Shown here one piece after another: positions 1-64,000 of a DNA stretch of 64,000 bases. The DNA is from Lophium mytilinum. Lineage: Eukaryota. Both the position numbers and the translations under genes were made by a program. The notes below the pieces were generated by a model that saw only the letters and a program-made list of their open reading frames with translations, did no database searches and was not told the DNA's origin. The first letter of the stretch is position 1. Every line of letters begins with the position of its first letter. The DNA lies in NCBI GenBank assembly GCA_010093605.1, contig MU004182.1, positions 1,459,032-1,523,031 on the forward strand, given 5' to 3'.

Positions 1-674
1 CGATAGTGTACACCAGCAGACGCGGCAAAGTCGTCCTGAACGAACCTGAGAAAAAGAGCAGAAAAGAACTCGCACCATGCGTGAGCCGGCCCCGTTTATA
101 AGCGCCAAACCGTTCTCGGAGTTGCTAGAAGAAAGCATAGAACCTAAGAGATAATCCGAGCCTTCCCTAAGTCCAACCAATAGGTAGCATTGGGCCACAA
201 AAGTGAGACAACCTCCTGACCGACCAACGCCTGCACAAACCACTGCCCGAGCCATCATCGGATCACTTCCTTGTGCCCATCCGGCTCCGAGATCATGTAC
301 ATGAGCTTCGGTATGGCTGCCTCCCAAGAAGCCAATCGCTGCGCCAGATCATGACTGCCGGCGGAATCGTCAAGTGAACGAGCTCTTTCCGCATCAGCCG
401 GGCTGTCGCCACTCTCCGAGCATGGTGCATTGCGAGCCCGCCCTGACGTTCTTCGAATGAGTGTGTTTTTGTTGTTTTTCGTTTCGCTTTCTGACTTCCG
501 CAGCTCGTCTGAAGCCGATTCCCTTCGCGAGTTATCTGCGTTGGAGTCCAATTCGTTTAGTTGTAGTCCGTCTCTGAGTCGATGCTGACAAAGGCGTTCT
601 TTGTAAAGTTGATAGCTGCTGGGGATTATTGGAGCTCTTGTCTTTGGCAATTTAATCTATGAGGAGCAGCGGTG

Positions 675-2419
675 TTAGTAGCTCTGGGGGTATTGGTTTG
701 CGGGCTGCAGAGGCCAGAAGTCAGTTACTGGTCTAGATTATGTGGCGATAGATACAGGGAATAAATCAAAGTTGACGGCGGTGGCTCGACTTACCGGGCT
801 ATTTAGCATGCTCTGTCTCTTATTGCGGCTCTTTTTGATGTGGCTCTTCAGCGCACTGGAGTCGAGAGGCTTCAAAAGCTCAAAACTGCAAAGCAGCTCT
901 GCTGATACAGCCATGACGGCTCCCCAGTTGTCGAATTCGCCACAGTACTGTCCAAGTTAGCAAGTGAGAGTATCCGACGGGGAGTAATACGTACATTCGG
1001 TGCAGAAAAGACAGTCACTAAAATGCGATCGTTGAAAAACTCATAGCCGTCCTCGACAACCATGTGCGCTCTGCATACCAGATCAAAGTCATGCCGTTGC
1101 AGGAATTCCATAATGACCTTTTTGCCAAAACAGTAACTAACGCCGCGTTCGTTTGACTCCCAGTCATTCTCCATGTCTGCTGGGTCACTCCAGAGAAGAT
1201 CATTCAGCAACCCGTAATCAGGAACATCGGTTGGGCGCGCGATGTTATTGATGTCATCCATATGTGAAAGACTGGGAGAAAGTCCACCGTGAACACAGAA
1301 AATCTTTTGTGCAACGATGGCGGCAATTGGGAGGCAATTGAACGTGTCGACGAAAGCTTTCCAGACTTTGATATTACATCGTCGCTTGCACTCGTCGTAA
1401 AATCCATACACCCTGGTGACGTTGGCGCATTCGTGGTTGCCTCGCAGCAGGAAGAAGTTCTCTGGGAACTTAAGTTTGTAGCACATTAGCAGCAGGATAG
1501 TCTCCAAGCTCTGCTTCCCGCGATCAACATAGTCGCCAAGGAAAAGGTAATTAGAGTTCGGAGGAAAGCCACACATCTCAAACATGCGGATGAGATCAGT
1601 GTACTGGCCGTGGATATCACCGACTATCTTTACGGGCGCTGCCAATTCTAGCAGAGCTGGCTGGGTCAGAAAGACTTCTCTGGCGGCTGCACAGATGGCA
1701 AAAATCTCGGCGTTCTTTAGGCAGACCGTTTTGGTGACCTTGCCCGTGTATGCAGCATCCAACAACCTCTGGATCATGTCGTCAAGATCGATGGACTTTA
1801 ATGCACTGATTTCCATGGGTGAGCCAGAACCGTCTGCAGCAACTGGAGTTTCAGGCGCCCTAGGTATAGGTCGGTCTCCCTTTTTCAAGATGGAAACCCC
1901 CGGTTGCTGTGTTGACAAAGGCATCGGTACTCCGCTTGGAGGGGCATCCGAGACATGGTCTACTTCACCGGTACGCTGTGCCCGCTCTACCGAATCGTGG
2001 CCGAGGCCGACTGAGGCTGATTGCACGGGAGATGGTGGAGGTTGGGGACTATCGGCGAAGGTAGAACGGGCTGTGGTAATGTCGATTGTGGGCGTTTGGG
2101 CAGACGCAGTGGAATCTCGTCGCGATCGCGATACTCCAGATTTAGCACTGACTGCTGAGCGTGTAGAAGCAGCATCTGACTTGTCAATACCGCCATTGGC
2201 TGCGTCGCCGGCGAGTCCAGATATGGAGTTTCGAGGGCTCTCCGTTTTGCCTGTCCCAGGTATCTTGGACTTGATCGAACTGCGCAGCGATCGGGAAGAT
2301 TCTTTGGTATCGGATCTGTCGAATGAGCGGTAGTTCTCCCTCTCCAGTGCGGGACCGTCGCTGGAGGACTTCGCCCCCTCCCCTTTGTCCTTCTTCGTGC
2401 TGGATGGCTGGTTACCCAT
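675..2419 (-). CDS. PPZ1: PPZ-type Ser/Thr protein phosphatase (PP1-like catalytic domain with long Ser-rich N-terminus)
   Basis: PPP motifs GDIHG, GDYVDRG, LRGNHE and FSAPN|YCGEFDN. Starts MG (myristoylation-type) followed by a ~210-aa low-complexity N-terminus. Introns at 948-994 and 705-794; last exon PANQYPQSY with stop at 675-677. Confidence 0.93.
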
Positions 2420-3959
2420 TTTCCAGGAAGCTGGCGATCAAAATTAGGGGTACGGTGTGTGCTTTGTGTATGCGAGCTAGTATAAGGGAATGTGGCGTTT
2501 GGAAAGCGCAGTCGAGAGTTCCAGATTCGCCGGGGATTGCAGCCTCTGTTCCTTCCGTGTCCTGTTGGTGCTACCCTCAGCTCAGTAATCAGTTGGCAGG
2601 CTGCAGAATCGGTATTGATGGTGACGAGGAGGCGTCGGTTATGGGGGTTTGTAGAGGCGGGAGAGGAAGGAGAGGTAGCGGGCTTCGACGGAGGCTGTAC
2701 TTATCGCCTTTGCGGGGCAGTGGCCACGTCGAGACAGCGGGGAGGTAGGAGGGAGAGAGTCGGCTGGAGGGAGGGGAGAGCGCCGTCTTGGAGCCAGATT
2801 CGATGCTGTTCGTGGGGACGGCCTAGAGCGGAGCGGAGGCGTTCATGAGAGCCTGTGAGGCTGATTGCGGTGATGACGGCAAGCGGGCGGCGGAGCGTCG
2901 GCGCGATACCAAGCAGAGCTATCTCGAGTACTGGCTGCCGGTCAGTGGGCGCTCAGCGTGCTGGGGCAAGTCGGCGTGAAGGTGGGCAAGCGGGCAGAGT
3001 CGCAGGCTTGACCGGTGAGAAGAGTGTCGGAGAGAGTGTCTTTGGGCAACCCGAAGGCTATCGGTGTACGGTTGGGCAGCGGACTGACCGTGGAGCAGGG
3101 CCGTGTTGGCAATGCGGCAGCAGAAGGTGCTGGGAGGGGGAGATGGCGATTTGCAGGCGTGGCAGGGCGACAGCAGAGGTGTTGTCAAAGAGGGGAGCAC
3201 AGAGGGGAGAGGTGTTCAGTAGCACAATCTCTCTTGGCTGGCAGTGAATTTGACAGTGCTCCGCCTTGGCGTTATGAGGGCCTCGACGCCTTTATCAAGC
3301 ATGCGCATGTGAGCCTCTTCTCCCATTTTATCTCCGACCTCACCGGAGCGCGGCCTCTAGACGCGCGGCTTAGGCCAGTCCGTGAGTCATCGAGCTCTGC
3401 AACGGCTTCATCACGCTCTCTGTCTGTCTATAGAGCTGCTCCCAGCCGAAGAGCCCGCGTCCCACAGCATAGGTAGGTAAGCACTGCAGTCGGCCAGTTC
3501 CTTTGTCTCCAGAACCCCCACACTGCTTGCTCGCCTAAATGCACCTCCAGCATCCTTCATCCTCCAATCGCTTTTTGCCAGGCCGTATAGACCAGGCCTG
3601 TGGTTTGTCCAGCGACCCTTGACGTCCCTGCGTTGATCAAGATCTCCAAAAGCCTTTCAGATGCTTGTCTTGATCAGTTATCCGCACCGAGCCCGCGGAG
3701 CATGCCCAGATATCCGTTGGACGGAGATGGCAGACAAGCGAGGCGATGCATCGAGGCCTCACGAAGCTGCACCGTTTTACTGATATCACAACGAGAATGT
3801 GGTTCACGCCAAGGGCTCCAAGACGGACGCCAAGAAGGTCTTCCGACGACGTAGTCATGCGAACAAAGTAGGATTGGCGGGAACTGGTATAGCGGTATCT
3901 GATTTGTTCCTCTCTTCTTCCGTTGCCATCCAGCCCCTTCTTTCCCGTGGAACCCCTCC

Positions 3960-5771
3960 CTATAGCACCGTGCCAAGGTTGACGTGTACCGCTTTCTGTT
4001 CTCATTAGAGCTGCGTCTCCTTGGAGCATCGACACTCGGGAGAAACTCACTTTGTTGGTGTATGCCTCCAACCCAGCCTCTCCGAGTTCCCTGCCAATAC
4101 CGCTCATCTTCACTCCTCCAAAGGGAATACGCATATCCGAGTCGTTGCTCGAGTTGATCCAGACCATGCCAGCCTCAATCTTCCGCGCCACCCGATGCGC
4201 CTTGGTGATATTCTGGGTGAATACAGCACTTCCAAGACCGTAGGTTGTGTCGTTGGCGCGACTAATAGCCTCTTCCTCCTCCTTGAACGAACTGATGACA
4301 ACGAATGGTCCGAAGACCTCCTCGCGGAAGATCTTCATGGTATCTTTGACGTCACTGAAGATAGTCGGGTGGATGAAGAAGCCCTTTCCACCCACGTCCT
4401 TGAACGCTTCTCCCCCTGAGACTAGAGTAGCGCCCTCAGTCTTTCCTGACTCGATGTAGGACAGCACGCGATCGTACTGCGCCTTTGTGACTTGGGGGCC
4501 CTGGAAGGTGTCATCGGCGAAGGGGTCGCCGACTTTGCTGGCTGTAGACACGTATTCCTTGAAGGCAGAGACGAACTTGTCATAAACTCCTTCTTGGACG
4601 AGGATACGGGATGTAGCTGAGCAGACTTGGCCTTGGTTGTACATGATACCGATGTGCGCCCACTTGACCGCCTGTTCTAAGTCACAGTCGTCGAATATCA
4701 GTAGTGGCGACTTGCCGCCAGTCTCGAGGGTGATGTTCTTCAGGTTGACGGCAGCCATCTTCATGATCTCGCGTCCAGTTGCCGTAGACCCGGTGAAGGC
4801 GATCTTGTCAACATCGAGATGCTGGGCAAGAGCTGCTCCCGCCTTACGGCCCTCACCATTGACGATGTTGATCACGCCCGGGGGGAACCCGACCTCCTTG
4901 ATCAGGTTGGCGAGATAGAGAATAGACAGTGGTGTCTGCTCTGCCGGCTTCAAGACTATCGTGTTACCAGTGCAGAGAGCCGGGCCCAGTTTCCAAGCTG
5001 CCATCAAAAGGGGATAGTTCCATCTGCATATCGTTAGAAAGGTTAGAAATACATGGCGCGCGACTTACGGAATGATCTGCCCGCAGACACCAAGCGGCTC
5101 TCGAATCGTGTAGGCCAGCTTCGCGGGTGTTGTGTCGATGACTTGTCCGTGGACCTTGTCTGCAAATCCGGCGTAATACTTGAGCGTCGATACTGTCTCT
5201 GCCAGATCCTCGTTCAAGGCAACACTGTACGGTTTACCTACCTACACTTAGCTGATAGAAATTGGAGTATTCTCGCGGAGTCTTACCATTGTCCCAGGTC
5301 TCGATAGTTGCAAGCGTCTCCTTGTGTTTCTCAATCAGGGTTGCGAATCTGTACATAAGTTCACCGCGTTCTGTGGTAGCCATGTCGCGCCAAGCTGGGT
5401 CCTTGAATGCCTTGCGAGCCGCCGCAACAGCGAGGTCGACATCTTCAGGGCCGGCAGCGTAAACAGATACGATCTCTTTCTCATCTCTGTGCAGCTGTCA
5501 GCGATCTCGTCCGCGACAAAGCTGTTTGAGCCACTGACGTTGGGTTGATGCTTGTGATCTTCTCGCCAGACTTGGACTTCACCCATTCGTTGCCGATGAA
5601 CAAGCCAGTCGGCTGGGTATACTTGACGCCGTTTGGCGCGGTAAGCTCAACGTTTAAATCAGACATGGTGACACGCGTGCTCTGGAATCGTTCTGAACAC
5701 TGCAATAAAATGCCGAGAGGGGTGCGAGAAGCTGAAGAGACCCGAGAGAGTCTTTGTAGTAGCTTCAACAT
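3960..5771 (-). CDS. NAD-dependent aldehyde dehydrogenase (ALDH1/2 family), multi-exon
   Basis: Motifs LKPAEQTP, FTGST, LETGGKSP, NQGQVCSA, EEVFGP and PFGGVKMSGIGRELG. Core starts MSDLNVEL at ATG 5666, with an in-frame upstream ATG at 5771. Last exon AVHVNLGTVL, stop 3960-3962. Confidence 0.95.
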
Positions 5772-6344
5772 GGAGCTCCGGCCCCGCGATACGCGATACG
5801 GCAGTCTTCAAGTTGATATTTGCAATTGTTTCCAATCGCACTTTTCTAGAACGAAACCCCGCATGACGTTGCCGGGTCGAAATGCCTATCGCGGCTTCCC
5901 GCATATGGCATCTCCACTTAACAGATTATGGTTCATGCGGAAGGGAAATTGATATGACATACGCGCTTGACACCTGCAATGCCGAAGGGCATTAAAGGAT
6001 TATTGTAAATCTTGCATAGAAGCAAGTACTTTTAAAATCTTCAGGTTTTCATTGTCTACTTCGATCGGAAAATATGAAATAACTCCGTATAGCTATTCCA
6101 GTTAACAATCCGCGTGCTTTGACTGCTACTGCATTGAGTCTTTTCGCACTAGGTATCACGCAGCCATTTTAAGCCGTTTAATTTTACTGTAGGTAGACCA
6201 CCTCCGACAGCGCGGTCTACAGCTGTTTCTGGACCCTTCGTAGACGCCGCCAACTTGCCCCACTATAATTTATTTCCACAACCCCACGTCTCTCAACATC
6301 AACACCATTCCTCCACCTCCCACCACCCTACTAAACCACGCGCC

Positions 6345-7157
6345 ATGGCTCCCAACGATGCGCGTCACGACATGCTCACGAACCCCCCTCCGCCCGACGC
6401 GTCGATCGACCACTCCGCCGCCCTAGACTACTGGAACTCGATCCCCAACACCGTCGACGGCATGCTCGGCGGCTATCCCCACATCACGAAGGTCGATCTA
6501 CAAGGCTCCGCGAACTTCCTCTCCAAGCTCCGCCGCCAGCACCAATACCAGACCTCACCAAACTCCCCCCCCTTACCCGCAGCCGCCACCCCGCAGCTGC
6601 CCCGCGTCGCCGACTGCGGGGCAGGCATCGGGCGCATAACAAAGGGCTTCCTGGTCAACGTTGGCGTGCAGGTGGACGTGGTGGAGCCGGTGAAGAAGTT
6701 CACAGACGAGCTAGTAGCCGCGCCGATACCCCCGCTGTCTGGGAAAGTGGGCGAGGTGGGCGAGGTGTTCAATCTGGGGCTGCAGGACTGGACGCCGGCG
6801 GCGGGCGCGTACAATCTGATTTGGAATCAGTGGTGTGTTGGCCATCTTACGGATGCGCAGCTGGTGGAGTATCTGCGGCGGTGTAGGGAGGGTCTCGCGG
6901 TGCCGCCTGCGGGTGCGGAGGGGAGCGAGAAGCTGGCGGCGTTTCAAGGAGCGTGGATTGTGGTTAAGGAGAACATGAGCACGCATCCGAAGGGGGAGGA
7001 TGATTATGATGAGCTGGATAATAGTGTGACGAGGACGGATGCGAAGTTTAGGAGCTTGTTTAAGGAGGCGGGACTTAAGTTGGTGGCGACGGAGGTGCAG
7101 AAGGGCTTTCCGAAGGTCTTGTGCCCAGTGAGGATATATGCGCTGAAGGCAGAGTAG
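6345..7157 (+). CDS. TAE1: Alpha-N-terminal protein methyltransferase (NTM1/Tae1 family), intronless
   Basis: GMLGGY, DCGAGIGRIT (SAM motif I), IWNQWCVGHLTD, VKEN, DNSVTRT. First ATG at 6345. Confidence 0.93.
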   Translation: MAPNDARHDMLTNPPPPDASIDHSAALDYWNSIPNTVDGMLGGYPHITKVDLQGSANFLSKLRRQHQYQTSPNSPPLPAAATPQLPRVADCGAGIGRITKGFLVNVGVQVDVVEPVKKFTDELVAAPIPPLSGKVGEVGEVFNLGLQDWTPAAGAYNLIWNQWCVGHLTDAQLVEYLRRCREGLAVPPAGAEGSEKLAAFQGAWIVVKENMSTHPKGEDDYDELDNSVTRTDAKFRSLFKEAGLKLVATEVQKGFPKVLCPVRIYALKAE

Positions 7158-7566
7158 GACCCGGGGAGGGAGCTGGCAAGAAACGTGATAGTAGGTGGTG
7201 CATAAAAGGGTGGCAGTAATCAATGATACCCATTAGTAGCTGGATAAGGGCGCCGCTAGTTAGCAGCGCGGAATAGCATAGCGTGACAGTTTGCCCATTT
7301 GTGCAGACGGGTTGAGTACTAATTGTGGTGTTTCGACATCCTTTAGAATTCTGTATATGATTTATTTCTGCCGAGGTTTTGACCGACCCATTCTTTGGTT
7401 GGACCATTCTAGTCGGAGCTCAGGGTCTAACGTCAGCTGAGTCCTTATGAGTCCTTTACTTTCCATTCTCCAATACTAAGCAAACAGTATGCAGATGTAG
7501 GCCGTTCAGCGATCCCGTGTAAATTACGGTTTTGGGTCTTAGGCGTAGGGGGACTGAGCAGTCGAA

Positions 7567-7650
7567 CTGTTTCGCCATTTGTTCTGCCATTTGTTCTGCC
7601 ATTTGTTCTGCCATTTGTTCTGCCATTCGTTCTGCCATTTGTTTTGCCAT
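7567..7650. repeat. 12-bp tandem repeat (TTGTTCTGCCAT) x7
   Basis: Four perfect and three degenerate units read directly, between the convergent 3' ends of TAE1 and MED8. Confidence 0.95.
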
Positions 7651-7770
7651 TATAGAGTGACTTCCAAGTTTACCAGGTCTCGTGGAAGGGTTTGCTTTTG
7701 TGCCTGCTTACACATCTTGGATTCCCCATCAAAATGTCAACCGACTTCACTTCGGCTACCGATGATTCAA

Positions 7771-8694
7771 TCAGCGCATTCCCGCTGGAGCTTGTTGACG
7801 CTTTAACGCAGCCTGCTGGTCTCTCAGATCCTTTGCTCTGTCGACGACTTTCGGGACGGCTCCCGTGCTCATGTACGTCAACACGGTCCCAAGAGGCAGA
7901 CGTGGTGGCTCATTTTCCTTTGCCGGCGCCGCGTCCTTCATTGGCTCATCCTCTTCGTCTTCATCCTCACCCTCGTCGTCCTCATCCTCATCATCTTCGT
8001 CCTCTGCAGTGAAGACCTGCCGTGCAATGTCGTTTTCTGCTGGCCCGGCCCACTCCCAAAGCTCCGACACATCGTACTCATCTAGCCCGCCCTCCTTCTG
8101 GCCGACAGTAGGTCCTTCTCCAAACTCGCCCATTTCGCAGAACTTGCTAGCGTGACCGAGCCCTTCGCTGATCCAGTCTTCCACGTGGGGTTCGAGCTTC
8201 TTTCGTAGAAGTTGGTGGAGTAGGTTGCTTTGGGACTGTCCCGGGAAAGCGGCGAGTGGGTAAGAGTGCATCCTCTGTAGAGCATCGTGATTTGTTGCTG
8301 TCGATTCGAGGAGGAATGTGATGTTCCTAAGGAGAAGCGCAGATGACTTTTGAAGAGATGGCCTGGGATTTTGGTTAGTCGGATTCTTTGCCATCTTTTA
8401 GATTTGGCGGGAGCCTGAAACGCTTTCAAAGCAATGTTTCCTCTAGCCGGATAGGTTGAGAGCATTGAATGAGTTTGAAGTTGATCAAAGAAACAATGTG
8501 ACAGAAAGACAGGAGAGATCATCATAGAATGCCAAAGGTAGCGCAATAGAAAGCAATTACCAGTTAGGAAGAGGCTCATGGTGCATTAGATCCCCCTCAA
8601 TCACTTCTAGTGATTTGACCATCGCAGCTGCGCGATTGCGGGCTACATCTAGGGCTTTCAGGTCCTCAGTCGTCATCGAGGATGTGGACTGCAT
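7771..8694 (-). CDS. MED8: Mediator subunit Med8
   Basis: Exon 1 MQSTSSMTTEDLKALDVARNR...EPLPNW (8694-8561), intron 8560-8363, exon 2 PSLQKS...YPLAAFPG...LLHQLLRKKLEPHVEDWI, then an acidic tract and VLTYMSTG. All are typical of fungal Med8. Confidence 0.88.
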
Positions 8695-9167
8695 GTTGTA
8701 CAACAGAGACTCAGTTCAGAAGAAAGCTCGTAGACGAAAACCAAATCTCCAGAGGTTTCGAGCGCAGGTCTTGGACTGTTGTTTTACGAAGACGCCGATG
8801 TAGGTGGACTGGAGGTGAGTTTCGTGACCCACTTATAAATGATGACTAAACTATGTTTTAGTTTTGGTACTCAGGGTACTTTACAAAACATGTACTGAGA
8901 GGTTAAACCCGTCAAATGACTTCTCAACGCTATCAAATGCTCATCAGTAGTCTTTGCTAAGATACCCAATAAAACAATCAAACTCACACTCGTTTATCAT
9001 ATCTATTGTTCCATCGACGCATTCCAAGCAATTTATATCGGTCAGTGCCAACGGTGAATGCCGAGAAGGTCCGACCTCCCGCAAACACCATCATTTGTCG
9101 CGAGAACGAGCTAAATCTCACATCAACACCATTTATCGTCTTTCCAGTCTTCCAAATACCCACGATT

Positions 9168-10116
9168 ATGGAATCCGCTCTGGAATCTGTTCGGTCGCTG
9201 CTCCAGCCAATAACTCATAATCTCCCCGCCCCGATCACCTCTGCCGGCCGCAGTCTGCTCGGCCCATTCTGCTACAAGACACTAGTTCTCGATATCGACC
9301 CGCTCACCTCACCGGAATGCCTCAAGCTCGCCATCAGCAAGGGGCTAGGCATCGGAATCATCGGCGCCAGCTCTATCGTCAAGATCCCACAGCTCCTCAA
9401 GCTCATCAACTCGCAGTCCGCCGCGGGGGTCTCCTTCCTCTCTTACCTTCTTGAAACCAGCTCCTACCTGATCAGCTTGAGCTACAATGTGCGACATGGA
9501 TTCCCGTTTAGCACGTACGGCGAGACGGCTTTGATTCTGGTTCAAAATGTGGTTATTGCCTCGCTGGTGCTGAAATACTCCGGACAGAGCGCCGGGGCCG
9601 CAGCGTTCATTGCCGGTCTTGCGGTGGCAGGCGCAGCCTTGTTCCAGGAGAATGTCGTTGATGTGAAGCAGCTGGCTTGGCTACAGGCTGGTGCGGGAGT
9701 GCTGGGTGTTGCGAGCAAGGTCCCGCAGATATATGCGGTCTGGAGTCAGGGCGGAACTGGCCAGTTGAGCGCATTTGCGGTATGTCCATTATGAACACCT
9801 TTTTCATTATGTTATCCCATGGATATGTGCTGATTTTCCCGTTCAGGTCTTCAACTATCTTGCCGGTTCGCTCTCCCGTATCTTCACCACTCTGCAAGAA
9901 GTCCCAGACCCGCTCATCCTGTACGGCTTCATTGCCGGCTTCACACTCAACCTCGTGCTCGCGGCACAGATGATTTGGTATTGGAATAGTAGCGCAAGCA
10001 AGAAGACAAAGTCGTCTAAGCTTGAGCGCCCAATCGTATCGGATAAGAAAAAGGCTATGGGAAGCAGCACAGGCACGAATAAGCCTAAGACGCCGACTAC
10101 TCGTCGAAGGGGATAG
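9168..10116 (+). CDS. MPDU1: Mannose-P-dolichol utilization defect 1 (MPDU1/Lec35) PQ-loop membrane protein
   Basis: CLKLAISKGLGIGII...VKIPQLLKL, GFPFSTYGE, second PQ loop KVPQI...TGQLSAF. Intron 9780-9846. Confidence 0.92.
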
Positions 10117-10636
10117 ATGAATGAATACTTCCCGGGGTTTCTTTTTCAATTGCTATCTGGCTTCCGACCATGTTCAGCTCTGCCTACGACAGGCTGTAGC
10201 TTCGTGTCTATCCAAATAATCTTCTTAAATTATAGCCTTTTATTCGAAATACTCAAGTAGCCTGAAGTGAAGACGACTACGTAAACCCCATATACCATGG
10301 ACGAGACGGCATGGTCACTGCTCAATAGAGATCTTGGCGTAAATTACGACTTGCGTCAGACTCACGATGTAGAATGGCAATTTAAGACCATTCACTGCAG
10401 AGTATCGAGTTTTCTTCACACACCAATCCTAAAAGACCAATAAGGTGTGTGTAATATTCATCGCTTAGTGAAATTTAATACAATATATCCAGCTCGAATT
10501 GCTCTAGTGATGACGACACGAAAATGCCGCGCAGTCACAAGGCAGCCGTCGCTCCTCCGCCGTCGCGTTAAGCTTCTTTAACCTACGAGACATCGACCTT
10601 ACCTCTATCCATGGCCCACAGGCCCAATGAACTACT

Positions 10637-13600
10637 ATGGGTGTCACCGGCCTTTGGACTGTGCTCCAGCCCTGCGCCCGTCCCATCAAGATCGAAACCC
10701 TGAACAAGAAGCGCCTGGCCGTTGACGCCTCCATCTGGATCTACCAGTTCCTCAAAGCCGTGCGCGACAAAGAGGGAAATGCCCTGCGCAACAGTCACAT
10801 TGTTGGCTTCTTCCGCCGAATATGCAAACTGCTGTTCTTCGGCATCAAGCCCGTCTTCGTCTTCGATGGCGGCACTCCCACGCTCAAGCGGCAGACCATC
10901 AATAACCGGAAGCAGAGACGGGAGGGCAGAAGGGAAGACGCTGTGAGGACTGCGTCGAAGCTGCTGGCTCTTCAGATACAGAGGCTTGCCGAGGACGAGG
11001 ACAAGAAGAGGAAGGATGCGCGCGACCATCCACAAGAGGACGAGGAAAAGCTTCCTGATGATCTCGTATACGTCGAGGAATTAGAGATGACGCCTGAGCA
11101 GCGCCAGAAGAACCGGAAGTTCAAGAAGAAGGACCAATACCACCTCCCCGAACTCGATGTCTCCCTCGCGGAAATGGGCGGACCGAATGATCCCAGGATC
11201 ATGTCGCTGGAAGAGTTGGAACATTATGCGCGGCAGTTCGATACCGGCGAAGACATCAATGTCTATGACTTCTCGAAAATCGATTTCGACAGCCCCTTCT
11301 TCGTTAGTCTGCCCGCCGCAGACCGGTACAATATATTGAATGCTGCAAGGTTGAGGAGTCGGCTTAGGATGGGATACTCGAAAGAGCAGTTGGACACTAT
11401 GTTTCCTGATCGAATGGCATTCTCGAAATTTCAAATCGATCGTGTGACGGAGCGCAACGATCTCACGCAACGCTTAATGAACATCAACGGCATGGCAGAC
11501 GATTCGATGTTTGGGGTCAACAGTGCAAATAGGGTTGCTGGAGAGAAGGGTCGGGAATACGTGCTTGTCAAAAATGATGGCGTTGAAGGTGGATGGGCAT
11601 TGGGGGTCGTCACAAATAAGGACGAGGGAGTCAGGAACAAGCCTATTGATGTAGACAGAATACCGGAATCCATCGATGTGGACGATGACGACTGGGAGTC
11701 CGAGGAAGAATTCGAGGATGTTCCTATCGCAGGTCTCAATCGGTTACCCAAACAGAATCGTATCCGTCCCGTATCAGAGCAAATGGAGAATGCTGTTCCA
11801 CGCCGGCGATATTCTCCTGGTTCACAGGATGCTTCCAAACGCCGCAGGCGTAAGCCTGCTGCAAAGGACTCGTTGTTTGTTGCCGAGGACGTCGAAGACG
11901 AGGAATGGGAAGAAGTTGATATTGGTCAAGGTGTTGACGACCTGTTTGAAGAAGCTCCTAGCGAAAATGATGACGAGGAGCTTCAGCTTGCAATCGCAAT
12001 GTCCCTTGGCCAAGATGAACCACAAGAGACAAACCCGGAGAGGGATGAAGAGGATGACTACCTCGAGGTTTTCCAGCAGCAACGCGTGGAGGAGACTAAG
12101 CCATTTTCTAGAGGCTCAGGGCTTGCGATTGCGCGTACTGCCAATATGCGTAGCAGTAAACTAGCCCCGAGAGGTGCGGCGAGCGAAAGTGACGATGACG
12201 GAATTGATTTTCAAGCTGCCCTCGCAGAGTCAAGGAAGTCCAAACGACCGCCCGCCGCTACGAATCAACAGGCTAAGAGAGACACCCTGGCACCTCCTTC
12301 AGTAACACAGTCAAGTCAAAGCAGTAAAGCGCCTGGTTTCGATGGCCCACTTCCTTTTGAGAAGCTTAATCTTGGTAGCTCTCTTCTAGGGAAGAAGAAG
12401 ATGAAAAAGCTGGAAGAAGCTAACGCAGGCGGATTTGAGAAGGAGCTGGAAGAAAAAGACAAACCTGAGCCTCTTCCGCCATGGTTTTCTGGAGATCTAC
12501 AAGAAGACATGGCCGCCCAGAAAGAGATAGAAAAGGAAGAGCGGCAACGAGACCAAAAGGCTCTGGAAGAAGAGTTCCAATTCCAGCAGCCGCCGAGGTT
12601 GCGGAAACACGATACGCTTGAGGTGATTGATCTGGAAGACTCGCAATCAAAGAGCCAGCAAGTCTTTGTAGTTGATTCTTCTGATGATGAGAAAGAGGAA
12701 GATATCGAGATGGAAGATGTGGTTATCCACGACCCTCCAATCAGCATGGGCGATCTGGCTGAGAAAGCGAGGGTATATCCACCTCCACCATTGCCTGCAG
12801 GGAAAGAATTTCCTAGGCAGCAAGCCTCCTTGCCCACAGAGTCTGCCAACGAAGACCAGAAGTCGGAGGATGAGGCCATAGACTGGTCCGAAAGCGAGGG
12901 AGAGGGGAGTGGTAACATTGAAAATGGCCTTGCTTCAACCACACTCAAATCCCCGAAACCTGCAGCACAACCATCAAAATCTCCGTCCCCTGAGTTTGAA
13001 GATGTGACAATTGATGGCGCACCAGCTCCGTTTGATCCCGGAGAACCCTCGTTCGCCGCGATTGAAGAATCGATTTCTACCGCAATTCCTCTTTCTGGCC
13101 TTGCAGACGACAACGCCCCTTTGGAAATCCCCGACGACGACGACTCAAGCGTCTACTCTGACCCCGAAGACGCCGAACTCTTCGCCTCCCTCGCCCAAGA
13201 AGCCGAAGAACACGCTCGTTTCGCCTCCACCCTCAATAGCACCGCTGCCCCGATAAACTTCGACCAAGAACTCAAACAGCTCCGCTCCCAGCAAAAGAAA
13301 GACCGCCGCGACGCCGACGAAGTAACCCAAACCATGGTAGCCGAATGCCAGCACCTCCTTACCCTCTTCGGCCTCCCCTACATTACCGCGCCCATGGAAG
13401 CAGAAGCGCAATGCGCCGAGCTCGTCTCCCTCAGCCTCGTCGACGGCATCGTCACCGACGACAGCGACACCTTCCTCTTCGGCGGCACGCGCGTATACAA
13501 GAACATGTTCAACGCCGCCAAATTCGTCGAATGCTACCTCCTCTCCGACCTAACCAACGAATTCGCCCTCACGCGCGACAAACTCATCGCCATCGCGCAG

Positions 13601-14419
13601 CTACTAGGCTCCGACTATACGACTGGCATCCAGGGCATCGGCCCCGTCACCGCCCTCGAGATCCTTAGCGAGTTCGACTCCCTCGAGAGCTTCAAGGAGT
13701 GGTGGTCCGGCGTCCAGACTGGCGTTATCTCGAAGGAGGCGGATAAGGGGAATCAGTGGCGTCGCCGCTTCCGCCGCACGAATACCGCGAAGCTGTTCTT
13801 GCCGCCTGGCTTTCCGGATCCTCGCGTCGCGGAGGCGTACTTCAAGCCCGCGGTTGACGATGATCCGCAGGCGTTCCAGTGGGGCGTCCCGGACCTTGAT
13901 GCTTTGCGCTCGTTTTTGTCGAGCCAGATTGGGTGGAGTGCGGAGCGGACAGATGAGGTGCTGGTGCCTGTGATAAGGGATATGAATCGGAGGGAGAAGG
14001 AGGGGACACAGGCGAATATTACGAGGTTCTTTGAGGGGAGTGTAGGGGCGGGTGCGTTTGCGCCTAGAGTGAGAGATGGGCCGGCTGGGAGGGGGAGGGG
14101 AAAGGGAGGTGCGGGGAAGAGATTAGGGAGGGCGTTGGGGAAGTTGGCTGAGAGGGGAGGGAAGGGTGTGAGTGAGACGGGCGATGTTGTTGGGAATGGT
14201 GCTGCTCAAGAGGATGTGGTTGCTGGAGAGGAACGAGGGAATGTTGATGGTCGGGCAAAAAGGAAGAAGGGTAAGGCGCCGTCACGGAATGGTGAAGCCG
14301 CATCAAGTGGGCAAGATAATGATGACGACTTGTATGCTGAGCCTCCAAAGAAGGCTCGCAAGAGTGCGAATGGAGGAGCAAGGGGGAGAGGGAGAGCTAA
14401 GGGAAAAGGAAAAGCGTGA
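10637..14419 (+). CDS. RAD2: XPG/Rad2 structure-specific endonuclease (nucleotide excision repair), intronless, 1260 aa
   Basis: N-domain MGVTGLW...LAVDASIW...VFVFDG. I-domain PYITAPMEAEAQCA...TDDSD...LLGSDY..GIGPV. UIM-like DDEELQLAIAMSL in the spacer; basic C-terminal tail. Confidence 0.97.
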   Translation: MGVTGLWTVLQPCARPIKIETLNKKRLAVDASIWIYQFLKAVRDKEGNALRNSHIVGFFRRICKLLFFGIKPVFVFDGGTPTLKRQTINNRKQRREGRREDAVRTASKLLALQIQRLAEDEDKKRKDARDHPQEDEEKLPDDLVYVEELEMTPEQRQKNRKFKKKDQYHLPELDVSLAEMGGPNDPRIMSLEELEHYARQFDTGEDINVYDFSKIDFDSPFFVSLPAADRYNILNAARLRSRLRMGYSKEQLDTMFPDRMAFSKFQIDRVTERNDLTQRLMNINGMADDSMFGVNSANRVAGEKGREYVLVKNDGVEGGWALGVVTNKDEGVRNKPIDVDRIPESIDVDDDDWESEEEFEDVPIAGLNRLPKQNRIRPVSEQMENAVPRRRYSPGSQDASKRRRRKPAAKDSLFVAEDVEDEEWEEVDIGQGVDDLFEEAPSENDDEELQLAIAMSLGQDEPQETNPERDEEDDYLEVFQQQRVEETKPFSRGSGLAIARTANMRSSKLAPRGAASESDDDGIDFQAALAESRKSKRPPAATNQQAKRDTLAPPSVTQSSQSSKAPGFDGPLPFEKLNLGSSLLGKKKMKKLEEANAGGFEKELEEKDKPEPLPPWFSGDLQEDMAAQKEIEKEERQRDQKALEEEFQFQQPPRLRKHDTLEVIDLEDSQSKSQQVFVVDSSDDEKEEDIEMEDVVIHDPPISMGDLAEKARVYPPPPLPAGKEFPRQQASLPTESANEDQKSEDEAIDWSESEGEGSGNIENGLASTTLKSPKPAAQPSKSPSPEFEDVTIDGAPAPFDPGEPSFAAIEESISTAIPLSGLADDNAPLEIPDDDDSSVYSDPEDAELFASLAQEAEEHARFASTLNSTAAPINFDQELKQLRSQQKKDRRDADEVTQTMVAECQHLLTLFGLPYITAPMEAEAQCAELVSLSLVDGIVTDDSDTFLFGGTRVYKNMFNAAKFVECYLLSDLTNEFALTRDKLIAIAQLLGSDYTTGIQGIGPVTALEILSEFDSLESFKEWWSGVQTGVISKEADKGNQWRRRFRRTNTAKLFLPPGFPDPRVAEAYFKPAVDDDPQAFQWGVPDLDALRSFLSSQIGWSAERTDEVLVPVIRDMNRREKEGTQANITRFFEGSVGAGAFAPRVRDGPAGRGRGKGGAGKRLGRALGKLAERGGKGVSETGDVVGNGAAQEDVVAGEERGNVDGRAKRKKGKAPSRNGEAASSGQDNDDDLYAEPPKKARKSANGGARGRGRAKGKGKA

Positions 14420-14768
14420 GGTTGTAAGTCTAGCGGATCACATAGATGCTATGGTCGTTAGAGTCTTTTCAAATACTTGCTTGGTGAATACTTCATAAGT
14501 AGGACTATCTATAATATCCAGTAATCATCTCCTGGAAGCGCACATCGCCTCATATATTGTGACCATGCAGGCTCTCGATGCTAGAGACCTCAAACCGACG
14601 GAGGTCAATGATATACATATCGAGTATGCGACATGGCCTAGTAAGGTCCAGCCATGCCATTGGGCAGCAAGGTAATCGGAATAGTCGATAATTGGAACTG
14701 ATCGAAAATGAACCAGGTGTGTCCGAAGTCGTAGAGAGGCTCTCTTACAGGGAGCCGAGCCATATAGC

Positions 14769-17700
14769 CTAGTTGCCCCTCTTCCTCTTCCGGCTCTCCG
14801 CAACTGGGCTATTGTCTTGTCTCCTCTTCCTCCGGCTCCTGCTAACACTACGCGTCCTAACGTTCGGGCTCTCGACTGGTCTCTTCCGCAACGACTTCCT
14901 CAGACTACGTCTGTTCTCGCTCTCGGTGCGCCTAGGCCGTAGCCTTGAGTCGCGTGGTCGACCCCTCGTATCGTCGTCCGAGTCAGCTTCAAACTCGCTC
15001 CTGGCGCTACTACTTTCTTCGTGACCCGCGACTGCGTCGGCTTCGAACTCGCCTCCATCGTCGTCTTCATCCTTGTCTTCATGCTCTTCATCTCCTTCGG
15101 ATCCTTCTTCAATGTCGCTGGTGTTTGGAATTTCGGAAACTCCTTCAAATTCCGGTGCTGGTACAGGCCTTTTGCCTATCTTGAATTTCCTACCCGGAGC
15201 CCTCACAGCTTCGCTCTCGGCTTCGTCATCGGAAACCGACCCATCGGACTCGCCCGCAAGTTGTTGAGGAAGCTCTTCTTCGATGTCCTTCTTACTGGAG
15301 GTGGTGGCGCTGAGCTTACGACGCTTGTGTGAACGTTTAGGAGATGTGATACGGCCCTGGGCCAGCTGCTTTAGCATTTTGGCTTCTCTCGCCGGTGCAG
15401 TCTGCGCTATTCTCTCCTCCTTTGTTTTTACGGGTTTCTCGGTATTCGTACTGGCCTTCGAGGAAGACTGACGATGCTTTGAGGTAGACCGACGCGGCTT
15501 GGAAGGACTCCGGCTATTGCTACCCTCAGCAATAAGTTTTGGGGGCAGCATTTTTGTCGGGGACTCTTTCGTGAATTTCTTCAAAGTGCTTGTTTTCTCC
15601 TTCTTCCTCTTGACCGTGACGAGCTGCTTGCGTTTCCCGTTAGGGCCCTGGCCCTTCTCCCAAAATCCTTTCGTAACATCCTTCGGGTAGCCGTAGTTGA
15701 AGAACAGCTCTTCACCGACCTTGAGATCACGCTCGGCGTACATGCCGATGCGGGTAACGCCGTTGCACAGCATGATGTTTGGTTTGCAGTTGATGATCCT
15801 GTCATCACACGAATTGTTGATGAACCGGAATTTGTTTCCCGCATGGGTGGAGTCGATTTCTTGCTCTATTGACGTACCGCGTTAGTCTATATATCTCTGT
15901 GTTGACTCAATAACACGTACCTTTGTTAAGAGTAAAGAGATAATTCGTCTTCAGGTGCTGGTAAATCGCACCACGTCGTTCCGCCTCTCCGCGCGTGATG
16001 ATCTCGCCTTTATATTCGCCCAGGTATTCACCTTTCTTGACCTTTTCACCGACATAGAGCCCAAAGCCTTGGACCTCGGAAAGCCCGAGTATGGTTCGCT
16101 TTGGTAAGTTGCGTTGGATGTGCATGTTTACGCACTTGTTCTCGGCGTCGTTGTATCGAAGGGCTGGATCAACCACTTCTCCCGCACCACAGGTGCCACA
16201 TAGATCTGCATCGCACTCTCGATTCAGCAGTCTACACTCGCATTTGGTATCTTTGTCCCCCTTTTCTTTCGCACAAACGCGGCGCTTGGGATCTTTGGCA
16301 CAGCTGCAGCCACGAAAGCGTCTCTTGCAGGCTGGGGAACATGCACACGTCTTTTCGCATGCAAGTTTCTCCCGGAAGCATCGACAATGTGCCTCTTCGC
16401 AACTACCTTCATGGCTGCAAGGATAAAACGGGCGGCGTTTGTGGAGCATATGTGTTTCCGTCTTGGTAAGCCAAAAGTTGACGTTGACTTTAGGAGGCTG
16501 AATAGCAACTCCATTGCCGTTCATTGCGATAGCCTCCCTATGCTTGCGGGGTGCGACACTGATAACCTTCTTGTAGTTGATGACATCAGATTCAGAATCC
16601 GATGACGACTCTAGAGCTCTGTCTTTCTTGCGTCTAACTGCGTTATCAAGTATAGAACTGTGAGAGCCTTCTCGACTGAGACGGGAGGTGGAGCTGTGTT
16701 CGTCGTCGTCTGAGTCAGCTTCTGAATTCGGCTCCTCTCTGATCTCTCCGTGATACGGGCAATTATGTCTGCATGCGTTAGTGTTGCTTTCTAATAATTG
16801 TAGTTGACTAAGCCTACAGTGTGCAGACTCTACATGCACGAGTGCGGTATGTAAGTTCTTTTGTTGAGTCTGTGGGAAACTGCTGGACAGGAGCAGACAG
16901 CACCGACTGTGCTGTATCACATTGCCGAGCAATATGCCATATGCTGAATTTACAGAGCTTGAGAAACGCCGTGCAGGCAAATGCAGCTAGCGTCAGTTGA
17001 GAAGCCGAAGGTTCAGGAAGACTCGACAGAACCATTATCCACTTCTTGCCGGTCCGGTCGAAGTCTTCCTCGCAATGGGGCGCTCGTTTCAGTAACAAAG
17101 ACATATCTGAAGTACTTCCTGGAGCTACCATCTTGCACGCTGGCTCAATCTCTGCAATGTCGCTTTCTGGAGCGAGCAGCCAGAACAGAATATGTGTCCA
17201 GTCAATGCCGATTTCCTTGAGAAACTCCTGGGTGTATGGGCGATGAAGTCTGCATTGTTCCACCTGTAGAAGTCTTCGAGGACGTTGCTCGTTTACCATG
17301 TCAAAGCGCTGCTCCAACTCGTCCCAGAGGCCTGATTTGCCCAGCTTTTCCTCGTTCTCTTCTTCGGCGAAGTATGGCCAGTAGAGAAGCTTCTTGTTAT
17401 TCTCAGCAAGTACGTTATCCCTGAGACTGACAAAGTCGGTATACGGCGGAACGTTGACTGCGCTGGATTGGAATGGAGTTACTGGTATGCTAAGGTAAGA
17501 CCTAAGTGGTTTGTGACTAAGGTTATCGCTATAGAACTCTTGAGTGACGTTAATCATCTCGTCGTTGCGTCCATAACTTGTGGCAGTAGGAATTTGTATG
17601 CCTTTCAAGTCGGCAAAAGGCGATTTCTGCTGGAGAAATGCCTTCGGGATTGTGGGGTACTCCGTACAAAATGGGTACGATGAGCTTGCGGGGTTGGATC

Positions 17701-19118
17701 GCACTTCGCGCTCGAAAATCGTCCGATTTCGTGCAATTTTCTAAAGGAAACGTTAAGTCAAGACTAGGGAGATGACTGTTGTAGACACCCACCTTAACCA
17801 CCATGCACTCATGATCCTCGTGGAGGTTAGCAATGTGGCTGGCCAGAACCTCTTCCACCCGCGCCATCGAGGGGCTTCCATCTTCTGTACTGTAATTCCT
17901 GTCCATATCAAGAGAAGGCGCTGATTGCGGAAAGTGTTAGCTGGTATGAAGAAATATTCGTAGCGAAGTTGGGTTGTTGATGGATGTGGAAATCCGAGTG
18001 GCTGGGGTTACCTCACCTTCTATTGAGCCGTTATTCACTGCAGCTAGCGCGCTACGCTGCTGCGTAGCCTCAACTGCACCATTTGGAGACTTATCCTTTC
18101 TTGGCAAGTTGAATGAGTGTTGAGCCGATTCTTGCTCCTTTCTCTTGTCTATGTTATCACGTTGTGCACTGATGTCGCGACTTCGCTGGGCATCCCCAAC
18201 TGGTCGCGTAGCCTGTCGAATTGGAACCACAGTTTTAGGTGAAGACACGAGTTCGTTTGAAGGCGTCTTCTCACTAGGCTTTGCAGCGACGTTTGTCTGA
18301 AGTGACGATGTGGATGCACCCATGCTTTCCTTCTTTGATCTGACGCTCTGGGCGTGCTTCATGCCTTCAGCAACATGTGCCCTGTTCCCATTGGCTTGCG
18401 TGGTCTGGTCATGATTGGGTCGATGTTTTGGGACTCCGGGAAGATTCGAGTTCGCGATCCTTGCTTCGCGGGAATCTGTCTCCGTGGTCTGTGTGCTATC
18501 GCCAATTTGGCCACTTCCCCCAGGACGTGCGCTGATTGGCGGGGCAGCAGATGTGTCTATGGAAGGAGAATCAAGTCTTGCGCTTGGTGAGCCAACAGGC
18601 TTCGCGGAGTCGCGTACGATATTCAAGCTGCTGTGTCGTGACGAATAGTCCTTGTTGGAGCGATGGCGGCTAGACTCACTTTCTCGCGCGTGAGTCGACT
18701 TCCTCCGATGTGACAAAGACTGCTGATGTTGGCTTGTGTTACTAAGCTTGGTCCTGCTCTGCAATGGAGTTGAGTCCCGCTTCTGTGCTGATGCGCCTGT
18801 GTAGGAGCCAGAAGGAGCTACGTTAGAGGCTGTCAGAAGGCTGTTGGCATGGGCATTGACGTTCTCCGGCTCCGTGGCTTCTTCTCTCCAATGACGGTGC
18901 GACGGGCGTCGAGACGGGCCTTGCTCTCTTTGATTACCTAGTCGTCGGTCGCTTGAGGTAGAACCTCTTTCCCGGCGCGTTACGGTCGCAGTTTGGGCGT
19001 TTGGAAAGGGCGCAACAAAGTGTCGTCGCGCGGTAGGTCTTGCCGCGGGCTCGTCATCCGAAGAGCAGAGAGTGATAACTTCGGGGCCATCCCCAGTCAG
19101 GTCAATGACTTGGGCCAT
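14769..19118 (-). CDS. KMT6: H3K27 methyltransferase, PRC2 catalytic subunit (EZH2/KMT6/SET-7), multi-exon
   Basis: CRVCTL|HNCPYHG, Cys-rich CXC region (PCSHEGSC...CEKTCAC...CRLLNRECDADLCGTC), SET motifs GFGLY, GEYKGEII, YLFTLN, GNKFRFINNS and GEELFFNYGY. Likely start MAQVIDLT at 19118; 5' exon boundaries are less certain. Confidence 0.9.
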
Positions 19119-20238
19119 GTGCAGCAACCTCCTGTTGCTGGTGCCCACATCAAGCGCCAAAGTTACAGTACCTGCGACTTCAAAAATGTGGAAAGGCGCG
19201 CATGCGATCGAAGCTCTGAGGGAGGTGAAGCTGTAGCGGTGGTTTCGCGACGATGCGTTAGACTTGGCCCTAGGACTGAAAAGCTATTGCTAAAGACAGT
19301 GAGAAGTTCACTCCGGAGAAGGAAAAAGTTTGGAGGTGATGCAGGCGGTCGCGGTATGCAGCATGAGTGAGGTTGAGGTATTGTACGCGATCCGACAGCG
19401 CGGGCTCATGTGAGCTTAAGCGCTTTTGCTGTCCATTTGGCCAATCACAGCAAGCATCGCCAGTCATTCACATATGAGTTTCAATTGGACAGAATATTGT
19501 CATTTTGCAGACTATATACGGACGTCCTCCACATCAACACGGGACGGATACTTCTAGAGTAACAAAGCGCCCCGGCTCAAGCGCGTAGTTGCGGAACTAG
19601 ACGACCGCTCAAACCACAAACAACCACAAATAAAGCAAGGTACGGATGCATACAGTCTTCTCATCCGTCGGGACTGCATGAAATTCTGCCCTTATTGGCA
19701 CCGCTGCAGACAGTTGTCTGTGCCGGGACCGGTTCGTCGAAGATAGGAAGACCAAACGGAAGGTTAAGAGGGTAAGTATAACAGGGAACTCGTCCGCAAG
19801 GTGGAGAGCGCGCTAAATTAATTACACTTTCGGATTATGGAATGAGTGAGTACTTTCACCGTGGGAGTCTAACAGAGGGTCCAAGGTTCCAAGGTTCCTA
19901 TGTAGGCCTCCCTTGAACATAAAGTGGTAGTTCACTCCCGTCTGAGGTGGCCGAGACCTTATAAGCTTCCCTAAGTTATCGATTGGTAGGTTTTGACAAC
20001 ACAATGGGGCATCTCACACAGTGATATGCAATTGTACACAGTCCTAGAGGGAGTCTGCATCTTAAGTAAAGCGAATGTTCAATGTATACCCACACACTCG
20101 TGGACTGCCACTTTATGTGCCAGGAAGTTGCTGCTGGTTCACGTGACTGTCCGTGCACGACGCTTGTTTACATCCATTTTCAACAACACCATGCGCTTCC
20201 ACGGTCCCTCACCCCACTGCAGCCACCCACCACCCACA

Positions 20239-23200
20239 ATGGCGACCGAAACCGACAAGGAGAACATCGCGGCGGGCCTCACTGCCGCGACGTCCTTCAA
20301 GCCAACTCCATCTTTATCACCGAAGAAACCCGCCAAGAAGACGCGCAGCAAGAGCATCGGACCGGGCGGGCTGGGAGCTCCAGAAGAGCCTCTGAAAGAG
20401 AACTCAGGAAACAGGCGCAAAGTATGTTCATGTTGTTGAATGTCTATTTGTTTGCGTCGTGCTAATTGCCCTACAGTCTGCCTTCATACCAGCAGTCAAA
20501 TCGATTCTAGCTTCCAACGATGAGGACGAGAAGAAGCGGCGGGAGGCGCGTCGCAAATCCCTCGGTATGTTCGCAATCTTAAAGATCATTGCTGGGCCTG
20601 TGCTAACGTAGATGCTTTAGCACGACGACGCGTTTCGTTTGCGCCCGAAGCCACCCTACACACCTGGGACGTGATCGAATACATGCGCGATGCCACCACA
20701 TCCTCATCTGCGTCTTCCGATGCGACTAGGCGGGCCTCCTCGGTATCTCAAGCCTCGAGTGCCCAATCTCCACAATCCAATGCTGCATCTCCAGGCCCGC
20801 TGTCAGATCCAGCGGAGCCACCTTCAACGCCACCGGAGCAGATCGAAGAGCCAGTGCCTGGATCGTCCCCTGCAAAGCAACGAGACTTGCATCAGAAGAA
20901 GCGTCGCCGCCGAAGCTCCGGAATTCCTCCAATGAACTTCAATAATCCAGACGACGCGTTTTCTTCCAGCCCCTTCAGTGGGAATGGTAGCTCTCCGACC
21001 GGAAGCGTGGAAATGGACGGCTCTTCTGACGAGGACATGGACGATACAATGATGAGCTTGGATGTGGGAGACATGACAGGGCGGAGCATTGGGTCCAGCA
21101 ACAGTGATTCTACAGGGACAAGCGCCAGGCTTGAGGAAGCCCTCCAACGCGCAGCAGCGCAAGCTGGAACTCGTGGTATCGAATTTGACGAAAATGGAGA
21201 CATTTCGATGGAAATTGCGGACGAGGAAGTCACTGCGGCATTTAAACCCTGGGCAAAGCGAACCGCTGGTGCACCAAATCTATCACGGACCCTCTCCTCC
21301 GCAGAAGATCAAGAGAACTTTGATCCATTCTCTCCAGCAGTCAGTTCAAAGCCCAAGCCTAGCTTTTCCGCTAGATTCGAAGAACCAGCAAGCGATGGTG
21401 AAGACATGAGTATGGACATAACTCGAGCTGTCGGCAAGATCATTCTCCCGCGACCACAGGATCCTACTTTAGACGATGTATCCATGGACCTGACAATGGC
21501 TCTGGGAAAAATTCAGCAACCCCAAATTAATACGCGTCAAGACGCCAGCAAAAGCCTCAAGCGCCGGCGCTCCTCCATGGCCGGAACAAACCAAGGTAGC
21601 CCAGCCAAGCGGCAATCCAGTCGTCGAAGTAGTCTAAGAAGGAAGGGTTCGCCTGCGGAGGAGTCATCATTCGGAGACGAAACAATGGATCTCACCATGG
21701 CAATCGGCGGCATTCAAAGTGAAGCCCCACAAGATGACGCTGATCGCCGCAGCAGCATTGACTTATCCTTTGGGGAAGAGACGATGGATTTCACGATGGT
21801 ACTTGGAGGGATAAAAGGGACAACGAACGCGGCCGACCTCCATGCAGAGGATGAAGATCAGGACGAGAACGAGGATCTATCTATGGAGTTCACCACCGTC
21901 CTTGGTGGTATTAGGGGACCTGCGACCCAGCAAACTACTCCCCTCAGGACCCTCATTGGGAAGGCTTCAACGCCTCAGGAAGAACCAAGCGCTTCCCCCA
22001 AGAAGTCTCCGGCACGCTCAAAGATTTCCGACCTTCAGAGCTCGAACACCTCTCCTACGCCCAAGAGGGTCGGACGAATCACTCCACAGAAGTCGCCTCG
22101 GCGGACTACAAGGAATAGTACTCCTGGTACCCCTGCTATATCTACTCCACAAGACAAATCAGTACCTGAGCTAGAGGCGTCTCCTTTCGCACGTAGGCCA
22201 AAGTTGCGAGATGAAACCATCACTACACCGAAAGGCAAGGCAAGTCAAAATGACCTAGATGATCCAATAAACGCTCCGATCCTCAACCGTCGCCTATCCG
22301 CAACACCAACTGTACACTTTAGTCCAATACCTCCTATTCGGGACGACCCCATTGTTAAAAACACTGCCGCTCTCTCGAACTCCATAAGGCTGCTTTCTAC
22401 ACCAAGGAAGCAAACACTAGCATCACCTACCAAGCGAGGAGCTACCCCAAAGACAACAACGACGCCCAAAAAGACGCCGACGCCAAAGAAAGCACCTGCA
22501 TTTCGAAAAAGCCAAAGTCCAAAGAAGCGCGTTGGGTTTGGTGAGACCTCTCCTGCTAAAGATGGCGAAGCGGAGCCAACAGAGAATGTAGAGGACGAAG
22601 ATGATATGGACCGCATTCCGCTACAAGAGTTCCTGGATATGACAAACATTCGCTTTATGGATTTGACTACCACGAAGCGTCGACACACTGCTGTTCCTGC
22701 TTCGTTTCATAGCAAGGGCTTGGGAGGATTTGAAGACATAGACGAAAAAGAGGAGACTTTGGAAAACTATGTCGCTGCGGCAGCATGTACAGTTCCGGAG
22801 TACGAGATGTATCAACACGTAAGTTTTCCTTTACTCCTGTGTATGCTATGCTAATCAATCCTCAGGCGTGTCACGAGTTGAAACGCTACATTTCAGGTGG
22901 CCGCGATATTGTTCGCCAAATTGAGGCTGACGTTCAAGAAGAAAACCCGGCGTTGTTCAATGAATATATGTCAGCTCCTCCGGATCAGCGCATTGTTATG
23001 GACAACCAGTTCAAGAACATGAAGACATATGCTCGCCTTCAAAGCAAAGAGATATGGTACGGTTGGCGGAGCACCTTGCTTCGGGACTTGAAGGCTGCGC
23101 TTCTCAAGACCGCGAGCGATTTCAACCGAGACGATGCACTTCTGAGGAAGCAGGAGGGCCTACTCGATACATCGCTACCCGAACTTGCTTCAAAGCATGC

Positions 23201-24211
23201 CAACTTGGAGATCGAGTGTAAACAACTCCAGCAACGCCAGGACGAACTTACCAGCTGCGATCGTGAGGAGCTCGAAGCAGCACGCGAGCAACTCGTTGCA
23301 TTCGAGGATGACATCGAGCAGAAGAGACGTCTTGTAGCATCTTTGAAGCAAGACTTGGTTGAGAAGGAATCTCGTATCGAAGCTGCGAAAGCCCGGAAGA
23401 TGGAATGTGCAGAGGAAATCAAAGCCGCCGATCGTGTAAGAGAGGAATGCCGCGGATGGTCCGCGTCTGAGGTGAACGCATTGAAAGGTAAGAGACTACA
23501 CTCATCATTGCACAGCCTATATAACTGACGATTTGTATAGCGAAAGTCACAGCTCTTGAGGAAGCTCATGGATGGAGCATCACGTCCGCTTCTTCCAGCC
23601 CTTCGACCATCACAATGACGCATCTCAATGATCTAGAGCTCTATTTCTATCCAGAGTCCTTTGCAACTGGCAAGAATACGCCGAACGGCTCCATATCGCT
23701 GAGTTACGTGGGCGACTCGGCAACACCACACCCGAGGCCGATGACGACAAGCAAGCGCTTCTTCCTCCAACTTCTTCGGGCACACCTTCAATGCCTTCCG
23801 CAGTCCGAGACACGCATTCCCGATCTTTTGAAGGTTATCAAAAACGGCTGGGCCACCGCTCGAGCTGTCGCCGAGGGTGTCCAATGTCTCTCGCACACCT
23901 ACATCACGGAAGAGTCAATTCTCTCAGACGAGCGCATTGCCATCCGCTCAGCCATGCTTCTTCCAACTCTCCAAACCAAAGTCAAGGTCACCTTCGAGGT
24001 CGGCGTTGGCATTGGGAATGATGGGGTTGAAACAAGCGTCAGCACAAAGGCGGAGGTCGTCTACGGGGAGAAGTACAAAGAAGACAAGATGAGGGAGTTC
24101 CTGAGCCAGTATGTTGGGGATAGCGTGAAAGCGGAGGAGGAGATGAAGGTTTGGGCAGATGCCGTGCTGGACCTAGCAAATAGGCTGAGATCGAGGGGAC
24201 GGAAGGGGTAA
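20239..24211 (+). CDS. SPC105: Kinetochore protein Spc105/Spc7/KNL1
   Basis: PP1-binding KSIL and RRVSF motifs, MELT-like repeats (MDIT, MDLT x2, MDFT, MEFT), Spc7 domain LQEFLDMTNIRF...WYGWR and coiled coil. Introns 20422-20476, 20565-20620, 22819-22866 and 23489-23540. Confidence 0.93.
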
Positions 24212-24800
24212 CGAGTTTTGGGCGAGAGGTTCCGTTGGTATTGGTAATGCTTTATGAGTTTTGATGATGGTAGGGGGTTTTTGGCGGCTTGTTGGTATGA
24301 TGCTCTTATTAGTTATGAATACCCTGGTCACTCTTTGGCTCATGAGCTCTTCGATTACGCGTTTGTGCACTTATTGGGTGTGATACGTCTTCTCTGATTT
24401 GCTTCTATTCATCATGGTGAAATTCTCTGTATCGCAAATTACCGAGTCAAGCAGTCATCCTACAACTGCTTTGATCATTCCGCACCAACTCGAAATGTTT
24501 CAAGTTAGGCCCGCAAGGCAAGGCCGCTGCTGGCCCCGAGGGCGCCAGACGTTAGGATGAAATATGGTGAATTCGCTCTACTCGTACGGGAAGCTTTCTC
24601 CCTTGAGCTCTTACTGACAGACTAACTATTGTGCTAGGTAAGCTGGTTTGGAGAAGGTTTGCTAACACGAATGAACAAAATACTGAGCGTTGAGAAGATT
24701 ATATGCTCTTTCCCGCCTCATTCAATCTGGTTCTGGCTCTGCCTGCTCTTCCTTATCATTGCCCTGTACGATATAGCTTTTTTGCCATGATCTGTAATGC

Positions 24801-25887
24801 CTAGCCGCAGTGTGCGACTGGTCCCTCACACTGTGAATTTACGCATTCGCTGAGAAGACTGACCGAAACCCCATCAGCATTGCAATAATACAATGCTTCG
24901 GATACATAGTTGCTCCAACCTAAATTTAGATTGGTAAGCTTGCATTCCATAAAACCTACTAAACGGATGATAGGAGATTCGGAGCCACTCACCAAGGTCA
25001 TTACCAAGATACCAGCCACAGTAAGTGAAGGAAGATCTACACGCTGTCCCTGCGACAGGTGACGGAGGGGCGTTGGCTGTGGTACCGCAGTGTGCGGTGG
25101 GCCCCTCACACTGTGACCCTACGCATTCGCTGAGCAGATTGACTGACAGCCCGCCAGCATTGCAGTAATACAATGCCGTAGATGTATAGTCGCTCCAGCC
25201 TAAGGTTTAGCTTAGTAAGTCTGGACTATAAAGAGCTTGCTGAGTAGATAACAGGAGATTCGGAGTTACTCACCAAGGTCATCACCGAGATACCAGCCAC
25301 AGTAAGTGTCGGAGGATGTGCACGCCGTCCCTGCGATAGGTGATGGAGCCGCGGTGGCTGTGGTAGCTGAGCCGATGGTACTGCTGGTTGATGGTGATAA
25401 TGATGATGATGAAAGAGCAGCAGTGGTAGCTGTGCTTGCTGAATTGATAGTACTGCTGAATGATGATGAGGAGGTAGCAGTGCTTGCGGAGTTGATAGTA
25501 CCGCTGGAAGATGGCGATGGAATAACGACTTTGTCCGAGTTTGATCTTGGGTCATTGGTTAGTCTTCCTTTTGAACACTTGTCTAACACTCCTGCTTTCC
25601 ACTGACTTCGCGTTTTTCGCTGCCAGCGAGCCGCCTACACCTCCGCCCACAGCGGCAGCTATGACAACTAGAGCTAACACGGCAAGAAGCCAGAACGTAG
25701 TCCTTCGTAGACCCAAGATCGTTGTTTTGTTACTCGTTCTGTCCCCTAGACCCCCGCTTTCGCCCTCTTTTGTAGCTGCATAAGTAGGAGGGGCAAGATA
25801 CTGAGGCTGAGGATATGCTGCATGGTGTCCCGGATAGTATTCAAGACCAGGTTGTTCAAGGGCTTGAGGAAGTTTTGAACCTGACAT
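24801..25887 (-). CDS. Putative single-pass (type II) membrane protein with Ser/Thr stalk and two tandem 6-Cys modules
   Basis: Four exons join in frame: 25887-25607, 25545-25274, 25199-24993 and 24919-24801. TM segment FWLLAVLALVVIAAAVGGGVGG; SxTIxSA repeats; module GTAC....TYCGWYLG.DL|GWS.Y.S.ALYYCNA.G.SV.LLSECV.SQCEGP.AHCG occurs twice. Confidence 0.8.
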
Positions 25888-26349
25888 TACAAGAGCCTGA
25901 GAACAAGTCAAGAATGCACAAAGCTGAAGAAGAGAGAAAACTGCCCATCGTAAGTCCGCGGCCAACGGCTCTTATCACCTACAAAGTCGACAGGGCCTAG
26001 AATCTAAGGTGCAGTTGCATCTAAGAATCCCTGCTTTTAGTATCCAATTGATGGTGGCGATGTTCAGCCTTGCAGCGCCTTTTCAGCCACTCCTCGTACA
26101 GCTGCACGCTTTCAGACTAAGTTTTACTAGCTTGTCCCACATGACCAACGCCGATTGCCAGAAGAAGCAATGATCTTTTTGAAGCTATCAATCTCGAGCC
26201 TGAAGTACGATGATATTCTGTTGCATGTCGGACTGATGAGATCTTAAAATAAAGCAAAGGGGTATCTATTTCATATGTAAACGCTGTCAAAAGCAAAAGG
26301 AATGTCATTCGTTGAGGACCACCTGTCACCACTCAAAAGCTGCCCGGGC

Positions 26350-27753
26350 TCAGCCTCTTCTCGTTGATCCACACGCTCCACACGTGCCGGCATCTCCAGC
26401 GTTGATGAACTTGCTACCTTGGCAGACATTGCTGCGGCATCGCCAATGGTGAGGAACGAGGCTTGTGTTTAGGACGTTGGAGCATACCACGCAGGTGAGA
26501 GCGGTGCTATCGTTGGCGAAGGAGCATATCGGGCAATCTAATGGTTGTGTCTGAGGGTTTGATTGAGGGCTGGGTTTGTAGCTTGTAGAGTTGGTCCTTG
26601 GACGGGTTTTGTAGATTTCGTCAAGATGAATGACGTTTGGTGATGGCGTAGCAGGAACTGAAGGCTGTAGTAGGCTTCTTTTACCCTCGCCTTTGGCTAA
26701 AGCAGATGCATTCAAGGTTGTCTTCTGATGCGCCTGGCGCTCTGCTGAGATTTTCGGATCCTGTGAAGCACTTTTACAGTCGTCCATATGATGGAGCTCG
26801 TTCATCTCGCGTCGTGCGTTGCCATCATTGTCATCTTCCCCTTCGCAAATCTTGACCAAGCTATGGCCCTCTTCGTCCGTCATCTTGGTACCATCCACAT
26901 CTATCGCAGCGTCTACGTTGTCCAATTCATAGTAATCCTCGTCGGTCTCGCTGTCTGAATCCTCCACCTTGATAGACACTTCTTCCTTGACCTCCTCCTT
27001 TTTGACAGGTTCGAACCTTGCCAGAGCAGCGGCCGCCCTCAATTCCCTTCCTCTGGCGCTTCCAGCCACCCTAGGCTTCCCCTTCTTGGCCACGCCGCCC
27101 TCCAGCTTCACCCTTGTTCCTTCATTATCTCCTAACGCCTTGCCGCCTTCTCCAAACTTCTTCAGAATTCTCCTCTGCTTCCTCTCTGCATAACTGACCT
27201 TCTCTTTGTCTTTCTTGGCCCGGCCTCTCTTTTTCCTTCTTCCATACGTGCCACCACACAAATGTTCAGGCACATCCCTCTCCTCCCCCCCAGCATGCTC
27301 AATGTCCCCATCTAGCAGATGTCTGCCCGGACCCCACATGCCCTCCCCTGTGTAACCTCTTCCCCACAGCCCCCTCAAATCCACCGCATACGCATCCCGA
27401 ACCTTCCAAAATGCCTTAGAGTGATTCATCTCCTTACAGTGCGCCAGCTCGTGGACCATGACCATCTCCACATATCGGAGACTCAGCCATCGCCCTTGCC
27501 GATCCTTGAGGACCAGCTGGATCACCTCGCCAGCATTGAAGTTGCGGCCGACAAACTCATTATTCGGCGGGAATTCTTCGAGGGCTTGTACGAGGATGCG
27601 GTGGGCTTTCATGAAAGGGTAGCAGATGGCGGCGACTCGGGAGAGGATGAGCGTGGCGGTTTCGGCGGTCGGGCCGGGAAGGGGCTTGATGAAGTTAATG
27701 AGCGCGTTGGGGCGCTGGGTGCGCTCGTTGATGCGCTCGAAGCCAAGAGGCAT
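26350..27753 (-). CDS. WSS1: WLM-domain metalloprotease (Wss1-like) with C-terminal zinc ribbons
   Basis: LEEFPPN.EFVGRNFNAGEVIQLVL, HELAH zincin motif, NHSKAFW, RELRAAAALARF, C-terminal CPIC...CVVC and C..C...CGAC. Confidence 0.88.
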   Translation of the reverse strand: MPLGFERINERTQRPNALINFIKPLPGPTAETATLILSRVAAICYPFMKAHRILVQALEEFPPNNEFVGRNFNAGEVIQLVLKDRQGRWLSLRYVEMVMVHELAHCKEMNHSKAFWKVRDAYAVDLRGLWGRGYTGEGMWGPGRHLLDGDIEHAGGEERDVPEHLCGGTYGRRKKRGRAKKDKEKVSYAERKQRRILKKFGEGGKALGDNEGTRVKLEGGVAKKGKPRVAGSARGRELRAAAALARFEPVKKEEVKEEVSIKVEDSDSETDEDYYELDNVDAAIDVDGTKMTDEEGHSLVKICEGEDDNDGNARREMNELHHMDDCKSASQDPKISAERQAHQKTTLNASALAKGEGKRSLLQPSVPATPSPNVIHLDEIYKTRPRTNSTSYKPSPQSNPQTQPLDCPICSFANDSTALTCVVCSNVLNTSLVPHHWRCRSNVCQGSKFINAGDAGTCGACGSTRRG

Positions 27754-28428
27754 GGTGGGACGTGGGTTTGGTGATAGAGGATGGAAAGATGCAGGTGGCG
27801 CGGTTCAGCCTTGCCGTCGTTTGGCGCGTGGGTGACGCGAGATCATTCTTGCACTTTGTCCAACCGCCCCTCTAAAACAACGTAACCAACATCATCACAA
27901 GTACTGCCATCTCAGCCATTGCTCTCTTCGCAATGGTTCAAACCAATCGAACAATCCCAGTTCAGTCCGTAGACGTCGTCTGGTATGCTGAGAGAGCCCC
28001 GATTAGATGATAGCAATTCTGCCAATGCTAGGCAAGGTATCGAACGCTCGGAGTCTAGGAAACAGAAAATGCACTGCAGTACACAACTGCGATGAGGGTG
28101 CCTCAGAAGGCTAAGCCTGCTAATCATTGTTAGAGATAACCTCCTTTTCTTTCCGGCTTGCTTCTTTGGTTACATTGTTCAATATAATTTGTCTGTCTCA
28201 TCATCCGTCAACTATGCAGTATAACTTTCTCCACATTGTATACGGCGCTCAGCTGCCTATAAGTTGCCATTCGGCACCTATCGTTGCGGCTTCGTCACAC
28301 ACTTTGAAACCTTGAACTACCCATACCCAGTTACCTACCCAGAAGGCGCTGCTCGAGCAGCCATCCCAACAGAACTGTCCCACCAAGAAGTCGGTGCTCG
28401 ACCAGCCATCCCAACAGCACTTTCAGCA

Positions 28429-29478
28429 ATGGCACCGGATCCCAGCAAACAAGATGCCCCTGAAGTCCTGACGGCCCTCGAGAATCCTAAATATCCAAGA
28501 CAACTCCTGCATATTGAGGAAACCCTGGAACGTAAGTACGAGGATGCTATGTCCCGCTTTGAGAAAGAAGTCCTCCGGTGGAAGAGCCTAGGTCTAACCG
28601 TGCGTCTATTGATGAAATTCAATGTAACGCCCAGACCTACACGAGAAGACATGTTGAAGTGGGATCTTCCCGCAAATATCTCCTTGGATACATTCTGCAA
28701 AGAAGCGTCAGCTCTTCTTGATATGAAGATCGAGACCATGGCTGCGTTCCAGGCCGTCGTGAAACACAACAGGGAACATGAGTCAGAGAATCGTGTAGAG
28801 ACTGTAGCGTTTATGCTGTGGCGCCTCCGTGCGCTTTACCGGCAGCTAGCGACCGATACCACATTTGGTGTCGAGAAAGCTCCTACCAAGGCGGCAGAAG
28901 TCTTTGAGGGTTACACAAGGAGGACGGCGATCAGACTCTACAACGAGTTTCATAAGGTAAGCAGTGCCCTGTTCACCGCAGACCCCAACAGGTTCACAGC
29001 GGAGACCGTGATGGAGAACGCTGATCCCGATATTCAGAACCTCAACGGAATTGCCACTGAGATGCTTCTAACTGAAGCAAATGCTGATGTGTGTCCGATT
29101 TGTTTGGAAACGTGGAACTCAGAACACATTCCGTATAGGCTCGACAAGTGCAAACATATCGTCGGCGAACTTTGCATGGTAACATGGTTGAATTCAGCAC
29201 GCCGGACCTCGAACCTCTGCGTAAAATGTCGCGCCGAAATCATGGAGCTTCGACCACGCCGGCCGAAGCCGGCTCGAGTCCAACGTATGCTAGCAGTACT
29301 ATTCACTCTTCTAGAGGAATTGTACTACATCTTCGGCCTTTACAAGCCAGTGCGGACTGAATGGCTGTGGACGTTGAAGTATATCGAGGACAACGTCCGT
29401 TTCATGAGAGACGACCCTGAAACCAATGCAGCTTGGGCGGCCGGCTACAGGGTCGCTTTCATTCCAATACCTCATTGA
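28429..29478 (+). CDS. Orphan RING-finger protein (HxxGxxC variant)
   Basis: CPIC-x15-CKHIVGELC...W...CVKC. First ATG at 28429, but the frame is open upstream and holds a 45-bp-period duplication (ARAAIPTELS/ARPAIPTALS), so the true start may lie further 5'. Confidence 0.7.
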   Translation: MAPDPSKQDAPEVLTALENPKYPRQLLHIEETLERKYEDAMSRFEKEVLRWKSLGLTVRLLMKFNVTPRPTREDMLKWDLPANISLDTFCKEASALLDMKIETMAAFQAVVKHNREHESENRVETVAFMLWRLRALYRQLATDTTFGVEKAPTKAAEVFEGYTRRTAIRLYNEFHKVSSALFTADPNRFTAETVMENADPDIQNLNGIATEMLLTEANADVCPICLETWNSEHIPYRLDKCKHIVGELCMVTWLNSARRTSNLCVKCRAEIMELRPRRPKPARVQRMLAVLFTLLEELYYIFGLYKPVRTEWLWTLKYIEDNVRFMRDDPETNAAWAAGYRVAFIPIPH

Positions 29479-29807
29479 GTGCCTGTGGGTGACGGAATGA
29501 CTGGAGTTTCTAGGTGCCTAGGCGGCTAGCAAGAGTCTTCCAACCACCTCAACCACCTGCAACCTGAGTGGATACTTCACTTTCATTCCGCAGGCAATCC
29601 TGTTTTCATATGTTTAAGTACTTAGGCGTTCAGGCGTTCAGGCGTTTAGGCGTCAGGTAAAGTAACCCTTCCTACCTCAAATTGAATTTTCCTTCAAAAA
29701 TCCTCCCTACTTGCCACTGAATCAAACAAATTGACTTCCCCTTGTTTTCTAAACTCTTCCAAGTTAAATCAATCACCATATTGAGATGACTTGCCACACG
29801 ACTTCTA

Positions 29808-29978
29808 GTCATGACGGCCGACGGCAAGCCGCGCTGGAGCATCGGCGGCCGCTGGAACGACAAGATTTACGCCCGCCTCACCCCCGGCTACGAGGACAGC
29901 GTCGTCCACCCGACCAACACCTCGGGCCTGAAGCCCGACGAGAACAAGGCCTTCCTCGTTTGGGAGTGCACTGAATAA
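29808..29978 (+). pseudogene. Isolated fragment of an oxysterol-binding protein (Osh1/Osh2-type ORD domain) gene
   Basis: GC-rich island translating to VMTADGKPRWSIGGRWNDKIYARLTPGYED...NKAFLVWEC, which I recognise as a conserved segment of filamentous-fungal OSBP homologues. No flanking OSBP sequence is visible. Confidence 0.75.
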
Positions 29979-30600
29979 TGATTATGTATCAAAGAAGGTG
30001 AACGGCTTCGCAAGTGCGCTACCCTCACTGAAAATGACAAAAGTATCCGAAGATGTAAATGTAGACTAGTTCTAAATCCGAGGACAGCGTTCGGCGATAG
30101 GAATGGCCTGCTGTAGCTGACAAATGGAGTTGTGGCAGCATGGCTAAAGTTGTAATCTCCGGCCCCTACAAGTCACGTAAACACTCCATAAGTTCCTTGA
30201 AGGTGATGTTTGTTATCCTGAGAGATGATCGATGCCATGTTGAGAAGCCCGCGCGGGTGTTCCGATTGAGATTAGTGCATGTGCTAAAATCAACTATCGT
30301 CGCCGCTAGTCAGACACGCTAACGTGCAGCCCGCGTAATCCAACCCGATTGCATTCACAAGCTGCTAGCGATGGACTCCGCAGCTCACAGTTGGTTGATA
30401 CTGTCGCCGTATTAGCAAGAATTCCGAGTCCTAATATCTTTCAAATTACAAATCATCTCGGCCGGTCAAAATGCAGCTCCGGAGAGCTGGTTGTTGCATC
30501 TATAAGAGCGGCCGAGCTCCGTTCTTTTGAGAGCCTTCACATCGGTTTCTTCTTCTTTACCAATACATCTATCTTTTTACCCCATCCCAAACAATACGAA

Positions 30601-31695
30601 ATGGTTGTTGTTGCAGTTATTGGAGGGACGGGGGCTCTGGGCAAGACAATAGTTCACGCGCTCAAAGAGGATGGAAAGCACGAGAGTATTGTGCTCACTC
30701 GAAAGGTAAGCATTTACGCGGGACTTTATTATATTCGTGGTCTGGATGCTGATCAGTGGCAGGTCCCAGAAGGGGGGAGTGCTGTTCCAATTTTTGCTGT
30801 CGATTACAACAACGTCGAGCAGCTCACCAAGATCTTGACTGCGAAAAATGTTCACACTGTGATTTCCACCATCACAATGCTCGACGGGACAGCAGCGCAA
30901 GCAGAGATCAACTTCGTGGCAGCGGCAGCTAAGTCATCAACTACAAAGCGTTTCGTGGCGAGCAGTTGGGGCACCGCCTCACCAAAGGACAAGTGAGTGA
31001 TGGATGAATAACTCCGAGACAAGGCTGTGGCTAACATCACCGTCTGCCAGATCTTTGCGGCTACCAGTGAATACATTCCGAGAGCAAAGCATCGAAGCCC
31101 TTCGCAAGACCGACCTCGAATGGACGCAGTTTCATGACGGCCTCTTCCTCGACTACTATGGCATGCCGCACGTTGAAACCTATCTCACTCCACTGGTATT
31201 TGCCGTAGACATAGCCAACAAAACGGCTGCCATTCCTGGCGCCACTGGCGATGAGCCGATTGCCTTTACCTACACTAAGGACTTGGGCAAATTCGTGGTT
31301 GCAGCGCTGAGCTTGCCAAAGTGGGATGAGGCTTTGCATTGCTATAGCGACTATGCATCGTTGAACCAGGTGATTCAGATTGCCGAGGAGATGACTGGTG
31401 AGCATCACGGCCCCAGCAAAGTTAAGGAAACTAACGGTGAGCAGGGAGCAAGTTCAAAGTCACCTATGACTCGGTTGAGAAGCTTCAGCGTGGCGAGATC
31501 ACCGAGCTTCCGTCCCACCCAGACTCGTATGAGTACTTTCCAAAGCCAGATCTCGCAGGGTTGTTGGCCAAGTTCGGGTTGTGGGTCGTCAATGGCCTCA
31601 TGTATGTTCCAAAAGAGGGGTCCTTGAACGAGCGATTTCCAGAGATCACTACCACGACGGTCAAAGAAGTGGTGGGTGCTTGGAAAGGCAAGTGA
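30601..31695 (+). CDS. NmrA-like/isoflavone-reductase-like NAD(P)-binding protein, 4 exons
   Basis: VAVIGGTGALGKTI Rossmann motif, VDYNNVEQL, KRFVASSWG, LEWTQFHDGLFLDYY, FTYTKDLGKFV. First intron 30706-30762; stop 31693-31695. Confidence 0.88.
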
Positions 31696-31818
31696 ATGGT
31701 CCACCACTAGATCTGCGATTTAAGGCCCAAACTGTGGAAAGATATGAGAATGAGGTATGGTAGTGGTGCAATGTAGCTGACAGAGATGAACTTTTCATTC
31801 CATCACTCGATGCAATGT

Positions 31819-33636
31819 TTAGACAAGGAGGATCGGGGATCCCAAGATGCTGAAACAAGATGCGAGGTTCCAGGTGGTGGCGTTCAGATGTGGTCTGATC
31901 CGCCATACCTTCTCCATAATTTGTCTTGCATCATCCAGTGCCCCGGCTGTGTAAACTTTGCCTAGGTTTGAGTATAAAGCTGTGAATGATGACTCCTCCG
32001 ATTCCAGGGCTAGACAGCCAGCGACACACAGTGGCCAGGCGAGAGCACGCAATTGGTATGATGGAACAGTGTGAAGCAGTTCGATGATCTGAGCAACATC
32101 AGTCCTAACTTCCGGATTAGATGATTGCCAGCCAGAAACCACGAGTGTGAGGTACAGCTGTGCTGCATGTGCCCAAATTAGAGTTGGTATGGAGGAATCG
32201 GAAGGATTGGGACCGGTGCTAAATGGCACGCGGTAGTTCGGATGCGATGGAAGACTGGCGGTAGAATTGATGTGAATTTCGAGGATGTTGTCCTTCAAAC
32301 TATTGCCAATGACCGAGGCGCGGTTAACCAGTTCTACGACAGAGAGGCTAGTAGCTTCGGTTCGCTCGCGTTTCCATGAGTTCAAGGCGGATATTTCGGC
32401 GATTGTAGTCACGACCCAATTGCGGCACCCAACAATGGTCGAGAGTCGGATTTCGGCGCCGCTCACAACAGACGTCCCGTCATCTATTCGAGCAAGAATA
32501 TCCGGATAATAGCTGATAAGTCTTGGTGATTCTTGAACTGCCGTGCTTGCCACAACATCGATAAAGATCAGTAAGCCGGCACAGAATCGAAAGCCGGCCT
32601 GGTCGGGTGACCAGATGTAATTGTCACGCCCGGGCTTGGTCCATAAAGGCTGTCCAATCTCTAGAAGTACCGCGGCGAGTTTTGACTGGCCTTGACCTTG
32701 GTAAGATGGATCAGAGCAGGCCATGATTTCCCCAAACAAGGCAAACGCAGGAGGGAGATGGGAATTCCATGGGGCAGATTTTCCCAATGCAGATTCGAAT
32801 ATGAGGACCTGGACGACGCTCCCCAAAATCTCTACTCTTTCCAGTTTTGTTGCCGGTGCGCCTTTCGAGTTTAGGTCCAGTGCTAAAATGTCTGTTCTGA
32901 GGCTGTCAAAACATTTGTTAGTCTGCTGCTCCACTTCTTTCCAGCGCAGTTGTTTACAGTCTGCGTGTTCTTCGCCACTGTCATCATCGGTGAGGGCCAT
33001 GGTGAAAAAGTAACATGATAGGCTAACAATGGAATGATATGCAATCTTGCTCTTCCCCAACAACAGCAGTAACCAGCTACGGCCTGTTTCGAGTACAGCG
33101 GGGCGATAGAATGGAAAAAGGGCGGGGAAAACGAAGTCGAGGTATTTCATAATGAAATCTGTTTCAATGGGAGAAGGTTGCCCCGCACTATCCGAGCGGG
33201 GATGATGTTGATGATCATAAGGCAGCAAGGTAAAAGGCGCAAGCTCATATGAAGTCGCCGAGTTGCTCGCTGGAGCTGATGTCTGGTCGCCGGACATGAC
33301 AGAGCCGATAGGTTCGGTCGACAACAGGTTGCTGGATACCATGATATTGGAAATGATGTTGAAATGATGAGAAGTGGTGTCATTGGTGACTCTGCTGGAG
33401 GCCTTTGATTTCTCTCTTCGATATGCTGAATTCCGCTTAATTTCATTCTTAAGCCATACGGTTCTCTGTCGTTGTTGCTCCTCTCCATCCATCCAAGCTG
33501 GCTTCGGTCCGTAATCACAGGAGATCTCTAGGCTGTCACAGTCCCCGCATCTTGGTCGAAGCTCGTCGCACTTTTTTCGACGCAGTTTGCACGTCCAACA
33601 GCCATCGATCTTTGCATGCCTTCTCGTAGCCGACAT
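31819..33636 (-). CDS. Zn(II)2Cys6 transcription factor with fungal-specific TF domain, intronless
   Basis: GCWTCKLRRKKCDELRPRCGDCDSLEISC; YLDFVFPALFPFY; LAWPLCVAGCLA. Convergent with the NmrA-like gene. Confidence 0.93.
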   Translation of the reverse strand: MSATRRHAKIDGCWTCKLRRKKCDELRPRCGDCDSLEISCDYGPKPAWMDGEEQQRQRTVWLKNEIKRNSAYRREKSKASSRVTNDTTSHHFNIISNIMVSSNLLSTEPIGSVMSGDQTSAPASNSATSYELAPFTLLPYDHQHHPRSDSAGQPSPIETDFIMKYLDFVFPALFPFYRPAVLETGRSWLLLLLGKSKIAYHSIVSLSCYFFTMALTDDDSGEEHADCKQLRWKEVEQQTNKCFDSLRTDILALDLNSKGAPATKLERVEILGSVVQVLIFESALGKSAPWNSHLPPAFALFGEIMACSDPSYQGQGQSKLAAVLLEIGQPLWTKPGRDNYIWSPDQAGFRFCAGLLIFIDVVASTAVQESPRLISYYPDILARIDDGTSVVSGAEIRLSTIVGCRNWVVTTIAEISALNSWKRERTEATSLSVVELVNRASVIGNSLKDNILEIHINSTASLPSHPNYRVPFSTGPNPSDSSIPTLIWAHAAQLYLTLVVSGWQSSNPEVRTDVAQIIELLHTVPSYQLRALAWPLCVAGCLALESEESSFTALYSNLGKVYTAGALDDARQIMEKVWRIRPHLNATTWNLASCFSILGSPILLV

Positions 33637-34029
33637 AGTTGTCGCCAGTCAACAGTTTTTGGCAAGATGAGGAGCCACGCCACGGCGGTGAAAGGCCGAA
33701 GCGGCCTGAAGCGCAGATATCCTGGCACGCAAGCTGTGAGCGTGTAACGTCGTGAACAGAACACCGAGACAGGGGCTGCAGGCACAGGCTGCGCGATTAG
33801 ATTACATTTTAAGCTACATCAAAGAGGTGTCTCGTATACTAGTCTGGTCTGGTGGTTGCTAAGATCAGATAGTATTGAAGTCGGCGTCCCGGAGCGCAGC
33901 GCAGGGCCACGCCGAGGCGCTCCTTCCCACCCCCCCCCCATTCTCACCGGGTGCACCATAACTGCACCCATTCTACTTACTATATTAAAGAATAGACGGA
34001 CGTTTTCATCATCTCTTTTCCTTCATCCC

Positions 34030-34495
34030 AGATCTTCTTCGACGGCGGCTTCACCGACCAACAGGCGTTGCTTGCCTCGACGGGTACAGGCATTATCAAT
34101 TGGGTCTTTGCGCTACCGGCTGTCTACACTATCGACGCCTTTGAGAGGCGAATTCTTCTTCTGTCAAGATTTCCATTGATGGCCCTTTGCCTTTTCTTCA
34201 CCGGGTTCTTGTTCTTGATTCCGGAAGGTAAAGGCCGTCTTGGGTGCGTTGTCACAGGAATTTGCCTCTTCATGGCAGTTTACTCTCCCGGAGAAGGTCC
34301 TGTACCATTCACATACTCCGCTGAAGCATTCGTAAGTTCCTTGCCGTCAGTTCTAGGGTACTGAATTTGGAATTTAACATCACGCAGCCCCTGTATATGC
34401 GCGACACGGGAATGTCCTTCGCAACTGCCACCTGCTGGGGATTTAACTGCATTCTCGCACTTACCTGGCCTGCTCTCGTCGAGGCGTTTACTTCT
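34030..34495 (+). pseudogene. Truncated sugar-porter (MFS) gene fragment, a few C-terminal-half helices only
   Basis: GTGIINWVFALPAVYTIDAFERRILLL...YSPGEGPVPFTYSAEAF|intron|PLYMRDTGMSFATATCWGFN. The N-terminal half and last helices are absent, and the loop motif FGRR has decayed to FERR. Confidence 0.85.
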
Positions 34496-35110
34496 AATGC
34501 CGACAACGAAGCATGCGAAGTATTATGCGGCTATGATACCATGGTACATGAAAAAGTATGTGTGTAGAAGAGATGTTGGCCGCAGAAGCAGTTGTATGAT
34601 TTTGAATAGTTGGACGAAGGCGGAAATACAGGACGCCGCAAGACGCTAAGTATCAGTCTTCACCATAGGTACGCATTTCTTTTGGGCGTTCCATTTCTTC
34701 ATCAGTTCTAGAACACTTTCAATCCTCACCAGTCATTGTACTGTCTCCTGCAAAGCTATTCTCTCATCCTACGATCTACAATGCCACCACACTAGCCTTG
34801 TCCGGGAAAGTTGTCAAATCATCGAGCTGTATCCTGATCATTCTCTAATTTATTGTTTCCTAACTTGAATGCTTTGAAAGGCCGAAGATTCGAAGGTTTG
34901 CGGCGACGCTTTTGTTGTTCGCTCGATGCTCACTCGCTTCTAAAGATTGCGGTACCGCGTTTCTGTGAGATATGTTCCACGGTACTCTAAAATCTAAGCG
35001 GCACACAGCCTCCGACATCTGCTCAACATACATTGACAGTCACTGTCATCCGACCTACCCCAGCGTCTTTACCAAAAGATTCTCTGTCAAAGGCATCCTC
35101 AATCTTAAAC

Positions 35111-36115
35111 ATGTCTCGCCTCCTCCTACTTCCCCGCGAACTCCGCGATGACATTATCAAGCTCGTCATAAACTCGTACTCCCCTCCTCCGCGCAATCCA
35201 CACGATCCTTTTGGACAGGCCAAGCTCAAGAGGCACCTCGATTGTACATACCACAAGGCGCCATGGTCGGGATCCTGCATCTTGTACGACCCTCGGTCCC
35301 ACGACTACCTGCCTAACTGTAGTGCTCTGCTACAGACGAACTGGAAGCTTCATCACGAGACTATGGAGCGATTGAATAAACTCCGTCCAAATTTTGCTCT
35401 GGACATAATGGTGGTGGACAACACACAACTATGGCCGAAATGGACTTCTATACCCATGGTCTCGTCGCATGTTGAAACTGTGACAGCACACATCCGCACT
35501 TTCAGGACCGAGGCTGGATGGCAAGGGTTCCTCGGTGGGCCCGGTGAACCTCCCTCTATGACATGGGCTTTTTACGATATCTTGAAGCGGTTTCTTAATA
35601 TCGGCCCGGTCGGCCCAGGGTACTCGGTCAACGAGATCGGGAGGGGTACCACAATTCAAACCCTTCAAATCGACGTTGTGTGTCCCAAGGACTTGCCCGA
35701 GGGAACGGAGGTCGCACCAGAGCAGTCCGGTGCCCAAATTTATTTCCCGGGACACATCCCCTTCGTCGAGGGGTTCTTGTACGATGAAAAGAAAAAGTAT
35801 CTGATGCATCCAAAATCGCTAGCTCGATTCCTGTGGTGCTGGCTGGAAGCTCTTCTACACATGGATCGGTATTCAGCTATTCACGGCGCCATACTTTTCG
35901 AACGAGTAGGTACAATCAGACTCATGGTCGATGGCGAGTTGTTTAAGGAGTGGAACCTCGCCACGCTTCTGGCTGCTTTTCCACTAGATGGGCCACCGCA
36001 GACGTTTGAACGAGGGACCGAGGCCGACTTTAAGAGTTGGCGAGAGGAGACATATGTGTTTCGGAAGCAAGCTGGGCTTCCAGTGATCAGACACGGGTCT
36101 GCGCAAGGAAGCTGA
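35111..36115 (+). CDS. Hypothetical protein with N-terminal F-box-like motif
   Basis: MSRLLLLPRELRDDIIKLVI F-box-like start, ALLQTNWKLHHET, LDIMVV...LWPKWTSIP; long intronless ORF. Confidence 0.7.
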   Translation: MSRLLLLPRELRDDIIKLVINSYSPPPRNPHDPFGQAKLKRHLDCTYHKAPWSGSCILYDPRSHDYLPNCSALLQTNWKLHHETMERLNKLRPNFALDIMVVDNTQLWPKWTSIPMVSSHVETVTAHIRTFRTEAGWQGFLGGPGEPPSMTWAFYDILKRFLNIGPVGPGYSVNEIGRGTTIQTLQIDVVCPKDLPEGTEVAPEQSGAQIYFPGHIPFVEGFLYDEKKKYLMHPKSLARFLWCWLEALLHMDRYSAIHGAILFERVGTIRLMVDGELFKEWNLATLLAAFPLDGPPQTFERGTEADFKSWREETYVFRKQAGLPVIRHGSAQGS

Positions 36116-37609
36116 AGACGTATACCTTACTTCGTCTCATGACAATAGTGCGGTCTTGGAATTAAATAGTGGAAAAGTTGCAATTTATCCGACGGGCAAG
36201 ACACGAAGGGTTAGCACCAGAAATAGAAAGCACGGGGCTGTATCACCCTACGCGTTTGCTGGGAACGTGCCCAACTATACGTCGAAATCTTCCCGATGCG
36301 TCCATGCGCGTCTCCTGATCACCCGTGGGCAAGTGCTCGCTCACTCGCTGCCTTTTCTGAGAGCCGCATCTTCAACCGCCTGCAGCTTTCGTTTCATCAC
36401 TTTTCCTTCAGTCCGCAGCCCTCTCGAGTATCATCTACCCATACTTTGCGAGAAGGTACCAGTTCCTATTGCTGCTGTGCAATGGGGCAACTCAATTCCC
36501 GCAGCCAGGCCCCGCTGGAGGACCCAGCTCTTGGCGGCTCCATTCGCCACATTGAGGAACTACGACTCTTCGAGCTTGGAGACGCTCGATATCTCGCTGT
36601 GCCTCTAGCTCGGGTTAGCCCTGTTCTTTGCTCGAGATGACCAGTCACTCACCTGCTCGTAGACAGTTCAGCTTCCATCCATTGCTGAAACTCCCACTGG
36701 CAAAATTTCTGTGACAGTCGTGTTAACTCCTCAGGGACAAATTCCGAACCAAACTTGGGTCGACAATAACTTCAAGGAGTGGTATGCGTCTGACGATGTC
36801 TTTCACCACGACTTCCTTGCCAACGTGGTGTTCGTCAGCGCGGAGACAGAGCCAGCTGGCCTCACTCAAATGTCTGATCACATGCGCCATACCTGGAATA
36901 CGAGCTGGTGTACCTCAGTTCCTCAGACTTCAGTGGGACCAGAAGTATCATCGGGCCCGTATGTATTTTGGAACGGTCAGCTTTGCAAAGCATACAGACT
37001 CTACGACGATACGAACCAAGCTTTCATCGTAGGGACGAAGCCCAAAACATCTACAGGGTGAGTCGAGTCATCATCTCAGATCATCCTACTGCCCTCGGCC
37101 GCTGACTTTTGGAGCAGTTTTGAGAATCTGCGCGTGAGTGGTGATTTTTACACGACCTTGAGCTTAGCTGTTCCATCACGCATCCCTCAGGATCGCAGCG
37201 CGATGAGACCTCTAGACGGGCTCCGATTTGCAGTCAAAGATGTATTTGAGATCGAAGGACTTCGGACTACTGCAGGATGTCGAGCGTACTACAGCCTCTC
37301 AAAACCCGCATCGAAAACCGCCCCAACCGTACAAAAGCTGATTGACGCCGGTGCCCAATTGATCGGGACGCTGAAACTGGGCTCTCTAATCACGAGAGAA
37401 GAGCCTACTGAGTCGACCGACTACCAGGCACCTTTCAATCCACGGGGAGATGGCTACCAGTCTGCTTGGAGCAGCAGTGGAGGAAGTGGTGCTGCTATTG
37501 CTGCGTACGATTGGCTCGACTTCACGATCAGTACAGATAGTAGGACTCGTAGCTTCACATGAGTTGTGAAATGTATGCTAATTTGGTACTAGCTACGGGA
37601 AGTAGCCGC

Positions 37610-37775
37610 TGTTGGCCCCTACTACGGGTGACGTTCTCTTAGTCAGCATAGGCCCGTGCACGGCAATGCCTTCTTCCCTACACTCTCTATATTAGCTAGT
37701 TATTATCTATACTAATAATATAACTTTCTATATAATACCTATATACTACCTTATAAGCTATATTAAGCCCTTTTA
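37610..37775 (+). repeat. 5' LTR (166 bp)
   Basis: Aligns without gaps to 53424-53589; 33 mismatches by hand count, 32 of them transitions. Confidence 0.96.
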
Positions 37776-37777
37776 TT

Positions 37778-37795
37778 TAGTATCTAATAAGAGGC
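37778..37795 (+). promoter_or_regulatory. Putative tRNA primer-binding site (RIP-mutated)
   Basis: tagtatctaataagaggc lies 2 nt after the 5' LTR and de-RIPs to TGGTGTCCGATGAGAGGC, the TGG-start, 18-nt form expected of a PBS. Confidence 0.6.
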
Positions 37796-38329
37796 TTCTC
37801 TAGCTTAATCTAGAGGTTTAAAATTCTAATACCTAAGAGAAGAAAGTTCTATAGTTTACTTAAGAGAGTTCTTAATACTATTAGAGTAAGAATTACTATT
37901 CTATAGTTTACCTTACTAATTAGATATTAATAAGGGTAATAGTTAATATTTAAGAGAGTTTTTAGACTAGTACTACTACTAACTTTAGAGAGAGCTCTCT
38001 AGTTAACCTTACTAGAAGAATCTAGGTAAGTTATTACTATAAAATAAAAGCTTATAATATCTAATAAATTTAAGTAAATATATAGTATCTATTAATAAAT
38101 AAATAAATTAACTTATACTTTCTAGTATCTAAGTTAGAAATAAAATACCCCTCTAAAAAAAGAAAGGTAACTCTCTATATTCTAGGTAGATTATTAGTAA
38201 CTAGAAGACGCCTTACTACTAAGTTAACTAACTATTAACTATAGAACTAATAATATAGAATTTAGAGAGCTACTATTTATAGTAAGCTTACTATCTACCT
38301 CTTCTTCTTATAGATAGCCGCCTAAGTAC

Positions 38330-41250
38330 TATCTATTAGAGTACTAGCTTAATAAGGCGGATAAATTAGAAATTTTAGAATATATTAGTTATAGTAGGAA
38401 ACTTATAGATAAACCTATAGAAACTACTAGAGCTAGAATTATAGTTCTATAAAAGAATAATTTAGCTAAGATAGATAAGTCTATACTCTTTTCCCTTATA
38501 CTACCTAAACTATTTATCTTAATTCTAGAATAACCTAATACTATAATATTAAATAAGTTATTAGAGACTAAGTAAATTAATTTATCTATACTTAACCTTT
38601 CTAATAAAACTAAAACTATACTTAATCTATCTTCTACTTTAGATATTAATAACTATATAGTTAATATTAGCGGCTTAATAAAGGTATTCTATAACTAGAG
38701 TACTCTAAAGCTAGAAGAGCTAGCTCTACTAATACTACTAATAGTTAAGGTAACTACTTTATTATCTACTACTTCTATTACTTCTATAGAAGCTATTATA
38801 GTAATAGTAACTCTATTTCTCTTAATAGATAGTATATTACCTATCCCGCCTTTCTATAGTAAACTTAGAGAGAATCTAGCCTAGTTTCTCTACTATATAA
38901 GGCTCTATATTAGGCTAATATTAAAGTAATATAAAAATAAGAAAGATAAGAAAGAGCTATATCTAATAGATTTAATTAGCTATCTAGAAGGGAAGGTAAA
39001 GAAATATTATAATATAGTAAAGAGTAAAGCTAAAAGAAATTACTCTCTATTAGTTACTTTATTAGAGGAATAGATAAATATATAGTATAATAATAGCGCA
39101 GTTATAAAAGCTATTAAAGAGTTCTAGCAGCTCTTTTAAGGAGACTATACTATAGAAAAGTATATTAAATATACCTAAAAGATCTATAATATATTATTAC
39201 TAGTATTAGAAATATCTATCTTAGTAGTAAAAAGAATAGTAAAGAAGGTAAAATTAGAAAGAATTTATAGTATTGCGGGCCTAATATTATTATTAAGACT
39301 AACCTTTAACTTTAATAAAGCGGCGAAAGTATTACTCTTTTATAATATAAATAGTATTATTATAAGTCTTAATACTACTTAATTCTAACCCTTATTAATA
39401 AGTGTAGAGATTCTAAGAACTAAGAATAATTAGATATTCCTTATAATAGAGTTCTTAACTAAAGTAGTATAGTATCTTAGTACTATTAGGCCTCTATAGT
39501 TAATATTAGATCTAATTCTAGCGCTAAAGCTAATAGTAACTTATCTACTCTAAAACGCCTATCTATTCTAGAACTAATACTATAGTAAGTAAGACTAGAA
39601 AGCTCCCCTATTTACTACTACTATTAATAAGATACTAGCTAATCTAGAGGGATATATCTACTATAAGTACTATAAGGGTAGCTGTTTTAAATCTAACTAC
39701 TTTTATACTACTTTTAGTCTAGAGGAATATATATAATAAAAGAAGGTCTATAACTTAGGGCGTAAGGTAGCTAGTATTTTATAAAACTAAGGTTATAAGC
39801 CTTAAGTTATTATAGTAGCCTAACTTAAACTTTTAAATATAAATAATAGTAAAGATAATTTACTATAGGTATATATTTAGTCTATTAGCACCTAAGGTTC
39901 TAGAGTTAAAAAAGTAGTTAGGTATATCCTATAGTTATAACTAAGTAATAAGAGTAAAGAAAAGAGTAAGACTTCCTAATACTCTACTAAAGAGGAATTA
40001 TCTAGCAATAAATTATTAATAGCTAATATTATAGTAAATAAAAATAATAAGAGAGTAAGAGTTAAAGTAGACTTATTAACTAATTATAATAATAACTATC
40101 TAACTACTAAAGCTACTAAAAATATAAGATTATAAGTACTCTCTTTAAGAAAGTATACTATACCCTTCTAGTTTTAGATACTTTTTAAGAAGTTCTCTAT
40201 AGCTTCTACCGCTACTAATACTATAGTAGAAAAGGATAAGGTGTCTAAAACTACTAGTTATAAGTTAAAGTATAGTTCTTAGCTAGCTAAGTTTTACTAT
40301 ATCCGCGGTATAGAGAACGCCCCTCTCTTTAACCCTATTAAGGCTATGCTATAGAGGAAAATTAAGGCTAAAAATAATATTTAATAGGGTTACCTCTTAG
40401 ACTACTCTCTAAGGCTTACTAGAATAATTATATAAGCTTTAGTTTATCCCTCTAGTAAGTTAAAAGTAAAGTTATTATAACCTATAGTTAATATAAAACC
40501 TATTAAGGTTTCTTCTATCTCTATTAAAAAAGTTTTAGTATCTAGTAAAATTAAAAACTTCTATACTAAGGGTAGTATTTAACTTAAGTACTCTTTATCT
40601 TATAGAAAGAAATACTCTCTTAATTTTATTCTTCTAGATAGCGCCTCTAAGATAAACTTAATTAATTCTATAACTATAGACTAATTAAAGCTTACTTACT
40701 TACTATAGTAGCCTATAGAGATCTTAGTTACTAATAGTAGAATATATATTATTATAGATTTTATTAAGATAGACCTTACTATTACTAGCGTTTAAAGAAT
40801 TATTAACGCTTAGGTTATTAAAGGAAAGACTAACTATACTATACTTCTAGAATACTTATACCTATACTCTATAGTAGCGGAAGAAAGTTATTAAGACTAA
40901 GTAGTAACTTTTCTTAAAGTAGATAGAACCTGCGTACTAGTCCCCCGGGTTAATTATAAAATAGGTAAACTTATTAATAGTAGCTAAGTAAAGCCTTCTA
41001 GTAACTAAAAAGATAACTTTAACTATAACTCTAGATTAAAGGCTAATTCTAAAGCTAAGGTAGTAGACTAAGGGAACTATTTTATAAAATAAGCGTCTAG
41101 AAAGGCTCTATCTAACTCTAATAATACTAAGGAATTATTCTAGTTAGAAAAAGAGTTATATTACTAGATCTACTAAAGTCTAGCGGTAAATAGACTTATC
41201 TAGTTAACCTATATTTATTTAAAGTTAGTTATAATAAATTACTAAGTTAA
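38330..41250 (+). pseudogene. gag-protease ORF of the LTR element (RIP-destroyed; ends approximate)
   Basis: A single frame carries PIPPF(H)(G)K(P)(G)EN(P)A(Q)FL at ~38840-38890, a C-x2-C-x4-x-x4-C knuckle spacing at 39659-39700, and the aspartyl protease motif ILLDSAS(E)INLI at ~40628-40663. Confidence 0.8.
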
Positions 41251-41369
41251 GAAGAGATAGATAGATTATAGTTAATAAAGTTTAAGATATAAGCTAGAGA
41301 TATAAGGGCGTAAAGGGCCGCTTAGATTAGAGTTTCTAGTATTATTTAGAAACTTAAAGCTAAGGGCGC

Positions 41370-43170
41370 TACTATATACTAGAAAAGAAAATAACTATAG
41401 TAGATAGACTATCTAGAATTCTTAAACCTTTAAGTTCTACTACTTACTTTAATAACTTAGTTAAGGCCTTTACTTAGACTACTACTAATGCTAATACTAA
41501 CGGTAGCACTAATAATATAGAATCTAGCTATTCTATTAAAAAGAATTCTTAGTATATCTAGACCTATAATTCTAATTATAGTTCTATAGTATTCTACCTA
41601 TTAGATAGGGAAGTTTCTTTACCTAATAACTTTCTAGGTTACTATTCTTAGGCTATAATCTATTAAATTAAGTAATAAGTAATATATTACTAACTAGTTA
41701 AGTCTATAGAAGAAGGAATAATAACTTATTATTTAGCTTATATTAAAAGGAGTAGAAAGCTAAGCTATTATATTAGAGCTATTAATATACTAAAAGTACT
41801 TTAAGAGTTATATAATATTTATAGTTACTTTACTAATTAAATAGTTTTAAAGGTTACTATTAGAAAGTACTATTAGCCTATAAGGCACGCTAATATTATC
41901 TACTTCTACTAGTCCTGCTATAATTATTAAATATTAGGGCCGCTATAGGTAATATCCCTTTTACTATCTATCTTAGAACTGCAACCTTTAGACCTAATTA
42001 GTATAGATTTTCTAGAATCTATTTCTCTAGTTAGTAATAATAGAATAAAGTATATCTTAATTATAGTAGACTACTTTTTATACTATATCTAGGTAGTTAT
42101 AATACTATAAGTATAATCTTACTAAGTCTAGAACTTTATTAAAGGTTAAATTATTAAAGTTTTTAGCTTTTCTTATTCTATATACTTAGATAATAGTATA
42201 TAATTTACTAGAGGGGAGTTCCCTAGAGAGATAAAGAAAAATAGCGTTACTATACTATACGCCCCTTCTAGTTATTCTAGCTTAGTTAGTTTAGTAGAAG
42301 TATATATTAAGCTTATTAGAAAAGGGCTCTAAGCTAAACTTTAGAAAGATCTATTCTAGATTTACTAATAGAATAAACTTCTTCTAGAAATTACTTACGC
42401 TATAAATACCTAAGTACTCTATTTCTAAGAATTTACCCCGGCTTAACTTCTCTTTAGGTTTAATCTAAGGTTTAAGAATAATCCTATATTAATTAAGAAT
42501 AAACTATAGTTAACTACTATTTAATTAAATCTAATAGAGGATAGAAATAATTTTTTAGTAGTAGAAGCTCTATAGTTTAAGGCTAGACTAGCTAAAATTA
42601 ATAAAATGCAGTTATAAGTAATAATAAAGATGCTAAGAGCGTAATAAAACTTAGTAGAGAAGGCTAATTCTAAGTAGGTTTCTCTAGAGGTAGATAACCT
42701 TATTCTACTATACTAATACTTTCTTAATACTTAGAAAGAAAGAAAGTTAGAACTAAGATAGACGGGCCTATATAAGGTTTAATACTTTATAAATAATAAG
42801 AGCTTTATATTCCTCTAGAATATCTATACTAGTACTATTATTAGATAATACTACTTAGATAATCTTAAAATCTATCTCTCTTAGAATAATAGATTAAAAG
42901 AAGATTATATCTAAGTAATTAATAAATCTTATAAGATAGATACTACTTAGGCGGATATACTACCTCTACTAGATAATAAGAATCTTAATACTAAGGCGGA
43001 GTTAAAGGAGAAGGATATCTAGACCTTTAAGGCCCTGCTTAAAGGCAACTTATTTAAAGAGTAAGAATATAAATAGCTAAAAAACCTAGTAAATTACCTA
43101 GGCTAAGACGCGGATAAACCCCTTCTATTATACTAGATTTATTAAAAAGTAAATCTCTTTTAAATATAGA
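41370..43170 (+). pseudogene. RNase H C-terminal remnant plus gypsy-type integrase (RIP-destroyed; ends approximate)
   Basis: One frame carries (H)(V)(P)(G)K..(A)(V)(A)D(G)LSR at 41373-41417, (H)(D)I(H)(G)(H)F...YY(W)P...C..(C) zinc domain at ~41810-41930, (G)(M)DF, VDYF, (S)DN(G), (G)L(A)E and (W)TG(P)YKV (GPY/F) at ~42758-42780. Confidence 0.88.
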
Positions 43171-46100
43171 TCTAATAGAAATTACTTATAAGAAATATAT
43201 TTCTATATAGTAATTAAAGGAAATAGTAGTAGGGAGAAACTATAAGTATACTAGGTATTATTAGATTAATTATTCTTATTAATTTTATACTTATAGTTAT
43301 AGTAATAGCATTTAGGTATTAAAGAAATATATTTTACTTAGAGAGAGACTGTAATATTAACTGTAAAACGGATAATAGTTTATTAAGAATATTAACTTAG
43401 TTATTAGAGATATTAACTGTAGGGTAAATAATAGTTAATAATAAGTTAGTATAAATAAAGTCTAAGATTAGTAGACCATAATATAGCTTATAAAATATCT
43501 CTCTTTAACCTCTATATAATATATAGTAATAGTAGATATAAGAGTATATAAAAGATATTAAGTATATTCTTCTTTTCTAATTATATAGCTATAGAGGTTA
43601 ATAACTATTATTAAAAGTATAGTTAATATCTTTATTATATATATAAGAATATTATTCTTATACTTATAGCGCTCTCCCTTCTTTTCTAGGCGGGAGCATA
43701 GTTATAGCTCTTAAGTAGAATAATAGTAGTTATATATAACTATTAAGTAATACTATAGATAATATTATTATTAAATAGTAACCTTATTAAATAAGGCGAA
43801 TACTATAAATAACCCTATATTATTTAATTATAGAGAATAGATAAGTAGTATTTAAATTAACTTTAGTAATACTTCTTAAGTTTATCTCTTTTAATTAGAT
43901 ATTTAATACTATCTACTCTCTCTTTAGTTTCTTTATAGTCTATAGTAAATAGATATTCTCTTAAATTACTAGTTCTCTATTATACGCTCTATATTATACT
44001 AAAAGCTTAGCGCCTACTTTAGAGTAATATAACTATCTTACTAATCTATAGAGGCGGTAACTACTAAAATCTATATACCTTACTCTACCTCTTAGACTTC
44101 TAAGCTTTAATAACTTCTTAATTTAGACCTTCTTTCTTAACTCTTACTCTATTTAGGCTATCTTTGCGCCCTAGTTATAACTAATTAAGCCTTAGATTAG
44201 TAAGAGATTATAGATTTAAGTCTAAAGTTTATTAGAATCTAGTTAAAATTACTCTTACTTCTCTAACGCCTACTAGGTTAATCTCTACTATAGAAGTCTA
44301 GACGCTCTAATTTTACTTCTTACTATTTTAGTAATATTTACTCCTCTAGTATAGAGAAGATAAATATTAGTAATACTATAGATAACGCTGCTATAAGTAA
44401 TAGTTCTTAAGAGAAGGGCCTTAAAGAGAATAGAAAACCTCTATAATTTATCTTTAGAGGAGATATTAGTATACTTATAGTTAATTATTATATTAAGTAT
44501 AAGAATCTACTATTTCTATTTATAGACCTATTATAATTAATACTAAAATCTATAGTTACTAAGATACGCCTATCCCCTCTACGCGCTTTACCTGCTAAGA
44601 AAGAGTTAGAATTAAAGGAACTTAAGCTAATTAGTAGTCTAGAAACTAGCTATATTCTTACTAAGAGTTCTAATATTAATAAAGCTATTCTAGAAACTAT
44701 AGAAAGTACTTTATCTTTAGAATATACTACTTCTAGAAAGAAGTAAAAGGTTACTCTTAAATAAGCTATACCTATATATAGCGCAGTAAAGAGAAAGGTT
44801 TCTTTTAGTACTTAAGCTAGAAAGCTATCTAGTATTACTCTAAGTAGGGTTAAGTTTTTAAAGAAGTACTTAAATATATTTACTACTCTAAAGATTATAA
44901 AAAAGGTAGCTTTAACTTTAAAGAAGTCTACCTTCTTAACTAAGACTATTAACTATAATGCGGTCTAAATACTTAAAGCTATTAAGTTTAATCTCTTAGA
45001 GTAACTACTAGATTTAGTTATTAATTAGCTAAATCTAAATAAGAAAAGAAAATCTTCTATACTAAAGCCCTATATATATATAGCTTAAAAAGCTTCTAAA
45101 GCTTCTATTACTAAGGCTAGTACTAGTTCTACTATCTTAAACTCTATTTCTTAGTCTATACTAATTAAGAAGGCTAATAAGAAAGCTTCCCCGCTATTTA
45201 AGAAAGAGGAGGACGCTAATAATAAGAATATAATAGATATAAGGCCTAATTTTTCTTATAGCCTAGGTACACTCTTTATATATCTAGGTTAAGATATTAG
45301 TATAGCTATAGTTAACTTTCTAGAAGCTTAGTACTTTAATAGCCCTAATATAGTAATAGAAAAGGTTATAGTAAAGCTAGAACTAGATAGAAATATAGTT
45401 AAGAATTCTAGAAAGTTTTAGAAAGAGGCTTTTTCTACTTTTAAGGTAGTACTTCTATTTAAAGTTTAATAAGCTATTACCTACCTCTTAGCTATTACTA
45501 GAAATAACGTTAATATAATAAGGAAAATAGCAAAGAAGGGCTAGGCGGGTTAGATAAAGAAGAACTTAAGTACTTATAGACCTAGAATAGATATATATTT
45601 TACTACTTAGAGTAATTTCTAGAAGTCTAGCAGTCTTTATAGTTATAGCTAGAAAGTATTAGAAATTAGTTAAGATCTCTTTAATACCTTATAGAATAAT
45701 ACTAAGTTCTATACTACTACTAAGTCTAAGGCTTCTTTTATAGTTACTACTTCTAGAGCTTATATAGAATAAGATTCTTATATTATCTAGTAGAATTAGA
45801 ATAAGAATAGATTAATAACTTATAATTTAATCTTTAAGAAGAGCTTTAACCCCTTATATTTAGTATAGATTAATTTAATATTTTATAAGTATACTATTCT
45901 ATATACTATTAAAGATAGAGCTATTACTCTAGAGTAGTTAGAACTTACTAAGCTAGGTAAGGTCTAGAAGTAACTTAATATAGTAGCTAAGAGTATTAGT
46001 TAGTAATAAGTTAATATAGAGAATATTATGCTTAAGGCCTAAAATACTAAGATAGCTAAATATAAGCTTCTTAACTATTAGATCTCTACTTAGGTAAAGA

Positions 46101-46984
46101 TTATTTCTTAGCTAGTATTATTATTATTATTATTATTAAATTCTATTACGCTAGTATAGCTCCTATTAGAGTTTATATAGCTATTCTATCTAGGCTAATT
46201 TATAAGGGGAAACTATTTACTACTAGATAGTATTTAGGTAAAAACTTTATCCTCTATTATATCTAGTAATAGGCGCCCTTCTTCTTTATATTTTACTATA
46301 GGGGATATATAGTAGGTCTATAAGAACTACTATAGAATAAGCTATTAAAATATATCTTTCTATATCTATTCTAGAAGGTTTATTATTATTCTTCTAGGTT
46401 TAGGCTAAGTAGAATCTAGATATAAGGCTAGTATAGAATTAGCGTAAGGGCCCGCGTATAAGTAGTATACTTATAGGGCCTTTATTTAAGGTAATAAGGT
46501 AAAATAAATAGTAGCTATATAGGCTATTAGAGATAGAAAAGCTATATAGTATATAGATAGTATATAGTAGAGATATATAGAAAGTATATAGTTTATAAAT
46601 AGGCTATAAGAGTAGAAGAGCTATAAGTAGCTATATAGAGTTTATAGCTATAGTAGTATATATAAGCCTCTATAGTATAGCTAATAGCTATAAAAGGGCT
46701 AAAAGTATAGAGTATATAGTTTATAGTCTATAATTAGAAAGTATATAGCTATTTATAGTAAGTATAAGTTCTTATAGTATAACTAACTAATAGTAAAAGA
46801 AAGAAAGCCGCGTATATATACTATTATAAAGTAGATAGGCTATTTAGAAATAGAAGAGCTATAAGAGATAGAAAGTATATAGAAAGTATATATTATAGAG
46901 TATATAGTAGAGACCTAAAGCTAACTATCTATACTAAGTACTAGTTAAAAGAGGGCGCTAAGGCCTACTATAGTATAATTAGGG

Positions 46985-47110
46985 GGTAATAGTAAGGCTA
47001 TAGATAATAGTAAGGCTATTAGTAGTAGTAAGGCTATTAGTTATAGTAAGGCTATAGGTAATAGTAAGGCTATTATTTATAGTAAGGCTATAGGTAATAG
47101 TAGGGCTATA
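46985..47110. repeat. 18-bp tandem repeat x7 (consensus ggtaatagtaaggctata) near the LINE ORF2 end/3' UTR
   Basis: Seven consecutive 18-bp units read directly. Confidence 0.9.
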
Positions 47111-47129
47111 GTATTAAGTAGAAGGGCTA

Positions 47130-50100
47130 GATCTACTCCCTTTCTATTTCTCTTACTATTAAGAGGTAGGGTAGTAGGTCTATTCTCTATAGAAACTATT
47201 TAGCTACTATCTTAGGTTTTTTTTTACTTTTATATATTTTCTTATATATCTAAGTTTTTACTTTTTTAAATAGTTTACCTTTACTCTTTATATGCCTCTT
47301 ATAGTTTATTACTATATAGTATAGTAATTAGAGGCTATACCTATAGAGGTAGGCTAGTATTAGATAGCCTAGTATCTATATATAGTATAGGTATCTATTA
47401 AGCCCTATATACTCTATTTATAGGTTTATAAAAATAGTACTTTTAACCTTTATAAGCCCTTTATATATAGTCTTCTATTATTTACTCTATTTAGTATTAA
47501 GGGCTAGCGTTAGTAGCCTATACTATTCTATTTTATAAAAGAACTTCTATACCTTCTTCTACCTTTCTTTATATTTATATTTAATTATAAATTACCTTAA
47601 GTACTTATAGGCTTTATTTAATTTATCTTTATATCTAGTATATAACCTTATAGCCTTTACTATAAGATTATAAAGTATATTATAGCAGCTAGAGCTATAC
47701 TTTAGCCTTATAAATAGTCTATAGTAGGTATAGATTTCCCTATATATATTACTATATACTATTTTAATATACTAGCGTACTAGCCCTTTATATATATAGT
47801 CCGCGTAAGCTACTATAAATTTCTCTAGTTTTAGCTAGAGTAGTAAGTATAATATTTTATATTCTAGTACTATAGTACTTATAGTCTTATATACTTCTAA
47901 AATTCTCTAGAGGTATTAGTTCTAGGCTATTTTAAGCTACTTAATCTTTATTTTACTAAGCTACTCTAGTATACCTAATATAGTATACTAGGTAGTATAT
48001 CTATATATAATAGTAGGCTAGACTACTACTAAGTATATAAGGCGTACTTTTCTAAAGCTAGCGCCCTAAGTAGATACTATAAGCTATATAAGTACCCCTA
48101 TCTAGGTTATAGCTTTATTCTTTATAATACTAATATATAGGCCCTATTTAAGCTTTAAGTCTATCTATATTTCTAGTACTTTTAGATCTATTATAGGGCC
48201 CTCTATAAAGCCTTATATATTAACTATAGCTTTTAGATTAACTTCTTTATAGGCTCTTATAAAGTATATTAGATAATATTTATCTAGTATAAATACTATA
48301 CTATACTTTCTTACCTATTCTATACATCTATTATAGGCTCTTTTAATAGCTTTATAGTTTACCTCTATAGTTCTACTATATATAAGAATATTTATATTAT
48401 TTATAAACCTATAGGCTATTATATTACTATTCTAGAGGGTTAGTAGTAGTATACTAGTAAAGAAGAAAAAGAGAATAGATAATAAGAAGAAGCTCTATAG
48501 AATACCTATAGTAACTATAATTAGTTCTACTATATAGTTTTCTATAAAGAGTCTAGTTATATAGTCTTATAGAAAGAACCTAGTAAATCTTATTATCTAC
48601 TTTAGTATACTCTAGACCTATAGATTATATATTATTTATTTATATAAGACTTAGTTAAATACTTCTAATATATCTAGGCTAAGAAGTAATACTATAAGCT
48701 ATAGGTTTTCTTTCTATATAGTATAGATTTATTCTATAAGAAGTTTAAGTACTATCTATATAAAGCGTTCTAGCTATACCCCTATTTAGCTAGGTAGTAG
48801 TATACTCTTTTTCTCTACTATTTTAGAGAGCCTTTTAGCTATAATATATTTAAATAGCTTACCTATTATTTCTAGTAGTATAATAGGCCTATAGGCCTTT
48901 ACTATTATATAGAATACTTTCTAGAGTTTATATAGAACTACTATAATTAATTCTTTAAAGGGGTAGAGATAGTATTCTCTATATAGGTACTTTATAAAGA
49001 AGTAAGTAAGTACTAGTACTAGTTATATCTTATACTTCTTTAAGAATCTATTTATAATTTCTATAATTCTAGAGGCCTTATCTAGCGTAATTTCTATTAG
49101 TACTAAGAGTATATTTTTTATAGTAACTTCTATAGAAGTAGTATATAGTTTTAGGTATTAGAACTCTTCTAAGTTAGATAGGTTAGCTTCTACTAGTAGT
49201 AGAAAGAACTATTTAGTAAGTATATATACTTTTATCTTATTATCTATATATAGGGTAGAGTTACCTAGCTAAAAGAGAGGGGGAAATTAAAGAGGGGGCC
49301 TTAATTTCTTTCTAACTATATAGCTCTATTTAGCTAGTTTCTATATATCTTTAGAGTTATTTATTACTTTCTCTACTATATAGTACTATGCCTTAGTACT
49401 CTCTTTCTATATAGCTCTTTTTTTATAGTTATATTAAACTTAGTATAAGATTTAGTTCTTTATAGAGTATAATAAGCGCTATATTCTATATACTTGCCTA
49501 GCTTATATACCTTTTCTAAGTACTTCTTAGTCTAGAATAGTAATATATATTATAAGGGCCGTATAATTAGTACTATAGTATTAATAGTAATTTTAATAAG
49601 TTAGTAGAGAATATATATAAAGTTATCTAGGTTTTCTTTTTCTTTATTATCTAGGGGGTTATTCTAGTTTTCTAGCTTAAGTAGTTAGGCTATAAGGTGC
49701 TTCTATATATTCTTTTATATAATATTCTTCTATAGCTAGTATAGAGGCTATTTAGTTACTAGTAGTAGTATAATATTAAATTCTATATATATAGGGCGGT
49801 AGTCTAAGTAATAGTTCTACTTCTCTTAAACTATATAGAATATTATATATTATATTAGCTATCTAGATATAAATATAAGGTTAATTATAGTCTACTATAT
49901 TTTTCTTATTTATATTTCTATACCCTTCTCTATAGCTAGAGTTAGGCCTACTTCTATTATAATATAAATAAGCTTCTTAGCTTACTCTTCTATACTAACT
50001 ATTTATATTTCTCTCTAGAATAGGTAGTATAGGTTTATATTACCTATAAGTATATACTCTACCTTTTTATATAGTATAGAGAGTAGTATAGCTATAATTC

Positions 50101-50445
50101 TATATAGCTTTAGATTATAGATATTATAAATTTAAATATTCTCTCCTCTAGCCTAGAGAAAGAGAGTAATAAGGTCTAGTAAGTAGTACTCTATAGTCTA
50201 TTAGCCTAGATTTAGGCACTTATTAATATATATATATATTCTAGTATTTAGACTTTCTCTATATAGTAGGTAGTATAATTTTATATATAGTAAGGTATAT
50301 TTCTAGATATTCTTCTATAGTTTTTATATAGCTAGCACTAATAGTTAGGGCTAGGCTGCCTTTACCTTCTTAAGAAACTCTTTTTAGGTTTCTTAGCTCT
50401 TATTAATATTATACTATATAATAGTAAGTATATTAGGTTACTCTA
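47130..50445 (-). pseudogene. LINE ORF2: APE endonuclease, reverse transcriptase, C-terminal CCHC (ends approximate)
   Basis: De-RIPped motifs in order: QYNINKS and AIQEPW (~50420-50310), GDMNLHHPFW (~50040), SDHRPI (~49800), KAYRPI.LLE (~48890), LDISGAFD (~48670), GIPQGSPLSPILF (~48500), GFVDD (~48400), LGIWIDSKLKW (~48160), CPCG...H....C (~47350-47300). Confidence 0.92.
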
Positions 50446-52306
50446 ATATTAGGTATCTATAGAGTCTTTAGGGTTATTTATTATAGCCTAGCTAGCCTTA
50501 GTATAGAGCTAATAGCTTACTACCTCTTCTTTCTAGGTAGATAGTACCTAAGTTATATTAAATTATAATAGTCTAGTATTATTACTATAGGTTATTATCT
50601 AAGAGTAGTATAGTATTTTATAGGTAGGCTATAGAGTTTTATAGAAAGGCTACGGGCTATTATAGTAAGGCTATAGGTTATTATAGTTAGACTACTATAT
50701 TAAATAGAAAGTATATATTAATTAGGTAGTCTATATAGTATAGATAGACTATAGTACTTTATTTATCTTTAGTTATTTTAGGTTTTTATACGCGGTAAAT
50801 ATAGTAGATATAGAGGGGCGTTCTACTCTTTTTAGAGTACTACTATCTAGTATATTACTATTCTTAGTAGCCTTTCTCTTTCTACTTACTATATTAAGAG
50901 CTTATAATTCTATTATAGATTAGAATATTACTATACCCGGCGTACTATTAGTATTATTATTAGGGCTATTATTAGCCCTATAGTAGGTTAGCGCTATCTA
51001 CCTCTTTATATTAGCTTTTAGTTAAGTATTTTTTCTTATAGTGCACGCTATACTATATAATAGGTAGCTTCTCTTATAGTTAGTATACTTTTTAATACTT
51101 TTCTCTATGTATTATCTTATATTATAAGCTTCTACGCACGCTATATATACTGCCTTCTTCTTATAGTATTTAGTAATATATTTATAGCCCTAGTATTAGA
51201 AGTATTAGGTAGCTATAAAGCCTACCTTATACTTTATAGCCTCTAGTATATATTTATTCTATACTAAACTACTATCTATAATTTTATTTACTATTACCTC
51301 TATATCTATAGTAACTATAGCTAATAAGGCGCGCTATTTAAAGTTATTTCTAATAGCCTAGATTTAATTTAGGTGCTTCTATATAATTTTATATATAGCT
51401 AGGCCTAGATATAGTACCTTATTATCTTATATAATACTACTTTATAGTATTAGGTTCTCTAAGTCTATTTCTTTAGGTACTCTATATACCTTTAGAAGGA
51501 CCTTAGGTAGTTAGATTTATACTATTTTACCTAGAACCTTTATCTATTTCTTCTTCTTTAATAGGGCTTTCTTAGTAGTTATATCTAGTATATAGACCTT
51601 TATATCTTTACTCTAGAGCTTTCTAATACTATAGATCTTTATTATATTAGGCTCTTCTACTACTTAGAGCTTATAGATAATAGTTATATTTAAGTCCTTA
51701 TTTATTGCAGTGCGTTTCTTTTTATCTTTAATATATATAGTAATTTTATAGATAGTCTATATTATATACTCTCTATTTTCTATAGTCTTACTATTTCTTT
51801 CTACTACTACTACTACTATATAGGTTATTTCTTATATAGATAGCGCCTATATACTCTTTTATATTTTCTCTATTATTTTTATTATCTTTCTCTATAGTAT
51901 TTATTATAGGTCCTCTATAGTACCTAAGAGGCTAGCTAGTATACGCCTAGTAAAGTTCTAGAGGTACTTAAGAGTATTATTTATCTTAGGGTTAAAGAAT
52001 ATAGGCTTATTCTATAGAGAGTTCTATATACTATAGGCTTCTTTAATAAGTACTTAGACATTAGTATAGATATTCTACTTAGTCTTTAGTTAGTAGGTTT
52101 AGTTTTAGAATTATTATTAGTATTATTAGTAGTATTATTATTATTATTATTATTATTAATAATACTATATAATAGAGGTTATAATATATAATTCTACTAT
52201 AATACTACTAGTATAGCTTATAGAGCTCTAATACTATATATAAATATTTATAGAGCCTTAAGTAGCTTCTAAAGGCCCTTTTTAGGTTATATTTCTAAGG
52301 TGCTAT
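50440..52306 (-). pseudogene. LINE ORF1 (gag-like, triple zinc knuckle; ends approximate)
   Basis: At ~51210-51020 de-RIPs to QCF.CQGY.HI.K.C - C.AC..AH....C - C.NC...H......C, the triple-knuckle arrangement of Tad1-clade ORF1. Confidence 0.88.
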
Positions 52307-53423
52307 AAATTTAATTATATTATATTTCTTTCTCTTAGCTAGTATTCTAAGTCTTAGAGTTTTAGAAGTTTATTAATAATTAAGGCTTAACTAAGAAGAT
52401 AATAGAGATATCTTAGCTTACTAGAGAGGTTACTATTATCTTAGCTAAGCTAATCTAAGCTAAGATCTTTTAGGAAATCTATAAGTTCTAAGGTAATTCT
52501 AGGCCCTTTTAGCTCTTTAATACTTATAAGAAGCTACTATATAACTTTAACTTTATAGATTATCTTACTAAGTCTACTAAGGCTATAGAATACTCTATTA
52601 CTTCTAGTACTAGTAGATCTTAGATAGAGACTAATAAGAATAGCTCTTCTTTTTCTCTTACTTAGCTCTAGAGAGATGTCTATTAGTTAGCTATTAAAGA
52701 AAGGGATTTCCTTAATAAGTTAGAGACTAATAATTTAGATTAGAAAGATAAAAAGAATACTAAATATTATTATATCTATAGGTAACTTAAGACTAGATAT
52801 TTTATTTAGCTTAGAACTTATTCTATTTAGAGTCTTATAGATTCTTAGATCTATTTTAAGATAGTTTCTTCTTTTAAATAGTAGCTTTTCTAGTAAATTA
52901 TCTCTAGAATATTCTTTTAAACTACTATAGATTCTAATTAACTACTTAGATCTAGAACTATTATTAAAATTATAGGTAATATCTTAAGATTTATAAACTC
53001 TTCCCGGTAGTTTAATACTTATTAGATTACTTTTTATTTTTAGGCTAAGAGAGTTTCTCTAACCCTTTAGTTTTACTATAATTATTTCTTTTCTTAGCTA
53101 GAAGGTAAACCTATAGGTTCTATATAAATAGTATATATTATTAACTATTACTAATTAATATTATAGGTTCTATAGATAATATCTTAATATTTCTCTACTT
53201 ATATAGATAGGTTCTCTTTTATTATTATAGCTAGGGGTTATAGAGTTTAGGTAAAAGTTATTTTATTAAGAGATTTTAGGTATAGGCTTTATAGTTTATA
53301 TAATTTATTAGCGTAGATATTTTTCTTCTTATTCTTCTCTTTTTCTTTTCTATTTTATAGGCTTAAGAATATTCTTTTAGTAGGCATTTAACTATATATT
53401 AAATAAGGTTTTTATAGAAGAAA

Positions 53424-53589
53424 TATTAGCCCCTACTATAGGTAACATTCTCTTAGTTAGTATAGGCCTGTGCACGGCGATGCCTTCTTCCCTGCACTCT
53501 TAGCATTAGCTAGTTATTACCTACACCAATAATACGACTTTCTATACAACACCCGTGCACTGCCTTGTGAGCTACATCGAGCCCTTTCA
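53424..53589 (+). repeat. 3' LTR (166 bp), preceded by a short purine tract agaagaaa (53416-53423)
   Basis: Direct repeat of 37610-37775, ends in CA and is followed by TSD CCGC. Confidence 0.96.
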
Positions 53590-55376
53590 CCGCCGACCGG
53601 CTCTAGCCAATGGGTGCTTTGGACTCCGCGTGTCTAGTGATGCGCTTCCCTCTGAAGGCATCGTTCCATCTTGGTCGTGAGTATTTGTCAGGAATCTCTC
53701 CTATCGAATTGATGGTGTTGCCTAATGCGTATAGTTACTTCGACTCTCCGGCTCTCTATGGTAGAGACTTTTTGAAATTCGAGACTATCATCTGCACATG
53801 GATCAGCCTCGAGAAACAGACAGTGACTGAGGTTCGTATCTCGAAATGTTTCGCAGATCTAATCATCTAACGGCTCGCAGCTCCCCGTATCCCTTCTGTA
53901 TTTGAGCGACTTCTTACCTATCAAAAACGAAGTCCAGATGAAACTCATCGACGACTTTATTGCGAATGTTGAGTCGGCCTACAACATCAAAACCGAGAAA
54001 TTGTCCATTGCGGAGAAATGGAAAGCGACCAAGCCCGCTAATGTCGATGTGGTATCTATTCAAGAATATCTTCAGGATGTAGGAACCTTTCCCCAATCTC
54101 CCTTACTCTGCCAGTCCATTTTCGCTCATCAAAGCCAGGTTGGAGTCAACTCGTTCTGCTATGGGGTCTACCACGAGCTTGACTGGTTTTGGAATGAGTA
54201 CCAAGAGAAGTTTGACAAAGCTCCCTATGTCAATCCCGTCATGCAATGGAGATGGTGCGTTACCTGCTCGCTATCTGCACGGTTTGCTAAGGCCAAACAC
54301 AGGAAAGCCGCAGAAGATATTACGAAAGCACAGTACGACGACGCGGTAAATCGACTGCGTATTTACAAAGACTGGTTTCTTCAGGAGGTTATGCAGGTTG
54401 GGAAGCGTAACACCCTGATTGTATTACCCATAACATCCCAGGAGGTTGACTATAGGGATGTACCACCTGGGTAACTATGCTTCCCTTCGCTCATACCACT
54501 GCTAACACATGAAAAGACCGCCCACTGCACCGAATGCCTTTGATGGAATCTGGTTGGCACCGACGCTTGGCGCCCCAGAAGTATCTATCCCGAGTTTGTT
54601 TATCCAATCCATCCATTCATTTCATTACAGCTAAAAGTTCGAAGTTGGCGAAATGGAATATCACTCACGAGTGAGCGGGCGACAAGAACATCTACCTATA
54701 GTCGTCTCACTACTGGGTATTCCGGGTACGTGTTCGCATCAAAACTTCCAACGCCTTTGCTTACATTTGTCCTATAGGTTCGGACTTGAGTTTGCTCAAG
54801 ACGGTGCGCAAAGTGCTTGAGCACTCTGGGCGACCTCTTTCGGTCAAGGCTGGCTCGCGCATGTGGTAGGCTTCTGCCAATACTGGCAGCAAGTTGGGTC
54901 TGCGCTTGCGTGGATGAGAGTCACGACATAATGAGCAAGGAGCTTTGAAGTGGATCAGGATGCCAGCCTTACTTGTCTGCCAAAGTACTCGAGCTATCCG
55001 AATGACTCATTGTGGTACGCAAGTGCTCGCACCTCCATGCTCTTCCTCCGCCTTTCAGCCTGAGTGATCCTCAGTTGCAGACCGAATTTGAGAACTTCCA
55101 GACGAATTGCGAGCACGTCGACTAGGTTTATAGTGGAAGGCGCACAAACTAGGTGATTCTGTCCTTGACTTCCAAGTCTGTCCGCCTAGTTTACTCATCA
55201 TTATGCCCTGCTAATATCCTTATCACGTCTCTCTGAATCAGCACTGGAACCAACGCGGAATCGTTGATTTTACGACGCAATCAGGAAGATTTTGTAGCTT
55301 CTAGAGACCACGAAGACTTTCGAAATAAGATGAACGTTCTCCAAGATCATCAGGTTCATATCAATCAACACGGTAC

Positions 55377-57212
55377 CTAATATACGTATCTAAAATGCAA
55401 GTTCTCCTTGTCCGTGAAATCTTTGAAGGCCAATCGATCGCCTTCGCGCTCATCCAAACCCAAACCGTCGCGTCTCTTATTTTCGCGACGCAATAGCACA
55501 TAGAGCACCAATGACAACAGTATGGTAATACAATAGCTATGAACATGGTCAGCAGTCAAATACTTCCCATAGCGTGATTGGGGGTTCTCGTCTTCTTACC
55601 AGATGATCAACCCCGTCCAAAGCTCGGGATAATGCTCGCTCTTCGTCTGACTCTTAATCAACTGCGGCCCAATAATATTGCCCACACAATACGCCACAAA
55701 GACCGCCGAAGCCATGAAACTCTTCTTAGTCTCGCCGGCAATATTCCCGGCACCGAGCCCAACTATCAAACCCACGACTGGGCCAAAGAACCCAATCAAC
55801 GAGTACCCAACCACAGGCGCAGCGGGGCGATGCCCCCATTTTGACTTCCAGATTATCACGAATCCCGCGATAACAGGCAGACAGCAGAGTAGAAGCGTTA
55901 TGATCCGGATATTGCGGTACCGCGAGCACAGCCACCCCGTCAATGGTATTCCAACCGCGCAGACGGCGCCGAGCGGGAACTGGAACAGAATGCTCTCGTA
56001 CGACGAGAAGCCGAATGTCGAGACGATTAGGGGGCCGAAGCCTGCTACAGCGCCGTTCACGGTGTACCTGTTTCGATTTAGAAATGCTGGGTTTGCGGAA
56101 TAGAAGGCGCACTCACGCTGACGCCATGATCAGCGCAATGAGCCAGACTTTCACATCGCAGCACGCCTCCCATATCTGCGCTTTCTTGATCTTCGGCGTC
56201 TTGATCCCCGTCTGACCAGCCCTCAGCCTCTCGACCGCCACGATGCGCTCGTCGGGGGTCAAGAACCATGCGTCTAAGGGCGAGTTCGGCAGGAAGAAGC
56301 AGCAGATGCCGAAGAGGAACGTCAGTCCGCCTGCGAGGACGTAGATGTACTGCCAGGACTTCAGCGCGCCGCCGTCGATTTTCGCGAAGCCGTAGTTCAG
56401 GCCGCCGCCGATGATCGTGAACCACCCCGTGCCGGAGAACCACCAGCTCTGTCGGAAAGCTTGCTCGGATTGGGTGTAGAAGCCGCTGATGATGGTCATG
56501 AAGGCGGTGGGGATGAGGGATTCGGTTACGCCTAGAGGTGGTGTTGGTGATCTGTTCTTCGTCAAGTCTTTGGGGAGGTTAGGGGGTTGCGTACCTAGGA
56601 AGAAGCGCTGGACTAGGAGGCCTTGCCATGTGGTTACTCCTGCGGTGGAGGCGCATATCACGGCCCATAGCATCACGACGGGGCCGAGGACTTGGCGCGT
56701 GTTGAAGTGCTGCAGGCTGTATGTCATGGGGTAGGAGCCGACGAGCTGGCCGAAGTAGAAGATTGAGGTTGCCCAGCTCAAGCGGGAGGTGTCTGTCGTT
56801 GGGGGCGTGACGGAGGTGTTTTTCACGGAGAGTTTGAGGTCGGTGGTCATGCCGAATAGGACGGCGCTGCCCAAGATGGCCTACATAGATATGCGAAGTT
56901 AGAGTCTGTAGGTAATGAGATGAATCTCATGTGTACCTTGTCGTAGTAGACCAATCCGTATCCTACAGCATCGATTTAGCCTTGTAGGATGGTAAGTTGT
57001 GGAAGAGAAATTTGGTATGTACCAATTACCATCACCGGCATCAGAAACCAGTCGATTTTTCTCAAGACTCGTCGTTCAAGCCCAGCATCGATAGATCGTG
57101 CTTCCTCGCCCACCAGGTCCAGAGCCGTCATGGTGGCGAAGTCTTTTTCTGCGCGACCGCTGGCTGTGTCATTGGCGGGTGCATCTGCACTCGTGATATT
57201 TGCGATAGACAT
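55377..57212 (-). CDS. MFS allantoate/ureidosuccinate permease-like transporter (Dal5/ACS family), multi-exon
   Basis: ERRVLRKIDWFLMP, YYDK, SWATSIFYFG, LPNSPLDAWFLTPDER, NIAGETKKS, YCVGNIIGPQ, RENKRRD and C-terminal FKDFTDKENLHFRYVY. Confidence 0.92.
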
Positions 57213-57392
57213 GATAACAGAAAGGGCAGATCAAGCAATGCAAGTTGATCGTAAACACTTCCCGATTTTTCAGGAGGAATCCAATCTTTCGTCCTGAACA
57301 GCTTTGCCACCCGAGACCGTGAAGTGCTCAGGGAACGATTAGAACAGAACCCCGCACCTTACTTTAGGACAGGACTCCCGTATTAGACGTTA

Positions 57393-57735
57393 GATAAGTG
57401 ACCAACTGCTGGCGGGAGGATCGAAACTGTTCAACTAGAGATACGAAGTGCGAAATTACGGTGCTGTGAAAGCTAAAAGACCCCGCTACGTGTGTAGAGA
57501 GAACCCTAGTAGAAAAAACCGTAGAGCCATGGCGTGCCCCGCTGCTCAAACAATGAGGGGTGACAACCTTGCCCTGAGGGCGGTAACGTCGATAAAGCAT
57601 GTTGTCGTATACCATGGTTGTACACCTCATTTGCGCTGATTCCGTGCAGGGATTTGTGTTCACATGTCTCTGGAGGTCGGAGTTGGCATGACTTCACGTG
57701 ATCAATCAAAATATTACAGATCATCGAATCGATAA
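57393..57735. promoter_or_regulatory. Possible AreA-type GATA sites upstream of the permease
   Basis: GATAA at 57393, 57591 and 57731. Consistent with nitrogen-catabolite control of Dal5-like genes, but such short motifs can occur by chance. Confidence 0.3.
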
Positions 57736-58088
57736 AACTAGTAGGAGCACTCGACTGCTCATGCTTTTCATACTCATTCATTGTTCTTTATACAACTCTG
57801 CTATCATAGTATTGACAAGAAAGCAAAATAAGGAAAATATCGATCCACTAAATCCCTAAGTAAATTCTCTTAATGTAGACATAGAAACAAAGCACCAAGC
57901 CTATCGGGGCTGCATCCAGCAAGCCCTCTCAAAAGCATGAACAAGAAGTCGGAAGCCCGACATGGACAAAGCAAAACCCATGACCTCGATGTGAGGTATA
58001 TGATGTCCCGGCGGTTTGCCTTGACCCCCTAGATATCCCACCCGGGCAGGAGAACCTTGGAAGCTCCGCGTAGGGAAATAATCAAGAC

Positions 58089-59653
<1,565 letters not shown>

Positions 59654-61651
59654 CTTGATCTCCGTGAAGGTTTGCCGATTCTGGAGAAAGTTGTGGGTGC
59701 TGGAGAAAGAAGGGTGGTTATAGCGAGAAGATATATATTCTACATAGCTCCGTCAAGCCATGTGAATGTCACTGTCGCGTGGCCGCGTGTTGTGGCCGTG
59801 GTAGAGCCCGTCACCGGAGTGATGCAACATTTGAAGGTCCCTTCACTGTGCGACATGGAACGTGGACGTACCTCTACAGTGGCTGCAAGAGCTACGACAA
59901 CATTGCGATCTTCCGCTGGGTGGTCCACTTGGGGCGTTGCCGCTATCGGAAAGGGAGATAGCGCATCGCAACGGGCCGGACCTGTGACATCGCAAGGGCA
60001 TATGTAGCGAGGGCGCTGCTCCAGTGAGCTGGCAACGAAGCTATCTTGACGATAAGAGCAGCTCTAAACGCCGAAGATGAATATTCAGTATCCTAGGTAC
60101 CTATAGATGTAACATTGCGGGCTGCTTGGGATATGCTCTGGGGTATGTATGCACTACGCGCGACGCGTGGTGTTGGTCATGGGCTATCGCGCCCTGTAAG
60201 TCTTTGATAAAGTTGCATAGTATTCTCCCCTATACCTAGCTAGGTGTGGTGGAGTGCATGGAGAAGGAGCCTTTTGGGGATGGAAGAGAAATATATTAAG
60301 TGGCGTTTGATAGACAGCGCCCGAATAGTGGCGTTTGACCATACTGTTTGAATGCTGGTGATTTGGCCGGGGGTATGAAAGGGGCCTACAAAGGAACAAA
60401 CACGTAAGAAAAGCAGCTGATCGGGTTCTGCTGTGACGAGGAAGTAACAACACATTGATAGTATCACATATAGGTCCAGTTAACATGCTTTGTGCCTCGG
60501 AAACTGCCATTAGTATGAAAATGATGGTAACTGGAGGCATACCTCCAGCATACATTTGCTAGAGAACGAGTATCTCCTAAAACGTCGAACGTGACGAGCG
60601 GATAGAAAATGACTGCAAAGACATCCCTGCGAAGGGTCACTCGGGAAAAGACACACCTTTGTTGCCAGCCTTGTAGTACTAGACAAGGTCAGGAGATTAG
60701 CCGCCGGCGCTGCTCTAGAGGTGGGATAGGGAACCGGCTATTGGGTCCGTCTGGAGCCGTGAACCGGAGCATCATCTTGTTTGGCGGCATTTGCTGTGTT
60801 CATGCAGGGCATGCTGGTAAAAGTCTGGAGATGGTGTTAGGAGCTGCGGGTTACGGTAACGATCCGCAGGGCCGAGATGGAGCCCGGCAAGGCTGTAGGC
60901 GAGAGGAAGCGATAGGTGAGGGTGCAGTAGAGTTGCAGGTACCCGCCAGCGAAGCACATCTGGCCAATGAAATGTAAGGGTCGAAGCTATGAAGCAACAT
61001 TCATAGAAAGTGAAGGTTAATATAACCTTGGAAGACATGTTACACTAGCCATGCTATGCTCTGGTACTACCTAAGACGGAAGCAATCTCGTCTCCACGCT
61101 ATTCGAGAGCGACTTCAGGGGGCGAAGGTACGGGGGTCACTCCAGGAGGTTATCTCGACCCCGCGATCACGGGCCACATCTCGCAGCAACGGTATCGCGA
61201 TTACCTACCCACATAGCGTCGATAGCGATAGGCCAGGTGTCGGCACTTGGTGTCATCTGCCGCGGGTCACCAGGGATACGGGTCATCCGAGAGGTGCGGC
61301 AAGCGAAGGTAAAGGTGTTGGAGACAGTGAAGTAGGTAAGAACGCAACCGTCTTTGGAGATGAGATGAAAGGAAATTAGAAGTATAGGGCGGCGTGATGA
61401 GACGGGATGCACGGATGGTGGTGAGAGAGGAACCGAGGACTTGCAGTTTTGATGCTAGTGCCAGAGTCCGTGCGGGGACATTCACCAGGCCCCGGAGTCA
61501 CGCAGCCTTACACGTGCATCGTCCGAATACCGTAGCAGGAACGCCATTACGCCTCCCTCCCTCACACAACAGAGATATAGCGTTTGGGTACGAGGTCCTG
61601 AAAGCTCTTGAATACAACAAAAGTGTATATATATGCCACTATGCTGTCGTT

Positions 61652-62359
61652 CTACTTCAAATTCAACTGATCTATTCTTCTCTCCTTCACCACCCTCCTA
61701 TCCATATTCTTCTGCGTCCCACTCACCCTCCCCGGCCTATACTTCCCCCCATACAGTTTCGCAGTATCTGCCTCATCCCTCACCCACAAGATATCATAAT
61801 CGCTCTCTTCCGTCATCGCAGCGTCCCTCTCATTATGATACCCCTGAACTACTCTGATCCCGTACCCCTCCTTCTCATACCGTTCTTCAACCTCTTTCTC
61901 TAGTCTCATAGCGTTAATTCGGACTTGTGTGGCATTCAATTTTCGATTTGCTCGTGGCATGTGCATGTATATCGTGATTCGGTCCGGTGCTACGCCGTGG
62001 TCGCGGAGGTAGGCGAGGCCCATCGTGTCCGCGCCGCCGGCATTGGACATGATGAAGGTGTCGCCGTGTGCAATGGCTGTGTCGAGGTGTGATGCGTACT
62101 GTGTATGGAATTGGGCGGTCGTTATGTCGATGTGACCCGAGATGAAGGCGACTCGTGGCCGTCTGCTATTTGCTGGATCTTTTTGGGGTAACCCCGTCGC
62201 TGGTGATTCAAGAACTGGTCTTGAGTTTGATTGTGGAGATATGTTTGTTGATGAGGCTATAGCTTTTGGGGATGGTTGAACCGTTGATTTGGGCTGTTGG
62301 GGAGTGGATGGCCTTCCTTTGCCAGCGACGGCTGCCCACGAGAGCGGTTGAGACTCCAT
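61652..62359 (-). CDS. Putative SLOG-superfamily (YspA/DprA-like Rossmannoid) protein, intronless
   Basis: VAFISGH, GGADTMG, ERDAAMTEESDYDILW and SGTQKN follow the SLOG motif order, after a disordered N-terminus. Confidence 0.62.
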   Translation of the reverse strand: MESQPLSWAAVAGKGRPSTPQQPKSTVQPSPKAIASSTNISPQSNSRPVLESPATGLPQKDPANSRRPRVAFISGHIDITTAQFHTQYASHLDTAIAHGDTFIMSNAGGADTMGLAYLRDHGVAPDRITIYMHMPRANRKLNATQVRINAMRLEKEVEERYEKEGYGIRVVQGYHNERDAAMTEESDYDILWVRDEADTAKLYGGKYRPGRVSGTQKNMDRRVVKERRIDQLNLK

Positions 62360-63113
62360 TTGAAGAACGCGAAAGATGAAGGCAATCGTAAGTTCTTGAA
62401 ATGTTCACTCTTGACATCCCGTTGACTGTCGAATGGAGGCCATTCAGATATAAGTCAGATATTATGCGTGAGTCATCCAGCCACAAAGTTGACTCGTGGC
62501 TGTGCTGTAGGCATAGACATCTAGCACACGGGGCATAAGATCTATAGGTGACACGATTCTTTGAACCAGCCGTGCTGGGTGCGTATGCTACTGTTTGGTG
62601 TGCTTCAATGAGGTCCCCAGAATTTATTCGTGACGGAAGTTTCTCACTTTGGTCTTCACTGTTCTTCACTTTGAGCTATCTAACAAAACATTGAAACAGT
62701 CCAACCAGTGGCGTCAAAGCGTACACACAGGTGGGATTCCTATCACGTGCTACGCTTTCTCGCCGGGCGTGCCTGGGTAGTCCAATGAGTACACCGACCT
62801 TTCGAAGTCATAGGCCATCTTTAGTCCCTCAACTGAACCTTGCCTTACTCTATTGGGAGATTCTATGCAAAGAATTCTTGAAGAATACTGACTTCTAGAT
62901 CTCGGTGATCTCAATAGTGATGTTGAGATATGTCTTCATAGTGAAGGCGCTCACCGCATCTTGCAGGGCATACATCGTACGATGCGCACGTGTCTTAAAA
63001 ACTCTATCCGGAAATGACCATTCTGCCGGTACACGAAGTCCTCATGCGGACTACTTCTCTCTTCTCTCTGAAGTTGCATTCCTAACCCTCAACATCAACG
63101 TCAGTCTCCAAGG

Positions 63114-63509
63114 ATGGCTTTCCATCCTGGCCTCGGCCCAATCGGCACCCTCCGAACCTCCATCTTCCTCAGCTTCGCTTTCACGTCCATGGGCATCTTC
63201 ACCTTCGTCTCCCCTACTCAACCTAAAGTTTTCGGACTCCCCTCTGAGATCGCCACCCGGGTCTGGAGCCTCGTGAGTGTCCGCGACATCACCATGGGCG
63301 TGGCATACGGAGTCCTCGCGTGGCAGCGCAACTACGCCGGTATCAAAGCGCTGATAACTGCTCACGTTATCACTGGCGGCGTGGATGCGGCGACGGTGTG
63401 GAAGTATGGCGAGAAACCGAAGACGTGGGGCCACGCAGCTGGCACGACGGCGATGGCGGCCATTGTTGCGGGGTGGTGGTTGAATGGCAGAGAGGCTATC
63501 GAGTTTTGA
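63114..63509 (+). CDS. Small 4-TM membrane protein, DUF4267-like
   Basis: P...KVFGLP, VRDITMG, GGVDAATVW.YG, WGHAAGT pattern. Confidence 0.75.
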   Translation: MAFHPGLGPIGTLRTSIFLSFAFTSMGIFTFVSPTQPKVFGLPSEIATRVWSLVSVRDITMGVAYGVLAWQRNYAGIKALITAHVITGGVDAATVWKYGEKPKTWGHAAGTTAMAAIVAGWWLNGREAIEF

Positions 63510-63841
63510 GGAGAAGAGGGGATGCTACCTCACCGATATGTGAGGCTGCCGACAGGTATCGTCTTCCAATCCATATCGCTTTATTCTAGCACTGACCGGC
63601 CAGTTAACAAGTCAAAGGGAAAATCCACTGGTCCTCATCACCATTGCGCACACTCCAGTAGACCGACTAGGGGCAAATCCTTATTCTTTGCGGAGACAAT
63701 AGAGGAAATAGTCGAACGGGGTTCTAGAGGGGGTTGGTTTGGCTAGACGCGGTTGCGGATAGATGCTTGCTCAACTTTGGTTTAGCGGTAACTAGTCGTT
63801 GCTTTCGGTGTCATCCACGAATCAGATAACCAATCTTTATG

Positions 63842-64000
63842 GACGAGTCTAATTATCACCCCCCTTTTTGCTACGTATCACCCCCCTTTTCACTCCATAT
63901 CACCCCCCCTACTTTTGACTAGCTCCGGGCCCGTATTTACATTGTTCCACCAATCAAACTCACTCGCTTGGCCCTCTTGTGCTCAATTCGAATTCAATCA
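63842..64000 (+). repeat. TATCAC(C)n motif x3; possible terminus of a DNA transposon running off the window
   Basis: gacgagtctaat followed by tatcacccccc at ~63854, ~63876 and ~63898 (22-bp spacing). No partner inverted repeat inside the window. Confidence 0.35.

Follow-up and report, generated by a model that had tools for sequence, protein, structure and literature searches.

The Carrier Element and Its Boundaries

The window considered here, a 64,000-nucleotide stretch of the Lophium mytilinum genome (contig MU004182.1, positions 1,459,032 to 1,523,031 of the forward strand), contains an AT-rich block that corresponds to a single LTR element of 15,980 bp, inserted in an amidase gene. In window coordinates, the parts of this element other than a LINE nested within it are as follows:

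37606..37609, no strand: left 4-bp target-site duplication, CCGC, inside an amidase exon; CCGC flanks both ends of the element
37610..37775, plus: 5' LTR, 166 bp, TG...CA before RIP; its inner half is the main RIP target
38201..41150, plus: gag-protease coding relic, codon start = 2 mod 3; fewest stops of the six frames
41700..43250, plus: integrase relic, codon start = 0 mod 3, with gypsy-type zinc finger and DDE core, from RIP-aware motif scans
43300..44341, no strand: spacer without coding signal in any frame
44342..46000, plus: proposed relic of a sense accessory ORF, in which 31 of 553 codons are RIP-type stops, from codon scores and strand log-odds
52347..53150, minus: candidate antisense ORF relic, ~267 codons here, or else non-coding DNA, from stops and purine/pyrimidine score
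53151..53423, plus: 3' end of the internal region, the sequence preceding the 3' LTR, in which a short purine run, AGAAGAAA, adjoins the LTR
53424..53589, plus: 3' LTR, nearly un-RIPped
53590..53593, no strand: right 4-bp target-site duplication, CCGC, matching the left copy

When the flanks were joined without the element, the resulting empty site, ATGSSRRPALANGCFGLRVSSDALPSEG, read in a single frame and the amidase frame was restored. The two LTRs, with ends TGTTGG...TTTCA, are identical at 133 of 166 positions and differ by 32 transitions and one transversion. The RIP index is 0.53 for the 5' LTR (computed on 37611-37774) and 0.86 for the 3' LTR (computed on 53425-53588), is uniformly 0.00-0.09 across the interior of the element, including the region beyond the integrase, and reaches 1.12-1.14 in the flanks. 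RIP damage in the element is, accordingly, saturated, with the flanks being spared, and positions 44342-46000 are RIPped as heavily as is gag-pol. Given how the interior is saturated while the 3' LTR and flanks were spared, RIP leakage must be short, implying that the 3.9 kb that separate the integrase from the 3' LTR were themselves once repeated. With LTRs, TG...CA ends and a target-site duplication all in place, the carrier is a defective LTR retrotransposon, apparently of the Ty3/gypsy type.

Remains of gag and pol

Because RIP makes only transitions, purine/pyrimidine (RY) codon statistics still recover frame and strand. As such, coding potential was scored with a RIP-invariant RY codon model trained on 25 host ORFs, which picked the correct frame in all three known coding controls. 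The gag-protease relic scores +0.071 bits per codon in its sense frame. A protease-like stretch, ILLDSAS...ILLEYLYLY, was recognized by eye at ~40640-40900 and is preceded within this relic by ~800 codons, an unusually long stretch. Downstream of the protease-like stretch and last in order, as in gypsy elements, RIP-aware scans revealed the integrase motifs YY*PIRHANIIYFY*SCYNY* at 41868 (2 mismatches in 21 positions; 1 match vs. 0.8 expected), LIIVDYFLY at 42057 (1 match vs. 0.2 expected) and IYLDNSI*F at 42180, while the C-terminal stretch resembles, by eye, GP..V...AY.L.LP...IH.VFHVS.

Six of seven reverse transcriptase (RT)/RNase H motifs had no RIP-compatible exact match, whereas the seventh, a short one, gave two minus-strand matches, a number at chance level; the best match allowing one mismatch was YFNNLVK at 41445. 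Only ~470 codons, with a frame change between, lie from the protease to the integrase core. Pol is thus too short for a full RT-RNase H and seems to have been truncated, with ~0.6 kb missing. When nine read-through frame translations were compared with Pfam RVT_1, rve and Integrase_H2C2, no significant match was obtained (0 families, E up to 1). Since RIP erased detectable similarity, this silence says nothing against Ty3/gypsy membership. In the spacer that follows the integrase, six-frame RY scores ranged from -20.4 to -1.7 bits over 300 codons, with 12-17 stops per 100 codons in the plus frame.

The LINE Insertion

The region beyond the spacer is interrupted by a second retroelement, with the following parts:

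46104..46119, no strand: left LINE target-site duplication, TTTCTTAGCTAGTATT, 16-bp direct repeat
46120..52330, minus: high-copy LINE, from depth, motifs, tail and duplication
46120-46139, minus: LINE (TAA)n tail, seen as an (ATT)n run adjoining the left duplication copy
46968-47129, minus: 18-bp tandem repeat of the LINE 3' UTR
~50500-47200, minus: LINE ORF2 with RT
52000-50800, minus: LINE ORF1-like frame (frame -2 scores +36.4 bits over 50800-52000)
52099-52170, minus: LINE poly-Asn (AAT)n run
52331..52346, no strand: right LINE target-site duplication, TCTCTTAGCTAGTATT, 16-bp direct repeat

The duplication reads T(T/C)TCTTAGCTAGTATT, with shuffled boundary windows (n = 200) averaging 0.0 such repeats. 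Contig depth (run X1) is 5750-9079 over 46152-52168, as compared to 131-162 elsewhere, corresponding to 44-69 times single copy, and single-copy contigs end at 46107 and resume at 52290. On the minus strand, the LINE-type RT motifs YRPIILL (at 48893) and RFINN (at 48410, compatible with xFADD) lie 161 codons apart. Based on RT motifs, tail, duplication and copy number, the insert is a non-LTR (LINE) retrotransposon. The possibility that positions 52347-53200 correspond to a LINE ORF1 was considered and rejected, given the single-copy depth of this stretch and the presence of the LINE duplication at 52331-52346.

The original prediction, made from the sequence alone, had placed a large extra region, split by a LINE, in the env position of a fungal LTR retrotransposon. 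The LTRs, the CCGC duplication and the LINE boundaries found here agree with that description.

The Joined Frame

Removal of the LINE and one copy of its duplication leaves 3.9 kb from the integrase to the 3' LTR. Once the LINE is excised (46120-52346, 6227 bp, 2 mod 3), the left-hand frame (codon start = 2 mod 3) runs into a right-hand frame that includes, from 52942, the motif LLRSRTIIKIIGNILRF...FYFxAKRV, giving 874 codons over 44342-53190 and bearing out the phase continuity that had been claimed. The frame is, as also had been noted, hidden from ORF finders, with the longest open stretch in the region being 69 codons.

The additional claim that a single codon-biased frame extends throughout was upheld only for 44342-46000, as the last 321 codons fail both calibrated strand tests. 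Plus-frame stops number 31 in 553 codons (5.6%) up to 46000 and 40 in 321 (12.5%) beyond, whereas stops in the in-register antisense frame are reversed, numbering 55 in 553 (9.9%) and then 17 in 321 (5.3%). No coding signal was detected by RY codon scoring at 53200-53588.

The Proposed Sense ORF Relic

Over 44201-45400, the sense frame scores +40.5 bits in the RY model, a value reached by none of 500 shuffles (shuffle maximum 12.1). Here, sense minus in-register antisense comes to +42.3 bits, as compared to averages of +26 to +34 for true-sense 400-codon windows. Best-of-six scores for four non-coding controls, taken from elsewhere in this RIPped block, were -1.7 to +11.1 bits. When codons were scored as is, the cross-validated strand log-odds was +105.3 over 44342-45600 (419 codons), relative to a control mean of +55.8 (sd 13.0), and +15.7 over 45601-46119; over 45401-46119, plus and minus frames tie in the RY model (13.9 vs. 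13.5 bits). The cumulative coding score turns upward at 44327-44351, coinciding with the start originally predicted, and the ORF relic ends at TAG TAA TAA (46001-46009). This coding evidence is statistical throughout, and the coding models share RNY symmetry.

With 31 stops in 553 codons, the frame is not open, such that the sense ORF is a relic at best. All of these stops are TAA or TAG, as expected from RIP of CAA, CAG or TGG, and their rate of 5.6% compares with 7.4 per 100 on average for sense frames that are known. As printed, positions 44342-45600 contain 14% Lys, 10% Ser and 4% Glu, consistent with the Lys/Ser/Glu-rich N-terminal half described earlier. The relic showed no similarity to gag-pol or the LINE. 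The presence of an accessory ORF, namely, coding sequence within the element that is distinct from gag-pol and placed between pol and the 3' LTR, is thus statistically supported for 44342-46000. The proposed accessory coding region hence retains statistical support over ~550 codons; a single protein of ~870 codons does not. The idea that this ORF is instead the RT of a copia-order element was rejected, since the integrase is of the gypsy type and 44342-46000 is not compatible with any of the RT motifs.

The Right-Hand Stretch

Positions 52347-53150 correspond, on the opposite strand, to what had been taken as a globular C-terminal half. Here, the minus frame contains 13 stops in 267 codons, as opposed to 29 in 267 in the plus frame. 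In three successive 100-codon windows, the minus frame has 4, 5 and 5 stops; among 92 control windows read in the in-register antisense frame, a single one is as low. RY scores are +23.4 bits for the minus strand and -2.0 for the plus strand, i.e., sense minus antisense of -25.4. The minus-strand score was reached by none of 500 shuffles (shuffle maximum 18.5) and falls within the 9.6-27.2 spanned by gag windows. The candidate antisense frame, moreover, keeps phase across the excised LINE into 46119-~46000. On the other hand, the strand log-odds of this stretch is -8.1, whereas about -36 would be expected of a typical gene in minus sense, and the share of G at codon position 2 on the minus strand, 0.19, compares with 0.09-0.11 in known sense frames. 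The candidate antisense ORF may, therefore, instead be non-coding DNA.

As the stretch fails plus-sense coding tests and, if anything, looks minus-sense, the proposed globular C-terminal half is not sustained. The OB-fold/SSB-like pattern read at 52940-53060 is left equally unsupported, given that the frame fails coding tests over 52347-53200 and that the cumulative score falls after 52753.

Homology and Structure Searches

When read-through translations of all frames (with X at stops) were compared with Pfam, 0 families were returned. For the integrase region, a word search of 5.8 billion proteins yielded no match at E 0.01 or better among the 7999 candidates scored. Comparison with the PDB gave chance matches only, with the integrase being aligned with Rrp40 (E 0.75-1.3) and the ORF with thiol peroxidase (E 0.8-1.4). 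A phmmer search of 1.84 billion representative proteins with the 553-codon ORF returned 0 matches, and a metagenome scan gave 593 pattern matches, of which 0 were confirmed. AlphaFold2 models of the left ORF and of the integrase control reached pLDDT values of 36.6 and 39.3, respectively. Because the element's own integrase, serving as control, is equally invisible, the silence of the searches and of AlphaFold2 is uninformative. Once RIP has saturated the DNA, even an integrase thus escapes Pfam, PDB, large protein searches and AlphaFold2.

Unlike the LINE, the extra region and gag-pol show no other copy at 80% or more in the contigs of the assembly, although such contigs can demonstrate presence but not absence. 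Nor was an intact or related copy of the element found in the source-run contigs, the 1.84 billion proteins or the metagenome scan.

Two further observations were made in the contig data. Over unique parts, depth exceeded the baseline of 131 by small amounts, +30 at most, which were taken as chance AT-rich alignments. A contig joint linking 39208 to 45365, one side of which comprised only 21 letters, was similarly taken as a chance alignment and not as another copy.

Interpretation of the Region Beyond the Integrase

The observations to start from are the position of the stretches, their strand and phase, the coding-like statistics, the saturated RIP and the LINE boundaries. The reading favored here, at a probability of roughly 45%, is that the interval between the integrase and the 3' LTR holds accessory coding sequence of the element's own, reduced to a relic by RIP and comprising a sense ORF, perhaps with a convergent antisense ORF. 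Accordingly worded, a sense ORF of ~550 codons (44342-46000) would have been part of the Ty3/gypsy-type element, a possible convergent antisense ORF of ~270-310 codons would have lain beside the 3' LTR (53150 down to ~46000), and the later LINE insertion would have split the antisense ORF. By analogy with extra ORFs at this place in other LTR elements, the sense ORF may have been expressed from the transcript driven by the LTR, in a spliced or subgenomic form, while the antisense ORF might have been driven by an internal promoter near the 3' LTR. The products could conceivably have been nucleic-acid-binding or regulatory accessory proteins serving element replication, rather than an envelope. 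As to the chaperone, anti-silencing and transmission roles suggested previously, function cannot be read from a dead copy. With 31 in-frame stops, the split by the LINE and a pol too short for a full RT-RNase H, the locus does nothing today. A bolder version, which assigns to an old Ty3/gypsy lineage of ascomycetes a cassette of two accessory genes at the place of env, namely, a sense gene of ~550 codons and a convergent antisense gene of ~300 codons, neither akin to known proteins, is considered doubtful.

The coding-like stretches could instead derive from unrelated transposons, either one or two, or from the genes of another retroelement, nested in the gypsy tail before the LINE arrived, a somewhat unlikely scenario, albeit one with several points in its favor. 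Two coding-like stretches of opposite sense lie end to end within 3.4 kb, an arrangement that fits two-gene DNA transposons such as PIF/Harbinger, and both are parted from the integrase by the 1-kb signal-free spacer. Nesting demonstrably happens here, as the LINE attests, saturated RIP suits any repeat equally, and a nested transposon whose ends had decayed would be indistinguishable from coding owned by the element. Yet of six RIP-tolerant pairs of terminal inverted repeats found, none frames the region, although such ends may be eroded, and there is no third LTR copy. Five Harbinger transposase motifs of the DDE_Tnp_4 type gave 0 RIP-compatible matches inside 43300-46119 or 52347-53424; three had 0 matches at all, and two short ones matched twice each, elsewhere and at chance level. 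These negatives speak only weakly against nesting. Likewise, no extra contig depth marks a family with other copies, unlike what was seen for the LINE, and the lack of similarity to the LINE or gag-pol extends to the region as a whole. The contention that nothing here ever coded, with low-stop frames and codon scores arising from the composition of non-coding DNA under RIP, for example in a long 3' UTR, draws on the distortion of composition by RIP, on the LINE 3' UTR control that accounts for the +11.1 bits reached in one frame, and on the absence of a homologue from any search. This last point carries no weight, given the equally invisible integrase. Moreover, the left stretch (+40.5 bits and +105 strand log-odds) lies above the gag controls, with none of the 500 shuffles coming near, and the four non-coding controls stay at or below the same +11.1 bits. 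A wholly non-coding origin is, as such, highly improbable.

Scarcely more probable is a single sense ORF of ~870 codons, running from 44342 across the LINE site to 53190 and ending in a globular, possibly OB-fold, C-terminal half. Besides the phase kept after the 6227-bp excision, this reading draws on the as-is codon model trained on the element's genes, which ranks the frame first of six to ~52976 (by small margins, +0.01 to +0.08 bits per codon), on residual C at codon position 2, which at 0.19 on the right matches the 0.20 on the left, and on the stretch 52528-52827, with only 7 stops per 100. Still, the frame would have to pass three consecutive stops at 46001-46009 and to contain, among the 40 stops (12.5%) of its last 321 codons, two 100-codon windows with 15 and 14 stops, although 14 is attained just once in 92 windows of known sense. 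None of 77 true-sense 250-codon windows falls below -4.3 in sense minus antisense (here, -25.4, with an RY score of -2.0 bits), none of 50 true-sense 260-codon windows falls below +0.8 in strand log-odds (here, -8.1), and the drop in cumulative score after 52753 covers the OB-like motif. RY codon statistics can also unmask mirror-frame illusions, such as the supposed C-terminal half.

Comparison With Known Systems

Extra genes of LTR retrotransposons have provided raw material for retroviral env and accessory genes. Were accessory coding by the Lophium element itself confirmed in intact relatives, should these exist, a testable fungal case of a retrotransposon extra gene would be at hand. The locus also resembles nested LINEs in RIPped AT-rich repeat blocks of ascomycetes, in that an older LTR element has taken in a high-copy LINE, which ends in a (TAA)n tail and is flanked by a duplication, in a block that is RIP-saturated while its flanks are spared. 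This parallel accounts for the splitting of the ORF only, and not for its identity.

Plant Ty3/gypsy elements may carry accessory ORFs (aORFs) that lie between pol and the 3' LTR, being sense and env-like in Athila/Tat-type elements and antisense in Grande (the gene23 type), RIRE2 and Retand (PMC7264820). As described there, these resemble the Lophium ORF in lying after the integrase and before the 3' LTR, in spanning hundreds of codons in sense and/or antisense orientation and in lacking similarity to known proteins. They differ in that plant aORFs are, in the same account, defined by conservation across copies, whereas the Lophium ORF is known here from one RIPped copy, and in that the host here is a fungus and the copy is dead, having suffered RIP and LINE insertion, with any transmembrane or signal features being masked by RIP.

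The nearest fungal parallel is brtn, an additional gene that Boty-like gypsy elements of Botrytis cinerea and Sclerotinia carry in antisense orientation (Zhao et al., 2011, Virology 417:248, as cited in PMC7264820, PMC8365987 and PMC4227169). Boty is classed with those elements in which an antisense ORF lies between pol and the 3' LTR (PMC7264820). Compared by description only, brtn is likewise an extra gene of a fungal Ty3/gypsy element, and its antisense placement matches that of the possible minus-strand ORF (53150 to ~46000), whereas the better-supported Lophium ORF is sense. The pol of Boty is, moreover, described as complete (gag, ZnF, PR, RT, IN, chromo), while that of the Lophium element is truncated. 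A non-exhaustive full-text literature search found no sense extra ORF described for any fungal gypsy element, apart from the unnamed 'additional ORFs' that PMC8365987 mentions for Botrytis.

The original view of an undescribed system thus gives way, in that additional ORFs are already well established at this place in LTR elements, a gypsy element of a fungus among them (Boty brtn; PMC7264820 and PMC8365987). By analogy with the sense and antisense extra ORFs already known from plants and Botrytis Boty, the Lophium ORF would not be new in kind. At the same time, fungal extra genes in LTR retrotransposons are barely described, with Boty brtn being the sole example in the literature searched. 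If the doubtful two-gene cassette were real, intact relatives may survive in genomes without RIP, and the Lophium element would unite in itself fungal counterparts of both the sense and the antisense aORFs of plants.

Carrier retrotransposon and insertion site

The sole AT-rich block in the window, with a GC content of 0.24-0.30 over positions 38001-54000 versus 0.48-0.58 in the remainder, consists of one LTR retrotransposon, 15,980 bp long. The main features of the element (window positions) are:

37610-37775: 5' LTR, 166 bp, TG start, CA end
41868: integrase zinc finger
42057 and 42180: integrase DDE residues
44342-46000, plus strand: left part of the extra region
46120-52330, minus strand: nested high-copy LINE
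52347-~53200: right part of the extra region, beyond the LINE
53424-53589: 3' LTR, 166 bp, TG start, CA end

The LTRs are identical at 133 of 166 positions, differing by 32 transitions and 1 transversion, and a 4-bp duplication, CCGC, borders the element on both sides. Joining the flanks without the element restored an amidase-like reading frame (joined sequence ATGSSRRPALANGCFGLRVSSDALPSEG), showing that the element had inserted into a host gene (37062-37609 plus 53594-54474); the insertion point corresponds to a GGSS/RxPA...G..G.KPT-type stretch. Two bases past the 5' LTR, TAGTATC was noted (37776-37800), one transition from TGGTATC, with which the initiator-tRNA-Met primer binding site frequent in LTR elements begins.

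The load of RIP, a fungal repeat-directed process generating only transitions, was scored as (CpA+TpG)/(ApC+GpT). This index was 0.00-0.09 throughout the element interior, i.e., saturated, against 0.53 for the 5' LTR, 0.86 for the 3' LTR and 1.12-1.14 for the flanking DNA. Because the flanks of the amidase-like gene are un-RIPped, the gene was knocked out by insertion and not by RIP. RIP leakage was confined to the inner half of either LTR, with mutated sites concentrated at the 3' end of the 5' LTR and the 5' end of the 3' LTR (22 vs 10 sites); the LTRs thereby give a direct measure of RIP spill-over at this locus, namely about 100 bp.

From 38201 to ~41150, the fewest stops were found in the frame with codon start = 2 mod 3, comprising gag and a protease-like stretch, with the next frame (codon start = 0 mod 3) taking over as best over ~41450-43250, following a switch near 41200-41450. 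A gypsy-type integrase was recognized in the latter frame by eye and with motif scans that allow for RIP; a GP..V...L.LP...IH.VFHVS-like stretch lies at its C-terminus. No RIP-compatible gypsy-type RT or RNase H motif was found in any frame, the best candidate being YFNNLVK at 41445, with one mismatch. As only ~470 codons, frame change included, lie between the protease-like motif and the integrase DDE core, pol seems short, with ~0.6 kb apparently missing from this copy in the 40900-41750 region. The stretch preceding the protease (38201-40600) scored strongly as coding, at 9.6-27.2 bits per 284 codons, and its ~800 coding-like codons are roughly twice the usual gag. Additional coding sequence may be present on the 5' side of the element too.

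Nested LINE

The original prediction of a LINE with a target duplication was borne out by depth, a direct repeat, a (TAA)n tail and RT motifs. Depth, measured from contigs of two source runs, was 5750-9079 over 46152-52168 in run X1, as compared to 131-162 over 37400-46151 and 52716-53800, and unique contigs stop at 46107 and restart at 52290. A 16-bp direct repeat is found at 46104-46119 (TTTCTTAGCTAGTATT) and 52331-52346 (TCTCTTAGCTAGTATT); when the boundary windows were shuffled 200 times, such repeats occurred 0.0 times on average. The left copy is adjoined by an (ATT)n run, i.e., (TAA)n on the minus strand, which also presents the LINE-type RT motifs YRPIILL at 48893 and RFINN (compatible with xFADD) at 48410. 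An ORF1-like frame scored +36.4 bits over 50800-52000.

An 18-bp tandem repeat, TAGTAAGGCTATAGGTAA-like and present in at least 7 copies (46968-47129), lies in the LINE 3' untranslated part, just downstream of ORF2 on the minus strand. Of the (ATT)n runs at either LINE end (46113-46139 and 52099-52170), one is the (TAA)n 3' tail and the other lies within the 5' coding part, where the minus-strand reading is poly-Asn; both runs interrupt the assembler's contigs.

Coding strand of the extra region

Excision of the LINE and one duplication copy (46120-52346; 6227 bp, 2 mod 3) left 3898 bp between the integrase and the 3' LTR. The frame originally described as some 870 codons long indeed runs on in phase into its C-terminal motif (LLRSRTIIKIIGNILRF..FYFxAKRV, from 52942) and counts 874 codons (44342-53190). 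It is, however, not uniform, given stops at 31 of the first 553 codons (5.6%) and 40 of the 321 that follow (12.5%). The trend was opposite in the in-register antisense (minus) frame, with 55 stops (9.9%) over the 553-codon part and then 17 (5.3%). Per 100 codons, plus-frame stops numbered 7, 3, 5, 3, 10 and 8 until 46000 and 15, 7, 14 and 8 thereafter; minus-frame stops numbered 4, 5 and 5 from 53124 through the LINE site, followed by 9, 5, 8, 15 and 17. In known genes, sense frames averaged 7.4 stops per 100 codons (one of 92 windows had at least 14) and in-register antisense frames 10.8 (one of 92 had at most 5).

Since RIP yields only transitions, the purine/pyrimidine codon pattern outlasts it. 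Accordingly, a model of eight R/Y codon classes, trained on 25 un-RIPped host ORFs from the window (9648 codons), was applied to the excised sequence; in control regions (gag-protease, integrase and LINE RT) it chose the true frame in 3/3 cases. Over 44201-45400, the plus frame scored +40.5 bits, with a sense minus antisense difference of +42.3, true-sense 400-codon windows averaging +26.2 for host genes (n=14) and +34.2 for transposable elements (n=29). The frames tied over 45401-46119 (plus 13.9, minus 13.5), while over 52347-53200 the plus frame scored -2.0 and the minus frame +23.4, a sense minus antisense value of -25.4; all 77 true-sense 250-codon windows gave -4.3 or more. Neither 40.5 (left) nor 23.4 (right) was attained in 500 dinucleotide shuffles, and among four non-coding controls from this RIPped block, the best of the six frames scored between -1.7 and +11.1.

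Strand was tested a second time, independently, with as-is codon log-odds that compare sense with in-register antisense; cross-validation made use of four known genes (260-codon windows: mean +35.6, sd 15.5, minimum +0.8, 0/50 negative). Values of +105.3, +15.7 and -8.1 were obtained for 44342-45600, 45601-46119 and 52347-53124, respectively. Some evidence speaks against a minus-sense right part: the -8.1 is far from the ~-36 that an ordinary minus-sense gene should give, the as-is six-frame model places the plus frame first to ~52976, albeit by small margins, and the right part, in its residual G/C pattern, is closer to the left plus frame than to a typical minus-sense gene.

A plus-strand ORF running from 44342 to a triple stop at 46001-46009 is thus well supported. 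The claimed ORF stands over about two thirds of its length; continuation past the LINE was rejected by stop counts and both strand tests, and the right part is either non-coding DNA or a minus-strand ORF relic with weak bias. The proposed OB-fold, which falls in this right part, is unsupported. What seemed one frame of 870 codons is largely a mirror-frame illusion, as RNY-like codons appear open on both strands.

Function searches

Read-through translations gave no match in Pfam, a word-indexed protein search, PDB, phmmer (1.84 billion proteins) or a metagenome scan, and AlphaFold2 returned a pLDDT of 36.6 for the extra ORF. The element's own integrase, recognizable by eye, likewise gave 0 Pfam families, no integrase among its PDB matches and a pLDDT of 39.3, such that the negative results for the extra ORF carry no weight. 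Homology and structure searches are blind to RIPped sequence, and function is unreadable from this dead copy.

Origin of the extra region

RIP saturation in the extra 3.9 kb equals that in gag-pol, yet at the LTRs RIP dies out within ~100-170 bp, which means that the region was duplicated DNA in its own right. We assign a probability of about 0.45 to its being the dead relic of an LTR-retrotransposon accessory ORF. That it is instead a nested element, not cargo, seems somewhat less likely: a signal-free spacer of 1 kb does separate it from the integrase, two convergent coding-like stretches are also compatible with a two-gene DNA transposon, and the cargo reading draws on a single copy. Yet its saturated RIP and single-copy depth match those of gag-pol, and searches for framing inverted termini, a third LTR copy, Harbinger motifs and similarity to the LINE or gag-pol found none of these. 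Unlike the LINE, the extra region and gag-pol have no further copy at 80% identity or above among the contigs, which prove presence, not absence.

As an accessory ORF, the relic would belong to a known kind of feature, few of which are described in this host group; intact relatives, if found, would raise its significance, which is otherwise modest. Plant Ty3/gypsy elements are well known to carry additional ORFs, sense (env-like) or antisense, in the interval from pol to the 3' LTR, and a review of such ORFs also includes a non-plant case, the antisense gene brtn of fungal Boty (Botrytis, Sclerotinia) (PMC7264820). Other reports place brtn in BcGypsy1, with more 'additional ORFs' in other Botrytis elements (PMC8365987), and describe a Boty-like element as gag-pol plus brtn (PMC4227169). 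The resemblance of the extra region to these plant and fungal ORFs is one of position and orientation.
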